A stretch of 62,689 bases of DNA, filler included, from Sphacelaria rigidula (taxonomy: Eukaryota): the NCBI GenBank assembly GCA_964200075.2. It is 5 parts of 5 records of this genome, joined end to end, with 100 filler letters (N's around TTAATTAATTAA, not from the genome) between each part and the next. Parts side by side here need not be neighbours in the genome. Positions count along the whole stretch, not along the records: positions 1 to 12,461 come from CAXNAA020003745.1; 4 more parts are not named here. One strand, given 5' to 3'. The notes under the pieces were generated by a model. That model saw only the letters and a list, made by a program, of their open reading frames with translations, did no database searches and had not been told where the DNA came from. The position numbers and the translations under genes are program-made. This document shows positions 1 to 62,689 of this stretch, piece by piece (position 1 is the first letter of the stretch; each line of letters opens with the position of its first letter).

Positions 1-596
1 TTGGGATACGAGGTCAATGGTCTGATGACTATGGCATGCATGATCATGAGTACACCCCACCCGCCCCCCTCCCCCGCTGCCGTTGCAAATTGTCAAGTGT
101 CTCCGGACTGTGAGCCTATGAAACAGTTCCGAGGCGACGCTCGCCGTCTACGGGTCAACATGTTTTTGCACGATGTGGTCAAAGAACATCCGACGCGGTC
201 GTGGTCGCCGTCCCATCCACAACAGACCAGATGAACCTCGAATCCTTTCATCTCATCAGGAGCATAAACAAATCGCGTCCCTTCTCTTCCGGTCTATGAA
301 GCGGTACAAATAAAACTGTACCCCCTGCGGAGGGCCGTGGTAAACACATAACTATATCGTTTTGTGTAAGACAGACGATCTCGCGCGCGGGATTGCTGCG
401 AAACGCCCTTGCTGCTGCTACGACGAAGATATGGTGTACGTGACAGCTTCGTGAGGAAAACACTCAAGAGTAATGGCGGTCGTGCTTGTTGCGTTGAACT
501 ACTTCCACCACGTAAATTGGTGTAACTAGTTTCACATTGATGTGATACGGGCTGAGTTACTCGCTGTGTACTTGACCAACTGCTGCCATCGTTCTA

Positions 597-821
597 CACC
601 TTCCTTCTGCAGTGCTTGCCGTTACTTTTTATCGCGACAGGGGTTCAGCAGTCCCTTTTCTTCGTCGACCATGAAGTCGCAGGTTGTGTACACACGGCAT
701 AGTCGCCCTCCACTGTTGAGCATTGTGTGAGGAAAAATCCCAAATCGCTCCGAGATTCGAACCCACCACCCAACCGTGCGGAGGTTTCAACGTTACCAAC
801 TGAGCCACCGGGGCGACCGGC
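597..821 (-). mobile_element. tRNA-derived SINE-like repeat
   Basis: Minus-strand head has Pol III box A (TGGCTCAGTTGG) and box B (GGTTCGAATC). A diverged copy lies at 49489-49713. Confidence 0.7.
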
Positions 822-2710
822 TCTGCACAAGATACGGTACGAGTTGAGCACATGAGACGTTGAATTTTTTTTTACTGACGAAAACTAGAACATCTCCTCC
901 TATGGTGAGGGATCGGCGACTGGAAACCGTGGTATGGTGGTCGACCAAGTTGCGTACACCCCTGAGGAGAGTACAGACAATATGATCATGTAATTTGTTC
1001 GACATCATCTCAAAATCGTTTCACGCCTAATAGTGATCTGAGGCCGCTATCAACAGAGTGATCTAAAAACAATGAGGCTGGAGTTTCAAACGTTCTGGGA
1101 CAGTCTCCAGGCAGGGCACTGCCCGACAGCGGTTCCTTGCTCACGTGAATCGGGCCTGTCGTGTTTTCTGGTTGGAATCGGCTTGATATTGTACGTCTGT
1201 GTGCGGAGAGCAAATATAGTACGCGTTGTTTGTGCTGAATGTGGCTCACCTCTCGACATTATGCTGCAAGGAAAAAAACACTAGCCCACACAGCATGCAA
1301 TCACTGATTATAGGGTACCCGCGGCCATTCGGCTACCCCAAACAATTCTCTGTTCCGCTCAACGTTTCGAGCCTCCAGAGGAAATAAACGCCTTCAGAGG
1401 CTTGCTTTGCCTCTGGAGGGCCGTTGCACATTCCTCCGGAGGAATTAGGAGGATGCGTGGCCCTCCAGAGCAACACCTTTTTCTTACCCTCGAGAGATTT
1501 ATACCTCATGAGTCACTGGAGCATCAGATGCCCTCCGGAAGATTCGTTCATGACCGCACCTGGGAATGAAATATCCTCTAGAGGGTAATTTACCCTCGAG
1601 AGGATGACAATCGCGACAGAGGATTTTTGAGGGAAGCCGAATGTCCGCGTGTGGGGACAAAAATCAGCTAAGTTGTTTTTATTGGCACTTGCATAGTCGC
1701 TCAGACTCAACCGCCGAAAACGAAGGGATGCTACCCGACCAATTCCGCCGCACATTGCTGTACGATGAGGACTTGACACACCCGGGGGCACCCCACAACG
1801 CAGCATCAACCAACTAAAAATGCTGACTCCGCTGATTCTCGTACTCGCGGTCTTCCTCTTCCCCACCGTCCATAGATGGGTCTTCTGGAGACACGGGAGA
1901 TGCACTTCCTGGAACTGATGTTGCGCTCTCGGTAGTTTTCCCATCCTGTGTACATGCCACGGAGTGCTTTCGGTGACCGTCAGCGGCATGACTCATGAAA
2001 AAATTGGCGCGGTTTGGTCGAATGTATGCCTCACCCTCGCCTACCGTAACCTTTTTTGTATATACATATTTGACGAGTCTCTCCACGTTGAGAACTAATG
2101 CAAGTTCATGAGGGCGCGGATATGTGATGGAAATTCCGGAGCCCGCGGTCATGAGGCATATTTCGTACATTCTTCGGGAACCTCTATTCACCTACAGCAA
2201 AATGCGTAAATATCGTGTTCACATACCTGAAAGTCATGCTGCGTGAAAACGACGATGACAGGAAACAGGTGCACGTCATTCTTCTCGAATACTTTTCAGG
2301 TGAAGGACATGCGTCTCGCTTTGCGTGAAGTGACAGATGAAGAACCTGTAGCCATGATTCACACCGTACATATGAATGGTGAATAACACTCACCCACGAT
2401 TATCCGTTGGAAATAAACGGTGGGGAATATGCACATTCAATTCATCTCGCACTAATTCCAGGTGGCAAAGATGTGCATGCGAATTACACCGTATGAAATC
2501 ACAGGTGAAGTACATGTGACCAAAAATATTGCTCGCGGTCCCTTGAACAAATGAAAATGTATGAGAGCAGAGGCATTATTTGACGTCCCGTTGATGTCTT
2601 GTGAAAGTGTGTTCCGTCTACGGGTAGGCATCGGATTGGCGGGACATATTTCGTGAAATGGTGGGAAACCTGATATAGTTGAATCTACGGCCGTTTCGAA
2701 CACCATGCAG

Positions 2711-2782
2711 GTGAAATTCCAGAATCGCTTGGTCGGCTGGGCAGGCTGAGACAAATCGCCATCTTTAGCAACCAGCTCAGCG
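2711..2782 (+). CDS. 72-bp LRR exon 1: (G)EIPESLGRLGRLRQIAIFSNQLS(G)
   Basis: atgcag acceptor, gtgagt donor, phase 1-1, 24-aa GxIPxxLGxLxxLxxLxLxxNxL consensus. Confidence 0.9.
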
Positions 2783-5700
2783 GTGAGTCCCTTGAACAAA
2801 TGAAGGTGTATGGGAGCAGGAGCAGTGTTTGAAGTTCGCACAATAGTGTCCCATTGGATTTCGCTGATGCTTCTGGAACTGAGTCCCGTCTACGGCTTGG
2901 CTCTGGGTTGGCGAGACATGTTTCTAAAAGTGGTGGGAAACCTGATGCACTTTCATCCACGGCCGTTTCGACCACAATGCAGGCAGAATCCCCGATTCGT
3001 TTGGTCAGCTGGGCAGCCTAGAAGCTGCTAATCTTGCGGACAATCAGCTAAGCGGTAAGTCCCTTGGACAAATGAAGGTGTATGGGAGCAGGAGCAGTGT
3101 TTGAAGTTCGCACACTGGTGTCCAATTGGATTCCGCTGATGTTTTGTAAAGGGTGTCCCGTCGACGGCTATGCTCCGGGTTAGCGCGAAATATTCCTCGT
3201 GACGGTGGGAAACGTGACGTGCTACAATGCATGCTCGTTTCGAACACCATGCAGGTGAAATTCCGAACTGGATTGGTCGGCTGAGCTGCCTGAAGATGCT
3301 CAACCTCTCTGGCAACCAGCTAAGAGGTAAGTCCCTTGGACAAATGAAGGTGTATGGGAGCAGGAGCAGTGTTTGAAGTTCGCACACTGGTGTCCAATTG
3401 GATTCCGCTGATGTTTTGTAAAGGGTGTCCCGTCGACGGCTATGCTCCGGGTTAGCGCGAAATATTCCTCGTGACGGTGGGAAACGTGACGTGCTACAAT
3501 GCATGCTCGTTTCGAACACCATGCAGGTGAAATTCCGAACTGGATTGGTCGGCTGAGCTGCCTGAAGATACTCCACCTCGCTGGCAACCAGCTAAGAGGT
3601 GAGTCTCTTGAACGAATGAAGGTGACGGGGAGCAGAGGCGGTATTTGAAGTCCACGCGATAGTGTCTGGTTGGGTTCCGTTGATGTCTTGTGGAACGGTG
3701 TCCCGCCAACTGCTAGGCTCCGGGTTGGCAGAACATTCCTAGAAACGGTGGGAAACCCGATGTACTTCGATCCACGCCCGTTGCAAACACCATGCAGGCG
3801 ACATTCCGGACTCGCTTGGTCAGCTGAGCAGCCTAAATATCCTCAGCCTCGATGGCAACGAGCTAAGCGGTGAGTCCCTTGGACAAATGACGGTTTACGG
3901 GAGCAGGGGTGGTATTTGAAGTCCACACCATCATGTATAATTGGGTTCCGTCGATGTTTTGTGGAACTGTGTCCCGCCTACGGCTAGGTTCCGGGTTGGC
4001 GGCACCGATTCCTACGAGGTCTTCACGGACCACGGGTCATATATTATAAGATGAGTTGGCGTGAGCACAACTCTTGTGCCGACGGAGTTGTATTTCGAAA
4101 TTGAGATATTTTGAAGAATCCGGTTGAACAATGGCGATATCACCTCTTGTCGATGCAACAGCCCTATTGTTATCGGGGAAACAACCCAATCGAGGCAAAA
4201 ATTACCTCATCTCGATCGGAATATGTAAATGTCACGATTCCTCTCTTGATGGCACATTAATGTGAAACACTAAGCATCACTACTAATTTTGTGCTCATGC
4301 GAACCCGGGAAAACGAGCTCAAAACTAACAAGAAAAGAGCTTATTGGGTGAACGTCTACTTCACCTAATCCATAATATAGAGAAAAATCTCACATCTTTT
4401 TATGACGAGTCGATGGCATGACCTTCGACTTACATCATGGTCACGTTTATGACGTCACATTACTAATGAAAATTCTAGGCTTCATTACCTAACATCTCCA
4501 CAACAGTTGGCCTGGTAAATGTGGGCAATATGTAGCACTGTACAGCGCTCGGTCGGCCGCGTGCACACGGCCGCTCTGTACTGTGTACACACAACTACAG
4601 CCTCAACACTTTGCTGGATCAAGAAGTCCATTTCTTTCTTGTTTTCGTCGCCTTCTTTCCAGTGTGTCGGGTGTGATTTTTCATGGGTCTCGAGCGAAAC
4701 AAAAGCTCATTCCTCGGTAAGGAGTAGCATGGTCGGTATGGCAGGAGGAATCCACGTGTGCAACCATGGATCCGAGAGAACAGGCTAGTGTGTTTGATGA
4801 CAAAACAAGAACAAATCGCAAGGTAACTCAGCAGCAGAACCGATGACGTGCTCATACTCAATGTCCATACCTTAATGTCCTTCCTCCAGCGTCGACACCT
4901 CCAAATACGGGCCCCTATCTAGCGTTTCTCTGATTGTAGTGGAGCAGCCAATCTGCCCAGTTGCGAATTATCACAACGCTCAAAGTGTGTTGCTCCCCAT
5001 TGGTTCGAACGGACGACCCGCTTGTTCTTCCTCGATTCCGCGGCACTCTGTATCACCCTAGGATGCGCTGGTGGTTTACTTGGTGCAATATTGGTTTATT
5101 GACTCAATTCATGATCCGAATGATACAAGTGATCGCCGTACATCTGCACTAGACCCACTTGGCAACAGTAGTGTGCTTTGTCGAGGACGACCTTCGGTGG
5201 ATTGCAGCTCAACTAAGATGAAGCTAATGTTGCCTGCAGACCATTTGAGGAATGCACACGATTGACGTTCTCCCGCTCAAAGCTAAGTATACTTGTACTC
5301 GGTTTCTGTGAAGGCTTCCCACTTGCATTGTCCGCCGGTCATGCCTCGTGCCCATGCAGGGTTTTGGCAGCCGCTTGGGCAAGTCCAGGCTGGGTCAACG
5401 GCACCCGGGCCAGGTGTGTTGGATGAAGTGCTCGACGATGGCGATTCCTGGCTTGTAAATTCGTTGCATGGGCACTGATGTGAACATTACTTGCTACGCC
5501 GTTCCCCTTCAACGTTTGTTGAGCAGAATAAGAGAAGAGTCGCGAATTCGGAGCTTGGTTGTCAAGATAGACTGTACTCGAAGGTCCCATTGTATGTCCT
5601 CTGCGCGGTTGGAGGAAGTACTGAACTTACCGGGGAATACGTTCGAAGCCCCATCTCATAATATATCTACTGTGCGCTTGAAAAAGGCACTGAGGTCATT

Positions 5701-8700
5701 GGGATATGATTTTGAAACCCCATCTGTTAACGGTCCGTTACGGGATATCGCGCGACTATCTAGCGCGATGTTTTCATTTCGTGCGTGTTTCTCCACGTGG
5801 TTGACGCAATGAAACTCTTCGTATGGACGACATCACCCGGACAATGTTTTCCTGCCTGAAGGAAAAGGGTTTGTGGACTTTCAGTAGATACCAACATTCG
5901 ACCCGAGTTTCCCGTGACACGTTACAGCTCCTCCGCAACTGAAAATCTACAAGTAGACATAGAGGGTAAGCAACCTTGACGATATAAAGGCGCAGGTCGT
6001 GTGGGACGCATCCCATCCTGGCCCTTGACGTGATTTGCCTGTTTCCGCCCAACCGCATGTCCCGCGATTCATTTGCGTGTTTTCCAGATACTCTTCCGGG
6101 GGAATTGGCCTCTCTTCTCGACTGCTTAGCCGGGATTCCTGATTTAATGCTTGGCCAAAACCCGTGGGAGCAACCTCCCGTGGCAATCGTGGCGGATGGT
6201 ATGCCAGCGGTGAGGGGGTACTTCGAAGCCATGTTCAGGAGCGGATTTACCCTTGTGACCCGACCGCTAAAGGTGGTGATAGTTGGGAAGGAGACTGTTG
6301 GCAAGACGAGGTACGACGTTACGGTTTCTTCGCTTCTCCTACTTTTCTCCGAATTAGCGGAATTATCTTCACGCTATTCCCGCACACTACCCGTGACAGG
6401 GGGTTGATATCTCTCATAGAGACGATGCTATACAGACTTTGTTGTACCGTTGTAGAATCGAATCCGTCCCGTGGCAACTTTCACATGTAGGACGTCGTAA
6501 TGCGTGAGAGAACCGCGTGCTTAGAGGGCCGCATCGGCATTTGAACACCCCTATGGTTAGGGTTAGAGTTAGGGTTAGGGTTAGGGTCAGGGGTGTAGTA
6601 CCTGCAGTAACTGACCCGATTGGTTTCGAAAAGCATCGGTCCTGAGGTATTTTGAACTACGGCGCGGTCCTCCGAGCACGCGGTCCTTTTACGCATTACA
6701 ACGTATCAGAGCAATGCTCCCCAAAGAGGCGTCCTCGAATCAAAACATGACCTTTTCCCGCGGAACGACTGGATCGATATTGATCAGTACTTGAAGGAAC
6801 GCGGTTGTAAGTCACCAAAAACGCGAGTGATATCACTTCGGGGGTACATGCATTTAGGATCGGACGCCAAAAAGTTGATGATTAGACAAGTCACTGAGAA
6901 GACTCCACCAGTATTGGCGCATTTCATATATCCTGTGTGCGCTGGCGCAGTTTACGTCACAGCATCGGGACCGGGCAGCCGCGCACGACAAGAGGAGATG
7001 GTCAGGATAGCACGGTCCATGTGGATGTCGACGATCACGTAGTCGATGGTCATCGAACTTGGATGTTTGATTGTGCCGGTCAGGTGAGACATATTTTGTC
7101 ACCTGCATGCATTCACTCTATTGTGCTTAGTCGACCCAGTCGTCACGCTCACGTCATTGGTCGGCGTGTTTTACATTCGCCGGTCTGAGGTATTCACAGC
7201 GGCAGGAGTTCGACATAACTATTTACTGTGGTCATCTTTCTTGCAAATTATCGCATTACGCGTCCGGCCATTGGTTTAAGGCAAAACGTTTTCTGATGAA
7301 AGTTGAGCGGACCCACTCCCACATATGTCAGCTCATATTATCGATGGGTTTGTCTCATCCTCGTCATTGCTAGTCATGAACATGCAACTCGTGGATGATA
7401 TTGTCCGTTCGAATGACGGTAAGGTTCCAAAATCGAGTCACACCATTGGCGACATCGTTGTGACACCGACTGATAGTTCACGGTGGGTATCTCCGTGGCA
7501 AGTAACCCACGTTTATTTCTGACCCCGGCAGCATTTTGACGTCAACGCTTGTCACATGAATTTACACCTTGCAGCTTGATTTACTTCATGCGACACGACG
7601 TTGGCGTTGATTAAAACCGCTTCACGTGTCTCGTGATCGTTCTCTGCGACCGCTCGATAGGTTGTCTACTACGGGCTGCTCCAACTGTTTCTCACCCCTC
7701 GTGCTGTATACCTTTTGGTATGGGATGCGGAGAGAGCCAGCATGATCGACGGGTTGAACCTGGAAGACCTCGGCATCGCTCCCTGGCTCAGGAACTTGAC
7801 TTTCCGTGTACCGGACGCAAATTTGATACTCGTGGGCAACAAGTGGGACCGCGTGGAAAGGGCTGAGGACCGAGTAGCGGGTAAAGTGGAAGATAGAAGT
7901 CGCAAATGGCTGACTAATTGGATAGAGAGTGCGCGCGGACATCAACCTCACAGGCTTTCATTGGAAGACGGCGTCAGTCTTGTGAGTTGTGTGCCACTCG
8001 GCTCCGGAGAAAGGCTCAGTGGGGCGACAGGCTGGCCGTGCGACCGGAGTGAGCCGGGGCTTCTTCATCGCATCACGCACAGCCCAGACGGTCACACGAG
8101 AGCTCTCAAGATGTGTCTCCCGCAAAGCTATGTACTCGCCCTTCAGGTGCTTGAGGAGGTGGCGTCATCCAGCAGGTGAGGTCGTCGATGCCGTGTCTGT
8201 GTCTGAACTAGTGAAGTATGAGATACTCGTTAGATGCAATCAAGGGATATACCAATACACGTATCAATACCTTTAGAATGAACACGTCTGTGGTCTGACT
8301 TCTCACATCTAACGATAGCCTTGCTTTCACCCGCGTATGCATTTGTGGATGGTGCACAGCTGGACTCGACGAGATATTGCGTTTTCTTCCATCCTCTTGA
8401 TGGCACCCGTGTGTTCTCTCAGGGATACTGCTGAACGGAGAGGCATCACAAGAACGAGTATAGAGGAGAAGTGGCAGGCAAAGGTGCATGAGCTGGGCAG
8501 AGCTGCACCGCTGGATGCAGCCTTAGGAGAGGCCATGAATGGCGCGATCCTGATAAGGTGATTTCGACCTCGGCTTCCCTACTTTTGGGTTGGCTTCATC
8601 GGAGGCGAATTAGGTGTAATATTTCCTGACATACTAGTCGTTGAAAAGTGCTTGGATGTATGCAACCCGATTGTCTAGGTGTACTGTTCTGTTTATGTGA

Positions 8701-9540
8701 GTAAAGTTTGCAGCACATGAGTGGGTGCAGTTTTGAAATTTGGTCCTCGTACCATTTCGTTTCGGGCCTGGCTTTTCATCCTACTCACGCGTGGTATACA
8801 GGAAGTGGGAGGGAGGACTGGTGGATTACGGCAGCTACATCTTCCTCGATGTCCAATGGTTTGCGACAGTTTTGGACCCTTTGTTCAGTCACAAGCGAGA
8901 TTCATACGGCAACATTGATTTGGGTGGCATCAGAGTTACGCAAGTTGCGAGCTTGAGGCGACTAGATGAAGAACATGTTTTCGAGCCACAACTCGCTAAG
9001 GATCTTTGGGGCGCAGTGCTTGCATCGCATCTTCTCATGGCTTTGAAAAGTGCGGGGTTAACGTTTCCCTTGCCGAACGACCCCAATGAGGGCTTGGTGA
9101 TCCTTCTCCGTATGGGTACAGAGCCCCCAAGTGACTACGCCACAAAGCTCGAGGAAGCAGACAGAGCTAGAAACCACGACCTCAAGCTCAAGGTGGAGTG
9201 CTTCTTCAGTCTAGGGTTGCCCCCTGGCTTCGTTGAGCGTCTCCTGGCGAGGTGCTGTCACTTGGGCTTCCCGCACCCCTTCTGGCGATACGGGGCTCTT
9301 ATAGTGGGTGAAGGAGAGGAGGAAGGGTTGTTCTCACTGAGTTTGGAATACTCCGAGAGGAACAGAATCCTGACAGTGGAGGTGTACGGAGGATGTCAAA
9401 GGAGCCATGCGTGGGCGGCTTTGTCGAAAGTACTCTCCGTCACGATCAAGATGCTGTCGGAGTTCCCCGGTTTACCCTGCGAGGCAACGTTTTTCTGCCC
9501 GCGTCACGAGACCAAGGGCATGTCCATCAGGACGGCAGAT
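2711..9540 (+). CDS. LRR-ROC-COR (ROCO family LRR-GTPase), spliced; N- and C-terminal exons not resolved
   Basis: Phase-compatible AG/GT exons read by hand: 2711-2782, 2983-3054, 3255-3326, 3527-3598, 3798-3869 (LRRs), 5360-5413, 6088-6310, 6951-7083, 7661-8175, 8423-8557, 8802-9540. Motifs: NPWEQPP LRR cap, P-loop LKVVIVGKETVGKTS, switch II FDCAGQ, YYGLLQLFLTPRAVYLLVWD, G4 LVGNKWD, and COR segments FLDVQWFA and GLPPGFVERLLARC. No internal stops seen. Confidence 0.9.
2983..3054 (+). CDS. 72-bp LRR exon 2: (G)RIPDSFGQLGSLEAANLADNQLS(G)
   Basis: atgcag acceptor, gtaagt donor, phase 1-1, LRR consensus. Confidence 0.9.
3255..3326 (+). CDS. 72-bp LRR exon 3: (G)EIPNWIGRLSCLKMLNLSGNQLR(G)
   Basis: atgcag acceptor, gtaagt donor, phase 1-1, LRR consensus. 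Confidence 0.9.
3527..3598 (+). CDS. 72-bp LRR exon 4: (G)EIPNWIGRLSCLKILHLAGNQLR(G)
   Basis: atgcag acceptor, gtgagt donor, phase 1-1, LRR consensus. Confidence 0.9.
3798..3869 (+). CDS. 72-bp LRR exon 5: (G)DIPDSLGQLSSLNILSLDGNELS(G)
   Basis: atgcag acceptor, gtgagt donor, phase 1-1, LRR consensus. Confidence 0.9.
4059..4300. mobile_element. Putative MITE in ROCO intron
   Basis: Short terminal inverted repeat gcgtgagcacaa ... ttgtgctcatgc around an AT-rich non-coding interior. Confidence 0.4.
6088..6310 (+). CDS. ROCO exon: LRR C-cap and ROC P-loop
   Basis: tttccag acceptor, gtacga donor; DTLPGELASLL...NPWEQPPVAIV...KVVIVGKETVGKT. Confidence 0.88.
6497..6699. mobile_element. MITE-like element with internal TTAGGG repeats, in ROCO intron
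   Basis: 36-bp inverted arms at 6497-6532 and 6664-6699 (30/36 match); six TTAGGG-like units at 6557-6592. Confidence 0.65.
6951..7083 (+). CDS. ROCO exon: ROC switch I/II
   Basis: gcgcag acceptor, gtgaga donor; SLRHSI...DSTVHVDV...WMFDCAGQ. Confidence 0.88.
7661..8175 (+). CDS. ROCO exon: ROC G4/G5 region and start of COR
   Basis: gatag acceptor, gtgagg donor; VVYYGLLQLFLTPRAVYLLVWD...LVGNKWD. Confidence 0.88.
8802..9540 (+). CDS. ROCO exon: COR domain
   Basis: atacag acceptor, gtaagt donor at 9541; KWEGGLVDYGSYIFLDVQWFATVLDPLFSH...LPPGFVERLLARC. Confidence 0.88.
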
Positions 9541-12461
9541 GTAAGTGCCCGATTTCAATGCGCTAATGGCTTTTGGTTTGTTGGATGATCATTCTTCCAG
9601 TGGTAACCAAGTAAGCAGCGTTCGATGTCGATAATCTTGTTGAGCAGGATACACTCAGTAAATGGTCGAGAAGGCACCCTCGGAACCTCAATGTTGAACA
9701 AGGTATGCGATCATTATGCGCGTGATATTTGCCATCAACTTCGAGTTGCACTGCTCGAAACACGCTACAGGACCGAAAAAGCACACGAAGGACAAAAGGT
9801 CGAAGGGAATGCCTTGGGAATCGTTTGTGGGTGACGTTCGTTACCTCAAAGCAGCATGAATAGCGAGCAGAAATACGAGCTGCGCCAGCCTGAAAACGGA
9901 CTTGAGCTCTAAAAGCAGTATGTCATCGACATAGACGAGTTGGGGCGTGATGCGCATCCTATCCTATTTATTATTAGCGTAATGTCACCAGCTCCCACAC
10001 TGCAATGAAGTCGGCCCGTTTCCGGATTTCCCGTACTCTCGAGATGAACATGTGGCTCGCGCGAGCACCGGATGCACGAAACACAGGGCACCCCAACCGT
10101 GGTGGCGTGCGTCACGCTTTTACACTCTGAATCGGAGCCATCACAACCAAGCCACAGTCAAGTGGAGTAGTACAATTGGACGGTAACATGATGTTGCACT
10201 CTCTCTCATCGCGCGACAGAACACTACACACGTATGCTGCATTATACCTCGATACCGCCATGTTCGCCACGTCATCTCTATCGCACTCATTGTGTGTTTG
10301 ACAGAGCATGGATCACGTGTCACCCGCGGGGCGGGTTCTCTGCACACCGTGGACAAAATATTCCTTTGTAAAAAAATGCACTGTGCACAGTGTGGAATTT
10401 GTTTTTCATTGCGTTAGACGCAATAGTCGATACTGTACCCAGTACGCTTTTTGACAATAAATTCTTTTGTCCAGGGTGTGGTTGCCTGTTGTTTTGGCAT
10501 AGTTTTCACTTGAAAAATAAGGAAAGACCCATGTGACACCCTGGCGGTAAAGAGGATACATTTTAGAGCTGGCGGCAGAAAGACGTCAGGCTCTCCGGAT
10601 ATTTCTTGGAATCTGATTCTATAGTGGTACCCATGGACAGAGCGAAGGAACGTAGCGGGCGAAGGGGGAAGAGAAGACACTGCATGCCCTGTATTGTACA
10701 GTTCCGTACTGTCCTGTGTATTTTAGTTGGGATTCGGTCTATCTACATGTCACGTGTGTACCGTCCTGTCTGTACGACATCGCCCATTTTGCTGAACAGA
10801 CGCCACGGCGATCATGGCAATACCTACGGACGCAATACGATTCACTCTTAGACCGTGATGCGGGTAGTCCATTCGCGTCACCGATATTTCAGCAGGTGAC
10901 CTACCCTCGCGGTCAAAGGGTTAACGAAGATGGGAGCATAATACAGTCGCCATGACGTTGCTACTGCGGTACACGTCAGGCTCTGTACCTGGGCTCCCTT
11001 TGCCGCTGGGCACAACAAACAAAGCGCGCGGCAGCTCTTTTTACTTCATAATTCGTCGGCGTGCACTTAGCAGGGGAAGAAGGAAAGGAGTAACTTTGAG
11101 ATTTGAAACAATCAATACAGATCACTTGTTCATTTTCGAGCTGGCGGATGGTAGACACGTGAACGAAAGGAAATCGGCTACGCGACGAGTAGTGACAGAT
11201 CAGGCTCCTTCATCGAAGGGGCCTTCATCGAAGGGGCCCCATAACGACCAGTTCTGAGTCATCATTTTTCAATGAATTATGAATAAGTTTGAGCAGGGTC
11301 ACGCACAACGTGCGCAGGTGATGAGCAGCGACGGCTCAAGCCATGTGTTCTTGGTTTGCGGGGGCACCAAGTTCCGCAGTTTTTAGCTCTGATTGTTTGG
11401 GTTGTGTGGTGTGCGTTTCCATGTGCCCTTGTTAACCGGAAATATATTTATGTTCTCCTTCGAGGTGTCCGGATATCCCTTATTCAAGAGGAGATTTCAG
11501 AAAGTGTTTTTTCACCGCCTGGAATTCCCCCCCAAATAGGGTATTTCTGGGCACATACGTTTGAGGATTTTGTTCGGGAGGGGTAGGGGGGGGGTGGCAT
11601 TGCAGCAACCAATCAGCGATCGTTTTCAAGGAAGATAATTTGAGAAAAAAAAAGAACGAGAAATCCCATTCGATGAAAAGGACCCCGGGAGAGTACGGCA
11701 GCATGTTACTGTACTCCTGTACTACGCGTTGGTTGTCCTGGCTCTACATCGAAAGTGTGATCCAGGTCATCACGGTCGGGGTGGTCATGCGGCATTGACC
11801 AGCCACAAGTGTTTTTGCCATAATCCTAGGTTGCACAGATGTCGATGATGCACCCGGGTGCTCATACAATTTTTCTGCTTCGCGGACGTGAGGGTAGAGT
11901 TCAAGGGCAGGTCGAGAAGAGTATGTACTGTTGAGTATGCTCCTGCTCGACGAACGCATACAGGAGAACAATTGACCCGAACGTCCTCCTTGGAGAAAAG
12001 AAAAACGACCGAACGACTCTTGATATTTTCTTCACACCAACTCCAAGGCCGGAGCGTGTACGCTATTTTTGAGTTGTGTGCTTCGAGCCCGAATGCACCC
12101 ACTGGGTTACAGCCCCTTCCAGGGCATGTCCCGCGCTCAGCAGGAATAATCGGACAATGGCGTAATATTTCTGCAGGTTTTGAGGGTCGGCTTGAAAAGT
12201 ACGTGGAAACAAGGATCAACCCCGGAATGTCTCAGTGGTGCGGAGGCTGAAGCTCACGAACACCACGTTCACGACGTGTTGGTAAAATAATAATAAACAT
12301 GTCTGGGAGCGACCTGTCCAACCAGGGCGAGGCGAAATGTATCGACCACATCAGAACGACCAGTGGGGGGGGGGGGGGGGGGGCTGTTGCCGGGAGTGAT
12401 GTCACTGCAAAGTTGGTGTACCCCGTCCCTGGCCAACAGAAAAGCCTTCGAATCAAAAGGA

Positions 12462-12561
12462 NNNNNNNNNNNNNNNNNNNNNNNNNNNNNNNNNNNNNNN
12501 NNNNNTTAATTAATTAANNNNNNNNNNNNNNNNNNNNNNNNNNNNNNNNNNNNNNNNNNNN
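12462..12561. other. Artificial contig spacer (N44-TTAATTAATTAA-N44)
   Basis: The same 100-bp spacer occurs at 25021-25120, 37578-37677 and 50134-50233. Confidence 0.97.
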
Positions 12562-12813
12562 GGAAGCCTGCAACTCATCAGCTTCAGCCCCAACAAACTC
12601 AGCGGCGAGATCCCATCGTGGCTCCGACAGTTCGGGAACTTCCGAGAGCTTCACCTTGGCGTAAACCAGCTCATCGGCGAGGTCCCATCGCCGCTCCGAC
12701 AGCTTGGCAGTCGGCAAGAGCTGTTCTTCTCCGACAAAGTCAGCGGGGAGAACACATCGTCGCTTGGACAACTGTGGAGTCTGCGAAAGCACAGCGATGC
12801 AGCGCCCCAGTAG
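12562..12813 (+). pseudogene. Degenerate intronless LRR fragment (about 3 repeats), truncated by contig start
   Basis: Translates GSLQLISFSPNKLSGEIPSWLRQFGNFRELHLGVNQLIGEVPSPLRQLGSRQELFFSDKVSGENTSSLGQLWSL; the third repeat has lost the conserved Asn, then a stop follows. Confidence 0.7.
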
Positions 12814-13037
12814 GCTACGTCGTTTGCTGAAGCCATCAATATTTTTGATAATAATCGCTTTGCTCCGCTATCAACCGGTGCACTGCAAGGAAGCGCGCTA
12901 CGGCCACATCAAACACCTCACGTGTGCACAGGTTCGTGAGCCTCGGAGTATGGAGGCAGACTGACGGAAGTTGGCAGTTTGGCCGGGAGCTTGTGGGAGA
13001 AACATGAGACGCATGGAGGCTATCCGTCGCTGGATAC

Positions 13038-14600
13038 GTGGGGCGGAGGGACGATTCCCCCCCCGCTACCACCGGATTAACTACACCGGCCGTTCCGGCA
13101 GCGATAAAAGAACTCGCGCAGCGTGGTGCGTGCAAAACGCATCAACGTATTTTACATTCGACATGGTTCCTTCTGGTACGGGCTACCAAAGGGTCAGCCG
13201 CAGCCATCGTCTCACGATGCGAGCACGGCGGCAACCCCGACGGCAAGGAAGCCTGGGTGGAGATGAAAGAGATGCACGGCGGACATGCACAGGAGTGGCC
13301 TGTGCAACTACTCGCATCCGAACGAAGACTGCGAGATTTCCAGTGCATTTCTGCAGAATAATCAGCACGCTTTTTGGTGAAGCTGGACGCCATTTCCGGG
13401 GAACGCGCAACGCCCGGAAACTCCGAAGCCGAGGAGAGTGAGAGGGCAGCCCTTCTATTCGGGATCAATGAGGCCCTCCCACAGACATTCATCCGGCGAA
13501 CATCCCAGCCAGGTAAGACGTAGGATGAGCTAAAACGGGCAGTCGTGGCAGCATCAGCATACCTAACGTCCAGCATGGAACGCCGCGATGAGGCAGTAGC
13601 GTTCCCATCGAGAACGGACAGCAAGAAAACCGACTCGGGGCTCGAAAGCAATCAATGCGCCTTCTGTTTGAAGCGAAATCATAGGTGGCGGAAGTGTCGC
13701 TCCTGTGTCAGCGGTGAACCTCCGGCTGAACGACTGCCAGGGATTGGCCCCGCACGCTTGTCACCACCCCCTCCACGAAACGGCAGAAGTAATGGGAGGA
13801 AGGACACACCGAAGGCATTCATGATGATGAACGTGAGAGTCGAAGATGGGCGAGTAGTATTCATCCTTGACGAACAGTCACACGGAGGTATCAATGCGCT
13901 GCCACTCGGGAGCGAATGTTTACGTGACTCCCTGGAAGCAGGACCTCAGGAACACGTGTATGGTGAATCGAAGGTGAACATTTGGGAACAAGGGGCAGCT
14001 GCAGGCGCTGGCAATGGGAAAGATCCAATTGAGCGTTCGGTGAAAGGAGGCTCCGCCAAAGGTTACACTGAAGGACGCACTGTGTGTGCGTGGACTACCT
14101 CGTCGCCTGTTGAGTACCGGATCGATTCGGCGTGACGGAGGAGAATCCGTGGACCCAGGCAGAAGGAAGAGCTACTCTCGATTCAGATAGGATGAACTGA
14201 AGATCCCCCTAGCCGAGAGTAGGGGGTTCCTAACCCTGTCGGCATCTTTGCAGGGGAGTGGAAAATTTGCGGCGTCGGTGCACGCTTCGTTCTCGAACAA
14301 GAAGCAGCGCTTCACTCTGAAGCAGTGGCACTTTACCTCAGGACACATGGGTCTGGCTGCCATGGAATATCTGGAGAAGCGTGGGCTGATAGATGTATCT
14401 AATACCACGGTGGCGTCCGAGATACGCTGCAGCGTCTGCACGGAAGGCAAGTCCGAGGCACTCAGCCACGGCCGCGGCGGCAGGAGTCCCAAAGCACCAG
14501 GTTAAGTCGTGCACACTGACCTTGAAGGCCCTTTCCATGCCGACGTGATGGGCATGTAATACTTGCAAAATTTCGTGGACGACACTAGTTGAGACGAGCA
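13038..14600 (+). mobile_element. Ty1/Copia LTR-retrotransposon relic (gag, zinc knuckle, pre-integrase, start of integrase)
   Basis: gag-like LLVRATKGSAAAIV...DGKEAW; CCHC knuckle CAFCLKRNHRWRKC; WHFTSGH...CSVCTEGK; VHTDLEGPF...YLQNFVDDTS; several in-frame stops. Confidence 0.85.
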
Positions 14601-17181
14601 CGTAGGGTGTGATGATATCAACTCTCTCGTGTTACCGCTATACGATCATGGAAGGCTGTGCAGATCATGTATTCGGGATGATCCCAAGCCGTGTCTCATC
14701 AAGTTGTTTTCAAGTCGAAAATGTACGGTGAAATTAAATTTGCTCTCACCTGAAACGTCCACGGCATCGATGTTCCCAACCATCTGGGAAAATAAAGAGC
14801 GTGTGCGAATAAAAAACGAGGGGATTCGATTCGACCGCACGTTTTCGAGCCAAAAACAATTTGATGAGACACGGCCTCATACGTAGATTCTCGGGCATGT
14901 TGTCAACCAGGCTGGTGGGAACCAGTACGGTTCAGTACGAGGTACTAACAGGAACGATCCGGAAATCGGTACTTCAGCTAGTGTTCAGTCGAGCCGAAAC
15001 GGCCCCGCGGCTCAACATTGTAAGCCTGTAGTTGGGACTTGAGGCTGAGATTCATAGAGAGAAGATTCAAAATACAGCTGCACACAAGCGGATGACATCT
15101 GATCCAATAATGTCAAGCACGGCGATTCAGCGCCCCACTCGGGTCCGTCGTCCGCTCAACGCGTGAAGATCTTTGGTGACGCTTGCCTTGCTCCACTTCA
15201 AAACGGTGCACTGCGAGGAACCGCCCCACGACCACATCAAACACCTCACAAGTGCATCCAATTTTTGCGCCAGAATTGCGCTGGTTGGGTGCAAGACTTG
15301 GAGCTGTAATAGGGCAAAGGATTTGCTCAAACTTGGGGAGCCAAACAGGTTGGGGGAATCCGTGACTGCAATTGATGACGTGCATTTTTTATTCCCCAAT
15401 GTGAGGAGGTAATGATTACCACCCCGACGGAAACATGTGGCTTTTTTTTCTTCACTGATACATGTGGTTGTATCCGTACATACGCTTTAATGAGCACGCG
15501 TGCGCCATGCCACCATACGGGTTCTACGTTTGGGCCCAGACGTGTTCATTGAGGGATTCCTATAGATCGGAGCTATTGTACACAAGAATTATAGTCAGGG
15601 CAAAATCTACGTTAAAAGTGGATTCGAGAGAGACCCCCTAGCCCATTGGAATGCTGATCGTGGCATGCTCTCACGTTTTTCGGAAGTCGTTTCTCGGATG
15701 AGATACGAACCTTGGGAACGTTTCGTGAAACCCTTCCACGGCATGGTCGATGGAGTTGGAAAGTTCTGTGTATTACACGATCTGCGGGCAGCAGCATTCC
15801 ACGAGTACCTCGCACCGTGTTGGGTGCTGCTGTCTACAGCGGGCCAAGTCGGCACTTGATGGTGGGCACGGACCACAGATACACGAGTGCATTACTTGAC
15901 GGTTCACATGTGTCAGGATGTGCATTCATCCGTAGCGTGGTAGGAAGCACGATTTATGCAGAAAATTGTAGTTGAGCTGGTGAGAGAGCACTGGTAATAG
16001 TAGTAAGTCGAAAGCAAAAATGCAGTTATTGCGAATGCTACGCTTTGGTTACACAAAATGAACATCATGTCTGATGCAAAAACTGACGCATGAAATTCGT
16101 GAGAGCACGCCTTGATTAGTAGGCCAGTGGGCCAGAGATATTTCGAATGAACTACGGAACGGAAATGTCCTCATCCATATTCTTGTTAAGCCCCCAACGT
16201 CATCCATGTACAGGGCATGCAGCCCCCCACACACCCCCCACCCCCAACAACCACACACACTGCACACATACTTATCCAACTCTTCCTCACNNNNNNNNNN
16301 GCAAACCGAAATGCCTCCCCCCCAATCTTGTTAAACCCCCCCCCCCCATCAAAAAAAGAGACACCGTCCCCCCCCCCCCCCCCCCCCTTTGAGGAAGAAA
16401 TAAATGCGGATTATTGTTTTTCATCATGGTCATAACAGTATGGAAAGAACAAGACCTGTCAGATGAGAAACGTCTGGGCCCGAATTTGCAACCCTTGCCA
16501 TGGCAGGACTCATGACTCTCAGAGCTGAAAATTGTGCATGGCGCACGAAAAGAATCAAGACCCACTCCGTCCTCCATCCCTACTTACGGAAAAATTGTTC
16601 AAACATGCACCAAAACGCCCACTATTAATACCGAACTGCTGTACGTGAAGGCTGGGTGTACAACAAGCAGGAGCATACACGTGCCAGCCAGCACGCGCGT
16701 TGTACCATGCCCGACACTGCCATCTCATCTCCACTCAGACAGAGTGATCATGTCCAGTTTATCAGAAACGTGTCAGCGGATGAACTCGCACACGCCTTCT
16801 TCCGGGAAAGACGGTACCCGGACTGACAAAACCACAGCACGAAGACATTTTACACGAAGGAAACGTAACGCCCAGTGACGAAACTATGCGCTGCGTTTGA
16901 TATTTTCCGATTGAGGAGCGATGAACGCCACCCCCTATAACTATGCCTAACACACTTCAAGTAGCCCTTCCGTTGTCCCAGGTGCGGCATACCTTCTGCT
17001 CCCACCGGGCATGAGCTCTGCCTACCACTCCGCTGCGGCCTTTGCCACCGTGCTGTAGTAGTGCGTCGCCGTAATGCAGTAGTGCTGGAGCCCGGTGACG
17101 GAGTATGGTATGGAAGCCACCACTTTGCAGCGACATGTCGGAAATTGATGCCACACATGCATGAAGAAGCAGTGCACGCAA

Positions 17182-17437
17182 GTGTGATGCTACGGTAGGG
17201 ATGTATGAATGTTTTCTGAGGTTAGAACTGATCGGAGCCCTTTATCTCATCCAAAACATGACTTATAAAGTATGTGAGAGTATGCTAGGGTTACTCTTCC
17301 AGTGTGCTGAGGATATTTCAAATTGATTCGCGAACTGGGATGCCTTGACCCATATACTTGTGCATTGAGAATCGTTAGGAGCCCCTGAACCAGATAAGAT
17401 TTTGCGTAAAAAATACTACCCTACCGTAGCATTGCTC
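17182..17437. mobile_element. Non-autonomous DNA transposon (MITE) with TIR ~GAGCAATGCTACGGTAG and 4-bp TSD gcaa
   Basis: TIRs seen; a related empty site lies at ~20477-20540; family copies at 34702-34969 and 58388-59091. Confidence 0.85.
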
Positions 17438-18384
17438 GCAAGTCAAGGTAGGAACGGTCCGAAAGGACCAGATACCAACACCCCTTAATCCCCACGATTA
17501 TAGACGACTCGGGGTTATGCCAGGAAGGGCAGGATTTCAGGACAGTCCTGCACCCCCCGAGGAGTTGGTCACCCCACGGTGATCACATTCACTTCTTGCC
17601 TACCTATAACAAAAGGAAATCATCGCCAGCTTTGGGGTTCCTCCGGGATCAAAACGACATGTCCAACGACGGCCTCCCTTGTAGGTCTGTCTAGCCCAAA
17701 GATACGCCTCCCTCATATTGGCGACACCGGAAAAAATTTCAGGCAAGACAGATCGTAGAGTTGAAGAACAAGAACGAGAACCGGCTTTTCAACAGTGGAT
17801 GGTTTCCTCGCTCAGGCGACGCACGGCGTAAAGTTAGGAGTTGGACGCTGAAATTTTGACAGAACCTCATTATGATCGGCGTGCAAAGCATCACGAGATG
17901 AGGAAAGAAGAGAAGGAAATGAAAAGGAAGTTATGGTTATTAAAAATTCCAACAAAACAAGATGATGTCATGAGTCCCGAAACAAATGAGAATCTGCAGC
18001 TGCTCACGAGACGTATCGTTTCCTTGTATGCAGAAGGTCATGATTGTTGAGCTGAAGAGTCGTCGAATTGGGCCGTACGTGCAACGTTTTGCGTGACTCT
18101 GTAGCACACCACATATACCCAGTGCCAGGTGATTACTGGCGTAAACTCACCGCAATAAAGAGAAAAACGCAACCCGATACGCTATCGCCCAACAAAATCA
18201 GACGCCCCGTACTCTATGCAGTACAACAGCGCCATGGGCAATACGACGCCAATCAAACAGCGACGCAGTCCTTCGTCATCAGGTGGGTCTGCAGTTCACA
18301 GTGATATGCTTATATCGGGTTCATTCGAGAAACTGGGTAAGCTGCGGGGTGAGCAGCTCTCAGCCGCGTTTAAGCTGGCCCAAC

Positions 18385-18520
18385 TCGTGTGTAAATATGT
18401 ACTGTCCGTAATGGACCACCTCACATGGTATGCTTTACTCATCCCGGTGCCGAATGAGCGGGCCATGTCAACAGCCAAAACTCTCATTGATGGAGTGTTG
18501 ACTACATTTGCATTCCGACC
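18385..18520 (+). mobile_element. Ty3/Gypsy integrase fragment
   Basis: KYVLSVMDHLTWYALLIPVPNERAMSTAKTLIDGVLTTF matches the start of the rve integrase core. Confidence 0.7.
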
Positions 18521-21189
18521 AAGAGGTCGAATTTGAACACAAGCTAACATACGCACTGCGACACGAGCTGAGTTTCAACTGAACTCGCACGACGCCGTTA
18601 CGCCCGCCCTGTCGAAACCCTCCCATCCCGTCCTTGGTCCAGACATCTCATTCTCATTACTTCAAGCGCTGACCAAGAATAAAAAACGGGGAAGAAGAAT
18701 ATCGACAACAACCAGTTTTACGGCGAACGGCCACAGTAGAATCCACCGATATACGTCATGCTTGCACCAAAAAATGTTGCCCCGGTGCGGTTAAATTAGT
18801 TTTATCGAATAAGGGGGACGCAACGGGCAAAGTATGTTCAACCCTGAGCACACAGCAAACACCAGCACCGCGGCCTCTGAATTTCACACAACAAAAATCA
18901 TCACCTCCCTAATATTTTCTATACATTTCAGGGCTGTGAACTGGACCAGTTTGACTGGCAGCTTTATCCGGAACTGAAGGTTACCCGGAATTGGTGATGA
19001 GGACTCCAGCTTATCCAGTTTATTTGAAGTTTGCCGTTACCGGCTATGTTTATACCTTTTTTAGTACGTTGAGTTTACAAAAACAATGCTTACATGATTA
19101 CGAGCAAAATGACGGTAGGATTGGGGGTCTGTACCTGGCGACAGTAATTGTACAGACAGTACAGTACTCGTGGCCACTACACCTCGAAGTGATATTGCGG
19201 ATATATGCTAGGTTTGTCGTTTCATAGCACATCTGTAATCAAAAATAGCAAGCAAACGGTGATCCGCGACCACAACATATAAAGTACACCATGGCTTGCA
19301 AGTCAAGTGCATGCGTGCTTGTGGGTCCCGACGTGAATCATTTTGCGCTCTTATCCCCGAGTGCTGCTCTTCTTGCCGATGAACGGTTTTCGAATTGCTC
19401 ACCGCTTTGAATGCGATTTGAATGTCATCCGCAAGTACCCGAAAAACACAGGTTTCGTTTTGGGCACTCCTGTGTCATCCAAGACTTTTGGCTCCTCAAT
19501 GTGAGGGATCACATTTTCTACAATTTTTCACATTATTGAAGGATTGACACGCCAAGTAACGGCAATTATTCTCGCCTCCGGCGGCGCTCCCGCGGGGCCC
19601 CCTCACCAGCCGGGGGGGGGGGGGGGGGGGGCGTTGGCGAGTAAATGGGCGCAGCCGATTAACTGGAAGACAATCGATGTACTGCCCCGCGCCAGCGACC
19701 AGTTTAAACTCAACTGGCCAGAGCAGCCAGTTCACAGCCCTAATATACTCAGTCCCGTGTGGCACTGCGGTACACATGAAGGGGTTTGAGGTGCAATACA
19801 GTATTTTCGCGAGTCACCACCAGTTGGAGGCAGTTGCGCGTCTGAAAAACACGTTTTGAGCAAAAAATGGGGGTCTTTGCAAGCTGCAAACAATCAACCA
19901 AGGGCAGGTCGAGTAGAGTATACTCAATACTCGGTATTTTCAAGAAGTCGTACATTTAGTTCTCAAAATTTGAGTACAGAATTTGAGACCTACTCAAAAA
20001 TTGAGTATTGAGGTCACACCCAAGGGATACTTTATACTCAAGTATTACGGAGAGTGCTTTTTCAAAATTTGAATATAGCGTTGGACGTGATGATCGATTT
20101 ACTAAAAATTTGAGCAGGGTATTTGAGGCGGTACTCGACCTACTTAAAATTTGAGTTGAGTATGTGGTCACGGGTTCGCGAGTCCGGACTCATGTGCTTG
20201 CGTTAGTCGTTTGACCATTGACCACGCATCCCTTTCGGGACGGAAACCGTCCCTACTCCCTGTAGAGACACCTCCAACATTCCGTCGCTCATCACGTTTC
20301 TTTCACACATCACACATTTTACCTATCTTATCCCCGTCCTGTTTCGCCGTCTCCGGCCACCACATATCTCCCAGGGTAGCCATTGTTTTCTCCCTACTGT
20401 CTGATGCATCAAATGACTAGGGGGGGCGGACACCTCTTTGCAGCGACATATCAGAGATTGATGCCACACATATATGAAGAACCAGCGCACGCGGGTACAA
20501 GGTGGAAACGGTCCGAAAGAACCAGATTGTCGACACCCCATGATGTCACGATACTAGACAACTTGGGTTGATGCCAGGAAGAGCCTCATCTCAAGACGAC
20601 CCTGCATCCCCCGAGGAGCTGCTCACCCCACGGCAATCACATCACGTCTGACCCACCTTTTGCCTACGTATCACAATAGGGGTTCCTTCGGCATTAGGAC
20701 GACATCTCCAACGACAGTCTGCCCCGTGGGCCTCTGTTTCCTCTAGCGATATGCCTCCCTAACAAAGACACGAATACGTAGCGTGACCTGGGATGCTTCA
20801 ACTCATCAACCCGAGTTGTGACACGTAGCAGGTGCAGTATGGATGTTATTACTGGACTCCACGAGTCTTGAAGTTGTGGCGTCAGGGTTGTGGGTTCTCG
20901 GGTGTAAATAGCGGAAGTTGTCATTTGTCCAGACCCCAAACCCACCCTACATCTTGTCCTCTATTCGTCGGCCATTTTGTTCCCATTTCATAACTCTCTC
21001 TTGATCACAAGTGTGCGGCAGTGACGCGGGAAGGGGATGTACAAGCTTTGCAGCACGTTGAACTCCGGCTGGATAATCCTGTACGTGAAACTTGCGTTAG
21101 CGCGTCTACCTCAATCATCGCGTTACTCCCCTCCCTTCTCCCACTGCGAACGGAGCAATATCGAAATATTCCGTTATTTTACAAGTAGT

Positions 21190-21640
21190 TACACCAGGAT
21201 CTACGTTATCGCCTGCCTTATTCAAAGTACTCATTCATGACCTGACAAGGATGATAAAAGCGGCACAACAAGGAGTCAAAGTGGGTGATGGTGTGGTTTC
21301 ATGATTGATATTTGCGGATGATTTTGAGGGGATCTCAGGAACGCTGGAATAATCTCATAAGGAAGTGGAGAAGGCGCTAGAAAACTCTAGGAAATGGAGA
21401 GTGACAGCGAACGTCAACAAATACACAGAACTTGTCTGTGACAAAGATGAGAAAAATCCGGTAGAGTCAAATGGAAATGGGGAGAAGAGGTACCGCCGAT
21501 CGTAGACCAGTATACATACCTTGGCGTGAATGAATATGAAAAAAAAACGGTTCTTGGGATGCACACATGAACAAAGTGGTAGAAAACGGCAAGGCACACA
21601 CAGGGAGGATGTACATGATCCTCAGTTCGGGTGCACTTGG
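21190..21640 (+). mobile_element. LINE reverse transcriptase relic
   Basis: LSPALFKVLIHDL ... IFADDFEGISGT ... KWRVTANVNK ... VDQYTYLGV, with stops and frameshifts. Confidence 0.85.
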
Positions 21641-23299
21641 GTGCTCGCGTCTGCACTGAGGCCCGCAGCCCCGGTCACTAAAAGAGTGTCACGTCCAGGT
21701 CCACCGTCGTGACCCCCGTCAAAGCATGAAAACGTTCACACGTCGTACGAGTCAATACTCGTTTAAACGAGTGCACTCGTGGATGTTTTTCGAAAACACG
21801 GCAAGCATAACTTGTGTGCTTGGGTCATTACTTGTTTTCACAAAGAGCAATGACTCGAGTGCTCGCTTTATCAATATTTTTCCACAACGAGCCATGACTC
21901 GAGTCCTCGCCCTATTAATATTTTTCCACAACGAGCTATGACTCGAGTGCTCGCCCTTTTCATTTTTACGGCCAACGAGCAGCCCAACGAGTGCGAGTGC
22001 TACGAGTCACACTCGTGCTCGTCCGACGTATGCGAACGTTAACAAAGATGACCCAACATGGTGTACGGTACTAGGCGGTCCAGTTATTCATGTTGTGTCA
22101 TTTTGTGATTTTTTCTTGATGGACGACTTGCTTGAGCTATTTTCGCTTGCCACCGCTTATCACGTCGGGGCTCTGAAGAGATTTGTATCAGCTCCACGCT
22201 CCAACAAAAAAAAATACTCTGTACTCCATCGGGGGCCCTCCCACGTATCAGCTCAGATTCTTACTCTTCTGTATTTTCGATCGGTCGAGCCCGGCTCAAT
22301 CATTTCTATGAAGAAATATACAGTTTTATTTTCCCGAAATTCTGCCTACTGACTGCACCAGGGCCGAAAAACTGTGTCTCACGGTCAACAACACCCTCCT
22401 GATGAACGGGGTATTTACTCGTTCCCCCCGATAACACCAACTGACAACTCGCTTGAACGCTGTGTTTCAAGGACGATCTGCTTTGTTGTACCAAAATCTA
22501 CCGACGCTGGCAATTTCAAGTTCTATCCAAGAGTAGCAAGAAAGGAAAACCCCCACTTCTGTACTTACCTGTGTACCTGAAAGCCGCTTGCCTTCTCAAT
22601 ATTTCATCTAATACCTTAGCGGGCACGCAGGCTCTCTTTCCTTTCCTTGCGTTGTTTTTTACCGCGAAGGAGAGCGACCACCATGTGCACATACGTAAGG
22701 TAACCCGTGAAAGAATGAAAGCCTTTTGGAGTACGGGTACAAGACGTTCGTGAATCTCCACATTTTCAGCTGCCCTGGAACCAAATGGTGCCAACCTCTG
22801 GTTGAATACACGCCTTCTACAGTAACGGCCAACTTCGAAGAGACCAGATTCGGAAAGAAATCTAGAGTGAGGTTTCCTAAAGAAGAAAAAGTGTTGAACC
22901 CCGACCACGACCCCTGCACTTGAGTCCCATGCACGAGGCGAATGGTAGACCTTTTCCTCAGATGCCGAAACTTGGGCTGATCCTAGTTTTCACTTTCTCG
23001 TATGAGCAAGTTGGTACTGTGTGTAAGCACACCTATTATCTGTTCCCGATAGTTGCCTCGATTGTCGCACATCCACTGGTGCCGTAGGGATCCAGCCGTG
23101 GTCAGAAGATGAACGTGCTTTTCCCAACGTGGAAAAAATCGGAATCATTCGCTCAGAGAAACGTCGGGAAGGGAAGAAAAATGGAGGAAATCGCGAGAGG
23201 CGACCATGTCGTGTCACCACAAATTTGTCGGCGTGGCTTCTCTCTTCACTTTTGGTCGCCGTCTTTCTGTCGCCGTGTTGGGGAAAACGAAATCCTCAG

Positions 23300-23409
23300 G
23301 AAGCCATGTTGACAGGGGTTGCGGCGTGTCGACCGGGAGCTTGCTTGACGGACATTGGGCGTGTAATCCAAGAGGTGGCAGATGCGAACGGCTACGGCAA
23401 CGTTGAGAA
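23300..23409 (+). CDS. Internal exon of methionine aminopeptidase (type 1, M24 family)
   Basis: cctcag acceptor, gtgaga donor; EAMLTGVAACRPGACLTDIGRVIQEVADANGYGNVE resembles the MetAP segment just before the YCGHGIG motif. Confidence 0.7.
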
Positions 23410-26400
23410 GTGAGATCAACTCTTTGCAAACGATACTCGAAGAGGGGGAATGGCATGAGAGATTGGTCAGGCGGAAAGTGTGATGAACTCAGGAAAAACT
23501 GAGACGTAGCTTGTGCTGTGCCCTGCGAGTATGATATGTGTGTGGTGATGGATATCGAGAAAAAGTCAGTGGGATACTAAAGCCGATATGTGCTGTTGAA
23601 AGTTCGGTAATATCGATGCGATATCCGATATCCGATGTATCGTATCGCGTGATATCGCATGATATCGTGAACGATAACTGGAGATTTCGCCTTCAACTTT
23701 CCCCGAAACGTGTAGGATCCGGAGACAACCTGCTCTTCACACATGATGCATATATCGCAGTTTTGCTGGACATGTGTTATGTACCCGGCAATATATCCCG
23801 GATATATGGGGATGTATCGGGATATGTGTATATATATCGATATTTGGGATACGATACCCTCTCACTGATTGTCTGTCCAGGTATTCTCCGAGGGTTGTGA
23901 AAATTCCCCCGACGATGCCAATCTTTATGGCGGATCTATATTCGGAAAAGCACAAAGAAACACGGCGTGCTTGTGATATATATCGGCTCGACGAGAAGCA
24001 CAAACAGCTGCCGATCATACACACTTTCCGTCCGCTCTGCGCGCTGTATCCCGTCAGTTGATTCGAAGAGCCTGTCATGTGATCTAGCGTTTCATGATGT
24101 TGAACCGGTTAGGGTGGATTCTGTATGAAGGGTTCCGATGCCGACCCATGTTTTATTTTTTTTTTCCGGGAAGAAGTATCTGGTTTTCGTTGGTGAAAAG
24201 GTGAGGACGTGATGAGTCAAAAATAACTTTCACGGTTGTCGACGCGGTGTGGAAGTAGTGCTGGTCCAATCCGCGATGCCAAAATGCCAGGGAGGTACCG
24301 GGCAAAAAGTAAGTTGGTCTCTTGAGACCACCAAGTCGTCCCGAAGAAGTGGGGGACTTGAGAGCATGATAAACATGCAGTGAGGAACAAAAGCCAGGAT
24401 CCATCACCCCCACCTTGCGGCTGTCAAACCCGCCTCATCACCGATACTGTCACCAGTGGTGAAACGCCGTTGGATTCAACAAGTCGCCCCAAGCTGAGGA
24501 CTTTCGGCTTCTTGCCGGTTCCGCCCTTTCGGGTGCTGGCTTACAGGCGGGTCCGCTACTTCAGTTAGTGTTTGATAGCTCATTGCTCAAGCAAATGGCG
24601 GCCGAAGAACTCTCCTAGAATCACCCCCCCCCGTGTTTTTCTCGTACGAAACGTATCGCATTGCTGTTTAGAGTGTGCTCCGACGATGCAGCGGCGTTCC
24701 ACCCTGTCGCACATGTCATCTTTTGCGGCGAATCCAGCCTTTACCGTTATGGCCGCGAAATGTGTACGTTCGTTTCTATGTATTCCACTGCGCACCTGTC
24801 TACCTTGATGTTGACGTGCAGAGGTGTCCCGGTTAGTAGGGCGGCCCTTGTTCAAACGGTGCCCGATTTCAGGCGGTGAACATCGGTTTGTACCAACACA
24901 TCTCGGGCAAGTACGATCCCAATCCACTCCAACGCTGAGTTCCACTTGAGAGTCGTTCAACGATAGACGGTGGGCGCGTACTTATTTGTTGCCTGCCTTA
25001 GTCGTTTGACCACTGACCATNNNNNNNNNNNNNNNNNNNNNNNNNNNNNNNNNNNNNNNNNNNNTTAATTAATTAANNNNNNNNNNNNNNNNNNNNNNNN
25101 NNNNNNNNNNNNNNNNNNNNCATTTTCGGCAATCGCCTTCACTGTGGAGATGGGCAGCACACAGGTGCACTTCCGGCGTTCCATCGACAACAACTGAAGC
25201 GCTCCAGCTACTACTACACCGTAACCCCACGCAAGCGTGTATAAAAGTTGTCAGCATTTAAGAAACGTCGTTAGAACGTATTGCCGGACCTTCGAAACAA
25301 GCCCTCTTTTCCTAGAGACTGCGACGTATTCGCTTCTCAAAGAAATCGAGATCCAAAACGGTTACCACTTTGTTTCGTGCGTGAGGTGGTATACTGTGTG
25401 GAACACTGTACCGCACGTACCGCAGCCGGCGATATACCTTTTTTCTCTTCCTGGGCAGAAACGCGTCTGCCAAGGGCACCGTCGTCTCCACAACCCCACG
25501 ACAGGATCTTTCCGTCGGCAACAGCGAAAACGCCGAGTCCACCACATGTCACCGACGTAATCTACAACAGACGAGCATCAAGAGTACGATTCAAGAACGG
25601 CGCCCTCATCACGGACGTGAAAACAAAGCATTCGGAAAACCAATGACCAAGTCCGCCATGCGCTCACGTCAAGTACAATATGACAATATCAAAGGACACC
25701 GCTGGTGTTTTCAGTCGTTGTACAGGAGCTGTTCGTTGGCCTGTCTTGCCTCTCCAGCAAGTTGTATCAGATGAACGGTTCGGCAAACGTCCAAGCCTGC
25801 GCAGTTCAAGAGGGTTGGTTTCAGGCTGAGGTGCACACCGTGCAACTCTAAGAGTACAGTGTGGGCACTGGTATCCTGGGCGGAGAAGATATTCCATTCA
25901 CTATTTACGGCAGCAAAAGACTACAGATCAAGGGTGCCTGCTCGTGTCACAGGCTGTGGTGTAATGTATCAAATTTAGCCGCCAATTCGGGCCCAACCTT
26001 ACATGATATCCTGAGTGCAGACACTTGCCCGTGACGCGTACTGCCGCAGAGCTCTACGACGAACACAGAGAGGAGCAAATGATGCCGTGGGAGTCAAGTC
26101 CACAGCGCGACCCGCCGCCCGACTTCATGAGTATTTCAAAACGATCATATCTCCCACTGAATGTGCTGTCAAGATCATTGTCGGGAGATCCAACTGTGAA
26201 GTGAGGTAAGTCAGTCCTGCACCGAAAATAAACAGATGCCAATGATAGGACATCTCGCCTCCTACGTTGTAGATAGAAGCCGCAAATTCGAAGCAGTCAC
26301 ATCTGGCCCTCGTTTGGGACGACAACTCTGCTTGGAATAGTGTCGCAACAATGCCGGCAGTAGGAAGGGACGGTGGATGTTTCTCCCAACTACCGTCTTT

Positions 26401-27879
26401 TGTTGTCAATCCTCACCGTCAGACCCTTCACAAACGAGAGCTCCATCGGCATGTCGAGCTCGCCTGCGTCGACGTCGGTCCCGCACCCGAGCTGAAGAGT
26501 AACCACAATTTCGCATACAGGCACAAATCGAATTTTGCACGCAAGCACAGGTCAATCATGTCGCATACAGCGTATGCGCGAAGAAAGCGTTCAGCGTGTC
26601 GTGTTCAAGTACCTGTGGAGCTTTTATTCCGCTATCGTAGCTATCATCGCTTGGTTTCGTTTCCTCGACGGACGTTCTTCATTGTGCATGCAGTACGAGG
26701 GGAAACAAAAAAGATCGGTGTGGTCAGCGGACGCGGGAAGGGAAGCGAAAGTAGAGCGCAGAAAAGGCCGGTCAAGGTCTCTACAGGTTCTCCGGCTCGG
26801 TGCCTGGAATGGCTGTATTCTCAACAGAGAAGTGTCTACCTGGATCGCGCGACGTGTCTGTGTGCCCTGAAGTGGATCCGGTGTGAATACATCGCACAAG
26901 ATATCAACCGCCCCTGCTACAGCACCCGAGAACATACTATTTGTGGAACGTTACATGGTTGGCCGTCGTATCCACTCGTTTCCGACCTTGTCACTGATCA
27001 TCAATATAGAGCCTCAGCCCCGGATTACTTTCAGTCACCCCAGACCAAAACAAAGACAATGACAGCCGCGCGCAGGTGCCATCCACCACTCACCATGGCG
27101 CACTTTCCGGATCCAGACACGGTTAGAGCCCTCTCGTGGGCAGTCTCGGGGACAGGAAGTGTGCGTTCGCGTGGAGTAGCTGCAATTTCGGTTCGGGTCG
27201 GAGGGGGCAGAAATAGGGGTGGTTGAGAGCTGAGGATTGCATATCACAGCACTCGCAAATAGGGAGACACTTTGCCTACGCTTTCCGGCCAGCAGCTTGC
27301 AGACGGTTTTCACTTCTCGTTTCCCTACTTACGTTGTTTCTCGGGGAACATGCACAGCAGTCGGCGTTGCTTCACGTTTGCGACGTATTGATTTGCCGCC
27401 AATATCCCTTGCCCTCGAAATGGCTCTTTCTCCCTGAGGGTCTATTCGTGGAACTCGGCACCACCATTTGCCGTCGAGTGTTCAGGTGAAAACAAGCAGG
27501 AGCGCCAACACCATGTTTTGCACACATGTACAAGTCCATCATCCTGAGCAAAAGGGTTATGGCCATCAAGTATGGTTTATGCATCAAACGTTTCTGACTG
27601 AATGATGCCATGTTGCTTGTTTTGCTACTGCTTCGTCATGGATTCGATGGGTTGAGCAGGTCTAGGTATGTGGACCACAATATCCCAAACGTAGCCTGCT
27701 GGGTCGCGGGATTAGACATACGGAGCGAAGTTTGGAAGCAATCGTGGGACGAAAGGCTGAGGTTCAAATCTACATGCGCAGACACGAACAGGCCTGGAAT
27801 ACTCGCCACTTACCTTTGAGTCTCCTGGCCCACCCAAACACACGCTGCATCCATGCCCCCACGAGCCAAATGGATCCGA

Positions 27880-28390
27880 CAACAATGGCCAGCATCAAAG
27901 GGTCCACGGGGGACACCTGACAGCCCGGCCCAATGTTGTCGCCGATTCTCCCAGCAAGCATGTGGGCACCTCCGGCCCGCCGAGGCACCAACGCAGGCGA
28001 AATCTGCAGCACCGGCACGTGGTCCTCAGCCGGGCAAAATGGGTGCTTTGAGGTCGCCATCGGCGGCGCCCAGAGCACCAAGGCCTTCCTGTCATCCACG
28101 GTGGCCTCGCGGTCGACCATGTTCGGCATGGGTTCGGTGGGTCCCGGGGGGCAGATGTCCAGGTGAGCGTGCGCTGATCGTGAAACCACGAGCGCGTTGC
28201 TCGTGGTTGCGGTCTTGTCGCCGCTAGACGACGGCGATGTTGACAGCTTGGGCAAACGACGTGTCGTGGCGTTTGCGCTCGGCATTGCACGTTTGCCGAT
28301 AGACACCCTGGGGGAGCTTGTACAGACGATTAGGGGGTACGCGGGTGGGGTCGTGAAGGGTGCACATGGTGAGCAATTTATCCTGCCTGC
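27880..28390 (-). mobile_element. Possible degenerate hAT-like transposase C-terminal relic
   Basis: GC-rich broken frames containing DKLLTMCTLHDPTR (resembles the LLDPR motif) and KALVLWA...LAGRIGD; weak resemblance only. Confidence 0.25.
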
Positions 28391-31300
28391 ATGCGTGTAC
28401 AGGTGCTGCAGTGAAAACGGGGTGCTCGGTGGAATAGGGAGAAAACTCCCTTGTATAGAAGAAACTCCCTTGTATAAAAGGTGAGAATGTTTCCTGGGCA
28501 AGGTGCACATACCGGTCAACATCAGCGACATATACCCCTCACGCACATTACGCATTTCCCTTACCGTCAACAGCAACAATCAATACAGACAGCGGGCAGT
28601 TCATGACTAGCACATTAACCTATATTGATCGATGTTTCATCCACGACCGCATGTCTCCACGATGTTTCAGCTGGGGCACAACCTGATCATCGACAACTTG
28701 ACGATTTCGACCCCCGAGCAATCCAAACTCAGAATCACTGTATTGATTTTCATACAACTTCCGGAGAGTGTCAGGAGAAACGTTTGGTGGAGAATTGCCG
28801 CGGCAGCTCTGTGGACAAAACGGTACATCGTCGACCTGTTACGTCGGGATGGTGTACTCATGATCATGCATGCCATAGTCATAAGACCATTGACGTCGGG
28901 TACGTCGGGATGGGGGTTCGAATCTCACTCGTACCGGCACATCTTACTGGTTTCCGTGATGGAGAGCGGAAAAGCGTGAGTTGCCGAAACAACCTATAAA
29001 AATCGATGCCTGCGAGGGTGGTGATTCAGTGCTGGAGAGCAAACTGCAACACGGATAAACGGAGGAGGGAAGGGTCGATCACTCGAAATTGCGGGGTCGT
29101 ACCGAGAGGGTGGGGGGGGGATTGAGAGCATGACGAAAATGGACAACATGACGGGCGAACAGGCTACTCTTCTACGCTTTCACAGGGAACTTTTGAAAGT
29201 GCTGTCCGCTGCAGTGGCACCACCAGGGTCGGAGAGCAGGATACACAGGAGTGGTCGGACGGCCCGAAAGGGTCTGCCTGTAGTGCCTACAGGGTAAGCG
29301 TGAAAGTATTCACATATTCTTGAACCATCACACACTCGGGTCTGCCCCGACAGTTGTCCGGACCACCACCTACCTCCCGACTCCCGCTTTGCTCGTGCTC
29401 CGGTCAACACGTTCCGCTGAGTGTACGAAATTCATTTCCCGTGCTCCGTCCCGGGCATGGCGCTGGTACCACAATAGCGACAGCGTAGCATGCGCGTTCG
29501 GGGCACGGGGGGCGGGAGAGGGGTCATGACCACGCGTGGCCATGCTAGCACGCTGCCCAATTATCGAGACTGCACTTAGGAGTGACGATACTCAGCCGCT
29601 GGTCACCTTGCTACGTTAAATCCCCCTTGACCCAACTCATTGGACATCTTGCGTAAGAGAATCCGCCTACTTGGCAGGCGCCGGGAATGAGGAGGGGAGA
29701 GTGTATCGCGCGCCCTTACTGGTAGGTCGTTCACCGCTCATCGTCGAGCAAACGGAGCCCAGAGCAACATGGAGAAAGTGAATACAAGCACCTTCTTGTG
29801 CACCATGACATATAATACCACTACGAGGCGTTCATTTCAGCGTATCCTCGTGGGGGGAAAGGAGGTTGGGCGACCCAATCACAAACAGCAAAACCCATAC
29901 GCGCAGGGTTAGCCCACCGTAAATTCACAGCTCAGTGCAGCACACGAAGATCATCAAGCTGGGGGAAGAATCGTCGTTTTGAGGGACTCATGTACTGGGC
30001 CACCAATGTGCTAAACATCGTTCTTCACGTCATCGCAGGACGCTGACAACCTAAAGGACTGATGTAGAGCTGAGGGCGCTCTCGAAAATGTAGTTCTGCC
30101 AGCGTTGGCGAGAAGGACTACCGCCCGTATCGCCTTCGGGTGTTGCAAAACGCAGCACAAGAACAGGCCGCGATCAGCTGAGCCGCATCCCTTGTCGACA
30201 CAATGTCGTGGAGTGAACTCCGCAAGCGAGGAGAATCAACTTGGGCGCGGCCACAAATATACCTCCTTGTGGTTACAAGCATCTCCACTATCATTTGTCC
30301 ACGTGCACGGTAGGGTTTAACGGCGACATGACAGTGGGATTACGTCACGAATTCTACCCTTACTTTCATAGTGGCAAATTTTGGAGCAGAAATTGGTCAA
30401 TACTGATAGGGAATGGACCGACGGAGAGCCGAAAAAGCGAAATGAATAGATATGCTCGAGGTTTTCCAGCCCACCACCATGAAACACCGAAGCCTCTTGT
30501 GGGTGTGGGGAAAACACAGGATCTCAAGGTGGAAGCGAGCTACATCGTGCATGGATATAACGTCACCGATGGTAGGAAACGACTGCCGATGGGAACAGCA
30601 ATAGCTCCAAATGGATGACGCTTTCAACAGAACAAAACTGACGAGGTGGCATCCCCAAGTGCCGGGGGTTCAAGGAATCGCGTACCTCGACATCGTCGGA
30701 GTCGCCTGCCTCGTAACTTTCCTTAGACGTTAACTGCGGGTTGTTCTTTCGCCCTGCGTCGACGCAAAACCTGCTTTGGGCGTATAGTGGTCAGCGTCGT
30801 CAAGACATGCTGGCCTCTTACTCCGCACCAGAAACATATCGACTCGTACTTGGTCACGGCCGTATGGCACTAAACATCATGAGGATCACACTATACATAA
30901 TGCAGCATATTTTACTCGAAACGGGCGAAACGCACGAGTGCGTCGTCGCGCTCTTGTGTTCGGCGGAAGTTAGTGTACACATGGACTTTCATCGCTGTTG
31001 AATACCGAGGAACTGAACGATGTTGGCACGCACCGCGATCACATCACTGTGTCTATACTGTGCTTAGCGCGGCGAACCACGAGTAATCACCTCACATACA
31101 GGTTTATTGGACATACAGTCAGGGCACCACGCATCTGTACTCTAAAGGTCGACGAAGCTCCTGCATACTACGCATTCACAGCGCGTGCATTCTTTCATCC
31201 TTGCGAAGAAATTGACGAAAGTCTTGAGGTTTCCTACGCTGTTATTTTGCATGCGGTAGGACAAGTCAGCTAACGTGCAAATCGAAGCACCGAATCCCGC

Positions 31301-32059
31301 CGTGTACCTCAATTGTGGTGTCACGCGTGGTGGGTATTGTGTGCCACACGCTTCGACGGATACCGACGGCACAAAAAAAGACGCACGTTTCAGCTGCAAA
31401 TCCATCGCATAAGCACAGAAAGCGATACCGACGAATACACGAAGGCAATACAATGCAGCAGAAATGGATCTGGCGTTATGGTGACCGGTCCTCTCGTTTC
31501 CCTCCGTATATCTGCGCCGTATTGGCGTCCGTCCCTCGCCCATACAGAGCTGGGGGGTGATAGCCCTTACCCAAACAGTGCGGTCCCCAGATACCAGAAT
31601 GACCAACCTGCTTCCGCGGAATTGCTTCTTCTGCGTGCACCTTGCTTACCTGAAGCTCGCTGCCGGGCTTACCGGGTGGGTTGTCGGGATCGGTACCAGA
31701 TCTTCGCCAAGCGTTTGTTTCACCTGCTGCATGTTCCTTCTTCTTCGTTTCTCCTAGGTTTAGCGGTTTTTATTTTTTCATTTTCCCTCTTCTTCCCGAT
31801 TTCCCTTTTTCGGCGACTGTTCCCGTTTATTCATCACGGGTACGTGTATCTTGTGACCACGACGGAATTCGTATCGGATCAGTTACTGTAGTGTGCGATA
31901 ATCGACTCATGAATCGACGCGATTTCATTGCTGTGTCGTTGCTACGTCGCCATCAACCTGGCGATTTTCGTGGGTGAGCACAAAAGTGCAAACGATAGCG
32001 TTTCTTCAGCAAGCCCCGTGAAACGTGTAGCACGAAATGGACATTTCGCGGTGCCTCAC

Positions 32060-32193
32060 CTCGCGATCGGCCTCAGGTGCTGCTTTACGTAATCCAGGAG
32101 CTGACCGCGGAAGCGTATAACTCTCTCAAACGCAGTCACCAGCCCGCCCCGTACTAGCTGCAGCAGCTGGCGCAAAGGCATACTTTTCACAAC
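32060..32193 (-). CDS. Candidate internal exon, unknown protein
   Basis: tgtacag acceptor, gtgagg donor; only one frame is open (VVKSMPLRQLLQLVRGGLVTAFERVIRFRGQLLDYVKQHLRPIA); family not recognised. Confidence 0.3.
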
Positions 32194-34701
32194 CTGTACA
32201 TAGTGGCACGTGCGGAGGGGCAAGCAAGCCGAGGCCTTGTACCACAAGTCGACGAAATGTAGTGTGTGTTGATGCCGCATGTCATTGAGAGCTGTGTTCG
32301 GTATATCGCATCTTACGGCGTTGTCCTGTGGCGAGAACAACTGCTGTCTCGATACATCATATCACGAAATAGCCGGTTCAGGGTCTACATCGATTCCCGC
32401 AACGATGAATAATAACTCCTGGTGTTTCGGTGATGTGGTGTTTCGGCGTCGTCAGATTCCCAATGATGATATGCACGAAAGACCCGGGGAACCTTCATGC
32501 CCGTCGTAGGACAGCTCAGATCGCCCTCAAACTTGGCCGTTCCGCGAGCATTTTTGCTCCAAATGGGCAATTGTATTGTTGACAACATTTCCAAGTTTTC
32601 GACTCTTTACCGGCGCCGAGGGTCCCGGCGTAAAGACCCTCGGAAGGCGGTTCAGAATGCCTCAAAAAAAAAAAAAAAAAATAAGCCCCCCCCGGAAGAC
32701 CAAAGAAAACCCGTAAAATTTTTTGTTGAGAAAAAAGGAAAGAATATAATCTCCCCANNNNNNNNNNAAAGGACACAAGCGAAATTTCTTATGAAAGATA
32801 TTCAAAAATTCTAAAAAAAAAAAAAAAAAAGTATGCCTCCCCGGGTAGTCCAAGGAACACCCGTACATTTTTTGGTTGCGAAACACGAAAGCCCCATACT
32901 CTCTCAACATACCCGAAATGGACACTTTTATACTATAACCAAGTAGTGGAGAGATGGATTGTTTCAAGCTCACTTCATCGCATTAAAGCGCAGAACGTCA
33001 CGCCGTTTCGACGAGACAGGCCATGAACATGAGCACACACGTGCTGTGGGTCACTCTGAAACTTTCGATGGACCACAGGGTCCAAGATCCTCGAAAAAAA
33101 GTTCTTGAAGGCCCTGAGACCCCCTAAAGCCGATGAAAAATCAAGACGTGATAAACCTCGTCCATCGACAGTTTTAGATTGGCCTATTACACATTTTTGC
33201 CAAATTTCAGGGTCTCAACTCTTGAAAACGGCGTGAAGTCATGCAGATGAATACGTTCAGGGTGATGAACGTGAACCAGTCTGTACATCTGTGTCATCAC
33301 TCACGCGCTCTCCTCGCGAAGCAGTGAAAATGTGCAGTACTCCTTTTGGTGTCGGCCTGCATGCATACATCGACTGTTGTCATGCCGGTACTGTATTTTT
33401 CTGTACCATATAGCCTGATTTTGTGTTCATAGACGGAGCAGCGGCGAACGCGCTCGGGGGGAAAACGCGTGCTGGGCGTCCGTCACTAACTCCGGCAGCA
33501 TCAATGGTATCGCGCACGCCGAAACAGAGGAGCACCTGGGCCTTCGTAAGCATAACACTAATATCGTACCTCACTCACCAGAGCTGGTTCGCTCTCTCAG
33601 CAGGAGAAATGCATCCTGAAAGCGCGATTCATCGGAATGCGACGCCCCAAAGAGCAACGCCCCGATACCAGGTTGTGTCAAGGGAGATGTGGGCCCAACG
33701 GACTTGCCATCGAGTTGTTTTTTGTTCTCCGTACTATTGACGGTTGCAGATAGCTACGCTGTACAGAAAATTTGTGCCACTTATCGAGGAGGTACAATAT
33801 ACCTTGATTGCGCCGCTGTCCACCCTCATGATCCAAAAGCAATCTCTCCGCTATCCACGTGACGGTGGATAACACCCCGTCCAGACTTCACGCTGCTATA
33901 GTAGCCCCCCCCCTACGCTACAGACAAGCAAATTAAGCCAAGTGCCATTTCCCTGCAAGTTTTCTCCATGAAATAATCGAGTGTAGGCTGTGTGAGGTGG
34001 AACGTAAACGTCGGTGCCCAGATTAACGGGGCGGGTATTGGCATTTTTGGGGGTGCTCTGCGCCATGCATGTTTGCTTCTCTGCTGGTGCTTGTGAACTC
34101 GAAGCCTTGTCGTTCCTCCCGCACGTGCCATGATACGAAAGTCAGCCTACGTGATCGCTGGGCCTGTCGAATCACGCCTGAAAACGGAGACCGATAGGTG
34201 AACAAGGAGAAATCTTGCTTTACGCTCGAATCCGCCGCTATTGATGGGGTTGGCGGTTCCGCTGGTCACTTCTACTGCAAGCATACTCTCTGTACTCCGA
34301 AGGACCACCATCTGTGCTGCGCTACTGTACGGTGGCTGCTGGAATAATATGTCGTAGAAACAGGGCTGCTGCCGTATGTATGCTGGACTGCCATCAGCAG
34401 TGGAAAGCTTTAGTCGACGTGTAGCTGTCAACATAGCAAGAACGTAACAACAGCGAGCTGCCACAGATTTCACCGCGTAAGGCGCACATCAGGCGTGCTA
34501 GCAGATACACGGTAACAGTATACGGCTATCGGAGACACAGTCGAGCTGGGCTGCCCTAGACGCGGCCTTGAGCTCTCACCGCAATATTTCGTCGACACAG
34601 ACGAGGTGGGCCGTGGTCCGCCTAATCGTCTGATCAAGGGGAACGCGCCCATCTGCTCAACAGTCTGGGCCATTTTTTCCCGTTGATTAAACCCCATGCC
34701 T

Positions 34702-34969
34702 GTGGGATGCCACGGTAGGGGTGCAAAAATATTCTCGAAGGTTAGACTTGCCAAGAGCCCCTTCATCTCACCCAAAACACGACGTATGAAATATGTGAGA
34801 GTACGCCAGGATTACTGTTTCAATGTGCTATGGATATCACGAATGAATTTGCAAACGGGGATGCCCTGACCCATGGAGTATATATATTCTTGTGCATGTA
34901 GAGTCGTTAGGAGCCCCTGAACCAGACAAGATTTTGCGCAAAAAGTGCACCCCTCCCGTAGTATTGCTC
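34702..34969. mobile_element. MITE of the same family as 17182-17437; TSD gcct/gtct
   Basis: TIRs and shared interior; empty site ccat-gtct-agtaattcct at ~51913-51930. Confidence 0.85.
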
Positions 34970-35479
34970 GTCTAGTAATTCCTATACCGTGCGGAGATAA
35001 CGTCTACACTACAGTCTATGAAATCCGAACGGTATAGTCTATACCGCAGATGATGACGGTTTTTTTTGTGCATATTCTCTGGAGCACGGGCAAACGATTG
35101 ATACCCTCAACTTTGCCTAGCTCGTTATCCATCTCGAAATATGGCGCACATGAAGTTTAATACGAAAATCAGTGTACTACGACCAGAGGCGATAAATGCA
35201 CCAAATCTGGATATCGCGCCTCAGTTTTTGAGAGTTGTGCTTCGAAATTTCGTATGGAGAAGCGCTAGCAGTGCATAATTTAAGAAGAAGAAAAAATGCT
35301 TTTGAAGGTTCCATTTCTTGTATTTTTAGTTTCTTACGGGACACTAGATGAAAAACATTGTTGTCGGACCGTATCTCAGTTTTTCAGCTCAGTTTTCAGA
35401 AATGTGATTTGAAACTTAGCACGGAGAATCGCAAAGGCAAGCTGAAGAAAAAAATGGATCTTAATTTTTGTTTTTTCAC

Positions 35480-35790
35480 CACAGAGGTTTTCGCGTTGTC
35501 GTGAAAACAAGGCCTTTTCTGCACTTAAACCATCCTCCACTAGTAGTGAAAATAGACACATATTCAACATGTCCCACTTTTTTTGGTTCAAGGCCAAGCG
35601 AGGTCCTACACAACATTTCAAAACACAAGTACCAAACCTGGGCCGAAAAATGGCCGGGAGAATACTGTTCCGAATTTCGCCCGGTCCGGTTTCTAAAACG
35701 CCCCGTCTAGACTCAATTTTGAGAGTTGAACTTTCGAATTTGAAACGAAGAATGAATAGGGTATGATGAATGAATATTTTCGGGACGGAC
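35480..35790. repeat. Dispersed AT-rich repeat family
   Basis: Colinear similarity to ~52070-52380 (gggccg...gccggga.aatactgt.ccgaatttc). Confidence 0.6.
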
Positions 35791-38329
35791 AGATTTTTTT
35801 TTTCGCGGGTTAACGCCATTTTCCTGAAAACTGGATAGCGATCATTGCCGTCAACTCATGGAGAAAAAAAAAAACTTACGCCCTGTTCTTTTATTATTAT
35901 TACTATGTCCTCTTCATTATCCGGACCACATTTGAAAGTCCAACTCTCAAACTTGAGCCTAGATGGGGTCTGCAAACCACATATTCGCGTCTAGGCCGGC
36001 CAAGCTCGTATATCGGTACACCTCTCCTCCTCTCCGGCGGTGAGAACATTCAACTTCGGGCATCCGAAACTTGAAACCATCAAAGTCGCGCAAGTTCGTA
36101 TCTCCGTTGACACATACGCCCCGTGCGTCTCTTTGTGTATTACCGTGCGTCCTTTGCTTCCATTGATCGTAGATGCCCTGCCTGGTGACCGAGTGCATGT
36201 ATATCAAAACACTTGAAATGGACGAGAATATAGATAGGTACCGCAATACGTACAGATATTGCTCAACCTCCCGACTGGTCCATGGCTGTCTGTAAACATA
36301 GGAGTCGGCACTACATGGCACTACATGAAAAACCTCCTTTTATTGGCCTGAATTACATGAAAAGGCCAATACGCACAGTCTCGAATCCTACAGTGCCGTG
36401 GGAGTCCCGGATCAGTGCGGTGGATCGCTAGGCCGCCATTGCCACGCTATGTTGGGACCTCGTGCCATACTGGTTTATTACAGTTACTTGATGTTAATGT
36501 GGAATATCGGATATGTCACAGGTGAATTCAACCATACTGTGGTGGGATACTGTACTCGCAAGGTCGCACTGTGGTGGGAACGCCGCTGAGCCGTGGACGC
36601 CCACGTGCCGCAGGGGCAAAAATCTAGTGCCGGGAGAAGCACGCGATATACCGCGGATATCTCCCTCCCAAACGCCCCCCCCCAAACACCCCGGATTTCA
36701 ACTTTAGGAAAACATGTCTTGGAAGTTGAAATACGGGTACCCCTGTCTGCAAACCGTAGTAGTGCATGAGAACCGACACCAATGACGCGTTCATCACGTA
36801 TACGAAGCAATAACGTGAGTATTGATAGAAACAAAATTCTGCTTGTGACTGGGGGTTCAAACCAGGGAGTGGCCATGCTTCAAGGATGCTGGTTCACTGT
36901 GCCATGCGCCACGACTTGCACATGGAACAAAAAAAAGGGAGATGGGAAAAGGTCACATCGCGATCTCTGCTACTTTTCCTCCGTTGGCCCCCTCCCTTTC
37001 CACTTTCCGGTCCAAATCTCGCCCCGTCATTCCCCACCCGTCGTCCTTTTCAAGATAACACGAGATGGTGTCAGCTACCCAAAAAGATAAGTAAGCAGCC
37101 GAACAGTCCCCGTACCACGAGTTGAGCCCACATCTAAACATTTCCGATTGACTGTCTGCTTCTTGTAAATAACGAAGTCGATTGCGATTCGATTCTTCGC
37201 GTATCCACCCAACAAGCCTCACACCGAAGGGGCAATGGTGGGCAGATTTTCCAGGAGTCACACCCCAGGATCCCCCAGAGAGCAAAAAAAGGGCGAGAGG
37301 GTGGGGGGGGGGTCGATGGGAGTTAACCCCCAGTTATCGCAGACAAGGGGAACAGTGAAAACTGTTCCAATAGAACTTCTGCCCGACTTTCCGGCCATTC
37401 TTCATTCATCGAGAGCCTGGGAGGCGGGGAGGGGGGGAAGGGGGCGTACTCATTTGTTGCTTGCTTTGGTCATTTGACCAATAACCACGCATCCCTTTCG
37501 AGACTATAGCCTCTGCCAGACGATCTGGACAAGAGGGCTATTCAGTGAGGGACTTCTCCAGAATCCACTGGCCTCACNNNNNNNNNNNNNNNNNNNNNNN
37601 NNNNNNNNNNNNNNNNNNNNNTTAATTAATTAANNNNNNNNNNNNNNNNNNNNNNNNNNNNNNNNNNNNNNNNNNNNAGCGCTGCACGAAACTAGAAATA
37701 GCGAAGTGCATGGTTTAAGGTTCCTTCCTGTCCTCTGGGGGCAATAAATAAATAAATAAATCGGAGCCAGCACAACCAACGCAGAATACAGTCAGTAGTA
37801 CAACAGTAACATGATGTCGCACTCTCCCTCTCATCTCTTACTACCTGTCGCGTGGTCGAGTCTACATGACTTCCCACTGCCAGCTCAAACGTAAAAATAT
37901 GCCCTGTGTTGATTATTTCGAAGGTGTCCTACACAAACATGTGATCTTGTTCCGCGTAAAAGTTGAGTTTTGGATCTTCCGTCGGCCGTGTATTCACCAA
38001 CTGTATATGTCACAGGCAGTACACGCTAGCTGCGCCCTGAGGCTACAGTGCTTGTCAGTGCTTTTTCGTGTATGCGAAAGAAAGAATGAAGACAGTACCT
38101 GTGGGTGTGATAGTCGGCCAACAGTATATGTCACGGGCTGGATACTGAAGCGCCAACGTTGTCTCTTGAAATTTTTGTCACTAAAGCTAGCTAGCTATTT
38201 TGAGGATACACCATTATGAATTCATACACACATGAACAAAAGTGAAATCGACTCAGACCTCGTGACACCCCAAGGATTCTCGGAACCTCGCAGCGAACAA
38301 CAGAAGAAAGCGAAGAAATCAGATGACCA

Positions 38330-38913
38330 CCCGAGTCACCATCTGAACCCTCGGATAGTGGCAAAACAGTGCGACTGGGCTGTGCCGCATGACCACCCCG
38401 ACCGTGGTGAGTTGGATCATACTTTCAATCGGAGCCAGCACAACCAACGCAGAATACAGTCCGTCGTACAACAGTAACATGATATCGCACTTTCTCTTCT
38501 CTCTCACTACCCATCGCGTGGTCGAGTCTGCGTGGCTTGCCACTGCCAGCTCGAACATAAAAAATGGCCTGTGTTGACTAATTCAAAGCTCAAGATTTTA
38601 TGCCCGCTTACTTCCCATCCACGAAAAAATCAAATGTGCACCCAGGTGCATCATGTTCACCATCTGCACCCTCGGATAGTGGCAAAACACGTGCGGCTTG
38701 CCTGTGCCGTATGACCACCCCGACCGTGGCGGCTTGGATCACACCATCACTCGGAGCCAGCACAACCAACGCGGAATACAGTCAGTAGTACAACAGTAAC
38801 ATGATGTCGCACTCACTTTCTCATCTCTCACCACCTGTCGCGTGGTCGGCACTGCCCAGTTGCACGTGTTTTGCCACTATCCGAGGGTGCAGATGGTGCA
38901 CCCGGGTGCACAT
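38330..38913. mobile_element. Tandem copies of a TIR element; complete copy at 38634-38913 with ~70-bp TIRs
   Basis: atgtgcacccaggtgca...ccctcggatagtggcaaaacacgtgc is inverted at 38848-38913; fragments of the family at ~10130, ~11745 and ~37760. Confidence 0.7.
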
Positions 38914-41900
38914 CTAATGTTTTCGCAAAGGCAGTACGAGTACTGCTACAATACACAGGGGAATGAAGTCTTTGTCGTGCATTTAAAACCCCACGGTCAA
39001 TCGTGGAACGACAGCTGTAGTGTCAGTGTCTGGCGCCTACACGACCTGCTGAAGCATTGGATATGTTCAGCTTCGCGGGCGGGATCTAGGCTCGGGTTAT
39101 TGTGCGTTCGCTGGAGCTCCCCGTGCGTGTAGGTGTGCTGCACGAGCACAACCTGGGACATGACGTATTTTCGCGTTTACTTCGTCCGCATCCTCACTGG
39201 AGCACCAACTTCTGACGTGCCATTTTTTCCGCGTAAATCTCCTCTGTGGCTTCGACCCAGCGATCGATACACAGCCGAAATGCGGCACGGCGTCCACAGT
39301 ATTGGTCGTTGGTAGGAGTACGTCGTTCCTGCATCGCCTGCCTCGAACGAGGGGGTTCTAGTGGCTGGTTAGCTGGTGAGAGTTCACAGTTGGCACACAT
39401 TCTTCGTCGTGGGACGTACTTTGTTTCTCCCACGCCCGAGACGTGCTCAATACAACGGCAATTTCGTGCTGTTCTTATTTTTTGTTCTCACAAGACATGG
39501 TCTCCTGAATGGGACATATAGCTGATTCCTCGCTGCTTCCTCGTACTCACGCTCCTACATCCCAATGCTGGTTAGGCCTCGATATGGTTATCTTATTCTT
39601 GGCCGCCGGCGTGGAGACGTGCCACAGCAGGCAGCAAGCATCGTGGAAACTTACAACCTGGACCACTCGTAAACACAATTTTCTCCGGGAAAAATAAAAA
39701 CTAGGTAGCTTTCGTGACGTTTAAACGACGCGTGTCACACAATAGTTGCGTACCGACCAGCCTGAGCCATAGCCCGCACGGCCTTATCCCTCTTATTCTA
39801 AGTTATTTTTGTGCGTTGCATCCGTACTTGAAGCAATGTGGCAGGGACATGCCGGCTCTTTTTTTTCGGGACCGGCAGTAGATCTCGACATGGGCATTCC
39901 TGTTGTGTTCCTCATGCCTTTCCTTTTTCATCAGGTGACTTCGTTCGTTCTTCCATGTCCTTTTCATGTTCCCTCTGAGTCGAGCTTCGTTTCGGCAACG
40001 TTTCCGTCTATTAATAGTTACGTCAGCGCATGTCTACCTTGTGACCACGGCTGGATTACTACTGGATCACTTCATGTGCGACAACCGCTAAATCAAAGAT
40101 GAATACTTGTCGCCATGAGTCCGCCTGTGCTCAAGCCTGTATAAGCATGGGTTGTCTGTCGATGTAGTCGTCAATGACGGCGTGGTGACCTTTTTCACGT
40201 CACCGGCTGTTTTGTGTTATAGGCCGACGCCTTTTGACCTCCCCAATTACGCGTCAAAACCCCGGCGACTCTGAACAGTGCACCGTATCATCATTAACGT
40301 CGCCCTCGGTGAGTACAGAATGGACTCGAGCTAGCGGTGCTCCTTGTCTGCTAACGGTGCCTTCCCGGTCCCGCACATGCCAGCAGCAGCGGCAATGTTG
40401 ACGGGTTACCGAGCAATAGTATTACGTCCTTGATTCAGCCGCATTAGAGCACCACTTGTCGTGATTGTTGTTTGTTCAGTGCCGCACAATGATTTCGCGC
40501 GTCACGGTTTGACGAGAGCGCGCTTTTGGGGGGGGGGGGCTAATCCCGCAGCAGACTTTCAAGGGTGGCGTATTGAACGCGTGCGGCAGGACTGGTGTGC
40601 CCCGCTGATCGCCTATATGTGATGAACGCTACTGCAGTACGGTGGTGCAATGTGACCCCGTGGTCACCCCCGACATGTTGTTTCCATGGCTTTTCTAGCT
40701 AGCAGTATTTCATTTTTGATCGTAAAGTAAGGTGCACTACTTTCGCTGGACCATCACGGTACACGGTGTCCGGTACCCGTCGAATGCGGTACGAAACAGG
40801 CGAGATTCGTTCCCTTGGTATCCCTCGACACAACTGTGCATCATTGTCCAATAGTGTGGTATGGCAACGGGGTCGCACGACTGCTGTAACTAGGCGAGAA
40901 AACTGAGGGGTTGCGGTTCCCGCGGAATCGAAGACTTCGGAACCCTACCGCGCAAGGCCGCGGTTGTAGTAGTTTCTCGCCTGTAACTGTATCATAATGT
41001 ACTGTACTGTCTGCTGCATGCACCCCGGTACGCTTGGTGAATGAACTGATGGATTGTGACCCCCACAGCAGTCGTGCGTGCGCATCCAAAGATGCGACAA
41101 TGAAGGTGAAAAATGGAAATCAGAGATGGCGCATCATATCATGCGGTTATATACAAAAGCATAAACAAAATACCAAGCAAAGCGAAAGATGGCGAGCACG
41201 CTTTGCAGCCCACCAAGGTTACCAAGCTCACAAGACATTAACCACGATAGGAGACTCGTCTTCCATCATCACATGGGTTCCATCTCCCACAGTACTCCAG
41301 TATACGGTCACTAGGCGGCTCGTGATGACAAGAAGCAAGCTGATCGCCTCAAAAGCGGGAATGGGCTACTGTGCTCAACCAGCTCTGAATAAGAAGCTCC
41401 TTCACCCCGCCAGTGACTTCCTCTTGTACGTCAGCAGTTTTTTCGCGCAGTTGTTTTCGTCTGCATGCCACTGACAACCTCTTTGCTCGGATCTGCGGTA
41501 ATATGTGACGTGAAGGGCATTACAATAAGTTGCGACCGCTAGAAACAAATGTCCTTGAAATAAAGTCTGGGCTTTTTCTTTCCATCGCACGTTCCTTTGT
41601 ACCGTTTCTTGTAGGTAATTTCAGGCAGAGACGATATCTGAGAGAGGGGGTTTGTCCCGAGAGGTGCTGTTTCCGACCATGTTTCCGACAAAGTAGGCTG
41701 TTCTCTTGGAAAATGAAATCCGTGGGAGCAGAGATAATCAAAAGTGACGACCTTTTCGCCAGATCGAGTCTCCAGTATTCGGTCAAGTATGAGTTATATG
41801 ATTCGCTCTCACTCGACCGATATTTCACCTCGTGTGTTTTCGTTTGCCTGTAACGATGTATGCTTACAGCTGCACGTCGGCATCGTACTGAGAGATATCA

Positions 41901-42233
41901 GGGCTTTCAGTGGCAAACCACTACAGAAAGCGTGTAGGGCCAGGTTTACGGCCTGGGGGTCATGTCGGCAGTGAAACTGTTCCAGGCATTCGTCGACGAT
42001 TTTCTGAAAAAGTGGAGTTCTAGATTGCTGCTGACCGACGAGACCAACACACAAAAAAAAGATGCTCCGTATACGTTAAGTTCATCCCACCGGGAAGAGC
42101 TTCCACTGTAGCCACCCCTCGACTGGCTCGGCGAAGTGTTCCTCAAAGACATCAGCCGACGGATGAATGAATGTTGCCGTTATTTTGGGATCTCATTCTC
42201 ATTTAAATGCTCGACGCCCCATGTGGCGAATTG

Positions 42234-42234
42234 G

Positions 42235-42282
<48 letters not shown>
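42234..42282. repeat. (GTT)n microsatellite
   Basis: About 16 perfect GTT units. Confidence 0.95.
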
Positions 42283-42283
<1 letters not shown>

Positions 42284-44059
42284 GCACGCGCTAGAGTACA
42301 GACAGCACAGAGGGTACGGTGCAGCAACATTGCAGTGCAACCTACAACTCCCCCGAGGGTTCCAGGGTGGAAATGGTCGAGAGAGTACAATAGCTCGCTT
42401 TATACTCGGCTAGGGATGAGTAGGAGAGGCGCAGATATGAAGCTTACCACTGTTTTCTTTTATCGGCTTATCTACTCCTTTCCTGGACTTACAACCTTTA
42501 CTTTCCTAGCTGTGTTCTTACACACACACTTTCTGCCTGATCTTTCCGTTTAGTTTCTTCTTGTCTTTGTTATCTTTTTTGTGATCGGTTTCCATCACTT
42601 TCATCAGAGCCGACTCTTCGGATCTTCTCCTCTGATATCCTCTCCCTTCCCCCCTTTTTGTGTTTGCATTTCGTTTGCCTCTCGTTTTTCGCTCAGTTTA
42701 CTTCGTTTGTTTATCCCACCTTTATTCCCTTTGTTTTCTCCCTTTGCTGAGTTTCCTGCAGCGAATGTGCGCTTCGTTCACGTTGGGTATGTCTATCTCG
42801 TGACCACGGCTGGATCCCTCGCGGATCACTCAATATGCGACATCTATATATACACATATTTTATACACATATACATACGCGATACAGCCGTATGTATATG
42901 AGACACTGAATAGTATATGCACACGGGCCAGGGCACTACTGGCAGTACAAAGCTCCAGGCAACGAGCAGGACAATGGTCGGTGGTTTCGTACACCAAGTT
43001 ATTGATCGCAAGCATCACGGCGAGCGAGAGCCCCCCGTCTTGGTGTCAACTAGCCAAGCATTTTTCGGGGTCATGAGAAATGGTTTTGAAAAGAGTTTCG
43101 TCGAGAACAGTTGTCGGGAGAAGGTCACTTTCGGTGCCTCCCCCCGAGTCTTGGCATCATATGTAAGCAGTCTTAACGAACAACGCTATTGAAGGAAAAC
43201 AAGTGATGACTATTGGAAGAAATCGAAGCACAGTTCGACGTGTCATTTACATATTTGCGCCACACATAGTTTATTTGCCACGGATTTATGTCCTGTCATC
43301 GTCGTCTTCAAGCGGTGTTTTATGTTTTTTTTATTATACGGTACTTGTGACCACTGTACGGAATGACGTCGTATGCGCTATGCCGTCTGTGGCACGGTAC
43401 GACCCAGCGTGGTACGGTTCCAAAGTTCAGCTATGCGGTTTTGATGATGAATGGGAACCATGATGTTGCAATTCGGCGGTATCGTACAGCAAGTTACTAG
43501 AATGCGTCCTTTTATGCGGAGCCGCCGGAGAAATTCCGAGTAACGAAAGCCCTGTTTATTTTGTATTCTCTTGCTGAAAGTCTCTGTCTACCCCCGATTC
43601 TACCTGTTATTCAAGTACTTACGAGCTATCCATGTATATACACCATGATGTGCATTGTGCCGTTTGTGGCGTGATGTCGGTGTTTCCTTATTTCTGCAGA
43701 TTTTGTTTCGAGGTTCATCTTTGGGCGGAGACTGTTTTCCACATCTATTCATCTCTTGCCTCCCTCTCACAGTATCAATTTACGCGTGCGTTTTTCTCAT
43801 AGCAGCTCGCCTCGGTTTGTGATGGCGCCTCTTTCTCCTCGTCCAGTGGTTTCGTGATCGCTGTATTAGGTCCGTCTGGCAAGCAAACATAAACCATCCT
43901 TTTGCACATTCTTCTGCCTGACATTACAGAGGTCCTAGCTAGAGGTCGCAAATGGTGTTGAGGTCATTTCTGTATTGAGGCATTATTATCATTTTCTTTA
44001 TATTGTCGCACTCTGAATTCCCCCCCTTCCTCGAGCTGAGTCCGTGGTCTCAAAGGATC

Positions 44060-44294
44060 AAAACATCCCTCCCCTGTACACGCCTAGCAATTTGATGTCG
44101 CGGATTGGGTCGGCACTCCCGCACCGCGTCAACCCGCGTCAAACAAACCCAGTCAACTACTTTGTTTATTCACGTTCTCACGCTTTCCACGGTAGGAATC
44201 AAATACTACGAAGGAAAAACCCAACGCATCGGGAATCGAACCCTCGTTCTCTCCACCCTAATGGCGACGGTCGGACCATTACACCACCAGGACT
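44060..44294 (-). mobile_element. tRNA-derived SINE-like element (second type)
   Basis: Minus-strand head has box A TGGTGTAATGG and box B GGTTCGATTCC; no clean cloverleaf. Confidence 0.5.
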
Positions 44295-45195
44295 CGACGG
44301 TATACAATGTCCAACACGTCGCCGCCCAGCCCTACGGGTTCGGTTCCCTCTCGCACTATTTCACTCCCAGGCCTTGAAACGCTATGAACTGCAAATATTA
44401 TGTAGCCCTGATCGTCACCTCAGCTGCCTCCCAGATAAGGAACGCGTCGATTGCTTGCCCTTCCATCATGTACACTGCTTGCGAAATCCCTCGCCCGATT
44501 GTGCTGACGCCAGGGTATCTCCATCCCCACCAGGCGTATAGATGGTCAGGCCTGTCGTATCTCGTGCATCCATACGTCACTACTGCGGTCCTTGGGGAGT
44601 TCCGTTTCCACGTATACTAAGCGCTGTGCTTCTCGAGTGCGTCACCTCGAAAATGGACGCGTGGACCACAGCTATCGAAGTCCCTGTAGATGCACAGCGC
44701 CGCACGTTCACTTTCGGTATGACTCGCCGAACATCTATGTCTCGTGTTGTTCAAGAGTTGAACTAATATTGTGGGCAAGGAAATCATACGGAAGACCTCG
44801 GCGGTATTTTATTATCGTAATGTCCAAAATCAACACCCCCACCTCCCTTTGCTCCTTCGTCCCACCGTGCAGCAATGTTAGTATATGTTTTTTACAGAGG
44901 AAACGACAACCCCCTGTAGCCATGCTGCATTACCTATCCCTTTCCTCTGTTGACTCCACGTTGGTCCGTCAGTCCACTCTTTTCCACGTCCCTAAGTGCG
45001 CCCAAACATTCTATAATGGTTCATTTATCCTTCACTTGGGGAGGACCTTCGGTTGCCTTTGCCGTTTGTTTGATGCAGGCTGCTACCGGATTGGTTAGCT
45101 GGTTCCAGGGCACGGGTGAGTGGCGTCGCGGAGTGGAAAAGCGGCAGTCGGACTCCCGCGGCCTCGACTTTTTTTTTACGACAGTCGTGAGGAGT

Positions 45196-47496
45196 ATGCC
45201 TGTTGGATGCGCATACACGGCCTGCAACACGAGAGCATCATATGGCGCAGCAGGTAACAGCAAGGCGAAGTTCTGCGCCAAACATGCCCGAGCGGGCATG
45301 GTCAATGTTGCAAGCAAGCGATGCCGCAAGGAGGGCTGCTCCACACAGGCATCGTTCGGTGCAGCCGGTGGTGGGAAGGCGGCGTTTTGCGCCACACACG
45401 CCCTGGCGGGCATGATCAACATGAAACATAACCTGTGCGGCACGGAAGGCTGCTCCAGACGGGCATCGTTCGGTGCAGCCGGTGGTAGGAAGGCGGCGTT
45501 CTGCGCCAAGCACGCCCCGGCAGGCATGGTAGTTGTTGTAGGCAAGCGATGCGGCAAGGAGGGCTGCTCCATATACGCATCGTTCGGTGCAGCCCGTGGT
45601 AGGAAGGCGGAGTTCTGCGCCAAACACGCTCCGGTAGGCATGATCAATGTTGCATGCAAGCAATGCCGTAAGGAGGGCTGCACCGAACGAGCATCGTTCG
45701 GTGCAGCCGGTGGTAAAAAGGCGGAGTTCTGCGCCAAACGCGCCCTGCCGGGCATGATCAACGTAAACCATAATCGGTGCGGCAAGGGGGGCTGCTCCAC
45801 ACAAGCATCGTTCGGTTCAGCCGGTGGTAAAAAGGCGGAGTTCTGCACCAAACACGCCCCGACGGGCATGGTCAATGTTGCAAGCACGCGATGCGGCGAG
45901 GAGGGTTGCTCCACACACGCATCGTTCGGTGCAGCCGGTGGTAGAAAGGTGGAGTTCTGCGCAAAACACGCCCTGCCGGGCATGATCAACGTACACCATA
46001 GTCGGTGCGGCAAGGAGGGTTGCTCCACACTAGCATCGTTCGGTGCAGCCGGTAGCGGGAAGGCGGAGTTCTGCGCTACACACGCCCGAACGGGCATGGT
46101 CAATGTTGCAAGCAAGCAATGCGGCAAGGAGGGTTGTTCCGCACGAGCATCGTTCGGTGCAGCCGGTGGTAGGAAGGCGGAGTTCTGCGCCACACACGCT
46201 CGGGCAGGCATGGTCAATGTTGCAAGCAAGCGATGCAGTAAGGGAGGCTGCTCCAAACAAGCATCGTTCGGTGGAGCTGGTGGACAGAAGATGGAGTTCT
46301 GCGCAAAACACGCCCCGACGGGCATGGTCAATGTTGCAAGCAAGCGATGCGGCGAGGGGGGCTGCTCCACACGAGCATCGTTCGGTGCAGCCGGTGGTAA
46401 AAAGGCGGAATTCTGCGCCAAACATGCCCTACCGGGCATGATCAACGTAAACCATAATCGGTGCGGCAAGGAGGGTTGCTCCACACTAGCATCGTTCGGT
46501 GCAGCCGGTAGCGGGAAGGCGGAGTTCTGCGCAACACACGCCCGAACGGGCATGGTCAATGTTGCAAGCAAGCAATGCGGCAAGGAGGGTTGCTCCACAC
46601 GAGCATCGTTCGGTGCAGCCGGTGATAGGAAGGCGGAGTTCTGCGCCACACACGCCGGAGCGGCCATGGGCGACGCGGTAAACAACCAGTGCGAGAAGCG
46701 GGGTTGCTCCAAACAAGCATCGTTCGGTGCAATCGGTAGCAGGAAGGCGGAGCTCTGTGCCAGACACGCCGGCGCCGGGATGGCCTTCATGACGCGCGAC
46801 AAATCCACCTCGCAGCGTCGTGCCAAGCGGGTGCGGGAGCACGAGCATATCCGCCATCGCGATGCACATGACCCAACTCTGGCGTCAGACGCAAGACACG
46901 TACAAGAAGGGAACCACCTCAACAGTTACTGGGCCGTTGGAGAGACTGGTGGCGGTACCGATGAAGCTTGCAGGGAAGACAGCCACTCATCGGGTACCAG
47001 TGTCGACACGAGAGATAATGGTCGTAACGCTTATTCTCGTTGCATGTCGGGTGTCATGCGTCCTGGTCGACGGGGCGAAACTTGTGCGACCATCCTCCCC
47101 GCTGCGGGACATCTCGCCATCCCAGCGGCAGCCCATGAGGTTTCTCTGGATGGGGTAAAGACGTGCATGAAAATGGAAATGGAGATAACTCTTGCCCCAG
47201 CACATGCTTTTGATGACATAAGAACGGGTAGGGAAGTGGCTGCTGCGCGATCCAGCGGTTGCGACAGCATGGGCATTGGTAGCTCCAGCAACACCAGAAA
47301 CAGGAGCTCTACTCTTGATAGCATCAGCAGTGGAAGAAATACAAAACGGCTGCGTAGGATGGCGCCTATGGAACCGGTTTTCGGTGTTGCGGCGAGAGAT
47401 GATGTGACGTCTGAAAAGGAGGAAGCCAATGTGAAGTTAGAATTGGGCGTGACTGCTCCTCGTTTCATGTCCGCGGCCTCACCTCGAGAGAGGTAG
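45196..47496 (+). CDS. EsV-1-7 cysteine-rich repeat protein, intronless, 14 repeats of 38 aa plus a low-complexity C-terminal tail (766 aa from ATG 45196)
   Basis: Open frame with C-x4-C-x16-C-x2-H-x12 repeats (CGKEGCSxxASFGAAGGRKAEFCAKHAxxGMVNVxxxR) at 114-bp period from 45208; TAG ends at 47496. Confidence 0.92.
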   Translation: MPVGCAYTACNTRASYGAAGNSKAKFCAKHARAGMVNVASKRCRKEGCSTQASFGAAGGGKAAFCATHALAGMINMKHNLCGTEGCSRRASFGAAGGRKAAFCAKHAPAGMVVVVGKRCGKEGCSIYASFGAARGRKAEFCAKHAPVGMINVACKQCRKEGCTERASFGAAGGKKAEFCAKRALPGMINVNHNRCGKGGCSTQASFGSAGGKKAEFCTKHAPTGMVNVASTRCGEEGCSTHASFGAAGGRKVEFCAKHALPGMINVHHSRCGKEGCSTLASFGAAGSGKAEFCATHARTGMVNVASKQCGKEGCSARASFGAAGGRKAEFCATHARAGMVNVASKRCSKGGCSKQASFGGAGGQKMEFCAKHAPTGMVNVASKRCGEGGCSTRASFGAAGGKKAEFCAKHALPGMINVNHNRCGKEGCSTLASFGAAGSGKAEFCATHARTGMVNVASKQCGKEGCSTRASFGAAGDRKAEFCATHAGAAMGDAVNNQCEKRGCSKQASFGAIGSRKAELCARHAGAGMAFMTRDKSTSQRRAKRVREHEHIRHRDAHDPTLASDARHVQEGNHLNSYWAVGETGGGTDEACREDSHSSGTSVDTRDNGRNAYSRCMSGVMRPGRRGETCATILPAAGHLAIPAAAHEVSLDGVKTCMKMEMEITLAPAHAFDDIRTGREVAAARSSGCDSMGIGSSSNTRNRSSTLDSISSGRNTKRLRRMAPMEPVFGVAARDDVTSEKEEANVKLELGVTAPRFMSAASPRER

Positions 47497-47549
47497 CTTG
47501 ATGAGAAGATTCATGCACGCCTTTTTTTCCGGCTGAAGTTTTGGGATAA

Positions 47550-47990
47550 ACACGGGATTTGACATATTGAGGATGGATTTTTTATTGACGATGAGAAACC
47601 CGGAGAAATAGAATTTTCCTCTCCACACCAAATCTTCGAAACATGGTTCCATTATTTCACTTGCTGGTAGCTATCGACATCTACTACACGCCATACAAAT
47701 ATAGATTTCAATAACCGAAATGTTGGGGTCCTAAGTTAAAAAACAATTTTGGGAAATTACGGCGATCTTATCGAATCATCTGAATTCCTTATTTTCTTTC
47801 TTCACCTGGGACCCCAACATGTCGGTTATCAGGATCCAAATTTGTACGTCATGCAGTTGTTGTCAATAGCTACCAGTAGGTGAAGGAGTGGAACTATACT
47901 TTGAAGGTTTGGTGTGGATACGAAGATTTTACTTCTACGGGTTCTCATCCTCAATAGAAAATCTATCCCCCATTTCTAAAGCCCGGTGGT
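47550..47990. repeat. Long imperfect inverted repeat (foldback/MITE)
   Basis: Arms at ~47569-47745 and ~47790-47970 are reverse complements, e.g. ataaccgaaatgttggggtcc / ggaccccaacatgtcggttat. Confidence 0.8.
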
Positions 47991-49488
47991 AATAGGGTTT
48001 CGATATATCTCGTTCGAACCTCCGCGGTAGACACCAGTTCAGGTCTTCCTAGATTGCCTCGCTCTGCTTTGTTTTGAAGGGTAGCTAGGGAAGACCTAGA
48101 CCACTAAATTGTGTGTGTGAATCATCGTCTGATGACGGAGTATCTTGAGTTTTGCATTCGGCAGCATTTTGATATTTTGCAACATGTTTTTTCCGTCGTG
48201 TTTTCTAGCCTAGTACAGTGCGAACGGGCAAACCTACACACATCCTAGGCTCACTCGCAGGATCTTGGCGTGTTCCGTGCCGACGGAACAAGAGAGACGG
48301 TTCTACAGGCATTTGCTGAAGCCCAAACCAGGAGGGGTAAGAAAGAGTGGGGCGGTGCGCATCACCTTCTGATCGCGAAGACCTAACCTTGACTCCTATG
48401 GTCATTGCCCAATACCAATAAGTAGCATGCACACGAAAAATTAACTGCAGCTAGCCCCTGGTCAGTCATCTAGGCTACTGAAACCTGCCCAGCGCAAAAC
48501 GATACTCGGTGGAATATTCAAAACAAGAAGCACTCATGGACGATCCGGTGCAGCCCTGACTGGTAATCTGGCCCCTTGCAACCTACCGATCATGAAGTGG
48601 TACTGTGCCGAACGATGCCCGCTCACACGACTTCTTGTCTACACGTTACATTTTCGCATTTTTCTTTGAGGCCCTTATGGCTGATAAGGCTTCTACTGAA
48701 TCGGAATTCAAAAAGCGTTCTGTCCTATCCGTCTGGGCCTCATTATGAAGTTCCGAAGCCCGCGCGTTTTTTCCCGAATTGATTCGAAGCCGAGCTGCGC
48801 GAAAAAACCATCCCATCGTCTTAAAACATCAATCAAGACACCCTCAACACGGTTGAGCCCTATTGGTGCTCATGGCGTTGTGTTTCGCTTCTGCCTCTGG
48901 GCGCACTCGGAAACACCCCCACTTCAACCCCTTTTGACCAGAGCGAGTCACGATTGAACTTCTCAGACTTGACTTGTCGCAACTTCAATCGAGGCACTTC
49001 TGGGGGTTGGAAGCGTCACACGCAGCAACCGGCTCTCCGAATCACTTTATACACCCCCGAAAAGGTTCAGCTTCAATGCTGCTTTTTTCGTTGTCTTCAC
49101 TTGTGCGTACCAACGTCGTCCGTGGCTGAGGTGGAGAGGGTGTTAAAGTACGTGATCGTCTTCCGGGTTCAAAAGCTTTGCATAGGAATAGAGGAGAGAG
49201 TAACCACGAACCGGTCAGGAAATCGATGCCAACATATATCAAGGTGAGTCCTCCCGTTAGACGGTGTAGAACTATAGACATTACCGACAACACCGCTGCC
49301 GAATGCGAACTTTTTCGGGTGCACGGTATGTGTACTTGTATCGTTGTACTTTCTGTAGTGTGTGCTGTCGTCCCATCAATTGTGAGCGTCAGTCTGCACC
49401 TTTCGGTATACGTGGGCGCACCAGCCGGGGTCACACAGGAGGAGGGTCAACACAGGGGGTTTTGCTTTTTTGCTTGTTTTTAGTACTC

Positions 49489-49713
49489 CACCATCCTTCT
49501 GCGGTGCTTGCCTTTACGTTTTATCGCGAGAGGGGTCCAGCAGTCCCTTTTCCTCGTCGACCGTCAAGGCAAATTTTGTGTACCCACGACATAGTCGCTC
49601 TCCACTGTTGGGCATGGTGTGAGAAAAATTCCGAGATTTCTCCGAGATTTGAAGCCACGACCCAACCGTCAGAAGGCTCCAAGGTCACCAAGTGAGCCAC
49701 CGGAGCGACCGGC
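49489..49713 (-). mobile_element. tRNA-derived SINE-like repeat, copy of 597-821
   Basis: Colinear similarity over ~225 bp. Confidence 0.7.
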
Positions 49714-51269
49714 TGTAGTGCACGATAACCTAATGTGTTCGCGAGTACAGTCTGTATTTGCAAGCTTGCACTACTGAACTCCCTGTGCTTGCAGAGCGGC
49801 GCCTCGCACGGCACTTCGCACGAAGTGTGACAAGCGGATGAGAAGTGTTGATGCCGTACCCTGGTGCGACGGTAATATTTTATGCTGCACTGCGCTATCG
49901 TCTGTGTGTATCATTGCAGACGGTGCTGTACTATCCTACCCTCTGCTGTCGCTGTACTTCAAGGGCGATGAATGGCACTTTTTGGCGGCTTGCCATGCGC
50001 ACATCTAAATCCATGAGCTCTTGTTTGGGAATTGATTGTAATCATTGACCGCGAATCAGATATTAACAACAAATTGTGAGAATTGAGGTTTAACTTCGAG
50101 ATGAGGCTCAAGCCTAAAACAGTGCTTTCCCCANNNNNNNNNNNNNNNNNNNNNNNNNNNNNNNNNNNNNNNNNNNNTTAATTAATTAANNNNNNNNNNN
50201 NNNNNNNNNNNNNNNNNNNNNNNNNNNNNNNNNGTAACACCGTATGGGTAGGCGCAGAGTAAAAGCGCAGAAAAGCATGGCGGGACTTGTGCCTTTTCAC
50301 TCATGACACCGACCACGTGGCATTCGGAACAGAAAAGACCAAACCCTGAAAAGTTGGTCACGGTCCACACCTACGTGGTAAAAATAAATAAAAACAACCC
50401 TGGGCTTTAAGCGTAAACATCCAGTCGTTCTCGCTTTTATCCCCGAGTTTTGATTTTTTTTCCGAAACTCTCTACTGTCTGTTACCTAGGATTTACCTGG
50501 ACACTCCGGGAATACAGAGAAAATACTACGGGAGATACCCTCACGACTTCACACCCACCCATACTCAAAGTGCGGACAAATTAAGTATCAGTTGTATATC
50601 TGCGCTGGACTCAGCAGCAAGAAACACTGAGCGTGCGTCGTTTTGCACTGAACACAGTCGACTGCATGCTACCGGTGTCTCTACTCAGTGTTCCACAGCA
50701 ACACTACATTGTGAGGCTATGTTGGCAACACAAGAGGCACAGGCAGGCAGGCGGCGAAGGTAGTCCACGAGTAAAAAGTACGCCGTATGTGCCTAGGTGA
50801 TTCATGATTTGTGATAAAAATGATTCTCCTGGTCTGCAACGATTTCTGTGCAAAGCGGATACACGTCACGTCAATCGCTGTCCGTGTCAAGTTGCGCTCA
50901 AAATAGTATTTCCTTGTGGATATGTTGATGTCCTGACCTCAAAAGAACACCACAACCAAACCATCACCCGCTGATTCGCCATGTTTTGGGCATGTGCTCT
51001 GGTGCTTGCGCGAGCAGCGAGGTGACTGGTGTGGTGTGTGTTGTCGGGAGGACGGTTGTACGTTACACGTCACGCCTGTTGAAAGTCCAAACCCAGCGAA
51101 ACGCAACCATCGTACTTTGGACTGACTTTAGACTTCGGGAGAATTAAAAAGTCCAAGTCCTCACTCGAATTTGATCTTCGCGAACACCGTAGTATACTGT
51201 TGTATTTCAGTATATGTACATTTCACTTTTTTCCCCCTGTATTGGACGCTGACTATATTCTTTGAACGC

Positions 51270-53010
51270 CATCACCAGCAGTAGCCAAGCGTGCGAGACA
51301 CACCCGATGTGTATATGTCGCACAGAGAGATGCACACAGCTGAATCTTACAGCCCTTAGCCTGGTGAAAGAGCATTGACTTATCAGCAGGCAGTACGGAC
51401 CAGCGATTTCGGGCATGGTGGCTATGACGCGCGAGGTGTGTGGGCGTTGTAGCACGATTGAAACGCGCACCGTCTCTAGCATGAGGAAAAATGGCAGCAG
51501 CAGCAGTCGGTAGCAGCAGCAGTATCGGCACCGGCTGATTCAGACCCACCCCTAGCCGTATACATTTACTAGCAATGAAGATACTGCTGCTACTGCTGCT
51601 GTTTCTCGTGTGGGAGGTGGGCCGCGTTTCGACGTGCGGCGATACCCATGACCTGGCGCGTTATTGCTCCCTTCTACAGTATTATTCAAAGTAGACCACG
51701 ATCCGTTTGCGTGTTGTTACCCCCAGACAGTAGTAGCATTTTCAGTACGAGTATGAGCTGGGCCAGCCTAAAAACGGATTCAAGCTCTAAAAGCAATATC
51801 TCATCGACACAGACGAGTTGGGCCGTGATCCGCACATCGTATTAATCGTCCAACCAAGGGGAAGGTGTCCATCTGCTCAAAAGTTTGGGCCCACATTTTC
51901 TCGTTGATTGAACCATGTCTAGTAATTCCTACACCGAGGGGAGATGGCGCCAATATTAAAATCTCTATGAAACTCCCGATCGATGTATTTAGCGGATGGC
52001 GACGAATTTTGGTGTGGAGAACCACAAAAGAGTGCCGAATAAAAAAGAAATGGGCCTTCCATTTTTTTTTCATAGAGGTTAAGGCGTTCTCGTGAAATAT
52101 GGTCTTCACCATAGTAGAACGCCCCAAATTAGTGGGAAAAATTGAAAAAAAATCAACCTGACCCACTTTCATTTGATGTTTATGCTCCAACCACGCCCCA
52201 CACAAAGTTTCAATACATGAACATTAAACGTGGGCCGGTAAATCGCCGGGAAAATACTGTCCCGAATTTCTTCTGACCCTGTCACTAAACGACCCATTAC
52301 AAGGCCAATTCTTGGAGTTGGACCCTCAAATTTCGTATGGACAATAAGTGGAGCATAATAAAAAAAATACTGGTGTACACAAGGGTTTTTTTTCATGAGT
52401 TGAGTGAAATAATCAGTTTTCAGATACCGGTAAAATGCCCCCAACTAATCTTTCAATAAATCGTGTACGCCAGTTATTTTTTTTATTATGCCTTACCCAT
52501 TGTTCATACCAATTTTCAGGGTCCAGCTTCAAGTATTGGCCGTATAATGGGCCTGCAAACTGCAGAATCGCTTCTCGGCTGGCCCAGCTCGTACGTATTA
52601 GTTGTTTTCTACTGTATTGGACGCTGGCTTCATTCCCATCAGCAGCAGCCGCGGGTGCGAGACACACCCAAGGTACACAGCTCGCACACAGAGATGCGCG
52701 CAGCTGTATCTCCCAGCACTTAGCCCAGTGAGCAAGAATAGACCTATCGACGGGTAGTACGGACCAGCGCTTCCCAGCACGTTGGCCATCACGTGCAAGG
52801 TGCATAGGGGTTGTAGCACGATCGAAACGCGGACCGTCTGTCTCATGGATAAGAACGGCAGCAGCAGCAGCAGTATCGGCACCGGCTGATTTAGACCCAC
52901 CCCCAGCCGCGTACATGTACTGGCAATGACCGTGCTGCTGATACTGCTGATGTTCCTTCTTCTCGTGCGGAAGGCGGTCCGCGTTTTGACCGGCGACAAT
53001 ACCCATACCC
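51270..53010. repeat. Two diverged direct copies of a ~370-bp repeat (~51270-51647 and ~52637-53007)
   Basis: Shared blocks gcgagacacaccc, gtacggaccagcg, ttgtagcacgat.gaaacgcg and agtatcggcaccggctgatt.agacccaccc. Confidence 0.75.
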
Positions 53011-56000
53011 CCTTGCGCATGATTGCCGCCCTCGTTGAAGTGGCTGGTCTGTTCGCGTGCTGTTTTACCGTTCCTTCATCACTTTTTTCCGACCGTAGCA
53101 TATTCGATAAGAACGGCGCGTGATTTCTCGTGATAGTGAAGTTGTGAACCGTCACTTCAGTATCACTATCACGAAATGATCATCATTTTCCTTGTTTCGT
53201 TAAAACACCGCCTTAGGTCGGCGTTCGGATCTTGACCCGACATTCTACACCCATGTCCGCTATTGAGTATCTCCAGTTCTTCGACATGGAGACAGTCAAC
53301 GGAGGTCACGTATTCATCCTTATTTTTCGCGGCCCGTGCAGGATGGCATTGCCGCATGGACATACGACGACAGCCGCACGGATACCCTAATTCTACCGAA
53401 TAACGTAGCCTTCTTATTTCAAGCAATTTTACGCTTGAGAAATTCTGCATACTTTCGGCGGAATGTCCTGATACAAACCCTGTCCAGAAATTTCAACCGT
53501 TTTCTGTCCTCGTTTCAACCTTCGGAGAGCGTTTGAATGTCAAGTCATTTCATCGGATTTTTTGCCATCATGTTTGCATCGACAAGAGGCAGAGGTTGGA
53601 TGTTGCTATATTAGATTTTGGTATCAATTTCATTCGAGGCAGTAAGGCGGTGTCTTATTAACCTGTTCTCGACTCGAAAACGTATGGTGGAATCGAATTC
53701 GTTTTCAAGTCGAAAACAATTGGATAAGACACGGCTCAAGTATACACTGCAGTGCAGAGAACTTCGTGATGCGGAAATGTCCCTCGTTACCTGATGCCCA
53801 AAAATAATATTTGAATCGGTTGAAATTGGAGAAGCGAATGAAAGCAAATGGCAATCACCATCTGATCCCGTTCAGACATCTGAAGTTTCAAAGTCAAAGT
53901 CGGTGGGTGTGTTGCTTGGGGGAAATTGTGGTGGACAGTTATTTTCATCACTGTTGTAACCAGTTTGTTGAAACTGGAAAAACATGATAATCCTTTCGCC
54001 GACATGCAGACCACGGCGCCTCCAGTGTGCTGTAGAACGGGGCAACCGCCGGCGTCGGAACCTGAGCACCGCGCCGCGGAGCGAAGCGCGGCGGCATACA
54101 GAGCCACGATGTTTGTCGCTACAGGGGGATACCGAACGCAGAATCTACCGCATGACCAGAAAGGTAGCCACTCGACAGCTCAGCGCCCCAAAATATATCA
54201 AAAGACGGGTTCGAAAAGGTAGTGTGATGCTGTGCTGTGGGCACCGTTCCGCACCACCGCCCCAGAAATTTTAGCCGGCGTAATTATAGTGATCTCCTTC
54301 CGACTCATCTCAGTCAACACAAGGTACCCACCCTACATACTCTCCACCATGCCTCCCAATACACACCCAGAGTGGAATACTAATCGATTTCCACCGTTGA
54401 ACCATGCGCCCAGTTCGAGGAGTAAATCCAGTGCACTGAACTACTCAGAATAAGTGACGGCTGAGTGTGTTCGACAGAGGGGCAGGGAGCGTGACACCGG
54501 ACCAGCTGGTTCAGAGAAATGGTGACCTTGTATACTCGCTGGTTCAAGCGTTTCGACGGAGACTGCGGCGGAGAGTTATGACATCTTCACCACAAGGGGA
54601 ATCTTTCCCGTGTGATTTGACCGCTAATCCAATTGTCGCACTGGATGGATGCATAGGTTCACGAGCTCTGTCTTCGGGTGGAAATACATCCGGGGATCAA
54701 GCATCGTCACCTGTCTGTAACTTGTCTTGGCTGGTGAGGAGAAAAGCTTCCACGGGTGTCGCTGAGGGGATAAACATTAAAGCACAAATATGAGGTGTAT
54801 TCTGCGTCAATCAGAATATCATAGCGGTTATTATATTGATGACCAGTATGATGGGTAACATTCGCCGATAACTCTCGGAACGGCAGAACACCGGCACCAG
54901 ATCTAGGTAACCCACACGACGCAACAACAAAGAGACCGAGAGCTGACTACCTCCAGCTATAATCCTATCATTCTCGCAATCCGCAACATGCTATACCGCC
55001 ACTAGACCTTTATCCCCGTCATAGACAGCCCAAGCTGTTGCGGTCAACAATACAAGGACACGAAGGCCAAACTCACATGATTCGATTTTGCCCATCGTGT
55101 TCTGCTTACTCCAGTCTGTTTGAAAATCGCCCACCAGAGAGAAAAAAGCAGGGCACGAGTTTAGCACGTTTCTCCCTAGCAGTGGGGTCCCTTTCGCTTG
55201 TCCACGGTAGATAGAGACGTCTGCAAGCAGCACGTGGTTACTCTCTCAGGGACAACGAATGCTTCTCTCGCGCTGCTGCTGTACAGCACTGCTTGGGACG
55301 TACGTAAAAATAAAGAGGCGTGCTTTTCAAGCAACAGAGCGAAACACACGCCTTTTTCGGTTTTTTACGTACGTGAATTGATACACACGCCATATGCTGT
55401 CCGTGTCTACCGTCTCATTTTTGAAGTCGAGAAAGAGGACGTGCGCGATCACTCAGGCATGCATAGGAAGTGAACATCAGCAAACTACGCGGAGAAGAAG
55501 GAGGTAAGGGAAACGACGTTCTGGCTATATTCGATGTGCTCTGTTGGTGGGCCACACGAGAGTGTAAGGTAAAATGACATAGCAATCAAACAGTCCAGAG
55601 AGTACAGGGTTTGTGTGGAAATACGCTGGGTTTCCCGACGACCTTTCCAAAGGCAACTACCTCGACTGCTGCGCTGGTACCGAACACGAAAGGGGGGTGC
55701 TCTACGGGCCTTCTGAACTTTTGTCGATCGATAAACCTTTCTTTCTACGGTAATCCCACAGCACCGAGGTCACGTGTAAATTTGTGTTAGAACCCAGCTA
55801 CTTCTGTGTTCACATCGGATTTAACGGTGGAGTTGTTGAAGCCCACCTAAAGGCGGGTGGGTACGGTGCGTGGAGTTTTTCTCGGTACAACATCGTTCCA
55901 GAGCGACAGGAGTGCGGGGTGTTCTTCTCTTGGTAGGCTAGGCTTTGTTGTTCTCGATCGGTGCTTTCCGCTCTTGTACAGGAAGAATTATGGTACAGGT

Positions 56001-56611
56001 CAACCTGGGAAAAGAAGTTACTTCTGTACCCTGCTTCACTCTTGTTGTTCTCGTCTGTCTCCAAACTCCAAACTATGAATCTGAGTTCTGCACCGTTTGT
56101 CCAGTACGGAGTAAATGGTGTAGTCGTACATTATCACAGACATGATAAGTCAGTACATTCTCGCGCAGGAGGCGGCTGCGCTGTATGCTGTGCTGCATGC
56201 TGTCCTGTGCAGTTACGCGTAACTTCATCGGCAGGTAGCCACACCGGGGTAGTGTTGTGTGGCACATTGTGCAAAAGCGTTTGTGTCGGCATTCTGTTTT
56301 GCCCCTCTCTGCCGTGTTACTCCGCATGTGTCATTGAACGATAAACCATGAACCATGCCGCACACAGCCCGAAGGTGAGGTGTGTTTCCTCCCGTCCCCC
56401 TCAAACTTTTACCCCGGTGCTCGAAGACGAAGGTTGGGAGGTCGTCCGTGTTACTCCGTCGTACGGTGCTCTATCAGGGAAGCCCATGCTGCTATAGAAT
56501 TGTACTGTACGGTTTGTACCACGTGATCATGTCGAAGGCAATGGTCATCCGCTACTACCCTACAACCTTCACAGCCTAAAGCCTCTCATCCTCCGAAAAC
56601 ATGGAACATTT

Positions 56612-56813
56612 CAAGTGCAGGTCGAGTAGAGTATACTCGATTGCGCGGTATTTTGAAAGACGTACTTGAGGTACTCAAATTAGGGTAGAATGTTGGGAGT
56701 CGTACCCAAAAAATAGCTGGAAAGAGACCCCTACAAACCCTACCCCCAATTTGTGTTGAGTACGACATCCGAAATACCCCGCAATTGAGTATACTCCACT
56801 CGACCTGCCCTTG
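56612..56813. mobile_element. MITE with TIR caag(g/t)gcaggtcgagt.gagtatactc
   Basis: TIRs seen; flanked by aaacatg(g)aacattt on both sides; related copy begins at ~19898. Confidence 0.7.
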
Positions 56814-57480
56814 AAACATGAACATTTAACATTTGGATTGTAAGTCTAACTCCACTTGTACGAGTTTTGTCATGTTCCACTGAGCTTTCTCTCCTTATTC
56901 CCCTCTCCTCAAATAATGTTGACACAGCAGGTCTGTAGCTCTAGCTGCAAGATAAAGAGCATACCACAAAACACAACGGGAGTGTCAAGATGAGTGCACC
57001 CACGGAGCCCACGGAGCAACCGCTCCACCCCACGCCGATGAACCACCCGATGATGAAGGGCAAGATGACGGTTGATGTCTCGAATAAACCCACATTTCAG
57101 GTGTGTGACATTCAGTTCTTCGTAGTTGTTGGCTCTAAAGCCGGTTGGCCCGGTGTCCCAGTTGAAAACTTCGACATCTTCTGAAAGTTGAGACGTGGGT
57201 TTGAATCTCGGTGAAGTCACACGATCTAGGATTTTTCATTACATCATATTCAACAGTAACAGTGGAGAGCGACTGTCTTGGTACACACATGTCGACTCCA
57301 CGGTCGATGAGGGCAGGAGACCAGTGATCTTGTCGTGATGGAAATAAAGGCAGGCACCGCAGGAAGAAGGTTGGGACGAAAGCAAGAGGAAAGAAGAGAA
57401 GACTCTAGCGCTGACCTTCCTAGTTCCTCTGTTCTCCTTACCCGGCTGATGCGCCCACGTATACCAGAATGTATAGAATT

Positions 57481-58067
57481 TCATCCAGAATACTTCCTCT
57501 GGTCGGGAATGTAGTCTCGCTTGGGGGAAACTGTGAAAACCAGGGGACCATGAAGGAGTTTCCCTGACTTTTTTGTTTTGTTAGTTTCCGAATGACCTGG
57601 AGATTCTCTGGAAATCGAGTTTTTTTATGAGAACCCAGCATCGAACGACCCACACACTCTGAAGGAACAGGTGAAAAAAATAATCGAAAAATCTACGGTT
57701 GAACGGGTTCTGGTCAAGAACGTCCGGAAACTTGTTTACAGTGGTTCTCCTAGCGATATGGAGAATCGCGCAATACCGAGATGTCCGGGAGGCGACCATT
57801 ACAGCAGTCAGTCGACCCAGAAGAAGATAGACACTCTGGGGGGTGTTATTTCGCGTCACTAACCCCGGCGACGAAAAATGAATGAAATGATGCTTTCCCC
57901 GCCCCCTCTTTTTTTGTCGAAAATCACGAACCCATCAGTCATTTAGACAACATTAAGTGGTCCCCAGGCAGGAAACGGTTCTGGTAGGAGAGGCATCCCA
58001 AACGAGCTTATATTTCCACCAAGTTGATTCGAGCTTACATTCCCGACCAGAGGAAGTCATTGGATGA
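57481..58067. mobile_element. MITE with ~35-bp TIRs
   Basis: tcatccagaatacttcctctggtcgggaatgta ... tacattcccgaccagaggaagtcattggatga. Confidence 0.7.
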
Positions 58068-58387
58068 CTACGAGCTGGGCCAGCTAACAGCGATTTCTGA
58101 GTGAATCCTGGCGATGTGATTGGTCATTCGAAGAGTTCTGACACAATGTTTTTATTATCAACCCGCGCAACATTACTGGGGTTGCGTAGAAGAAGAAAGA
58201 AAAGAGAAGCTAGAGCAAGTTGAAGTTTCAGCAGAATCAGAAAAAATGCTGTAACTCCAACTCCTTGAAAAATTGATGAATACGGCTGCACCCCGAACAA
58301 TGTTGTGGGTATTTGCGTCCAGGAGATCCTCAAATTGTGCGCCGCATCGCGCTTTTTCGGGTGACACGGCCGCGCCCCTTTGATCCA

Positions 58388-59091
58388 GAGCGATGCTATG
58401 GTAGCGGTGCATTTTTGCACAAAATGTTGTCTGGTCCAGGGGCTCTTACGATGCTACATGCACGAGAATATGGATCAGGTCATCCCCGTTTGCAAATCCG
58501 TTCGGGATATCCCTAGCACATTGGAATGGTAATCCTGGCGTACTCTCACATGTTTCAAAAGTCGTGTTTTGAGTGAGATAAAGGGCTCCCAAGACCGACT
58601 CTAATGGGAGCCGTGTTTGGCCCTTCTCCGTCGTTTTACTCCTGAAGAGAGGCCTAGGCGGCTGTTGACGCCTTGGAATGACTTGCTCTACTCGTTGAGG
58701 CCGTTCCAGGGCAACTTTGCGCTGCCCGCTGGCCACACTTTCATTTTTGGCCGAAGTTGGATTTTCAACAAAAGACGGCCAAGCGATCGAAAAACAGGGG
58801 GGAATTTTGATCACCTGACCGTTTTTTACTGAAAATCCGTGTTTGGCCTGATTTGGTCAAAAACAAAAGTGCGGCCAGCGGGAAATGCATAGTTGCCCTA
58901 AAACAATCTCGACGAGTAGAGCAAGTCATTCCGAGGTGTCAACATCCGCCTAGCCCTCTTTTCGAGCTTAAATCGACGGAGAAGGGCCCAAAAGCCAGTT
59001 TTCGACTGGGATTTTGAACTGCTCCCATTAGAGTCGGCCTAACAATTCTAACCTCAGAAAATACTTGTGGCCTTCTACCGTAGCATTGCTC
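58388..59091. mobile_element. MITE of the 17182 family (inverted) with a nested insertion
   Basis: gagcgatgctatggtag ... ctaccgtagcattgctc; flanks tcca/tcga. Confidence 0.8.
58593..59039. mobile_element. Nested foldback MITE, PIF/Harbinger-like (3-bp caa/taa flanks)
   Basis: Long TIRs g(a/g)ccgactctaatgggag...; removing it restores the host MITE sequence gggctcc-nnn-ca.ttctaacctcagaaaa. Confidence 0.75.
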
Positions 59092-59612
59092 TCGAAGTGT
59101 TACAGAAGACTCTGGTTATTTAGGTCATGAGTTCGAATCCCGACAGTTTCTCTTCTTGTTCTTCCGTCAATATGGTCATATGTTATGCAGTACATTTTAT
59201 TATAAGAGGGGCCTGTGGACAACGGGCCAGCCTTATCTAACCCAAGGACGGTGGGTGTATGTAGGTATAGTATCTTCTCACTCAGTGGACTTGTACGTGG
59301 GGAGCTTGCAGGGCATAGCTCGGGACGAGAGATGGACTGACCAGGGCGGGCGCGTGACTGACGCGCCCAGAGTGAGGAGTATGACGTTAGCCCAGACAGG
59401 GATTGGAGGATGACGGTCCCTGGGCCGACGGGCCCGGGGAGACGGTCCGGTTGACGTGCCCGGGTTATGAGTAAGCGGGTCGGGTCATATAGAGTGTCAA
59501 TCACAAGTACAATAGTTTTCAAACGCACCTCAACTGCTCATGTTCATAATCCTGGCTGCTGTCTGTATTCCCCCCGTTCCTTTACACCGGCCTGCACTTT
59601 GCCGCTCGCAAG

Positions 59613-62335
59613 GCTGCCGGTACCGGTGAGGGGGGATCTCGAGGGACGGTGAAGGCGACCAAGGCTGAAAAACGCAAAGCTCCCTCTGCTGCCAATGATG
59701 CTCCTGCATCCAGCAGCAGCAGCAGTAGCCGTCCCGATCAAAAACGAGGCCGCAAAGCCGAAGTGGCACCCGAAGACGTCTGGATTTGCCCGCACTGCAC
59801 ATTTCGGAACGACGCAAGAGCACCAGGTGCTGCGACCACAGCAGCCGGTACTTGCCAGATGTGCGGCCAAATTGCACCACCCGGGATGGCGGCGGCGGCG
59901 GTGGCATCGAGTTCCGGTAGTGCTTGCAAGGAAAAGCCGGAGGTAGGGTGCTGTGTGTAGCATCTAAAAGGCAAGGTCGTGTGTCCACACGTGTCATGTG
60001 CCTGCACTCCCCCTTTTTGTCCTGAAATCTGGAGAATCCATCCTTGGCCCACTTTAGTAGTCTGTTTACAGTACAGACAGTTGTGGATGATATCTGGTCC
60101 GTGCATACGATGCGAGCCTATCAGGTCCTGGTTCAGACCTACTGTGACCTGTCTTCGCCAAAGAGAGGGAAAAAAAGGATGAAATGAGTTGTAGCTCGAA
60201 CGGTTGAGGGAAAGTCAATGGCGACGCAATGCTAAGGCGGTATGTCGATTCTTCTTCTTTTTTTATAAGGTTGCTCAGGCGATCGGTACTGTAATGTTTG
60301 TGGCACCTTTGTACACTGATTTTTTCAGTTTGTACCGCAAGTGCGATAGGGTTTGGCTTTGCGTACGTCTCACTTTTGGTGCGCGTTTGTATGTGCCCGC
60401 ACTCTCATGTACTTTAAATCAAAATACTGTACATGAAGTTGCAGTTGCTCGGTGGACAAGTGAATCTGCAGTGCAGTATGCGTGGCTGTCGTATTTGCCC
60501 TCGTACATACGCCGTTACGCCATCGTCCTCATTTCTGTAGAACACTAGACTATATGCACGAGCGTATCATCGGAAATCCTGCTTTTGAAAATCGATGGTT
60601 ATCGAAATTAAGCACATATGTGCCATTTTTCGTGATGTGCGTCGACGATCGCTAGATAACACCGGCCCCTTTTCTTCAGCTTCTCCTCCTGAGATGCCCC
60701 AGCATGTCAGACTCGTGCCTCTTGATGAAACCAAGCCTACGGACCTCCTAGGATGAACTCACAAGATGATGTAAAGGGGATAGCACTCATTCAGTAGGCC
60801 TGTGTCTCCTTTCAGGCTAAAGAGTGTGTATCTCACACACTCGGACAGATCTTCATCTTGCAGTTTCACGCGATAAGTATACGCGCATGTTGATTGGACA
60901 AGAATCTCGATCTCGCGTTCTTCATAGCTTGGTTATCCCTCGTTGGCTGTTTCTCTCTTATTAGCCGAGATGATGGTAGCAAAATTCCAAGCAGAAGATC
61001 CCAGCTAAGGGGTGATAACATGGAGGTCAGCCAATCACTCCCAAGTACAGCAAGCGTTGTCGCCTTGGGGCTAGGGGACAAAAACCGATTCGTCTACTGA
61101 TCAGACCGGAGATATAGGATATCAGGCGACTACCTGTCTACGGGTCTACGGAGGATATGCGGTATACGCCTGTCAACCTCATGATAGTGTATGAACTGCC
61201 TCCGTCCTTACATGTACTGCCACAGGAAATCGAAATTCCTAGCAGCTCGGATAGCGATGGCGGCGGTGAGAATGATGGTCATGGTGGGAACGATGATCGC
61301 AACGGGAGTGACAACTCAGATTCCGAAGACGTGACTGTCGGCCAGCACCGCAAGCGCGCCAAAGCTGCGCCTAGATCGACGAGCAAGGGAGCAGCTGCAC
61401 AGCGGCGGGAAAGCACCTCGCAAGATGGCGCTACCTCCTCGTCCGACACGAAAGGGAAACAGAAGCGAAAGCAAGCCAGCAACAAGAACCCGAGCGGTAG
61501 CAGGCGAGGAACTTCCAGCAGCAATGGCATCGATGTCGACAAAGACCACGAGGACCACGCGGCCTCATCACAGGACGACCAACATGGCGCGAGCGACAGT
61601 AACAGCAACGAGATGGCGATGGATGGGTCACTGCCGGTCACCAGTTCCTCGAAGCTGCCATCCTCCGCTGGCGCCAGCATCGCTGCAACCAGCAGCCCGT
61701 CAACCAAGTGGTGGTCAAGCGCCAGTCACAACGGCGACGATGGTAAGGCGGGTAGTCCGGGGTCCTCCTCCTCAAAGGGAGCAGCGGCGGCGGAGGCAGG
61801 CTCTGGGGTGACCATCACCCCAGAAATTTTCCAGCTGCGGGAGAACCTCGGAAGGCGACAGAAATTTCAGGCTAGCGTTAAGGCCGCCGACGCCGCCGAT
61901 GCCGACTCCTCACGCGACGCAGAAGACGCTTCTTCTGCAGCCCGGATATCCACAGATAGCAGCGTTGTTGGCGGCTGCGGTAGCAGCGAAAGCTCCGCCG
62001 TCGGGGACAGAGGTGGGGATGGACATGACGCGCACTCGGGTGCTGTGTCCAACGAGAGAGGGCCATCGCCGGGCGGCGCCGGAGCAACAACCGCCGACGG
62101 GAAGACAAACGCTGGTGGAAAGTCCGGTGCCAAGAAAGCAGCCGCGAAGGGAAAGGGAAAGGGGAGGGCCAAGGCCAAAGGCGGTGCCGGTGGTGTTGGT
62201 GATGGTGGGGTGAAGCTCACGCCGATGGAACAGCAGGTGTCCGACCTCAAGGCACGACATCCGGGGGTGCTGCTGCTGGTGGAATGCGGATACCGCTACC
62301 GTTTTTTCGGCGATGACGCTCTGGTTGCCGCCAAG
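59613..62335 (+). CDS. MSH3: DNA mismatch repair protein MSH3-like (MutS family), partial; exons 59613-59942 and 61226-62335
   Basis: [41 protein letters not shown] is the MSH3-type start of MutS domain I, preceded by a long disordered region. Phase-0 splice sites match (gag|gtaggg, cacag|gaa, aag|gtaaac). The upstream exon contains [10 protein letters not shown]...CQMC. Confidence 0.85.
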
Positions 62336-62689
62336 GTAAACTGCTGGTACATCGAGGGCAGAGTAGTAGTGCGTAGTCTTCTCGTAGTCCGCATCACTTT
62401 TATAGCCCGCATGGTCGAATGTATGTGCCTCTCCTCTTTTTTTTCTGTCGAGGCCAGCGCGCTTTGTCCTTGGTGAGGTGGAAGTAAAGGAGGCACCGAG
62501 CCGTGGAATACCGGGAAAGCAAGGCAATGGATTTGGGCACGGGAGGGAGGCGGGGTGGGGATCAAAGCCACAATTTTCTCGTGTGCGTTTGCGAAGTGAT
62601 GGTGCTGTCGTTTTTCCGGAGAGTGGGGGGGGGGGGGGGGGGGGGTGTTGGCGCTTTTTCAATTGGAAAAGGGGTAATTGGTGTTCTTT

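Follow-up and report, generated by a model that had tools for sequence, protein, structure and literature searches.

The region at positions 2538–4014 (+ strand) of the window, that is, the whole stretch of DNA analysed (62,689 bases), very probably represents the LRR part of an expressed LRR-ROC-COR gene, a part built up by germline tandem duplication of complete exon-plus-intron cassettes with subsequent change at the x positions of the repeats. It lies in piece 1 of the window (positions 1–12461, 12.46 kb; CAXNAA020003745.1, Sphacelaria rigidula), and the gene belongs to the ROCO family of brown algae. In this lineage, which became multicellular independently, genes of the family are the foremost candidates for pathogen receptors; for the present gene, a receptor role is presumed from that published proposal. 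Germline shuffling, splicing, and somatic change are the candidate routes by which the LRR repertoire may be diversified. The layout has already been published for the family, and no new principle emerges from the locus, although its strictly periodic array makes it unusually clean as an example. One duplication was recent enough for 200-bp introns to be identical, yet the exons differ at three published selected sites.

The array consists of 272-bp tandem exon-plus-intron units. Tandem Repeats Finder reported a repeat at 2588–4001 (period 272, 5.2 copies, 81% matches, 1% indels, score 1501), and a repeat search gave a 300-nt unit occurring five times at spacings of 272, 272, 272, and 271, together with a 49-nt intron start occurring six times (2538, 2787, 3059, 3331, 3603, and 3874). 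A profile of the whole cassette had six matches within 1–12461, all inside 2538–4014. The introns I1–I4 (200, 200, 200, and 199 bp) were homologous along their whole length, with pairwise identities of 158/199, 152/198, and 149/198, and I2 and I3 were identical at 200 of 200 positions. The preliminary description had taken the repeat unit to be exon plus intron, with introns of approximately 200 bp mutually homologous end to end, and the repeat search, intron alignment, and cassette profile agreed on both points. It had also described the array itself correctly, but its bounds needed revision, since partial intron copies extend the array at both edges (Table 1). At the 5′ edge, I0 is without the GTGA start and a 24-bp block, is 75–78% identical to I1–I4, and ends in the CAG acceptor of E1. 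At the 3′ edge, a truncated copy from 3870 to approximately 4014 opens a 1490-bp intron (3870–5359), and cassette homology ends there. No further LRR exons or cassette introns were found on either strand of piece 1 using nucleotide, protein, and cassette profiles; the best other matches in 1–12461 had E values of at least 0.72 and at least 4.9, and the cassette profile gave none.

Both strands of the whole window were searched with the exon pattern CAG/G-N70-G/GTRAG. Six matches were obtained, five of which were E1–E5 on the + strand; the sixth (1488–1559, − strand) contained a stop codon. As had been claimed, there are five exact 72-bp exons encoding one 24-residue LRR each, and the five beta-strand strings listed earlier matched the translations exactly. 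All five exons fit the type I motif GxxPxxLxxxxxLxxLxLxxNxLx and its 72-nt length. At every junction, the intron is located after the first base of a Gly codon (G/GT or G/GC), so that E1–E5 and a 54-bp exon downstream carry two codon-completing bases at the start and one base at the end. This uniform, symmetric arrangement is phase 1 on both exon sides by the classical intron definition, in agreement with the earlier assignment; the 'phase 2' given for the same layout in PMC11378527 probably reflects a CDS-offset convention. As all these exons are symmetric, their gain, loss, or skipping preserves the reading frame.

Table 1. Features of the LRR-ROC-COR gene in piece 1 (positions count along the window).
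Feature	Position	Strand	Evidence or remark
Partial cassette intron I0	2538–2710	+	5′ edge of array; profile positions 77–272, E 1.7e-36
LRR exon E1, 72 bp, LRQIAIFSN	2711–2782	+	Pattern; E1-E2 RNA joint in X5 and X6
Cassette intron I1, 200 bp	2783–2982	+	Spliced out in X5 and X6
LRR exon E2, 72 bp, LEAANLADN	2983–3054	+	Pattern; diverged outlier
Cassette intron I2, 200 bp	3055–3254	+	Spliced out in one X6 contig
LRR exon E3, 72 bp, LKMLNLSGN	3255–3326	+	Pattern; variant in other runs
Cassette intron I3, 200 bp	3327–3526	+	Intron comparison and contig joints
LRR exon E4, 72 bp, LKILHLAGN	3527–3598	+	Pattern; young duplicate of E3
Cassette intron I4, 199 bp	3599–3797	+	Spliced out in X5 and X6
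LRR exon E5, 72 bp, LNILSLDGN	3798–3869	+	Pattern; RNA contigs
Truncated cassette intron copy, ~145 bp	3870–4014	+	Profile match 3799 to 4014; joint 3869 to 5360
54-bp linker exon after LRRs	5360–5413	+	RNA joints on both sides, X5 and X6
Exon with last LRR-like turn, NPW..PP linker, and ROC P-loop GKETVGKT(S)	6088–6310	+	Spliced contigs, 0 other letters
ROC exon, DCAGQ (G3)	6951–7083	+	Motif, homologues, RNA contigs
ROC exon, NKWD (G4)	7661–8175	+	Pfam Roc, E 0.002, 18.8 bits
Exon between ROC and COR	8423–8557	+	Homologues, RNA contigs
COR exon, putative stop at 9589–9591	8802–9591	+	Homologues, RNA contigs to 9242; Pfam COR-B, E 9e-4, 19.5 bits

Spliced RNA contigs were available from the public runs X5 and X6, and DNA contigs from X3 and X4. 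The spliced contigs of X5 and X6 join E1-E2-E3-E4-E5, then the 54-bp exon, and then the ROC and COR exons; the LRR exons are linked to ROC and COR by overlapping contigs rather than by one spanning contig. Ten introns were spliced out in X5 and/or X6 (2783–2982, 3055–3254, 3327–3526, 3599–3797, 3870–5359, 5414–6087, 6311–6950, 7084–7660, 8176–8422, and 8558–8801), all with GT..AG ends, and none of these skips was seen in the X3 or X4 contigs. The shorter side of the E1-E2 joint covers all 72 letters of E1. Over the COR exon, exact RNA contigs extend to 9242.

The spliced frame stays open over 734 codons. Across 724 residues, it has 65.7% identity to the Ectocarpus LRR-Roc protein P0006 (residues 152–875 of the 1064 of P0006), in which Roc scores 50.1 bits against a 27-bit cut-off and LRR families are also matched. 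The 54-bp exon, which has the same symmetric phase as the LRR exons, is conserved in homologues and falls within this colinear match. The G1, G3, and G4 motifs of a Ras-like GTPase are readable in exons 6088–6310, 6951–7083, and 7661–8175, respectively, and Pfam Roc on the single exon 7661–8175 reached 18.8 bits, below the 27-bit cut-off. COR-B on the COR exon likewise remained below the 27-bit cut-off (19.2–19.5 bits, E ~1e-3), and the COR region is 75–78% identical to Ectocarpus spp. proteins; the homologue P0025, named ROCO by its source, also scored below the cut-off (COR-B, 24.4 bits). According to the available text of PMC11378527, brown-algal COR was missed by InterProScan and is hard to detect with standard tools. 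Among 3074 candidates, 31 homologues were retrieved at E ≤ 0.001, the best being 75–78% identical and from Ectocarpus spp., and one was labelled by its source as an 'LRR-GTPase of the ROCO family'. The number of type-I-like LRRs across these 31 ranged from 0 to 13, with at least one in 16. The LRR exons spliced onto ROC and COR exons, the open frame, and the homologues thus bear out the earlier identification of a ROCO gene. The N-terminal cap and the C-terminal tail of approximately 190 residues that are conserved in the homologues were not found in piece 1; the gene may be a truncated copy, or it may continue beyond the end of the piece.

The symmetric phase shared by the five LRR exons and the 54-bp exon permits in-frame skipping, and diversity might arise mainly through alternative splicing into isoforms that differ in their LRRs. 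PMC11378527 favours this view and, in its available text, describes as many as nine splice variants for ROCO genes of Ectocarpus; for the present locus, we consider it possible but rather doubtful. One X5 contig was aligned as E2 to E4, but the shorter side of this joint spans no more than 21 letters and, since the first 42 bases of E3 and E4 are the same, an E2-E3 joint fits equally well. All the unambiguous joints run from neighbour to neighbour, in De Bruijn contigs that show minor isoforms poorly. The proposal of exon skipping therefore holds for the permissive phase but not for an observed event, the sole E2-to-E4 joint being ambiguous.

Growth of the array is seen in a young duplicate. 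The segments 3054–3328 and 3326–3600 differ at three of 275 positions (3298, 3302, and 3308), and E4 differs from E3 at 3 of 72 bases, giving M14I, N16H, and S18A. A third, E3-like exon variant was present in runs X5, X6, and X3 (3293 A>G, 3295 G>C, and 3312 G>A), giving K13D and G19D. The LRR domain is coded by type I exons of 72 nt each, carried in head-to-tail 272-bp cassettes, and the array very probably expanded as complete cassettes were duplicated in tandem in the germ line, with unequal crossing-over or replication slippage between the ~200-bp introns as likely routes. An older burst, from which the introns are now 21–25% apart, was very probably followed by one or more very recent events (275 bp with 3 differences). 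With both cassette boundaries lying one base into a Gly codon, each gain or loss corresponds to one LRR solenoid turn in frame. The introns had been suggested to act as homology arms; the near-perfect 275-bp duplicate shows recent addition of whole cassettes, but no swapping of cassettes was seen in the DNA contigs of X3 and X4. Sites 14, 16, 18, and 19 of the LRR are positively selected in brown-algal ROCO according to the available text of PMC11378527. The young pair differs at 14, 16, and 18 of these, and the variant differs at 13 and 19.

A residue-by-residue comparison of the exons confirmed that the scaffold is conserved while the x positions of the beta-strand vary. In nine non-duplicate pairs, the non-synonymous difference (pN) was 0.33–0.89 at the x positions vs. 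0.19–0.27 in the scaffold, and intron divergence in the same comparison was 0.21–0.33. The sample is small, and each exon offers just 23 codons, which makes every rate figure noisy. The homologue P0013 contains 12 near-identical LRRs that vary at the same x positions. Post-duplication change is concentrated on the x of LxxLxLxxN, the concave and presumed ligand-binding face, probably under diversifying selection, while the scaffold and introns would drift at an approximately neutral rate.

E2 departs from this pattern. Its exon is 39–42% different from E1, E3, and E4, whereas its flanking introns are 21–23% different (p 0.0005 and 0.005); between E1 and E2, for example, differences amount to 30/72 in the exon and 79/371 in the introns (p 0.0005). 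The synonymous difference of E2 is 0.53–0.66, and its LRR profile score is the weakest (8.4 bits). E2 is poorly explained by simple descent of whole cassettes: either its exon was replaced or its introns were homogenised.

The divergence of E2 from its own introns, also at synonymous sites, would fit introns that are kept alike, either by gene conversion combined with selection on the beta-strand codons or by functional intron elements such as splicing signals or structured RNA. The confinement of the differences in the young pair to an 11-nt island points the same way, as does the lower number of variable columns in the 5′ half of the introns (4–6 per 20 vs. 7–11 in the 3′ half). We regard this explanation as unlikely. 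For E1, E3, E4, and E5, the synonymous difference (0.06–0.22) does not exceed the intron divergence (0.21–0.33), and the two agree as under plain common descent. Intron divergence is even along the length, its heterogeneity not being significant (permutation p 0.51). The consensus fold of the four introns was weak (−22.3 kcal/mol over 200 nt) and without covariation support (covariation term +0.94), and no Rfam match was obtained at E ≤ 1 in positions 1–13000.

The three changes of the young pair all alter a residue (positions 14, 16, and 18) and all fall within 11 nt, with none in the other 264 positions; the chance of such clustering is 0.0034, and ordinary selection on independent mutations is a poor explanation. 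E3, E4, and the variant have identical flanks and two clusters of change (three within 11 nt and three within 20 nt), and all six changes alter a residue (positions 13, 14, 16, 18, and 19). A mutational process aimed at ligand-face codons, rather than selection on random point mutations, may have diversified the young cassettes, which we judge improbable; such a process would be consistent with short templated micro-conversion in which LRR exons at other genomic sites act as donors. The young pair is explained equally well by a single short conversion event or by flanks that were homogenised. The pattern would also be compatible with haplotypes or individuals that differ in cassette copy number, the 200-bp introns serving for pairing.

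The identity of I2 and I3 over 200 bp and the shared first 42 bases of E3 and E4 cause short-read graphs to branch here, and the periodic array, or its copy number, could in principle result from repeat mis-assembly. The X3 DNA contigs stop at 2825 and resume at 3743, and the E3-like variant could be a copy absent from the assembly. However, RNA contigs of a different study (P2) independently gave the E1-E2, E2-E3, E3-E4, and E4-E5 joints, and four of the five cassettes are 21–25% apart and hence not collapsed copies of one another. An artefact is very improbable.

Variable lymphocyte receptors (VLRs) arise by somatic assembly, in which donor cassettes on the flanks complete an unfinished germline gene. 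An analogous assembly had been proposed for this locus, with cassettes added, lost, or swapped via the introns as homology arms; in its somatic form, a programmed swap, gain, or loss within an individual would generate clonal receptor diversity. The cassettes are indeed modular and in phase with homologous 200-bp introns on both flanks, the E3-like variant in X5, X6, and X3 is a third form, and the somatic hypothesis is already in print (PMC3341825). Nevertheless, we consider it extremely unlikely. Unlike the germline gene of VLRs, this array already forms a complete, in-frame unit that is spliced and expressed in its present form; it is not an incomplete gene awaiting assembly. The silent donor cassettes that had been envisaged were absent from both strands of the 12.46-kb piece, as were extra LRR exons. 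The proposed DNA rearrangement likewise left no joint within 2538–4014 in the X3 and X4 contigs, which is weak evidence, as contigs drop rare forms. Transitions and transversions both occur among the six changes that separate E3, E4, and the variant, which does not suggest a deaminase signature. According to the available text of PMC11378527, neither somatically recombined ROCO loci nor a recombinase nor clonal immune cells have been reported. The locus is convenient for long-read amplicon or Iso-Seq tests of the 2012 adaptive-immunity hypothesis.

One-LRR 72-nt exons, exon shuffling, alternative splicing, and the lamprey VLR analogy are all in print (PMC3341825 and PMC11378527), and exon shuffling in brown-algal ROCO genes had been cited earlier as a published proposal; the idea as a whole, with the VLR analogy, is the hypothesis of PMC3341825. 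The present gene resembles the Ectocarpus ROCO type I genes of Zambounis et al. 2012 (PMC3341825) in its 72-nt one-LRR exons with GxxPxxLxxxxxLxxLxLxxNxLx, LRR-ROC-COR order, variable LRR number, and hypervariable concave-face residues. It differs from the loci in the available text of that study in its strict 272-bp period and whole-intron homology, and neither the N-terminal cap nor the C-terminal tail was found in piece 1. That study lists 19 ROCO loci with LRR exons in introns or on the opposite strand, and piece 1 has none; inactivated or opposite-strand LRR exons in LRR introns are frequent in the family but not obligatory. Teng et al. 2024 (PMC11378527) covered ROCO genes of four brown algae (Ectocarpus, Saccharina japonica, C. 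okamuranus, and N. decipiens), which share with this gene the 72-bp exons, one uniform phase, and change at selected LRR sites. Alternative splicing is stressed there, whereas only neighbour joints are unambiguous here.

As in lamprey and hagfish VLRs, LRR modules are the units of diversity and the concave face varies (PMC3341825). As in arthropod Dscam clusters (cited in PMC11378527), tandem duplicated exons provide receptor variety; Dscam uses mutually exclusive splicing, whereas successive cassettes are all included here. A Dscam-type choice of one exon per transcript was rejected, because neighbours are joined in series and the four-intron consensus fold showed no conserved intron pairing. 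The ciliate arrays of PMC6564038 (2019) differ in their 90-bp length, phase 2, association with a LINE-like element, and occurrence as thousands of arrays outside ROCO genes. They share with this locus the exact-length one-unit exons, uniform intron phase, and repetition of exon plus intron, and unequal crossing-over is the engine proposed in the available text of that study and one of the likely routes here.

Tandem Repeats Finder detected a single array (score 1501) that spans 2588-4001 with a period of 272, 5.2 copies, and 81% matches, and a repeat search recovered a 300-nt unit in five copies spaced by 272, 272, 272, and 271, together with a 49-nt intron start in six copies. The exon pattern CAG/G-N70-G/GTRAG, searched on both strands of the entire window, had six matches, five of which were the LRR exons of the array (E1 to E5). 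Translations of these five matches end exactly in the beta-strand strings listed in the preliminary description, and the five 72-bp one-LRR exons were confirmed. Their junction codons all encode Gly (split as G/GT or G/GC), so that each exon is bounded by introns of classical phase 1. The sixth match (1488-1559, minus strand) has a stop codon inside it.

The four cassette introns (I1 to I4; 200, 200, 200, and 199 bp) were alignable end to end, with identities of 158/199, 152/198, and 149/198, and I2 was identical to I3 at 200/200; the homology of the introns along their whole length, as previously described, therefore stands. A whole-cassette profile searched over 1-12461 gave six matches, every one within 2538-4014. 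Five cassettes of the array are intact; an incomplete intron copy borders them on the 5' side (2538-2710), and on the 3' side a truncated copy extends from 3870 to about 4014. The window consists of five pieces, each about 12.46 kb long, with four N44-TTAATTAATTAA-N44 linkers between them (12462-12561, 25021-25120, 37578-37677, and 50134-50233); thus, linkage of features across pieces is not implied, and contiguity with the array applies to 1-12461 only. On the plus strand upstream of the array, 2300-2378 and 2505-2537 (33 bp) were read by eye, with a GTGAAG start after a CAG/TAG-type acceptor; the former contains an in-frame ATG, and its end is in phase with the LRR exons. As judged from sequence, these stretches may be exons 5' of E1 or remnants of decayed cassettes; no profile supports them, and the whole-cassette profile stops at 2538.

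LRR exons of the array and intervals skipped in contigs of the sequencing runs X5 and X6
Feature	Position	Strand	Basis
LRR exon E1	2711-2782	+	pattern match
LRR exon E2	2983-3054	+	pattern match
LRR exon E3	3255-3326	+	pattern match
LRR exon E4	3527-3598	+	pattern match
LRR exon E5	3798-3869	+	pattern match
Skipped interval	2783-2982		X5 and/or X6 contigs
Skipped interval	3055-3254		X5 and/or X6 contigs
Skipped interval	3327-3526		X5 and/or X6 contigs
Skipped interval	3599-3797		X5 and/or X6 contigs
Skipped interval	3870-5359		X5 and/or X6 contigs
Skipped interval	5414-6087		X5 and/or X6 contigs
Skipped interval	6311-6950		X5 and/or X6 contigs
Skipped interval	7084-7660		X5 and/or X6 contigs
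Skipped interval	8176-8422		X5 and/or X6 contigs
Skipped interval	8558-8801		X5 and/or X6 contigs

The stretch was found in eight public sequencing runs, and the contigs of X3 and X4 (one study) and X5 and X6 (another) were compared over 2000-10400. X5 and X6 were taken to be RNA, and their contigs over this range are spliced. Ten intervals were skipped in X5 and/or X6 contigs, all with GT..AG ends, and none of these skips occurred in X3 or X4 contigs; the exon borders of the array were confirmed by these skips. The contig joints further revealed an exon of 54 bp at 5360-5413 whose phase is that of the LRR exons, and over 6084-9242 the contigs had no other letters than the window. Within 2000-10400, X5/X6 contig cover was absent from 2000-2561, most of 3967-5090, and 9587-9867, gaps that may hide the exon or exons 5' of E1 and the actual 3' terminus of the gene. 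The single E2-to-E4 joint and a joint going back 72 were supported by 21-31 letters; both were uninformative because the first 42 bases of E3 and E4 are identical and the supporting letters are common to both. The proposed in-frame exon skipping was not borne out, as its sole E2-to-E4 joint is ambiguous between E3 and E4. X5, X6, and the DNA-like X3 also share a joint at 7730-8053 that skips 322 bases; its AG..GA ends are not intron-like, its shorter side has only 24 letters, and a paralogue or a shared word is its probable source.

ORF fragments 3' of the array carry GKETVGKT, DCAGQ, and NKWD. For the downstream ORF of 283 residues, 31 homologues were retrieved at E <= 0.001, the best being 75-78% identical and from Ectocarpus species; Pfam domains of the LRR and Roc types are present in many of the 31, one of which its source calls 'LRR-GTPase of the ROCO family'. 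The organisms of these homologues are consistent with a brown alga, and so is the EsV-1-7 repeat protein encoded in another piece of the window. Single exons scored 18.8 bits for Roc and 19.2-19.5 bits for COR-B, both under the 27-bit Pfam cut-offs, and the full-length homologue P0006 scored 50.1 bits for Roc. Using P0006 and two further homologues (P0004 and P0015), tblastn gave a colinear exon set at 6054-9546. Joining eleven exon ranges produced an open frame of 734 codons with a stop at 9589-9591, which was 65.7% identical to P0006 over 724 residues (residues 152-875 of 1064). The splicing of LRR exons onto ROC and COR exons supports the earlier claim of a ROCO gene. A relaxed tblastn of piece 1 with four of the 31 homologues (P0006, P0004, P0007, and P0015) retrieved nothing convincing for the N-terminal cap and the C-terminal tail of about 190 residues (best non-LRR E at least 0.38); the gene copy may be truncated or run off piece 1. 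A telomere-like GGTTAG repeat (6.3 copies) lies at 6555-6592, within the ROC intron 6311-6950, and many contigs of X3 to X6 end or branch there. Just 3' of the ROCO stop codon, at 9868-10400, the summed depth of the contigs was very high in all four runs and variant letters were numerous, as a dispersed repeat would show; beyond this repeat-like stretch, the C-terminal tail of the homologues was not found by tblastn in piece 1.

The youngest pair in the array is a tandem duplicate of 275 bp, in which 3054-3328 matched 3326-3600 at 272 of 275 positions; it points to recent gain of whole cassettes. The three mismatches (3298, 3302, and 3308) fall within 11 nt and result in M14I, N16H, and S18A, and the chance that three random differences would cluster so closely was 0.0034. 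LRR sites 14, 16, 18, and 19 (23-residue numbering) are given as positively selected in PMC11378527. A third form of E3 carries 3293 A>G, 3295 G>C, and 3312 G>A, which yield K13D and G19D, and was present in X5, X6, and X3; its flanks are those of E3, and in X3 the identity extends to the intron start. This variant may be an allele or a cassette absent from the assembly, as contig depth does not give copy number. At 3104 and 3133, within the I2/I3 sequence, X4 contigs departed slightly from the window.

For the nine pairs of non-duplicate cassettes, 42-57 of 72 exon positions were identical (58-79%). Non-synonymous difference reached 0.33-0.89 at the x positions of LxxLxLxxN on the concave face (LRR positions 13, 14, 16, 18, and 19), with 0.19-0.27 in the scaffold and an intron divergence of 0.21-0.33. 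Synonymous difference among E1, E3, E4, and E5 was 0.06-0.22, not above the intron divergence, and variable intron columns were evenly spread (permutation p 0.51), as predicted by common descent of whole cassettes. The E2 exon differed from E1, E3, and E4 by 39-42%, its introns by 21-23% (p 0.0005 and 0.005), and its synonymous difference was 0.53-0.66; these values point to a history of E2 (2983-3054) that differs from that of its flanks, with either the exon replaced or the introns homogenised.

Germline tandem duplication of in-phase exon and intron cassettes, with change focused on concave-face residues, is very probably the process behind the array: cassettes would duplicate in tandem in the germ line, and change would then be focused on concave-face residues. 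Directed micro-conversion of beta-strand codons, with or without polymorphism in cassette number, appears improbable. A search for a donor of the E4 beta-strand segment found no second copy of its 15-mer (3568-3582) in the window at up to two mismatches. Donor or silent cassettes were absent elsewhere in piece 1 on both strands (nucleotide profile, protein profile from 88 homologue LRRs, and cassette profile), and X3 and X4 contigs had no joints inside the array, which is weak evidence regarding DNA rearrangement. The interpretation put forward in the preliminary description holds in part: a ROCO gene, cassettes as its repeated unit, and their recent gain are supported, and somatic VLR-like assembly and exon skipping are not. 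Functional intron RNA had no support: Rfam had no matches at E <= 1 in 1-13000, and the consensus fold of the four introns had a positive covariation term and no covariation support. Long ORFs that cross the array on the minus strand (145-187 aa) matched no Pfam family (best E 0.033, taken as chance), and LRR-like scraps at 1430-1790 were not significant (protein profile E 4.9; tblastn E 0.041 and 1.2).

According to PMC3341825, 72-nt one-LRR type I exons occur in all Ectocarpus ROCO genes but one, the LRR domain has recombination hot spots, and the VLR/adaptive-immunity hypothesis is put explicitly; PMC11378527 widens the same picture to four brown algae, adds splice variants, and states that a somatic recombinant locus has not been reported. 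Next to these brown-algal ROCO genes, the present locus is one more example of a kind already described, and its orthologues may be in the supplementary tables of both papers. Tetrahymena LRR genes with exon/intron repeat units of uniform phase are described in PMC6564038, with unequal crossing-over proposed as the engine. Whole-intron homology as a recombination substrate in brown-algal ROCO arrays was not found in the literature text consulted; 'unequal' and 'gene conversion' appear 0 times and 'intron' 15 times in the text of PMC3341825, and 'unequal' 0 times and 'intron' six times in that of PMC11378527. The strict 272-bp periodicity, the whole-intron homology, and a duplicate differing only at selected sites were not found in the text consulted of these three papers.

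Piece 2 starts mid-ORF with three consecutive LRRs without intron (12562-12813, plus strand; Pfam LRR_1, E 1.2e-4), cut by the piece border, and this may represent a processed copy or a locus of LRRs alone with a different exon type. Two plus-strand ORFs lie in other pieces, so that no linkage to the array is implied: one of 858 residues with 14 EsV-1-7 cysteine-rich motifs (44920-47496, E 6.8e-190) and one with MutS domain I (61118-62476, E 1.8e-8).

Follow-up and report, generated by a model that had tools for sequence, protein, structure and literature searches.

A tandem cassette pair with three clustered codon changes

How can two adjacent copies of an LRR cassette share every letter of an intron and differ only at three codons for a binding surface? 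This question is raised by two 272-nt units, at 3055-3326 (copy A) and 3327-3598 (copy B), of a 62.7-kb window from Sphacelaria rigidula (the whole stretch of DNA analysed, 62,689 nt). The units are identical at 269 of 272 nt (98.9%), and the three differences (3298 G/3570 A, 3302 A/3574 C and 3308 T/3580 G) all fall within 11 nt. Read from A to B, they change ATG to ATA (M15I), AAC to CAC (N17H) and TCT to GCT (S19A), the x positions of L13-x-x-L16-x-L18-x-x-N21. Sequence comparison and a codon map bore out what a preliminary description had reported by eye, namely the 269/272 match, the identical 200-nt introns, the substitutions M>I, N>H and S>A, the reading frame and the placement on the x positions of LxxLxLxxN. 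Its assignment of these residues to the concave binding face also agrees with Ectocarpus ROCO LRR exons, in which the same positions were modelled as concave and are reported as positively selected (PMC3341825).

Near-identity at an offset of 272 nt spans 3054-3328 and ends on either side. Against unit A, the remaining complete units reach only 76.4-76.8% identity (blastn), so the A/B pair stands out in the array. Differences between the introns of A and B number 0 of 200, compared with 42-50 of ~200 in older cassettes, suggesting that the duplication is very recent. One 272-nt cassette, made up of an intron and an exon, was copied in tandem, probably by unequal homologous exchange or by replication slippage between the periodic units; the overlap at the copy junction is only 3 nt. 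The extra cassette adds one more repeat to the LRR horseshoe.

Gene identity and organization of the locus

Judging by its sequence and homologues, the array very probably encodes the LRRs of a brown-alga GTPase of the LRR-Roc-COR (ROCO) type, which is a candidate intracellular receptor for pathogens. Throughout the array, the codon map shows each 24-residue LRR as one 72-nt exon (the type I LRR exon is defined in section 15 of PMC3341825; Zambounis et al. 2012). Each exon begins with 2 nt of a split codon and ends with 1 nt of another, G|GT at every border, so that any number of cassettes stays in frame. Five such exons, flanked by AG and GT, score 8/8 motif positions of GxxPxxLxxxxxLxxLxLxxNxLx and are separated by GT..AG introns of 200, 200, 200 and 199 nt. 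Roc and COR exons lie downstream of the LRR array (Pfam, tblastn). The features of the locus are as follows.

2505..2537, plus strand: LRR-like exon or exon remnant of 33 nt (..VHVTKNIARG) ahead of the array, read from the sequence, with predicted splicing
2538-2710, plus strand: weak donor GTCCCT, then a cassette-type intron of 173 nt; blastn of unit A matches 2538-2583 and 2588-2780
2711..2782, plus strand: type I LRR exon U0 (GEIPESLGRLGRLRQIAIFSNQLS), AG/GT-flanked, 72 nt, motif 8/8
2983..3054, plus strand: type I LRR exon U1 (GRIPDSFGQLGSLEAANLADNQLS), from motif score and codon map, preceded by a 200-nt intron at 2783-2982
3055..3254, plus strand: cassette A intron, 200 nt, GTAAGT..ATGCAG, identical to 3327-3526 (0/200 differences)
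3255..3326, plus strand: LRR exon A (GEIPNWIGRLSCLKMLNLSGNQLR), codons 15/17/19 = ATG/AAC/TCT, from motif and codons, with an exact 88-nt contig in X1 and X3
3327..3526, plus strand: cassette B intron, 200 nt; a GT..AG joint skipping 200 nt occurs in an X5 contig with a third exon version
3527..3598, plus strand: LRR exon B (GEIPNWIGRLSCLKILHLAGNQLR), codons 15/17/19 = ATA/CAC/GCT, from motif and codons, with exact contigs in X1 and X3 and a spliced X5 contig
3599..3797, plus strand: cassette intron, 199 nt, GTGAGT..ATGCAG, 75% identical to the A/B intron (150 matches, 48 mismatches, 3 gap columns) and spliced out in an X5 contig
3798..3869, plus strand: type I LRR exon U4 (GDIPDSLGQLSSLNILSLDGNELS), the last LRR exon, from motif; an X5 contig joins it to exon B and to the next exon
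3870..5359, plus strand: long intron ending in the same ATGCAG acceptor; the loose end of the X5 contig after 3870 matches 5361
5360..5413, plus strand: linker exon (GFWQPLGQVQAGSTAPGPG), resembling the 'LWxxLGQxxAGS' stretch after the LRRs in homologues; 3' end (GTGTGT donor) predicted by eye
6054..8164, plus strand: Roc GTPase exons 6054-6308, 6949-7125 and 7661-8164, from tblastn with the homologues P0006 and P0009
8412..9543, plus strand: COR exons 8412-8558 and 8767-9543, from tblastn and homologues

The Roc-COR exon map obtained by tblastn is collinear with P0006 and P0009. A protein search with the COR exon returned 31 homologues among 3074 candidates (best E=1.8e-127); identity was 75-78% to ROCO proteins of Ectocarpus spp., Pylaiella and Scytosiphon, and at most 78% to any protein found. 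One of these homologues is named 'LRR-GTPase of the ROCO family', and PF08477 is present in most of the 31. The Pfam matches at the locus itself are to single exons and lie under the gathering score, both for Roc (PF08477 on 7661-8179, E=0.002, 18.8 bits against a 27-bit cut-off) and for COR-B (PF25497, E=0.0011, 19.2 bits). A protein search with the ORF around exon B gave four candidates, none of which scored, and when the N-terminal 75 residues of four homologues were used in tblastn at permissive settings, nothing convincing as an N-terminal domain came up upstream of 2500.

A motif scan of positions 1-12461 found no LRR exons on the minus strand. The only cassette remnants on the coding strand are two partial ones, at 2505-2710 and at 3870-4001, the latter being the first ~131 nt of the long intron, which are cassette-intron-like (blastn, 78.8% over 132 nt). 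Nothing points to a structured element or a known RNA in the cassette intron: its RNA fold gave z=-0.33, and Rfam gave 0 matches on 2300-4300.

Read contigs and splicing

Each copy was recovered in read contigs of public sequencing runs (X1 and X3), with its own downstream neighbour. An 88-nt contig in X1 and X3, with 0 differences over 3268-3355, joins copy A's three letters to the junction 'AGAG|GTAAGTCCC'. Copy B's letters are joined to a different downstream intron in contigs covering 3540-4400 (X1, 973 nt) and 3540-3772 (X3), again with 0 differences. Both runs belong to the same study, and the assembly may have been built from one of them. The preliminary description had named two alleles stitched in tandem as a possible artefact; we rejected this because in the read contigs A and B are followed by different introns. 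The identical 243 nt between the copies is spanned by no contig, and the adjacency of the two copies is that given by the assembly alone.

Exon B is spliced, in RNA insofar as X5 is RNA (X5-X8 are guessed to be so, and no run is recorded as RNA). In X5, a contig of 823 nt runs straight from 3535-3596 into 3796-3870 and shows 0 differences, and the GT..AG joints 3325/3326>3526/3527 and 3596/3598>3796/3798 are found in X5 contigs and in none from X1, X3 or X4. Copy A's letter combination is in no contig of X5, a single run whose contigs drop variants; the only X5 contig over 3263-3325 is a third version of the exon, A'. Depth in X4 is low (2-6), and no X4 contig covers the core of exon A or exon B.

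A third cassette version

The version A' is an 84-nt contig found in X1, in X3 and, spliced, in X5; it is not in the window. Compared with A it has 3293 A>G, 3295 G>C and 3312 G>A and is unchanged at 3298, 3302 and 3308, and a fourth difference, 3325 A>C, is inferred from the contig end. A' carries copy A's codons 15, 17 and 19 and differs at codons 14, 20 and probably 24. Across codons 14, 15, 17, 19, 20 and 24, A' reads D-M-N-S-D-S, A reads K-M-N-S-G-R and B reads K-I-H-A-G-R. All seven nucleotide differences among the three versions are replacements at x positions, and in A' a single codon has been hit twice (AAG>GAC).

The copies would be part of a small family of nearly identical sister cassettes, at least three in number, in which copy A is exactly intermediate, or mosaic, between A' and B. 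At each variable site the odd one out is either A' or B and never A, a pattern that fits a mosaic and a simple tree alike. The Ser24 codon AGC is common to U0, U1, U4 and, by inference, A'; rooted in this way, A and B are sisters and the I/H/A of B is derived. A simple unequal crossover between A' and B was rejected as the source of A, because a single exchange gives K-M-N-S-D-S rather than K-M-N-S-G-R and a double switch is needed.

Mean word depths of the X1 contigs, which are not equal to copy numbers, are 49 for A', 50.8 for A and 55.6 for B plus flank, weakly suggesting that all three are single-copy. Depth at 3340-3386 in X1 is 223.5 against ~55 in the flank, and at 3326-3369 in X3 it is 30.2 against ~10. 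Related cassette contigs of 260/262 nt in X1 and X3 match 3357-3413 and then 3313-3346. The idea of exactly three cassettes in one locus was dropped, both because depths are not copy numbers and because the 260/262-nt contig shows that other loci contribute.

Variation is concentrated at binding-face codons

The three A/B changes are non-random (Fisher p=0.008, post hoc). They comprise 3 of ~55 nonsynonymous sites against 0 of ~217 silent sites (intron plus synonymous; Fisher one-sided p=0.0079), the chance of three random sites hitting codons 15, 17 and 19 once each is 8.1e-6, and that of three random sites falling within an 11-nt span is 0.0036, all post hoc values for a pair chosen by eye from a large scan.

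The same codons vary most in the rest of the array. In older cassettes, differences per nt amount to 0.62 in codons 14/15/17/19/20 (2.7 times the introns), 0.23 in introns and 0.25 in scaffold codons; the even spread of variation over introns and exons that would have spoken against the preliminary description was not seen. Given an excess of 0.62 over 0.23, simple arithmetic puts the probability of three of three changes falling in hypervariable codons at ~0.01. The 94 distinct repeats taken from 16 of the 31 homologues are most variable, by entropy, at positions 15 (3.70), 17 (3.47) and 20 (3.40). Of 216 differences between near-identical repeat pairs within proteins (n=56, 47 of them from P0013), 158 lie at positions 14/15/17/19/20. 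In Ectocarpus ROCO LRR exons, sites 15, 17 and 19 are positively selected with posterior >0.99 (PMC3341825, section 19 and Fig. 4 legend), and Teng et al. 2024 give selected sites 14, 16, 18 and 19 in a 23-residue numbering (PMC11378527).

Origin of the three differences

We favour, at a probability of about 0.4, the reading that the 11-nt cluster arose by one short-patch or discontinuous gene conversion between sister or paralogous cassettes and was then kept by diversifying selection. The patch would alter beta-strand residues, and because these face the ligand it would have been retained by diversifying selection of the kind reported at sites 15, 17 and 19 of this exon type. Read contigs place copy A's patch in A' as well, between different flanking codons, which keeps conversion in play. 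A search for a donor of copy B's patch matched only the two known sites in the 62.7-kb window at <=3 mismatches and gave 0 matches in metagenome_contigs. Several points count against patch exchange. The three sequences contain no site incompatibility, and a plain tree with A' as outgroup, A unchanged and three substitutions in B fits equally well; the Ser24 rooting favours this tree. For ordinary gene conversion, 11-16 nt would be a short tract, and a large population under strong selection can fix three adaptive changes before any appears at ~217 neutral sites. The preliminary description had proposed diversifying selection, short-patch conversion or targeted mutagenesis and left the choice among them open; the first two are still viable, and nothing in the present analyses speaks for the third.

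Short-patch exchange is favoured over independent point mutations under positive selection, by which B would have gained G>A, A>C and T>G successively and fixed them before any neutral change in ~217 silent sites; this route is tenable but tentative. It draws on the fact that sites 15, 17 and 19 are published positively selected sites (PMC3341825), on the 2.7-fold divergence of codons 14/15/17/19/20 relative to introns in older cassettes, on the replacement-only differences of the same kind between A' and A, and on the Ser24 rooting, which makes B's three states derived, together with the lack of a donor in the window or metagenome_contigs. Yet three of three changes in hypervariable codons and none elsewhere has a probability of only ~0.01 even with the long-term excess, a local acceleration of more than ~70-fold would be needed against a published mean omega of ~5.9 at selected sites (PMC3341825), and the double hit AAG>GAC in A' is poorly explained stepwise. 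A single untemplated multi-nucleotide mutation, for example by error-prone repair synthesis, could have made all three changes at once and then been tolerated or favoured. One event is more economical than three for a span with a random probability of 0.0036, but a cluster with this 4+6 spacing, placed randomly in 272 nt, lands only on hypervariable codons in ~1% of cases, and the x-codon-only differences between A' and A are left unexplained; we regard such an event as very improbable.

A different kind of alternative, which concerns arrangement only and fits any origin of the differences, is that A, A' and B are real but were wrongly threaded through the identical 243 nt, so that A and B are non-adjacent, the locus contains three cassettes or A lies in a paralogue. 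The window itself indicates a fragmented draft, being five ~12.46-kb contigs with N44-TTAATTAATTAA-N44 linkers and 10-N gaps elsewhere. In addition, A' has a similar contig depth and is missing from the assembly, further related cassette contigs exist (such as those of 260/262 nt in X1 and X3), and an A-to-B bridging contig was not found. Against this, the GTAAGTCCC-type intron after copy A's exon leads only to A', A or B (90% likeness), so that some near-identical tandem pair must exist in any order, and the differing downstream introns show that A and B are not alleles of a single cassette. Mis-threading is, on this evidence, unlikely.

About as improbable as a single multi-nucleotide event is a programmed diversification, germline or somatic, templated or mutagenic, that would rewrite the codons for the beta strands in LRR cassettes. 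The seven differences that separate A', A and B are all replacements at x codons, with scaffold codons and intron unchanged, and 'controlled somatic recombination' has been proposed for Ectocarpus ROCO genes (PMC3341825). The same versions, however, occur as clean contigs in two samples and so look inherited, the text of PMC11378527 states that no somatic recombinant ROCO loci or dedicated recombinase have been reported, and no enzyme, signal sequence or structured element was found here (Rfam on 2300-4300, intron fold z=-0.33). A specific form of templated change, which we consider improbable, is that ROCO receptors diversify by dedicated replacement of 10-30 nt patches over codons 14-20 between sister cassettes, in the germline or somatically. 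Conserved introns and scaffold codons would then supply the homology, and the trio of A', A and B would be the footprint.

Comparison with known systems

The ROCO exon-cassette system, which the preliminary description had not recognized here, is already published, and the locus is a clean further case of it and to that extent less novel. Ectocarpus ROCO genes have exon-per-repeat cassettes, exon shuffling and positive selection at 15, 17 and 19 plus 20 (PMC3341825; PMC11378527). As in the LRR-ROCO genes described there for Ectocarpus and other brown algae, the present gene has one 72-nt exon per 24-residue repeat, in-frame cassette introns, the order LRR-Roc-COR, a recent cassette duplication and variation focused on 15, 17, 19 (20) of the concave face. 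It differs from the published genes in coming from a different organism or paralogue, with a COR exon at most 78% identical to the proteins found. Non-coding or reverse-strand LRR exons in introns, taken as signs of exon shuffling, are described for 19 loci, not for every gene (PMC3341825). The LRR exons of the present gene number only five, and its 12.5-kb contig has none on the reverse strand or within introns. Both LRR-ROCO papers give family-wide PAML statistics, and the sections consulted of PMC3341825 and PMC11378527 describe no cassette pair with identical introns and changes only at three selected codons. The terms 'gene conversion', 'unequal' and 'hypermutation' occur 0 times in PMC3341825.

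The signalling domain here, Roc-COR, sets the gene apart from plant LRR proteins. Plant R proteins and receptor-like proteins also have 24-residue LRRs (GxIP) with diversifying selection on beta-strand x residues (xxLxLxx), which are solvent-exposed and hypervariable. Their gene clusters undergo unequal crossing-over and gene conversion, and paralogues exchange sequence. One exon per repeat is not the general plan of plant LRR arrays. The hypervariability and paralogue exchange of plant R-protein LRRs are also cited in section 15 of PMC11378527.

The high-internal-conservation (HIC) repeats of fungal NLRs (HNWD/NWD WD40) can be added, deleted or swapped; the proposed routes are unequal crossing-over and ectopic gene conversion, and the same source notes a 'sort of weak HIC' in brown-alga receptors (PMC13449251). 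Fungal HIC repeats are WD40, ANK or TPR units inside one exon of NACHT/NB-ARC proteins, with RIP as mutagen (PMC13449251), whereas the repeats here are LRR exons with introns in a Roc-COR GTPase. Set beside the HIC criterion of 80-100% nucleotide identity given in PMC13449251, A and B are at 98.9% and the remaining units at 76.4-76.8% to A; high conservation within the array is confined to a single pair (or trio), and the rest is at ~76%. The variable lymphocyte receptor (VLR) genes of lamprey and hagfish, cited in PMC3341825, are similar in using LRR cassettes as units of diversity and in having their concave surface altered by short-homology templated copying. The germline form of a VLR gene is incomplete, and somatic assembly draws on the donor cassettes that flank it, whereas the germline gene here is complete across the LRR, linker and Roc exons and is spliced, with no extra donor cassettes in the contig.

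Implications for brown-alga immunity

In brown algae, the leading candidates for pathogen receptors are the ROCO LRR genes. Since 2012 the question has stood whether ordinary evolution alone diversifies their LRR cassettes or whether a controlled and perhaps somatic process does so. The locus is an unusually clean snapshot, in which the intron is unchanged and all three selected codons have already been altered; A' differs only at other binding-face codons. The region from exon U1 to exon U4, ~890 bp to ~1.1 kb, provides a small, defined amplicon for copy number, patch exchange and somatic variation. If ordinary selection on point mutations made the three differences, the pair would be a textbook example of what PMC3341825 and PMC11378527 describe. 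Dedicated patch replacement, if true, would be a gene-conversion-based repertoire generator outside vertebrates.

A recent duplication within an array of LRR cassettes

Two adjacent units, copies A (3055-3326) and B (3327-3598), are 272 nt each and differ at only 3 positions in a pairwise comparison, in agreement with the preliminary description, the reading frame and residue calls of which also held up in an exon codon map. Each unit consists of a 200-nt intron (GTAAGT...ATGCAG) and a 72-nt leucine-rich repeat (LRR) exon. From A to B, the differences (3298 G/3570 A, 3302 A/3574 C and 3308 T/3580 G) change ATG to ATA (M15I), AAC to CAC (N17H) and TCT to GCT (S19A), and all three residues are x (variable) positions of L13xxL16xL18xxN21. 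At an offset of 272 nt, near-identity spans 3054-3328 with a sharp break at both ends, which indicates a 272-nt unit in two copies that overlap by 3 nt where they join. The pair lies in an array at 2588-4001 (5.2 units, period 272, 81% matches; Tandem Repeats Finder), to which the blastn matches of unit A in the window were confined. Since the remaining complete units share only 76.4-76.8% identity with A, the A/B pair is much younger than the array around it.

A scan of the window for 72-nt, AG/GT-flanked exons with LRR spacing, scored at 8 motif positions, identified five LRR exons, all on the + strand. Four further matches in the window reached 6/8 positions and did not resemble LRRs.

Type I LRR exons of the array
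2711-2782, +, exon U0, 8/8
2983-3054, +, exon U1, 8/8
3255-3326, +, exon of copy A, 8/8, reads GEIPNWIGRLSCLKMLNLSGNQLR
3527-3598, +, exon of copy B, 8/8, reads GEIPNWIGRLSCLKILHLAGNQLR
3798-3869, +, exon U4, the last LRR exon, 8/8

A Gly codon is split at every exon border, its first base closing one LRR exon and its other two opening the next, so the frame is kept with any number of cassettes. The cassette introns (2783-2982, 3055-3254, 3327-3526 and 3599-3797; 200, 200, 200 and 199 nt) are 75-79% identical, a conservation equal to that of the scaffold codons and above that of the exons as a whole (15-30 differences in 72 nt). They showed no Rfam match (searched over 2300-4300) and no unusual fold. 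The last LRR exon is followed by a 1,490-nt intron (3870-5359), whose first 131 nt are cassette intron and whose acceptor is again ATGCAG. At the other end of the array, 2505-2710 is a truncated first cassette, comprising a 33-nt LRR-like exon remnant (VHVTKNIARG) and a 173-nt intron whose weak donor, GTCCCT, lacks four bases relative to GTGAGTCCCT.

The array belongs to a ROCO gene

Downstream exons, with the Roc and COR exons located by tblastn, are as follows.

Exons downstream of the array
from 5360, +, linker exon (GFWQPLGQ...)
6054-6308, 6949-7125 and 7661-8164, +, Roc exons
8412-8558 and 8767-9543, +, COR exons

Pfam matches to single exons were weak and under gathering scores (Roc, E=0.002; COR-B, E=0.0011). 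The 283-residue COR reading frame matched 31 proteins among 3,074 candidates (best E=1.8e-127, 75-78% identity). They belong to Ectocarpus species, Pylaiella littoralis and Scytosiphon promiscuus, and one, from Ectocarpus siliculosus, carries the name 'LRR-GTPase of the ROCO family'; the window accordingly derives from a relative of the Ectocarpales among the brown algae. Upstream of the array, the first contig gave no convincing match to the N-terminal domain usual in ROCO homologues (MAQTDREALVALYNATDG...).

The gene sits in this first contig (1-12461), which looks like part of a fragmented draft assembly. The five joined contigs measure 12,461, 12,459, 12,457, 12,456 and 12,456 nt, with 10-N gaps at 16291-16300 and 32758-32767; the joins (12462-12561, 25021-25120, 37578-37677 and 50134-50233) are N44-TTAATTAATTAA-N44 linkers, and no features can be read across them. 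At the very start of the second contig, 12562-12800 (+) encodes about three intron-less type I-like LRRs (..NKLSGEIPSWLRQFGNFRELHLGVNQLIGEVPSPLRQLGSRQELFFSDKVSGENTSS..), which could be a processed (spliced and re-inserted) fragment or another LRR gene without cassette introns. The intron between Roc exons 6054-6308 and 6949-7125 contains (GGTTAG) x 6.3 at 6555-6592 (90% matches), a rotation of the telomere-type repeat TTAGGG.

Sequencing reads support both copies and reveal a third

Of eight public sequencing runs that contain part of the stretch, we compared contigs of four (X1, X3, X4 and X5) over 3240-4400 at 90% likeness; such contigs show presence only. X1 and X3 are samples from a single study that may include the source of the assembly, X4 had a low share and X5 is presumed to be RNA. 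An 88-nt contig over 3268-3355 with 0 differences (X1, depth 50.8; X3, 9.1) ties the three letters of A to ...AGAG|GTAAGTCCC, and contigs over 3540-4400 (X1, 973 nt, depth 55.6) and 3540-3772 (X3), also with 0 differences, tie those of B to the intron GTGAGTCTC. A and B thus have different 3' neighbours, which rules out two alleles of one cassette. An 823-nt X5 contig joins 3535-3596 to 3796-3870 across a GT..AG intron with 0 differences and continues into the exon at 5360, showing that exon B is spliced to U4 and the linker exon in RNA.

A third near-identical version, A', appeared as an 84-nt contig over 3263-3346 with four differences (X1, depth 49; X3, depth 10) and, in X5 (depth 39.3), spliced over a 200-nt GT..AG intron; blastn of unit A against the window did not find it there. 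It is unchanged at 3298, 3302 and 3308 and carries 3293 A>G with 3295 G>C (AAG>GAC, K14D) and 3312 G>A (G20D). The fourth difference is probably 3325 A>C (R24S), because the contig stops at 3346, precisely the point at which it would join the path downstream of U1.

Residues at codons 14, 15, 17, 19, 20 and 24
A': D-M-N-S-D-S (24 probable)
A: K-M-N-S-G-R
B: K-I-H-A-G-R

The three versions differ at seven nucleotides, counting the probable 3325 A>C, and each of these differences replaces a residue at an x codon; there are no synonymous changes, and the scaffold Leu and Asn codons are untouched. A 260/262-nt contig (X1 and X3) matches 3357-3413 with 4 differences and then 3313-3346, with ~171 nt unaligned between, an arrangement (57 + 171 + 34 nt) consistent with a cassette whose middle part has diverged. 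An 85-nt contig carries the intron variants 3405 C>T and 3413 G>A. The cassette family has more copies in the genome than in the assembly.

The differences fall in hypervariable codons

Between A and B, 3 of ~55 nonsynonymous and 0 of ~217 silent sites (200 intron and 17 synonymous) differ (Fisher one-sided p=0.0079), and three random sites would fall one each in codons 15, 17 and 19 with probability 8.1e-6, or all within 11 nt with probability 0.0036, values that are post hoc for a pair chosen by eye out of a large scan. The older cassettes (U0, U1, A and U4) show where variation accumulates over longer times.

Mean pairwise difference per nt, older cassettes
Introns: 0.23
Scaffold codons: 0.25
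Other x codons: 0.25
Codons 14, 15, 17, 19 and 20: 0.62

An even spread over introns and exons, which the preliminary description had named as evidence against its reading, was thus not seen (0.62 versus 0.23). The most variable codon in this set is 15, and in 94 distinct repeats, taken from 16 of the 31 homologues, positions 15 (3.70), 17 (3.47) and 20 (3.40) have the highest entropy. In 56 within-protein repeat pairs with 1-5 differences, 47 of them from a single protein (P0013), 158 of 216 differences fall at 14, 15, 17, 19 or 20.

Origin of the duplication and of the three differences

The duplication most likely arose via unequal homologous exchange or slippage between periodic units, for which the conserved cassette introns would supply the homology. 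Codon 24 is AGC in U0, U1, U4 and probably A', so on a simple tree A and B are sisters and the I/H/A of B is derived. Copy A has no private change among the three versions, and could be either the unchanged ancestor of A' and B or a mosaic with an A'-type core and B-type flanks. Copy A cannot come from one unequal crossover between A' and B; a mosaic would therefore take a double switch, that is, a short or discontinuous conversion tract of 11-16 nt.

Our leading reading of the three differences, at a probability of roughly 0.4, is short-patch exchange between sister or paralogous cassettes, kept by diversifying selection. Three independent selected point mutations are a serious possibility, if a somewhat weaker one: the long-term excess of change in the hypervariable codons is ~5-fold (Jukes-Cantor correction), and even at that excess, three of three changes there and none elsewhere has a probability of ~0.01, which makes us lean towards a single clustered event. 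We consider one untemplated multi-nucleotide mutation improbable, and a programmed, possibly somatic, process about equally so. Separately from the question of origin, the assembled order or copy number of cassettes is unlikely, though not negligibly so, to be wrong. Among the contigs compared, the intron type after the exon of copy A is followed by no exon version other than A', A or B, so some tandem pair of near-identical cassettes must exist; no contig of the four runs spans the 243 identical nt between A and B, and their adjacency therefore rests on the assembly.

Relation to known brown-alga receptors

This arrangement is exactly that described for Ectocarpus ROCO genes by Zambounis et al. 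2012 (PMC3341825), who report 72-nt 'type I LRR exons' (GxxPxxLxxxxxLxxLxLxxNxLx), one per repeat, with intense exon shuffling and positive selection at sites 15, 17 and 19 (posterior >0.99) and 20 (0.886), all modelled on the concave face. The A/B differences thus fall on the three best-supported selected sites of the exon family. Teng et al. 2024 (PMC11378527) confirm this picture in four brown algae, add alternative splicing of LRR exons and list selected sites 14, 16, 18 and 19 in 23-residue numbering, which we take to be the same sites offset by one. The pattern also parallels the 'high internal conservation' of fungal NLRs, near-identical repeats with a small number of hypervariable surface positions, for which a 2026 study (PMC13449251) proposes unequal crossing-over and ectopic gene conversion and notes a weak form in brown-alga receptors. 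The terms 'gene conversion', 'unequal' and 'hypermutation' each have 0 occurrences in PMC3341825, and in literature on gene conversion, leucine-rich repeats, brown algae and ROCO, supplementary tables aside, we found no treatment of the A/B micro-pattern.

The observation in the preliminary description therefore stands, and its interpretation is borne out in part: the replacements coincide with the published selected sites, and none of the results favours targeted mutagenesis of the binding face. The A/B pair is a very clean case of the LRR exon cassettes of brown-alga ROCO genes, which are under diversifying selection at sites 15, 17 and 19, and not a new system. As a small, defined locus, it could serve to test whether LRR diversification in brown algae is controlled or somatic, a long-standing question.
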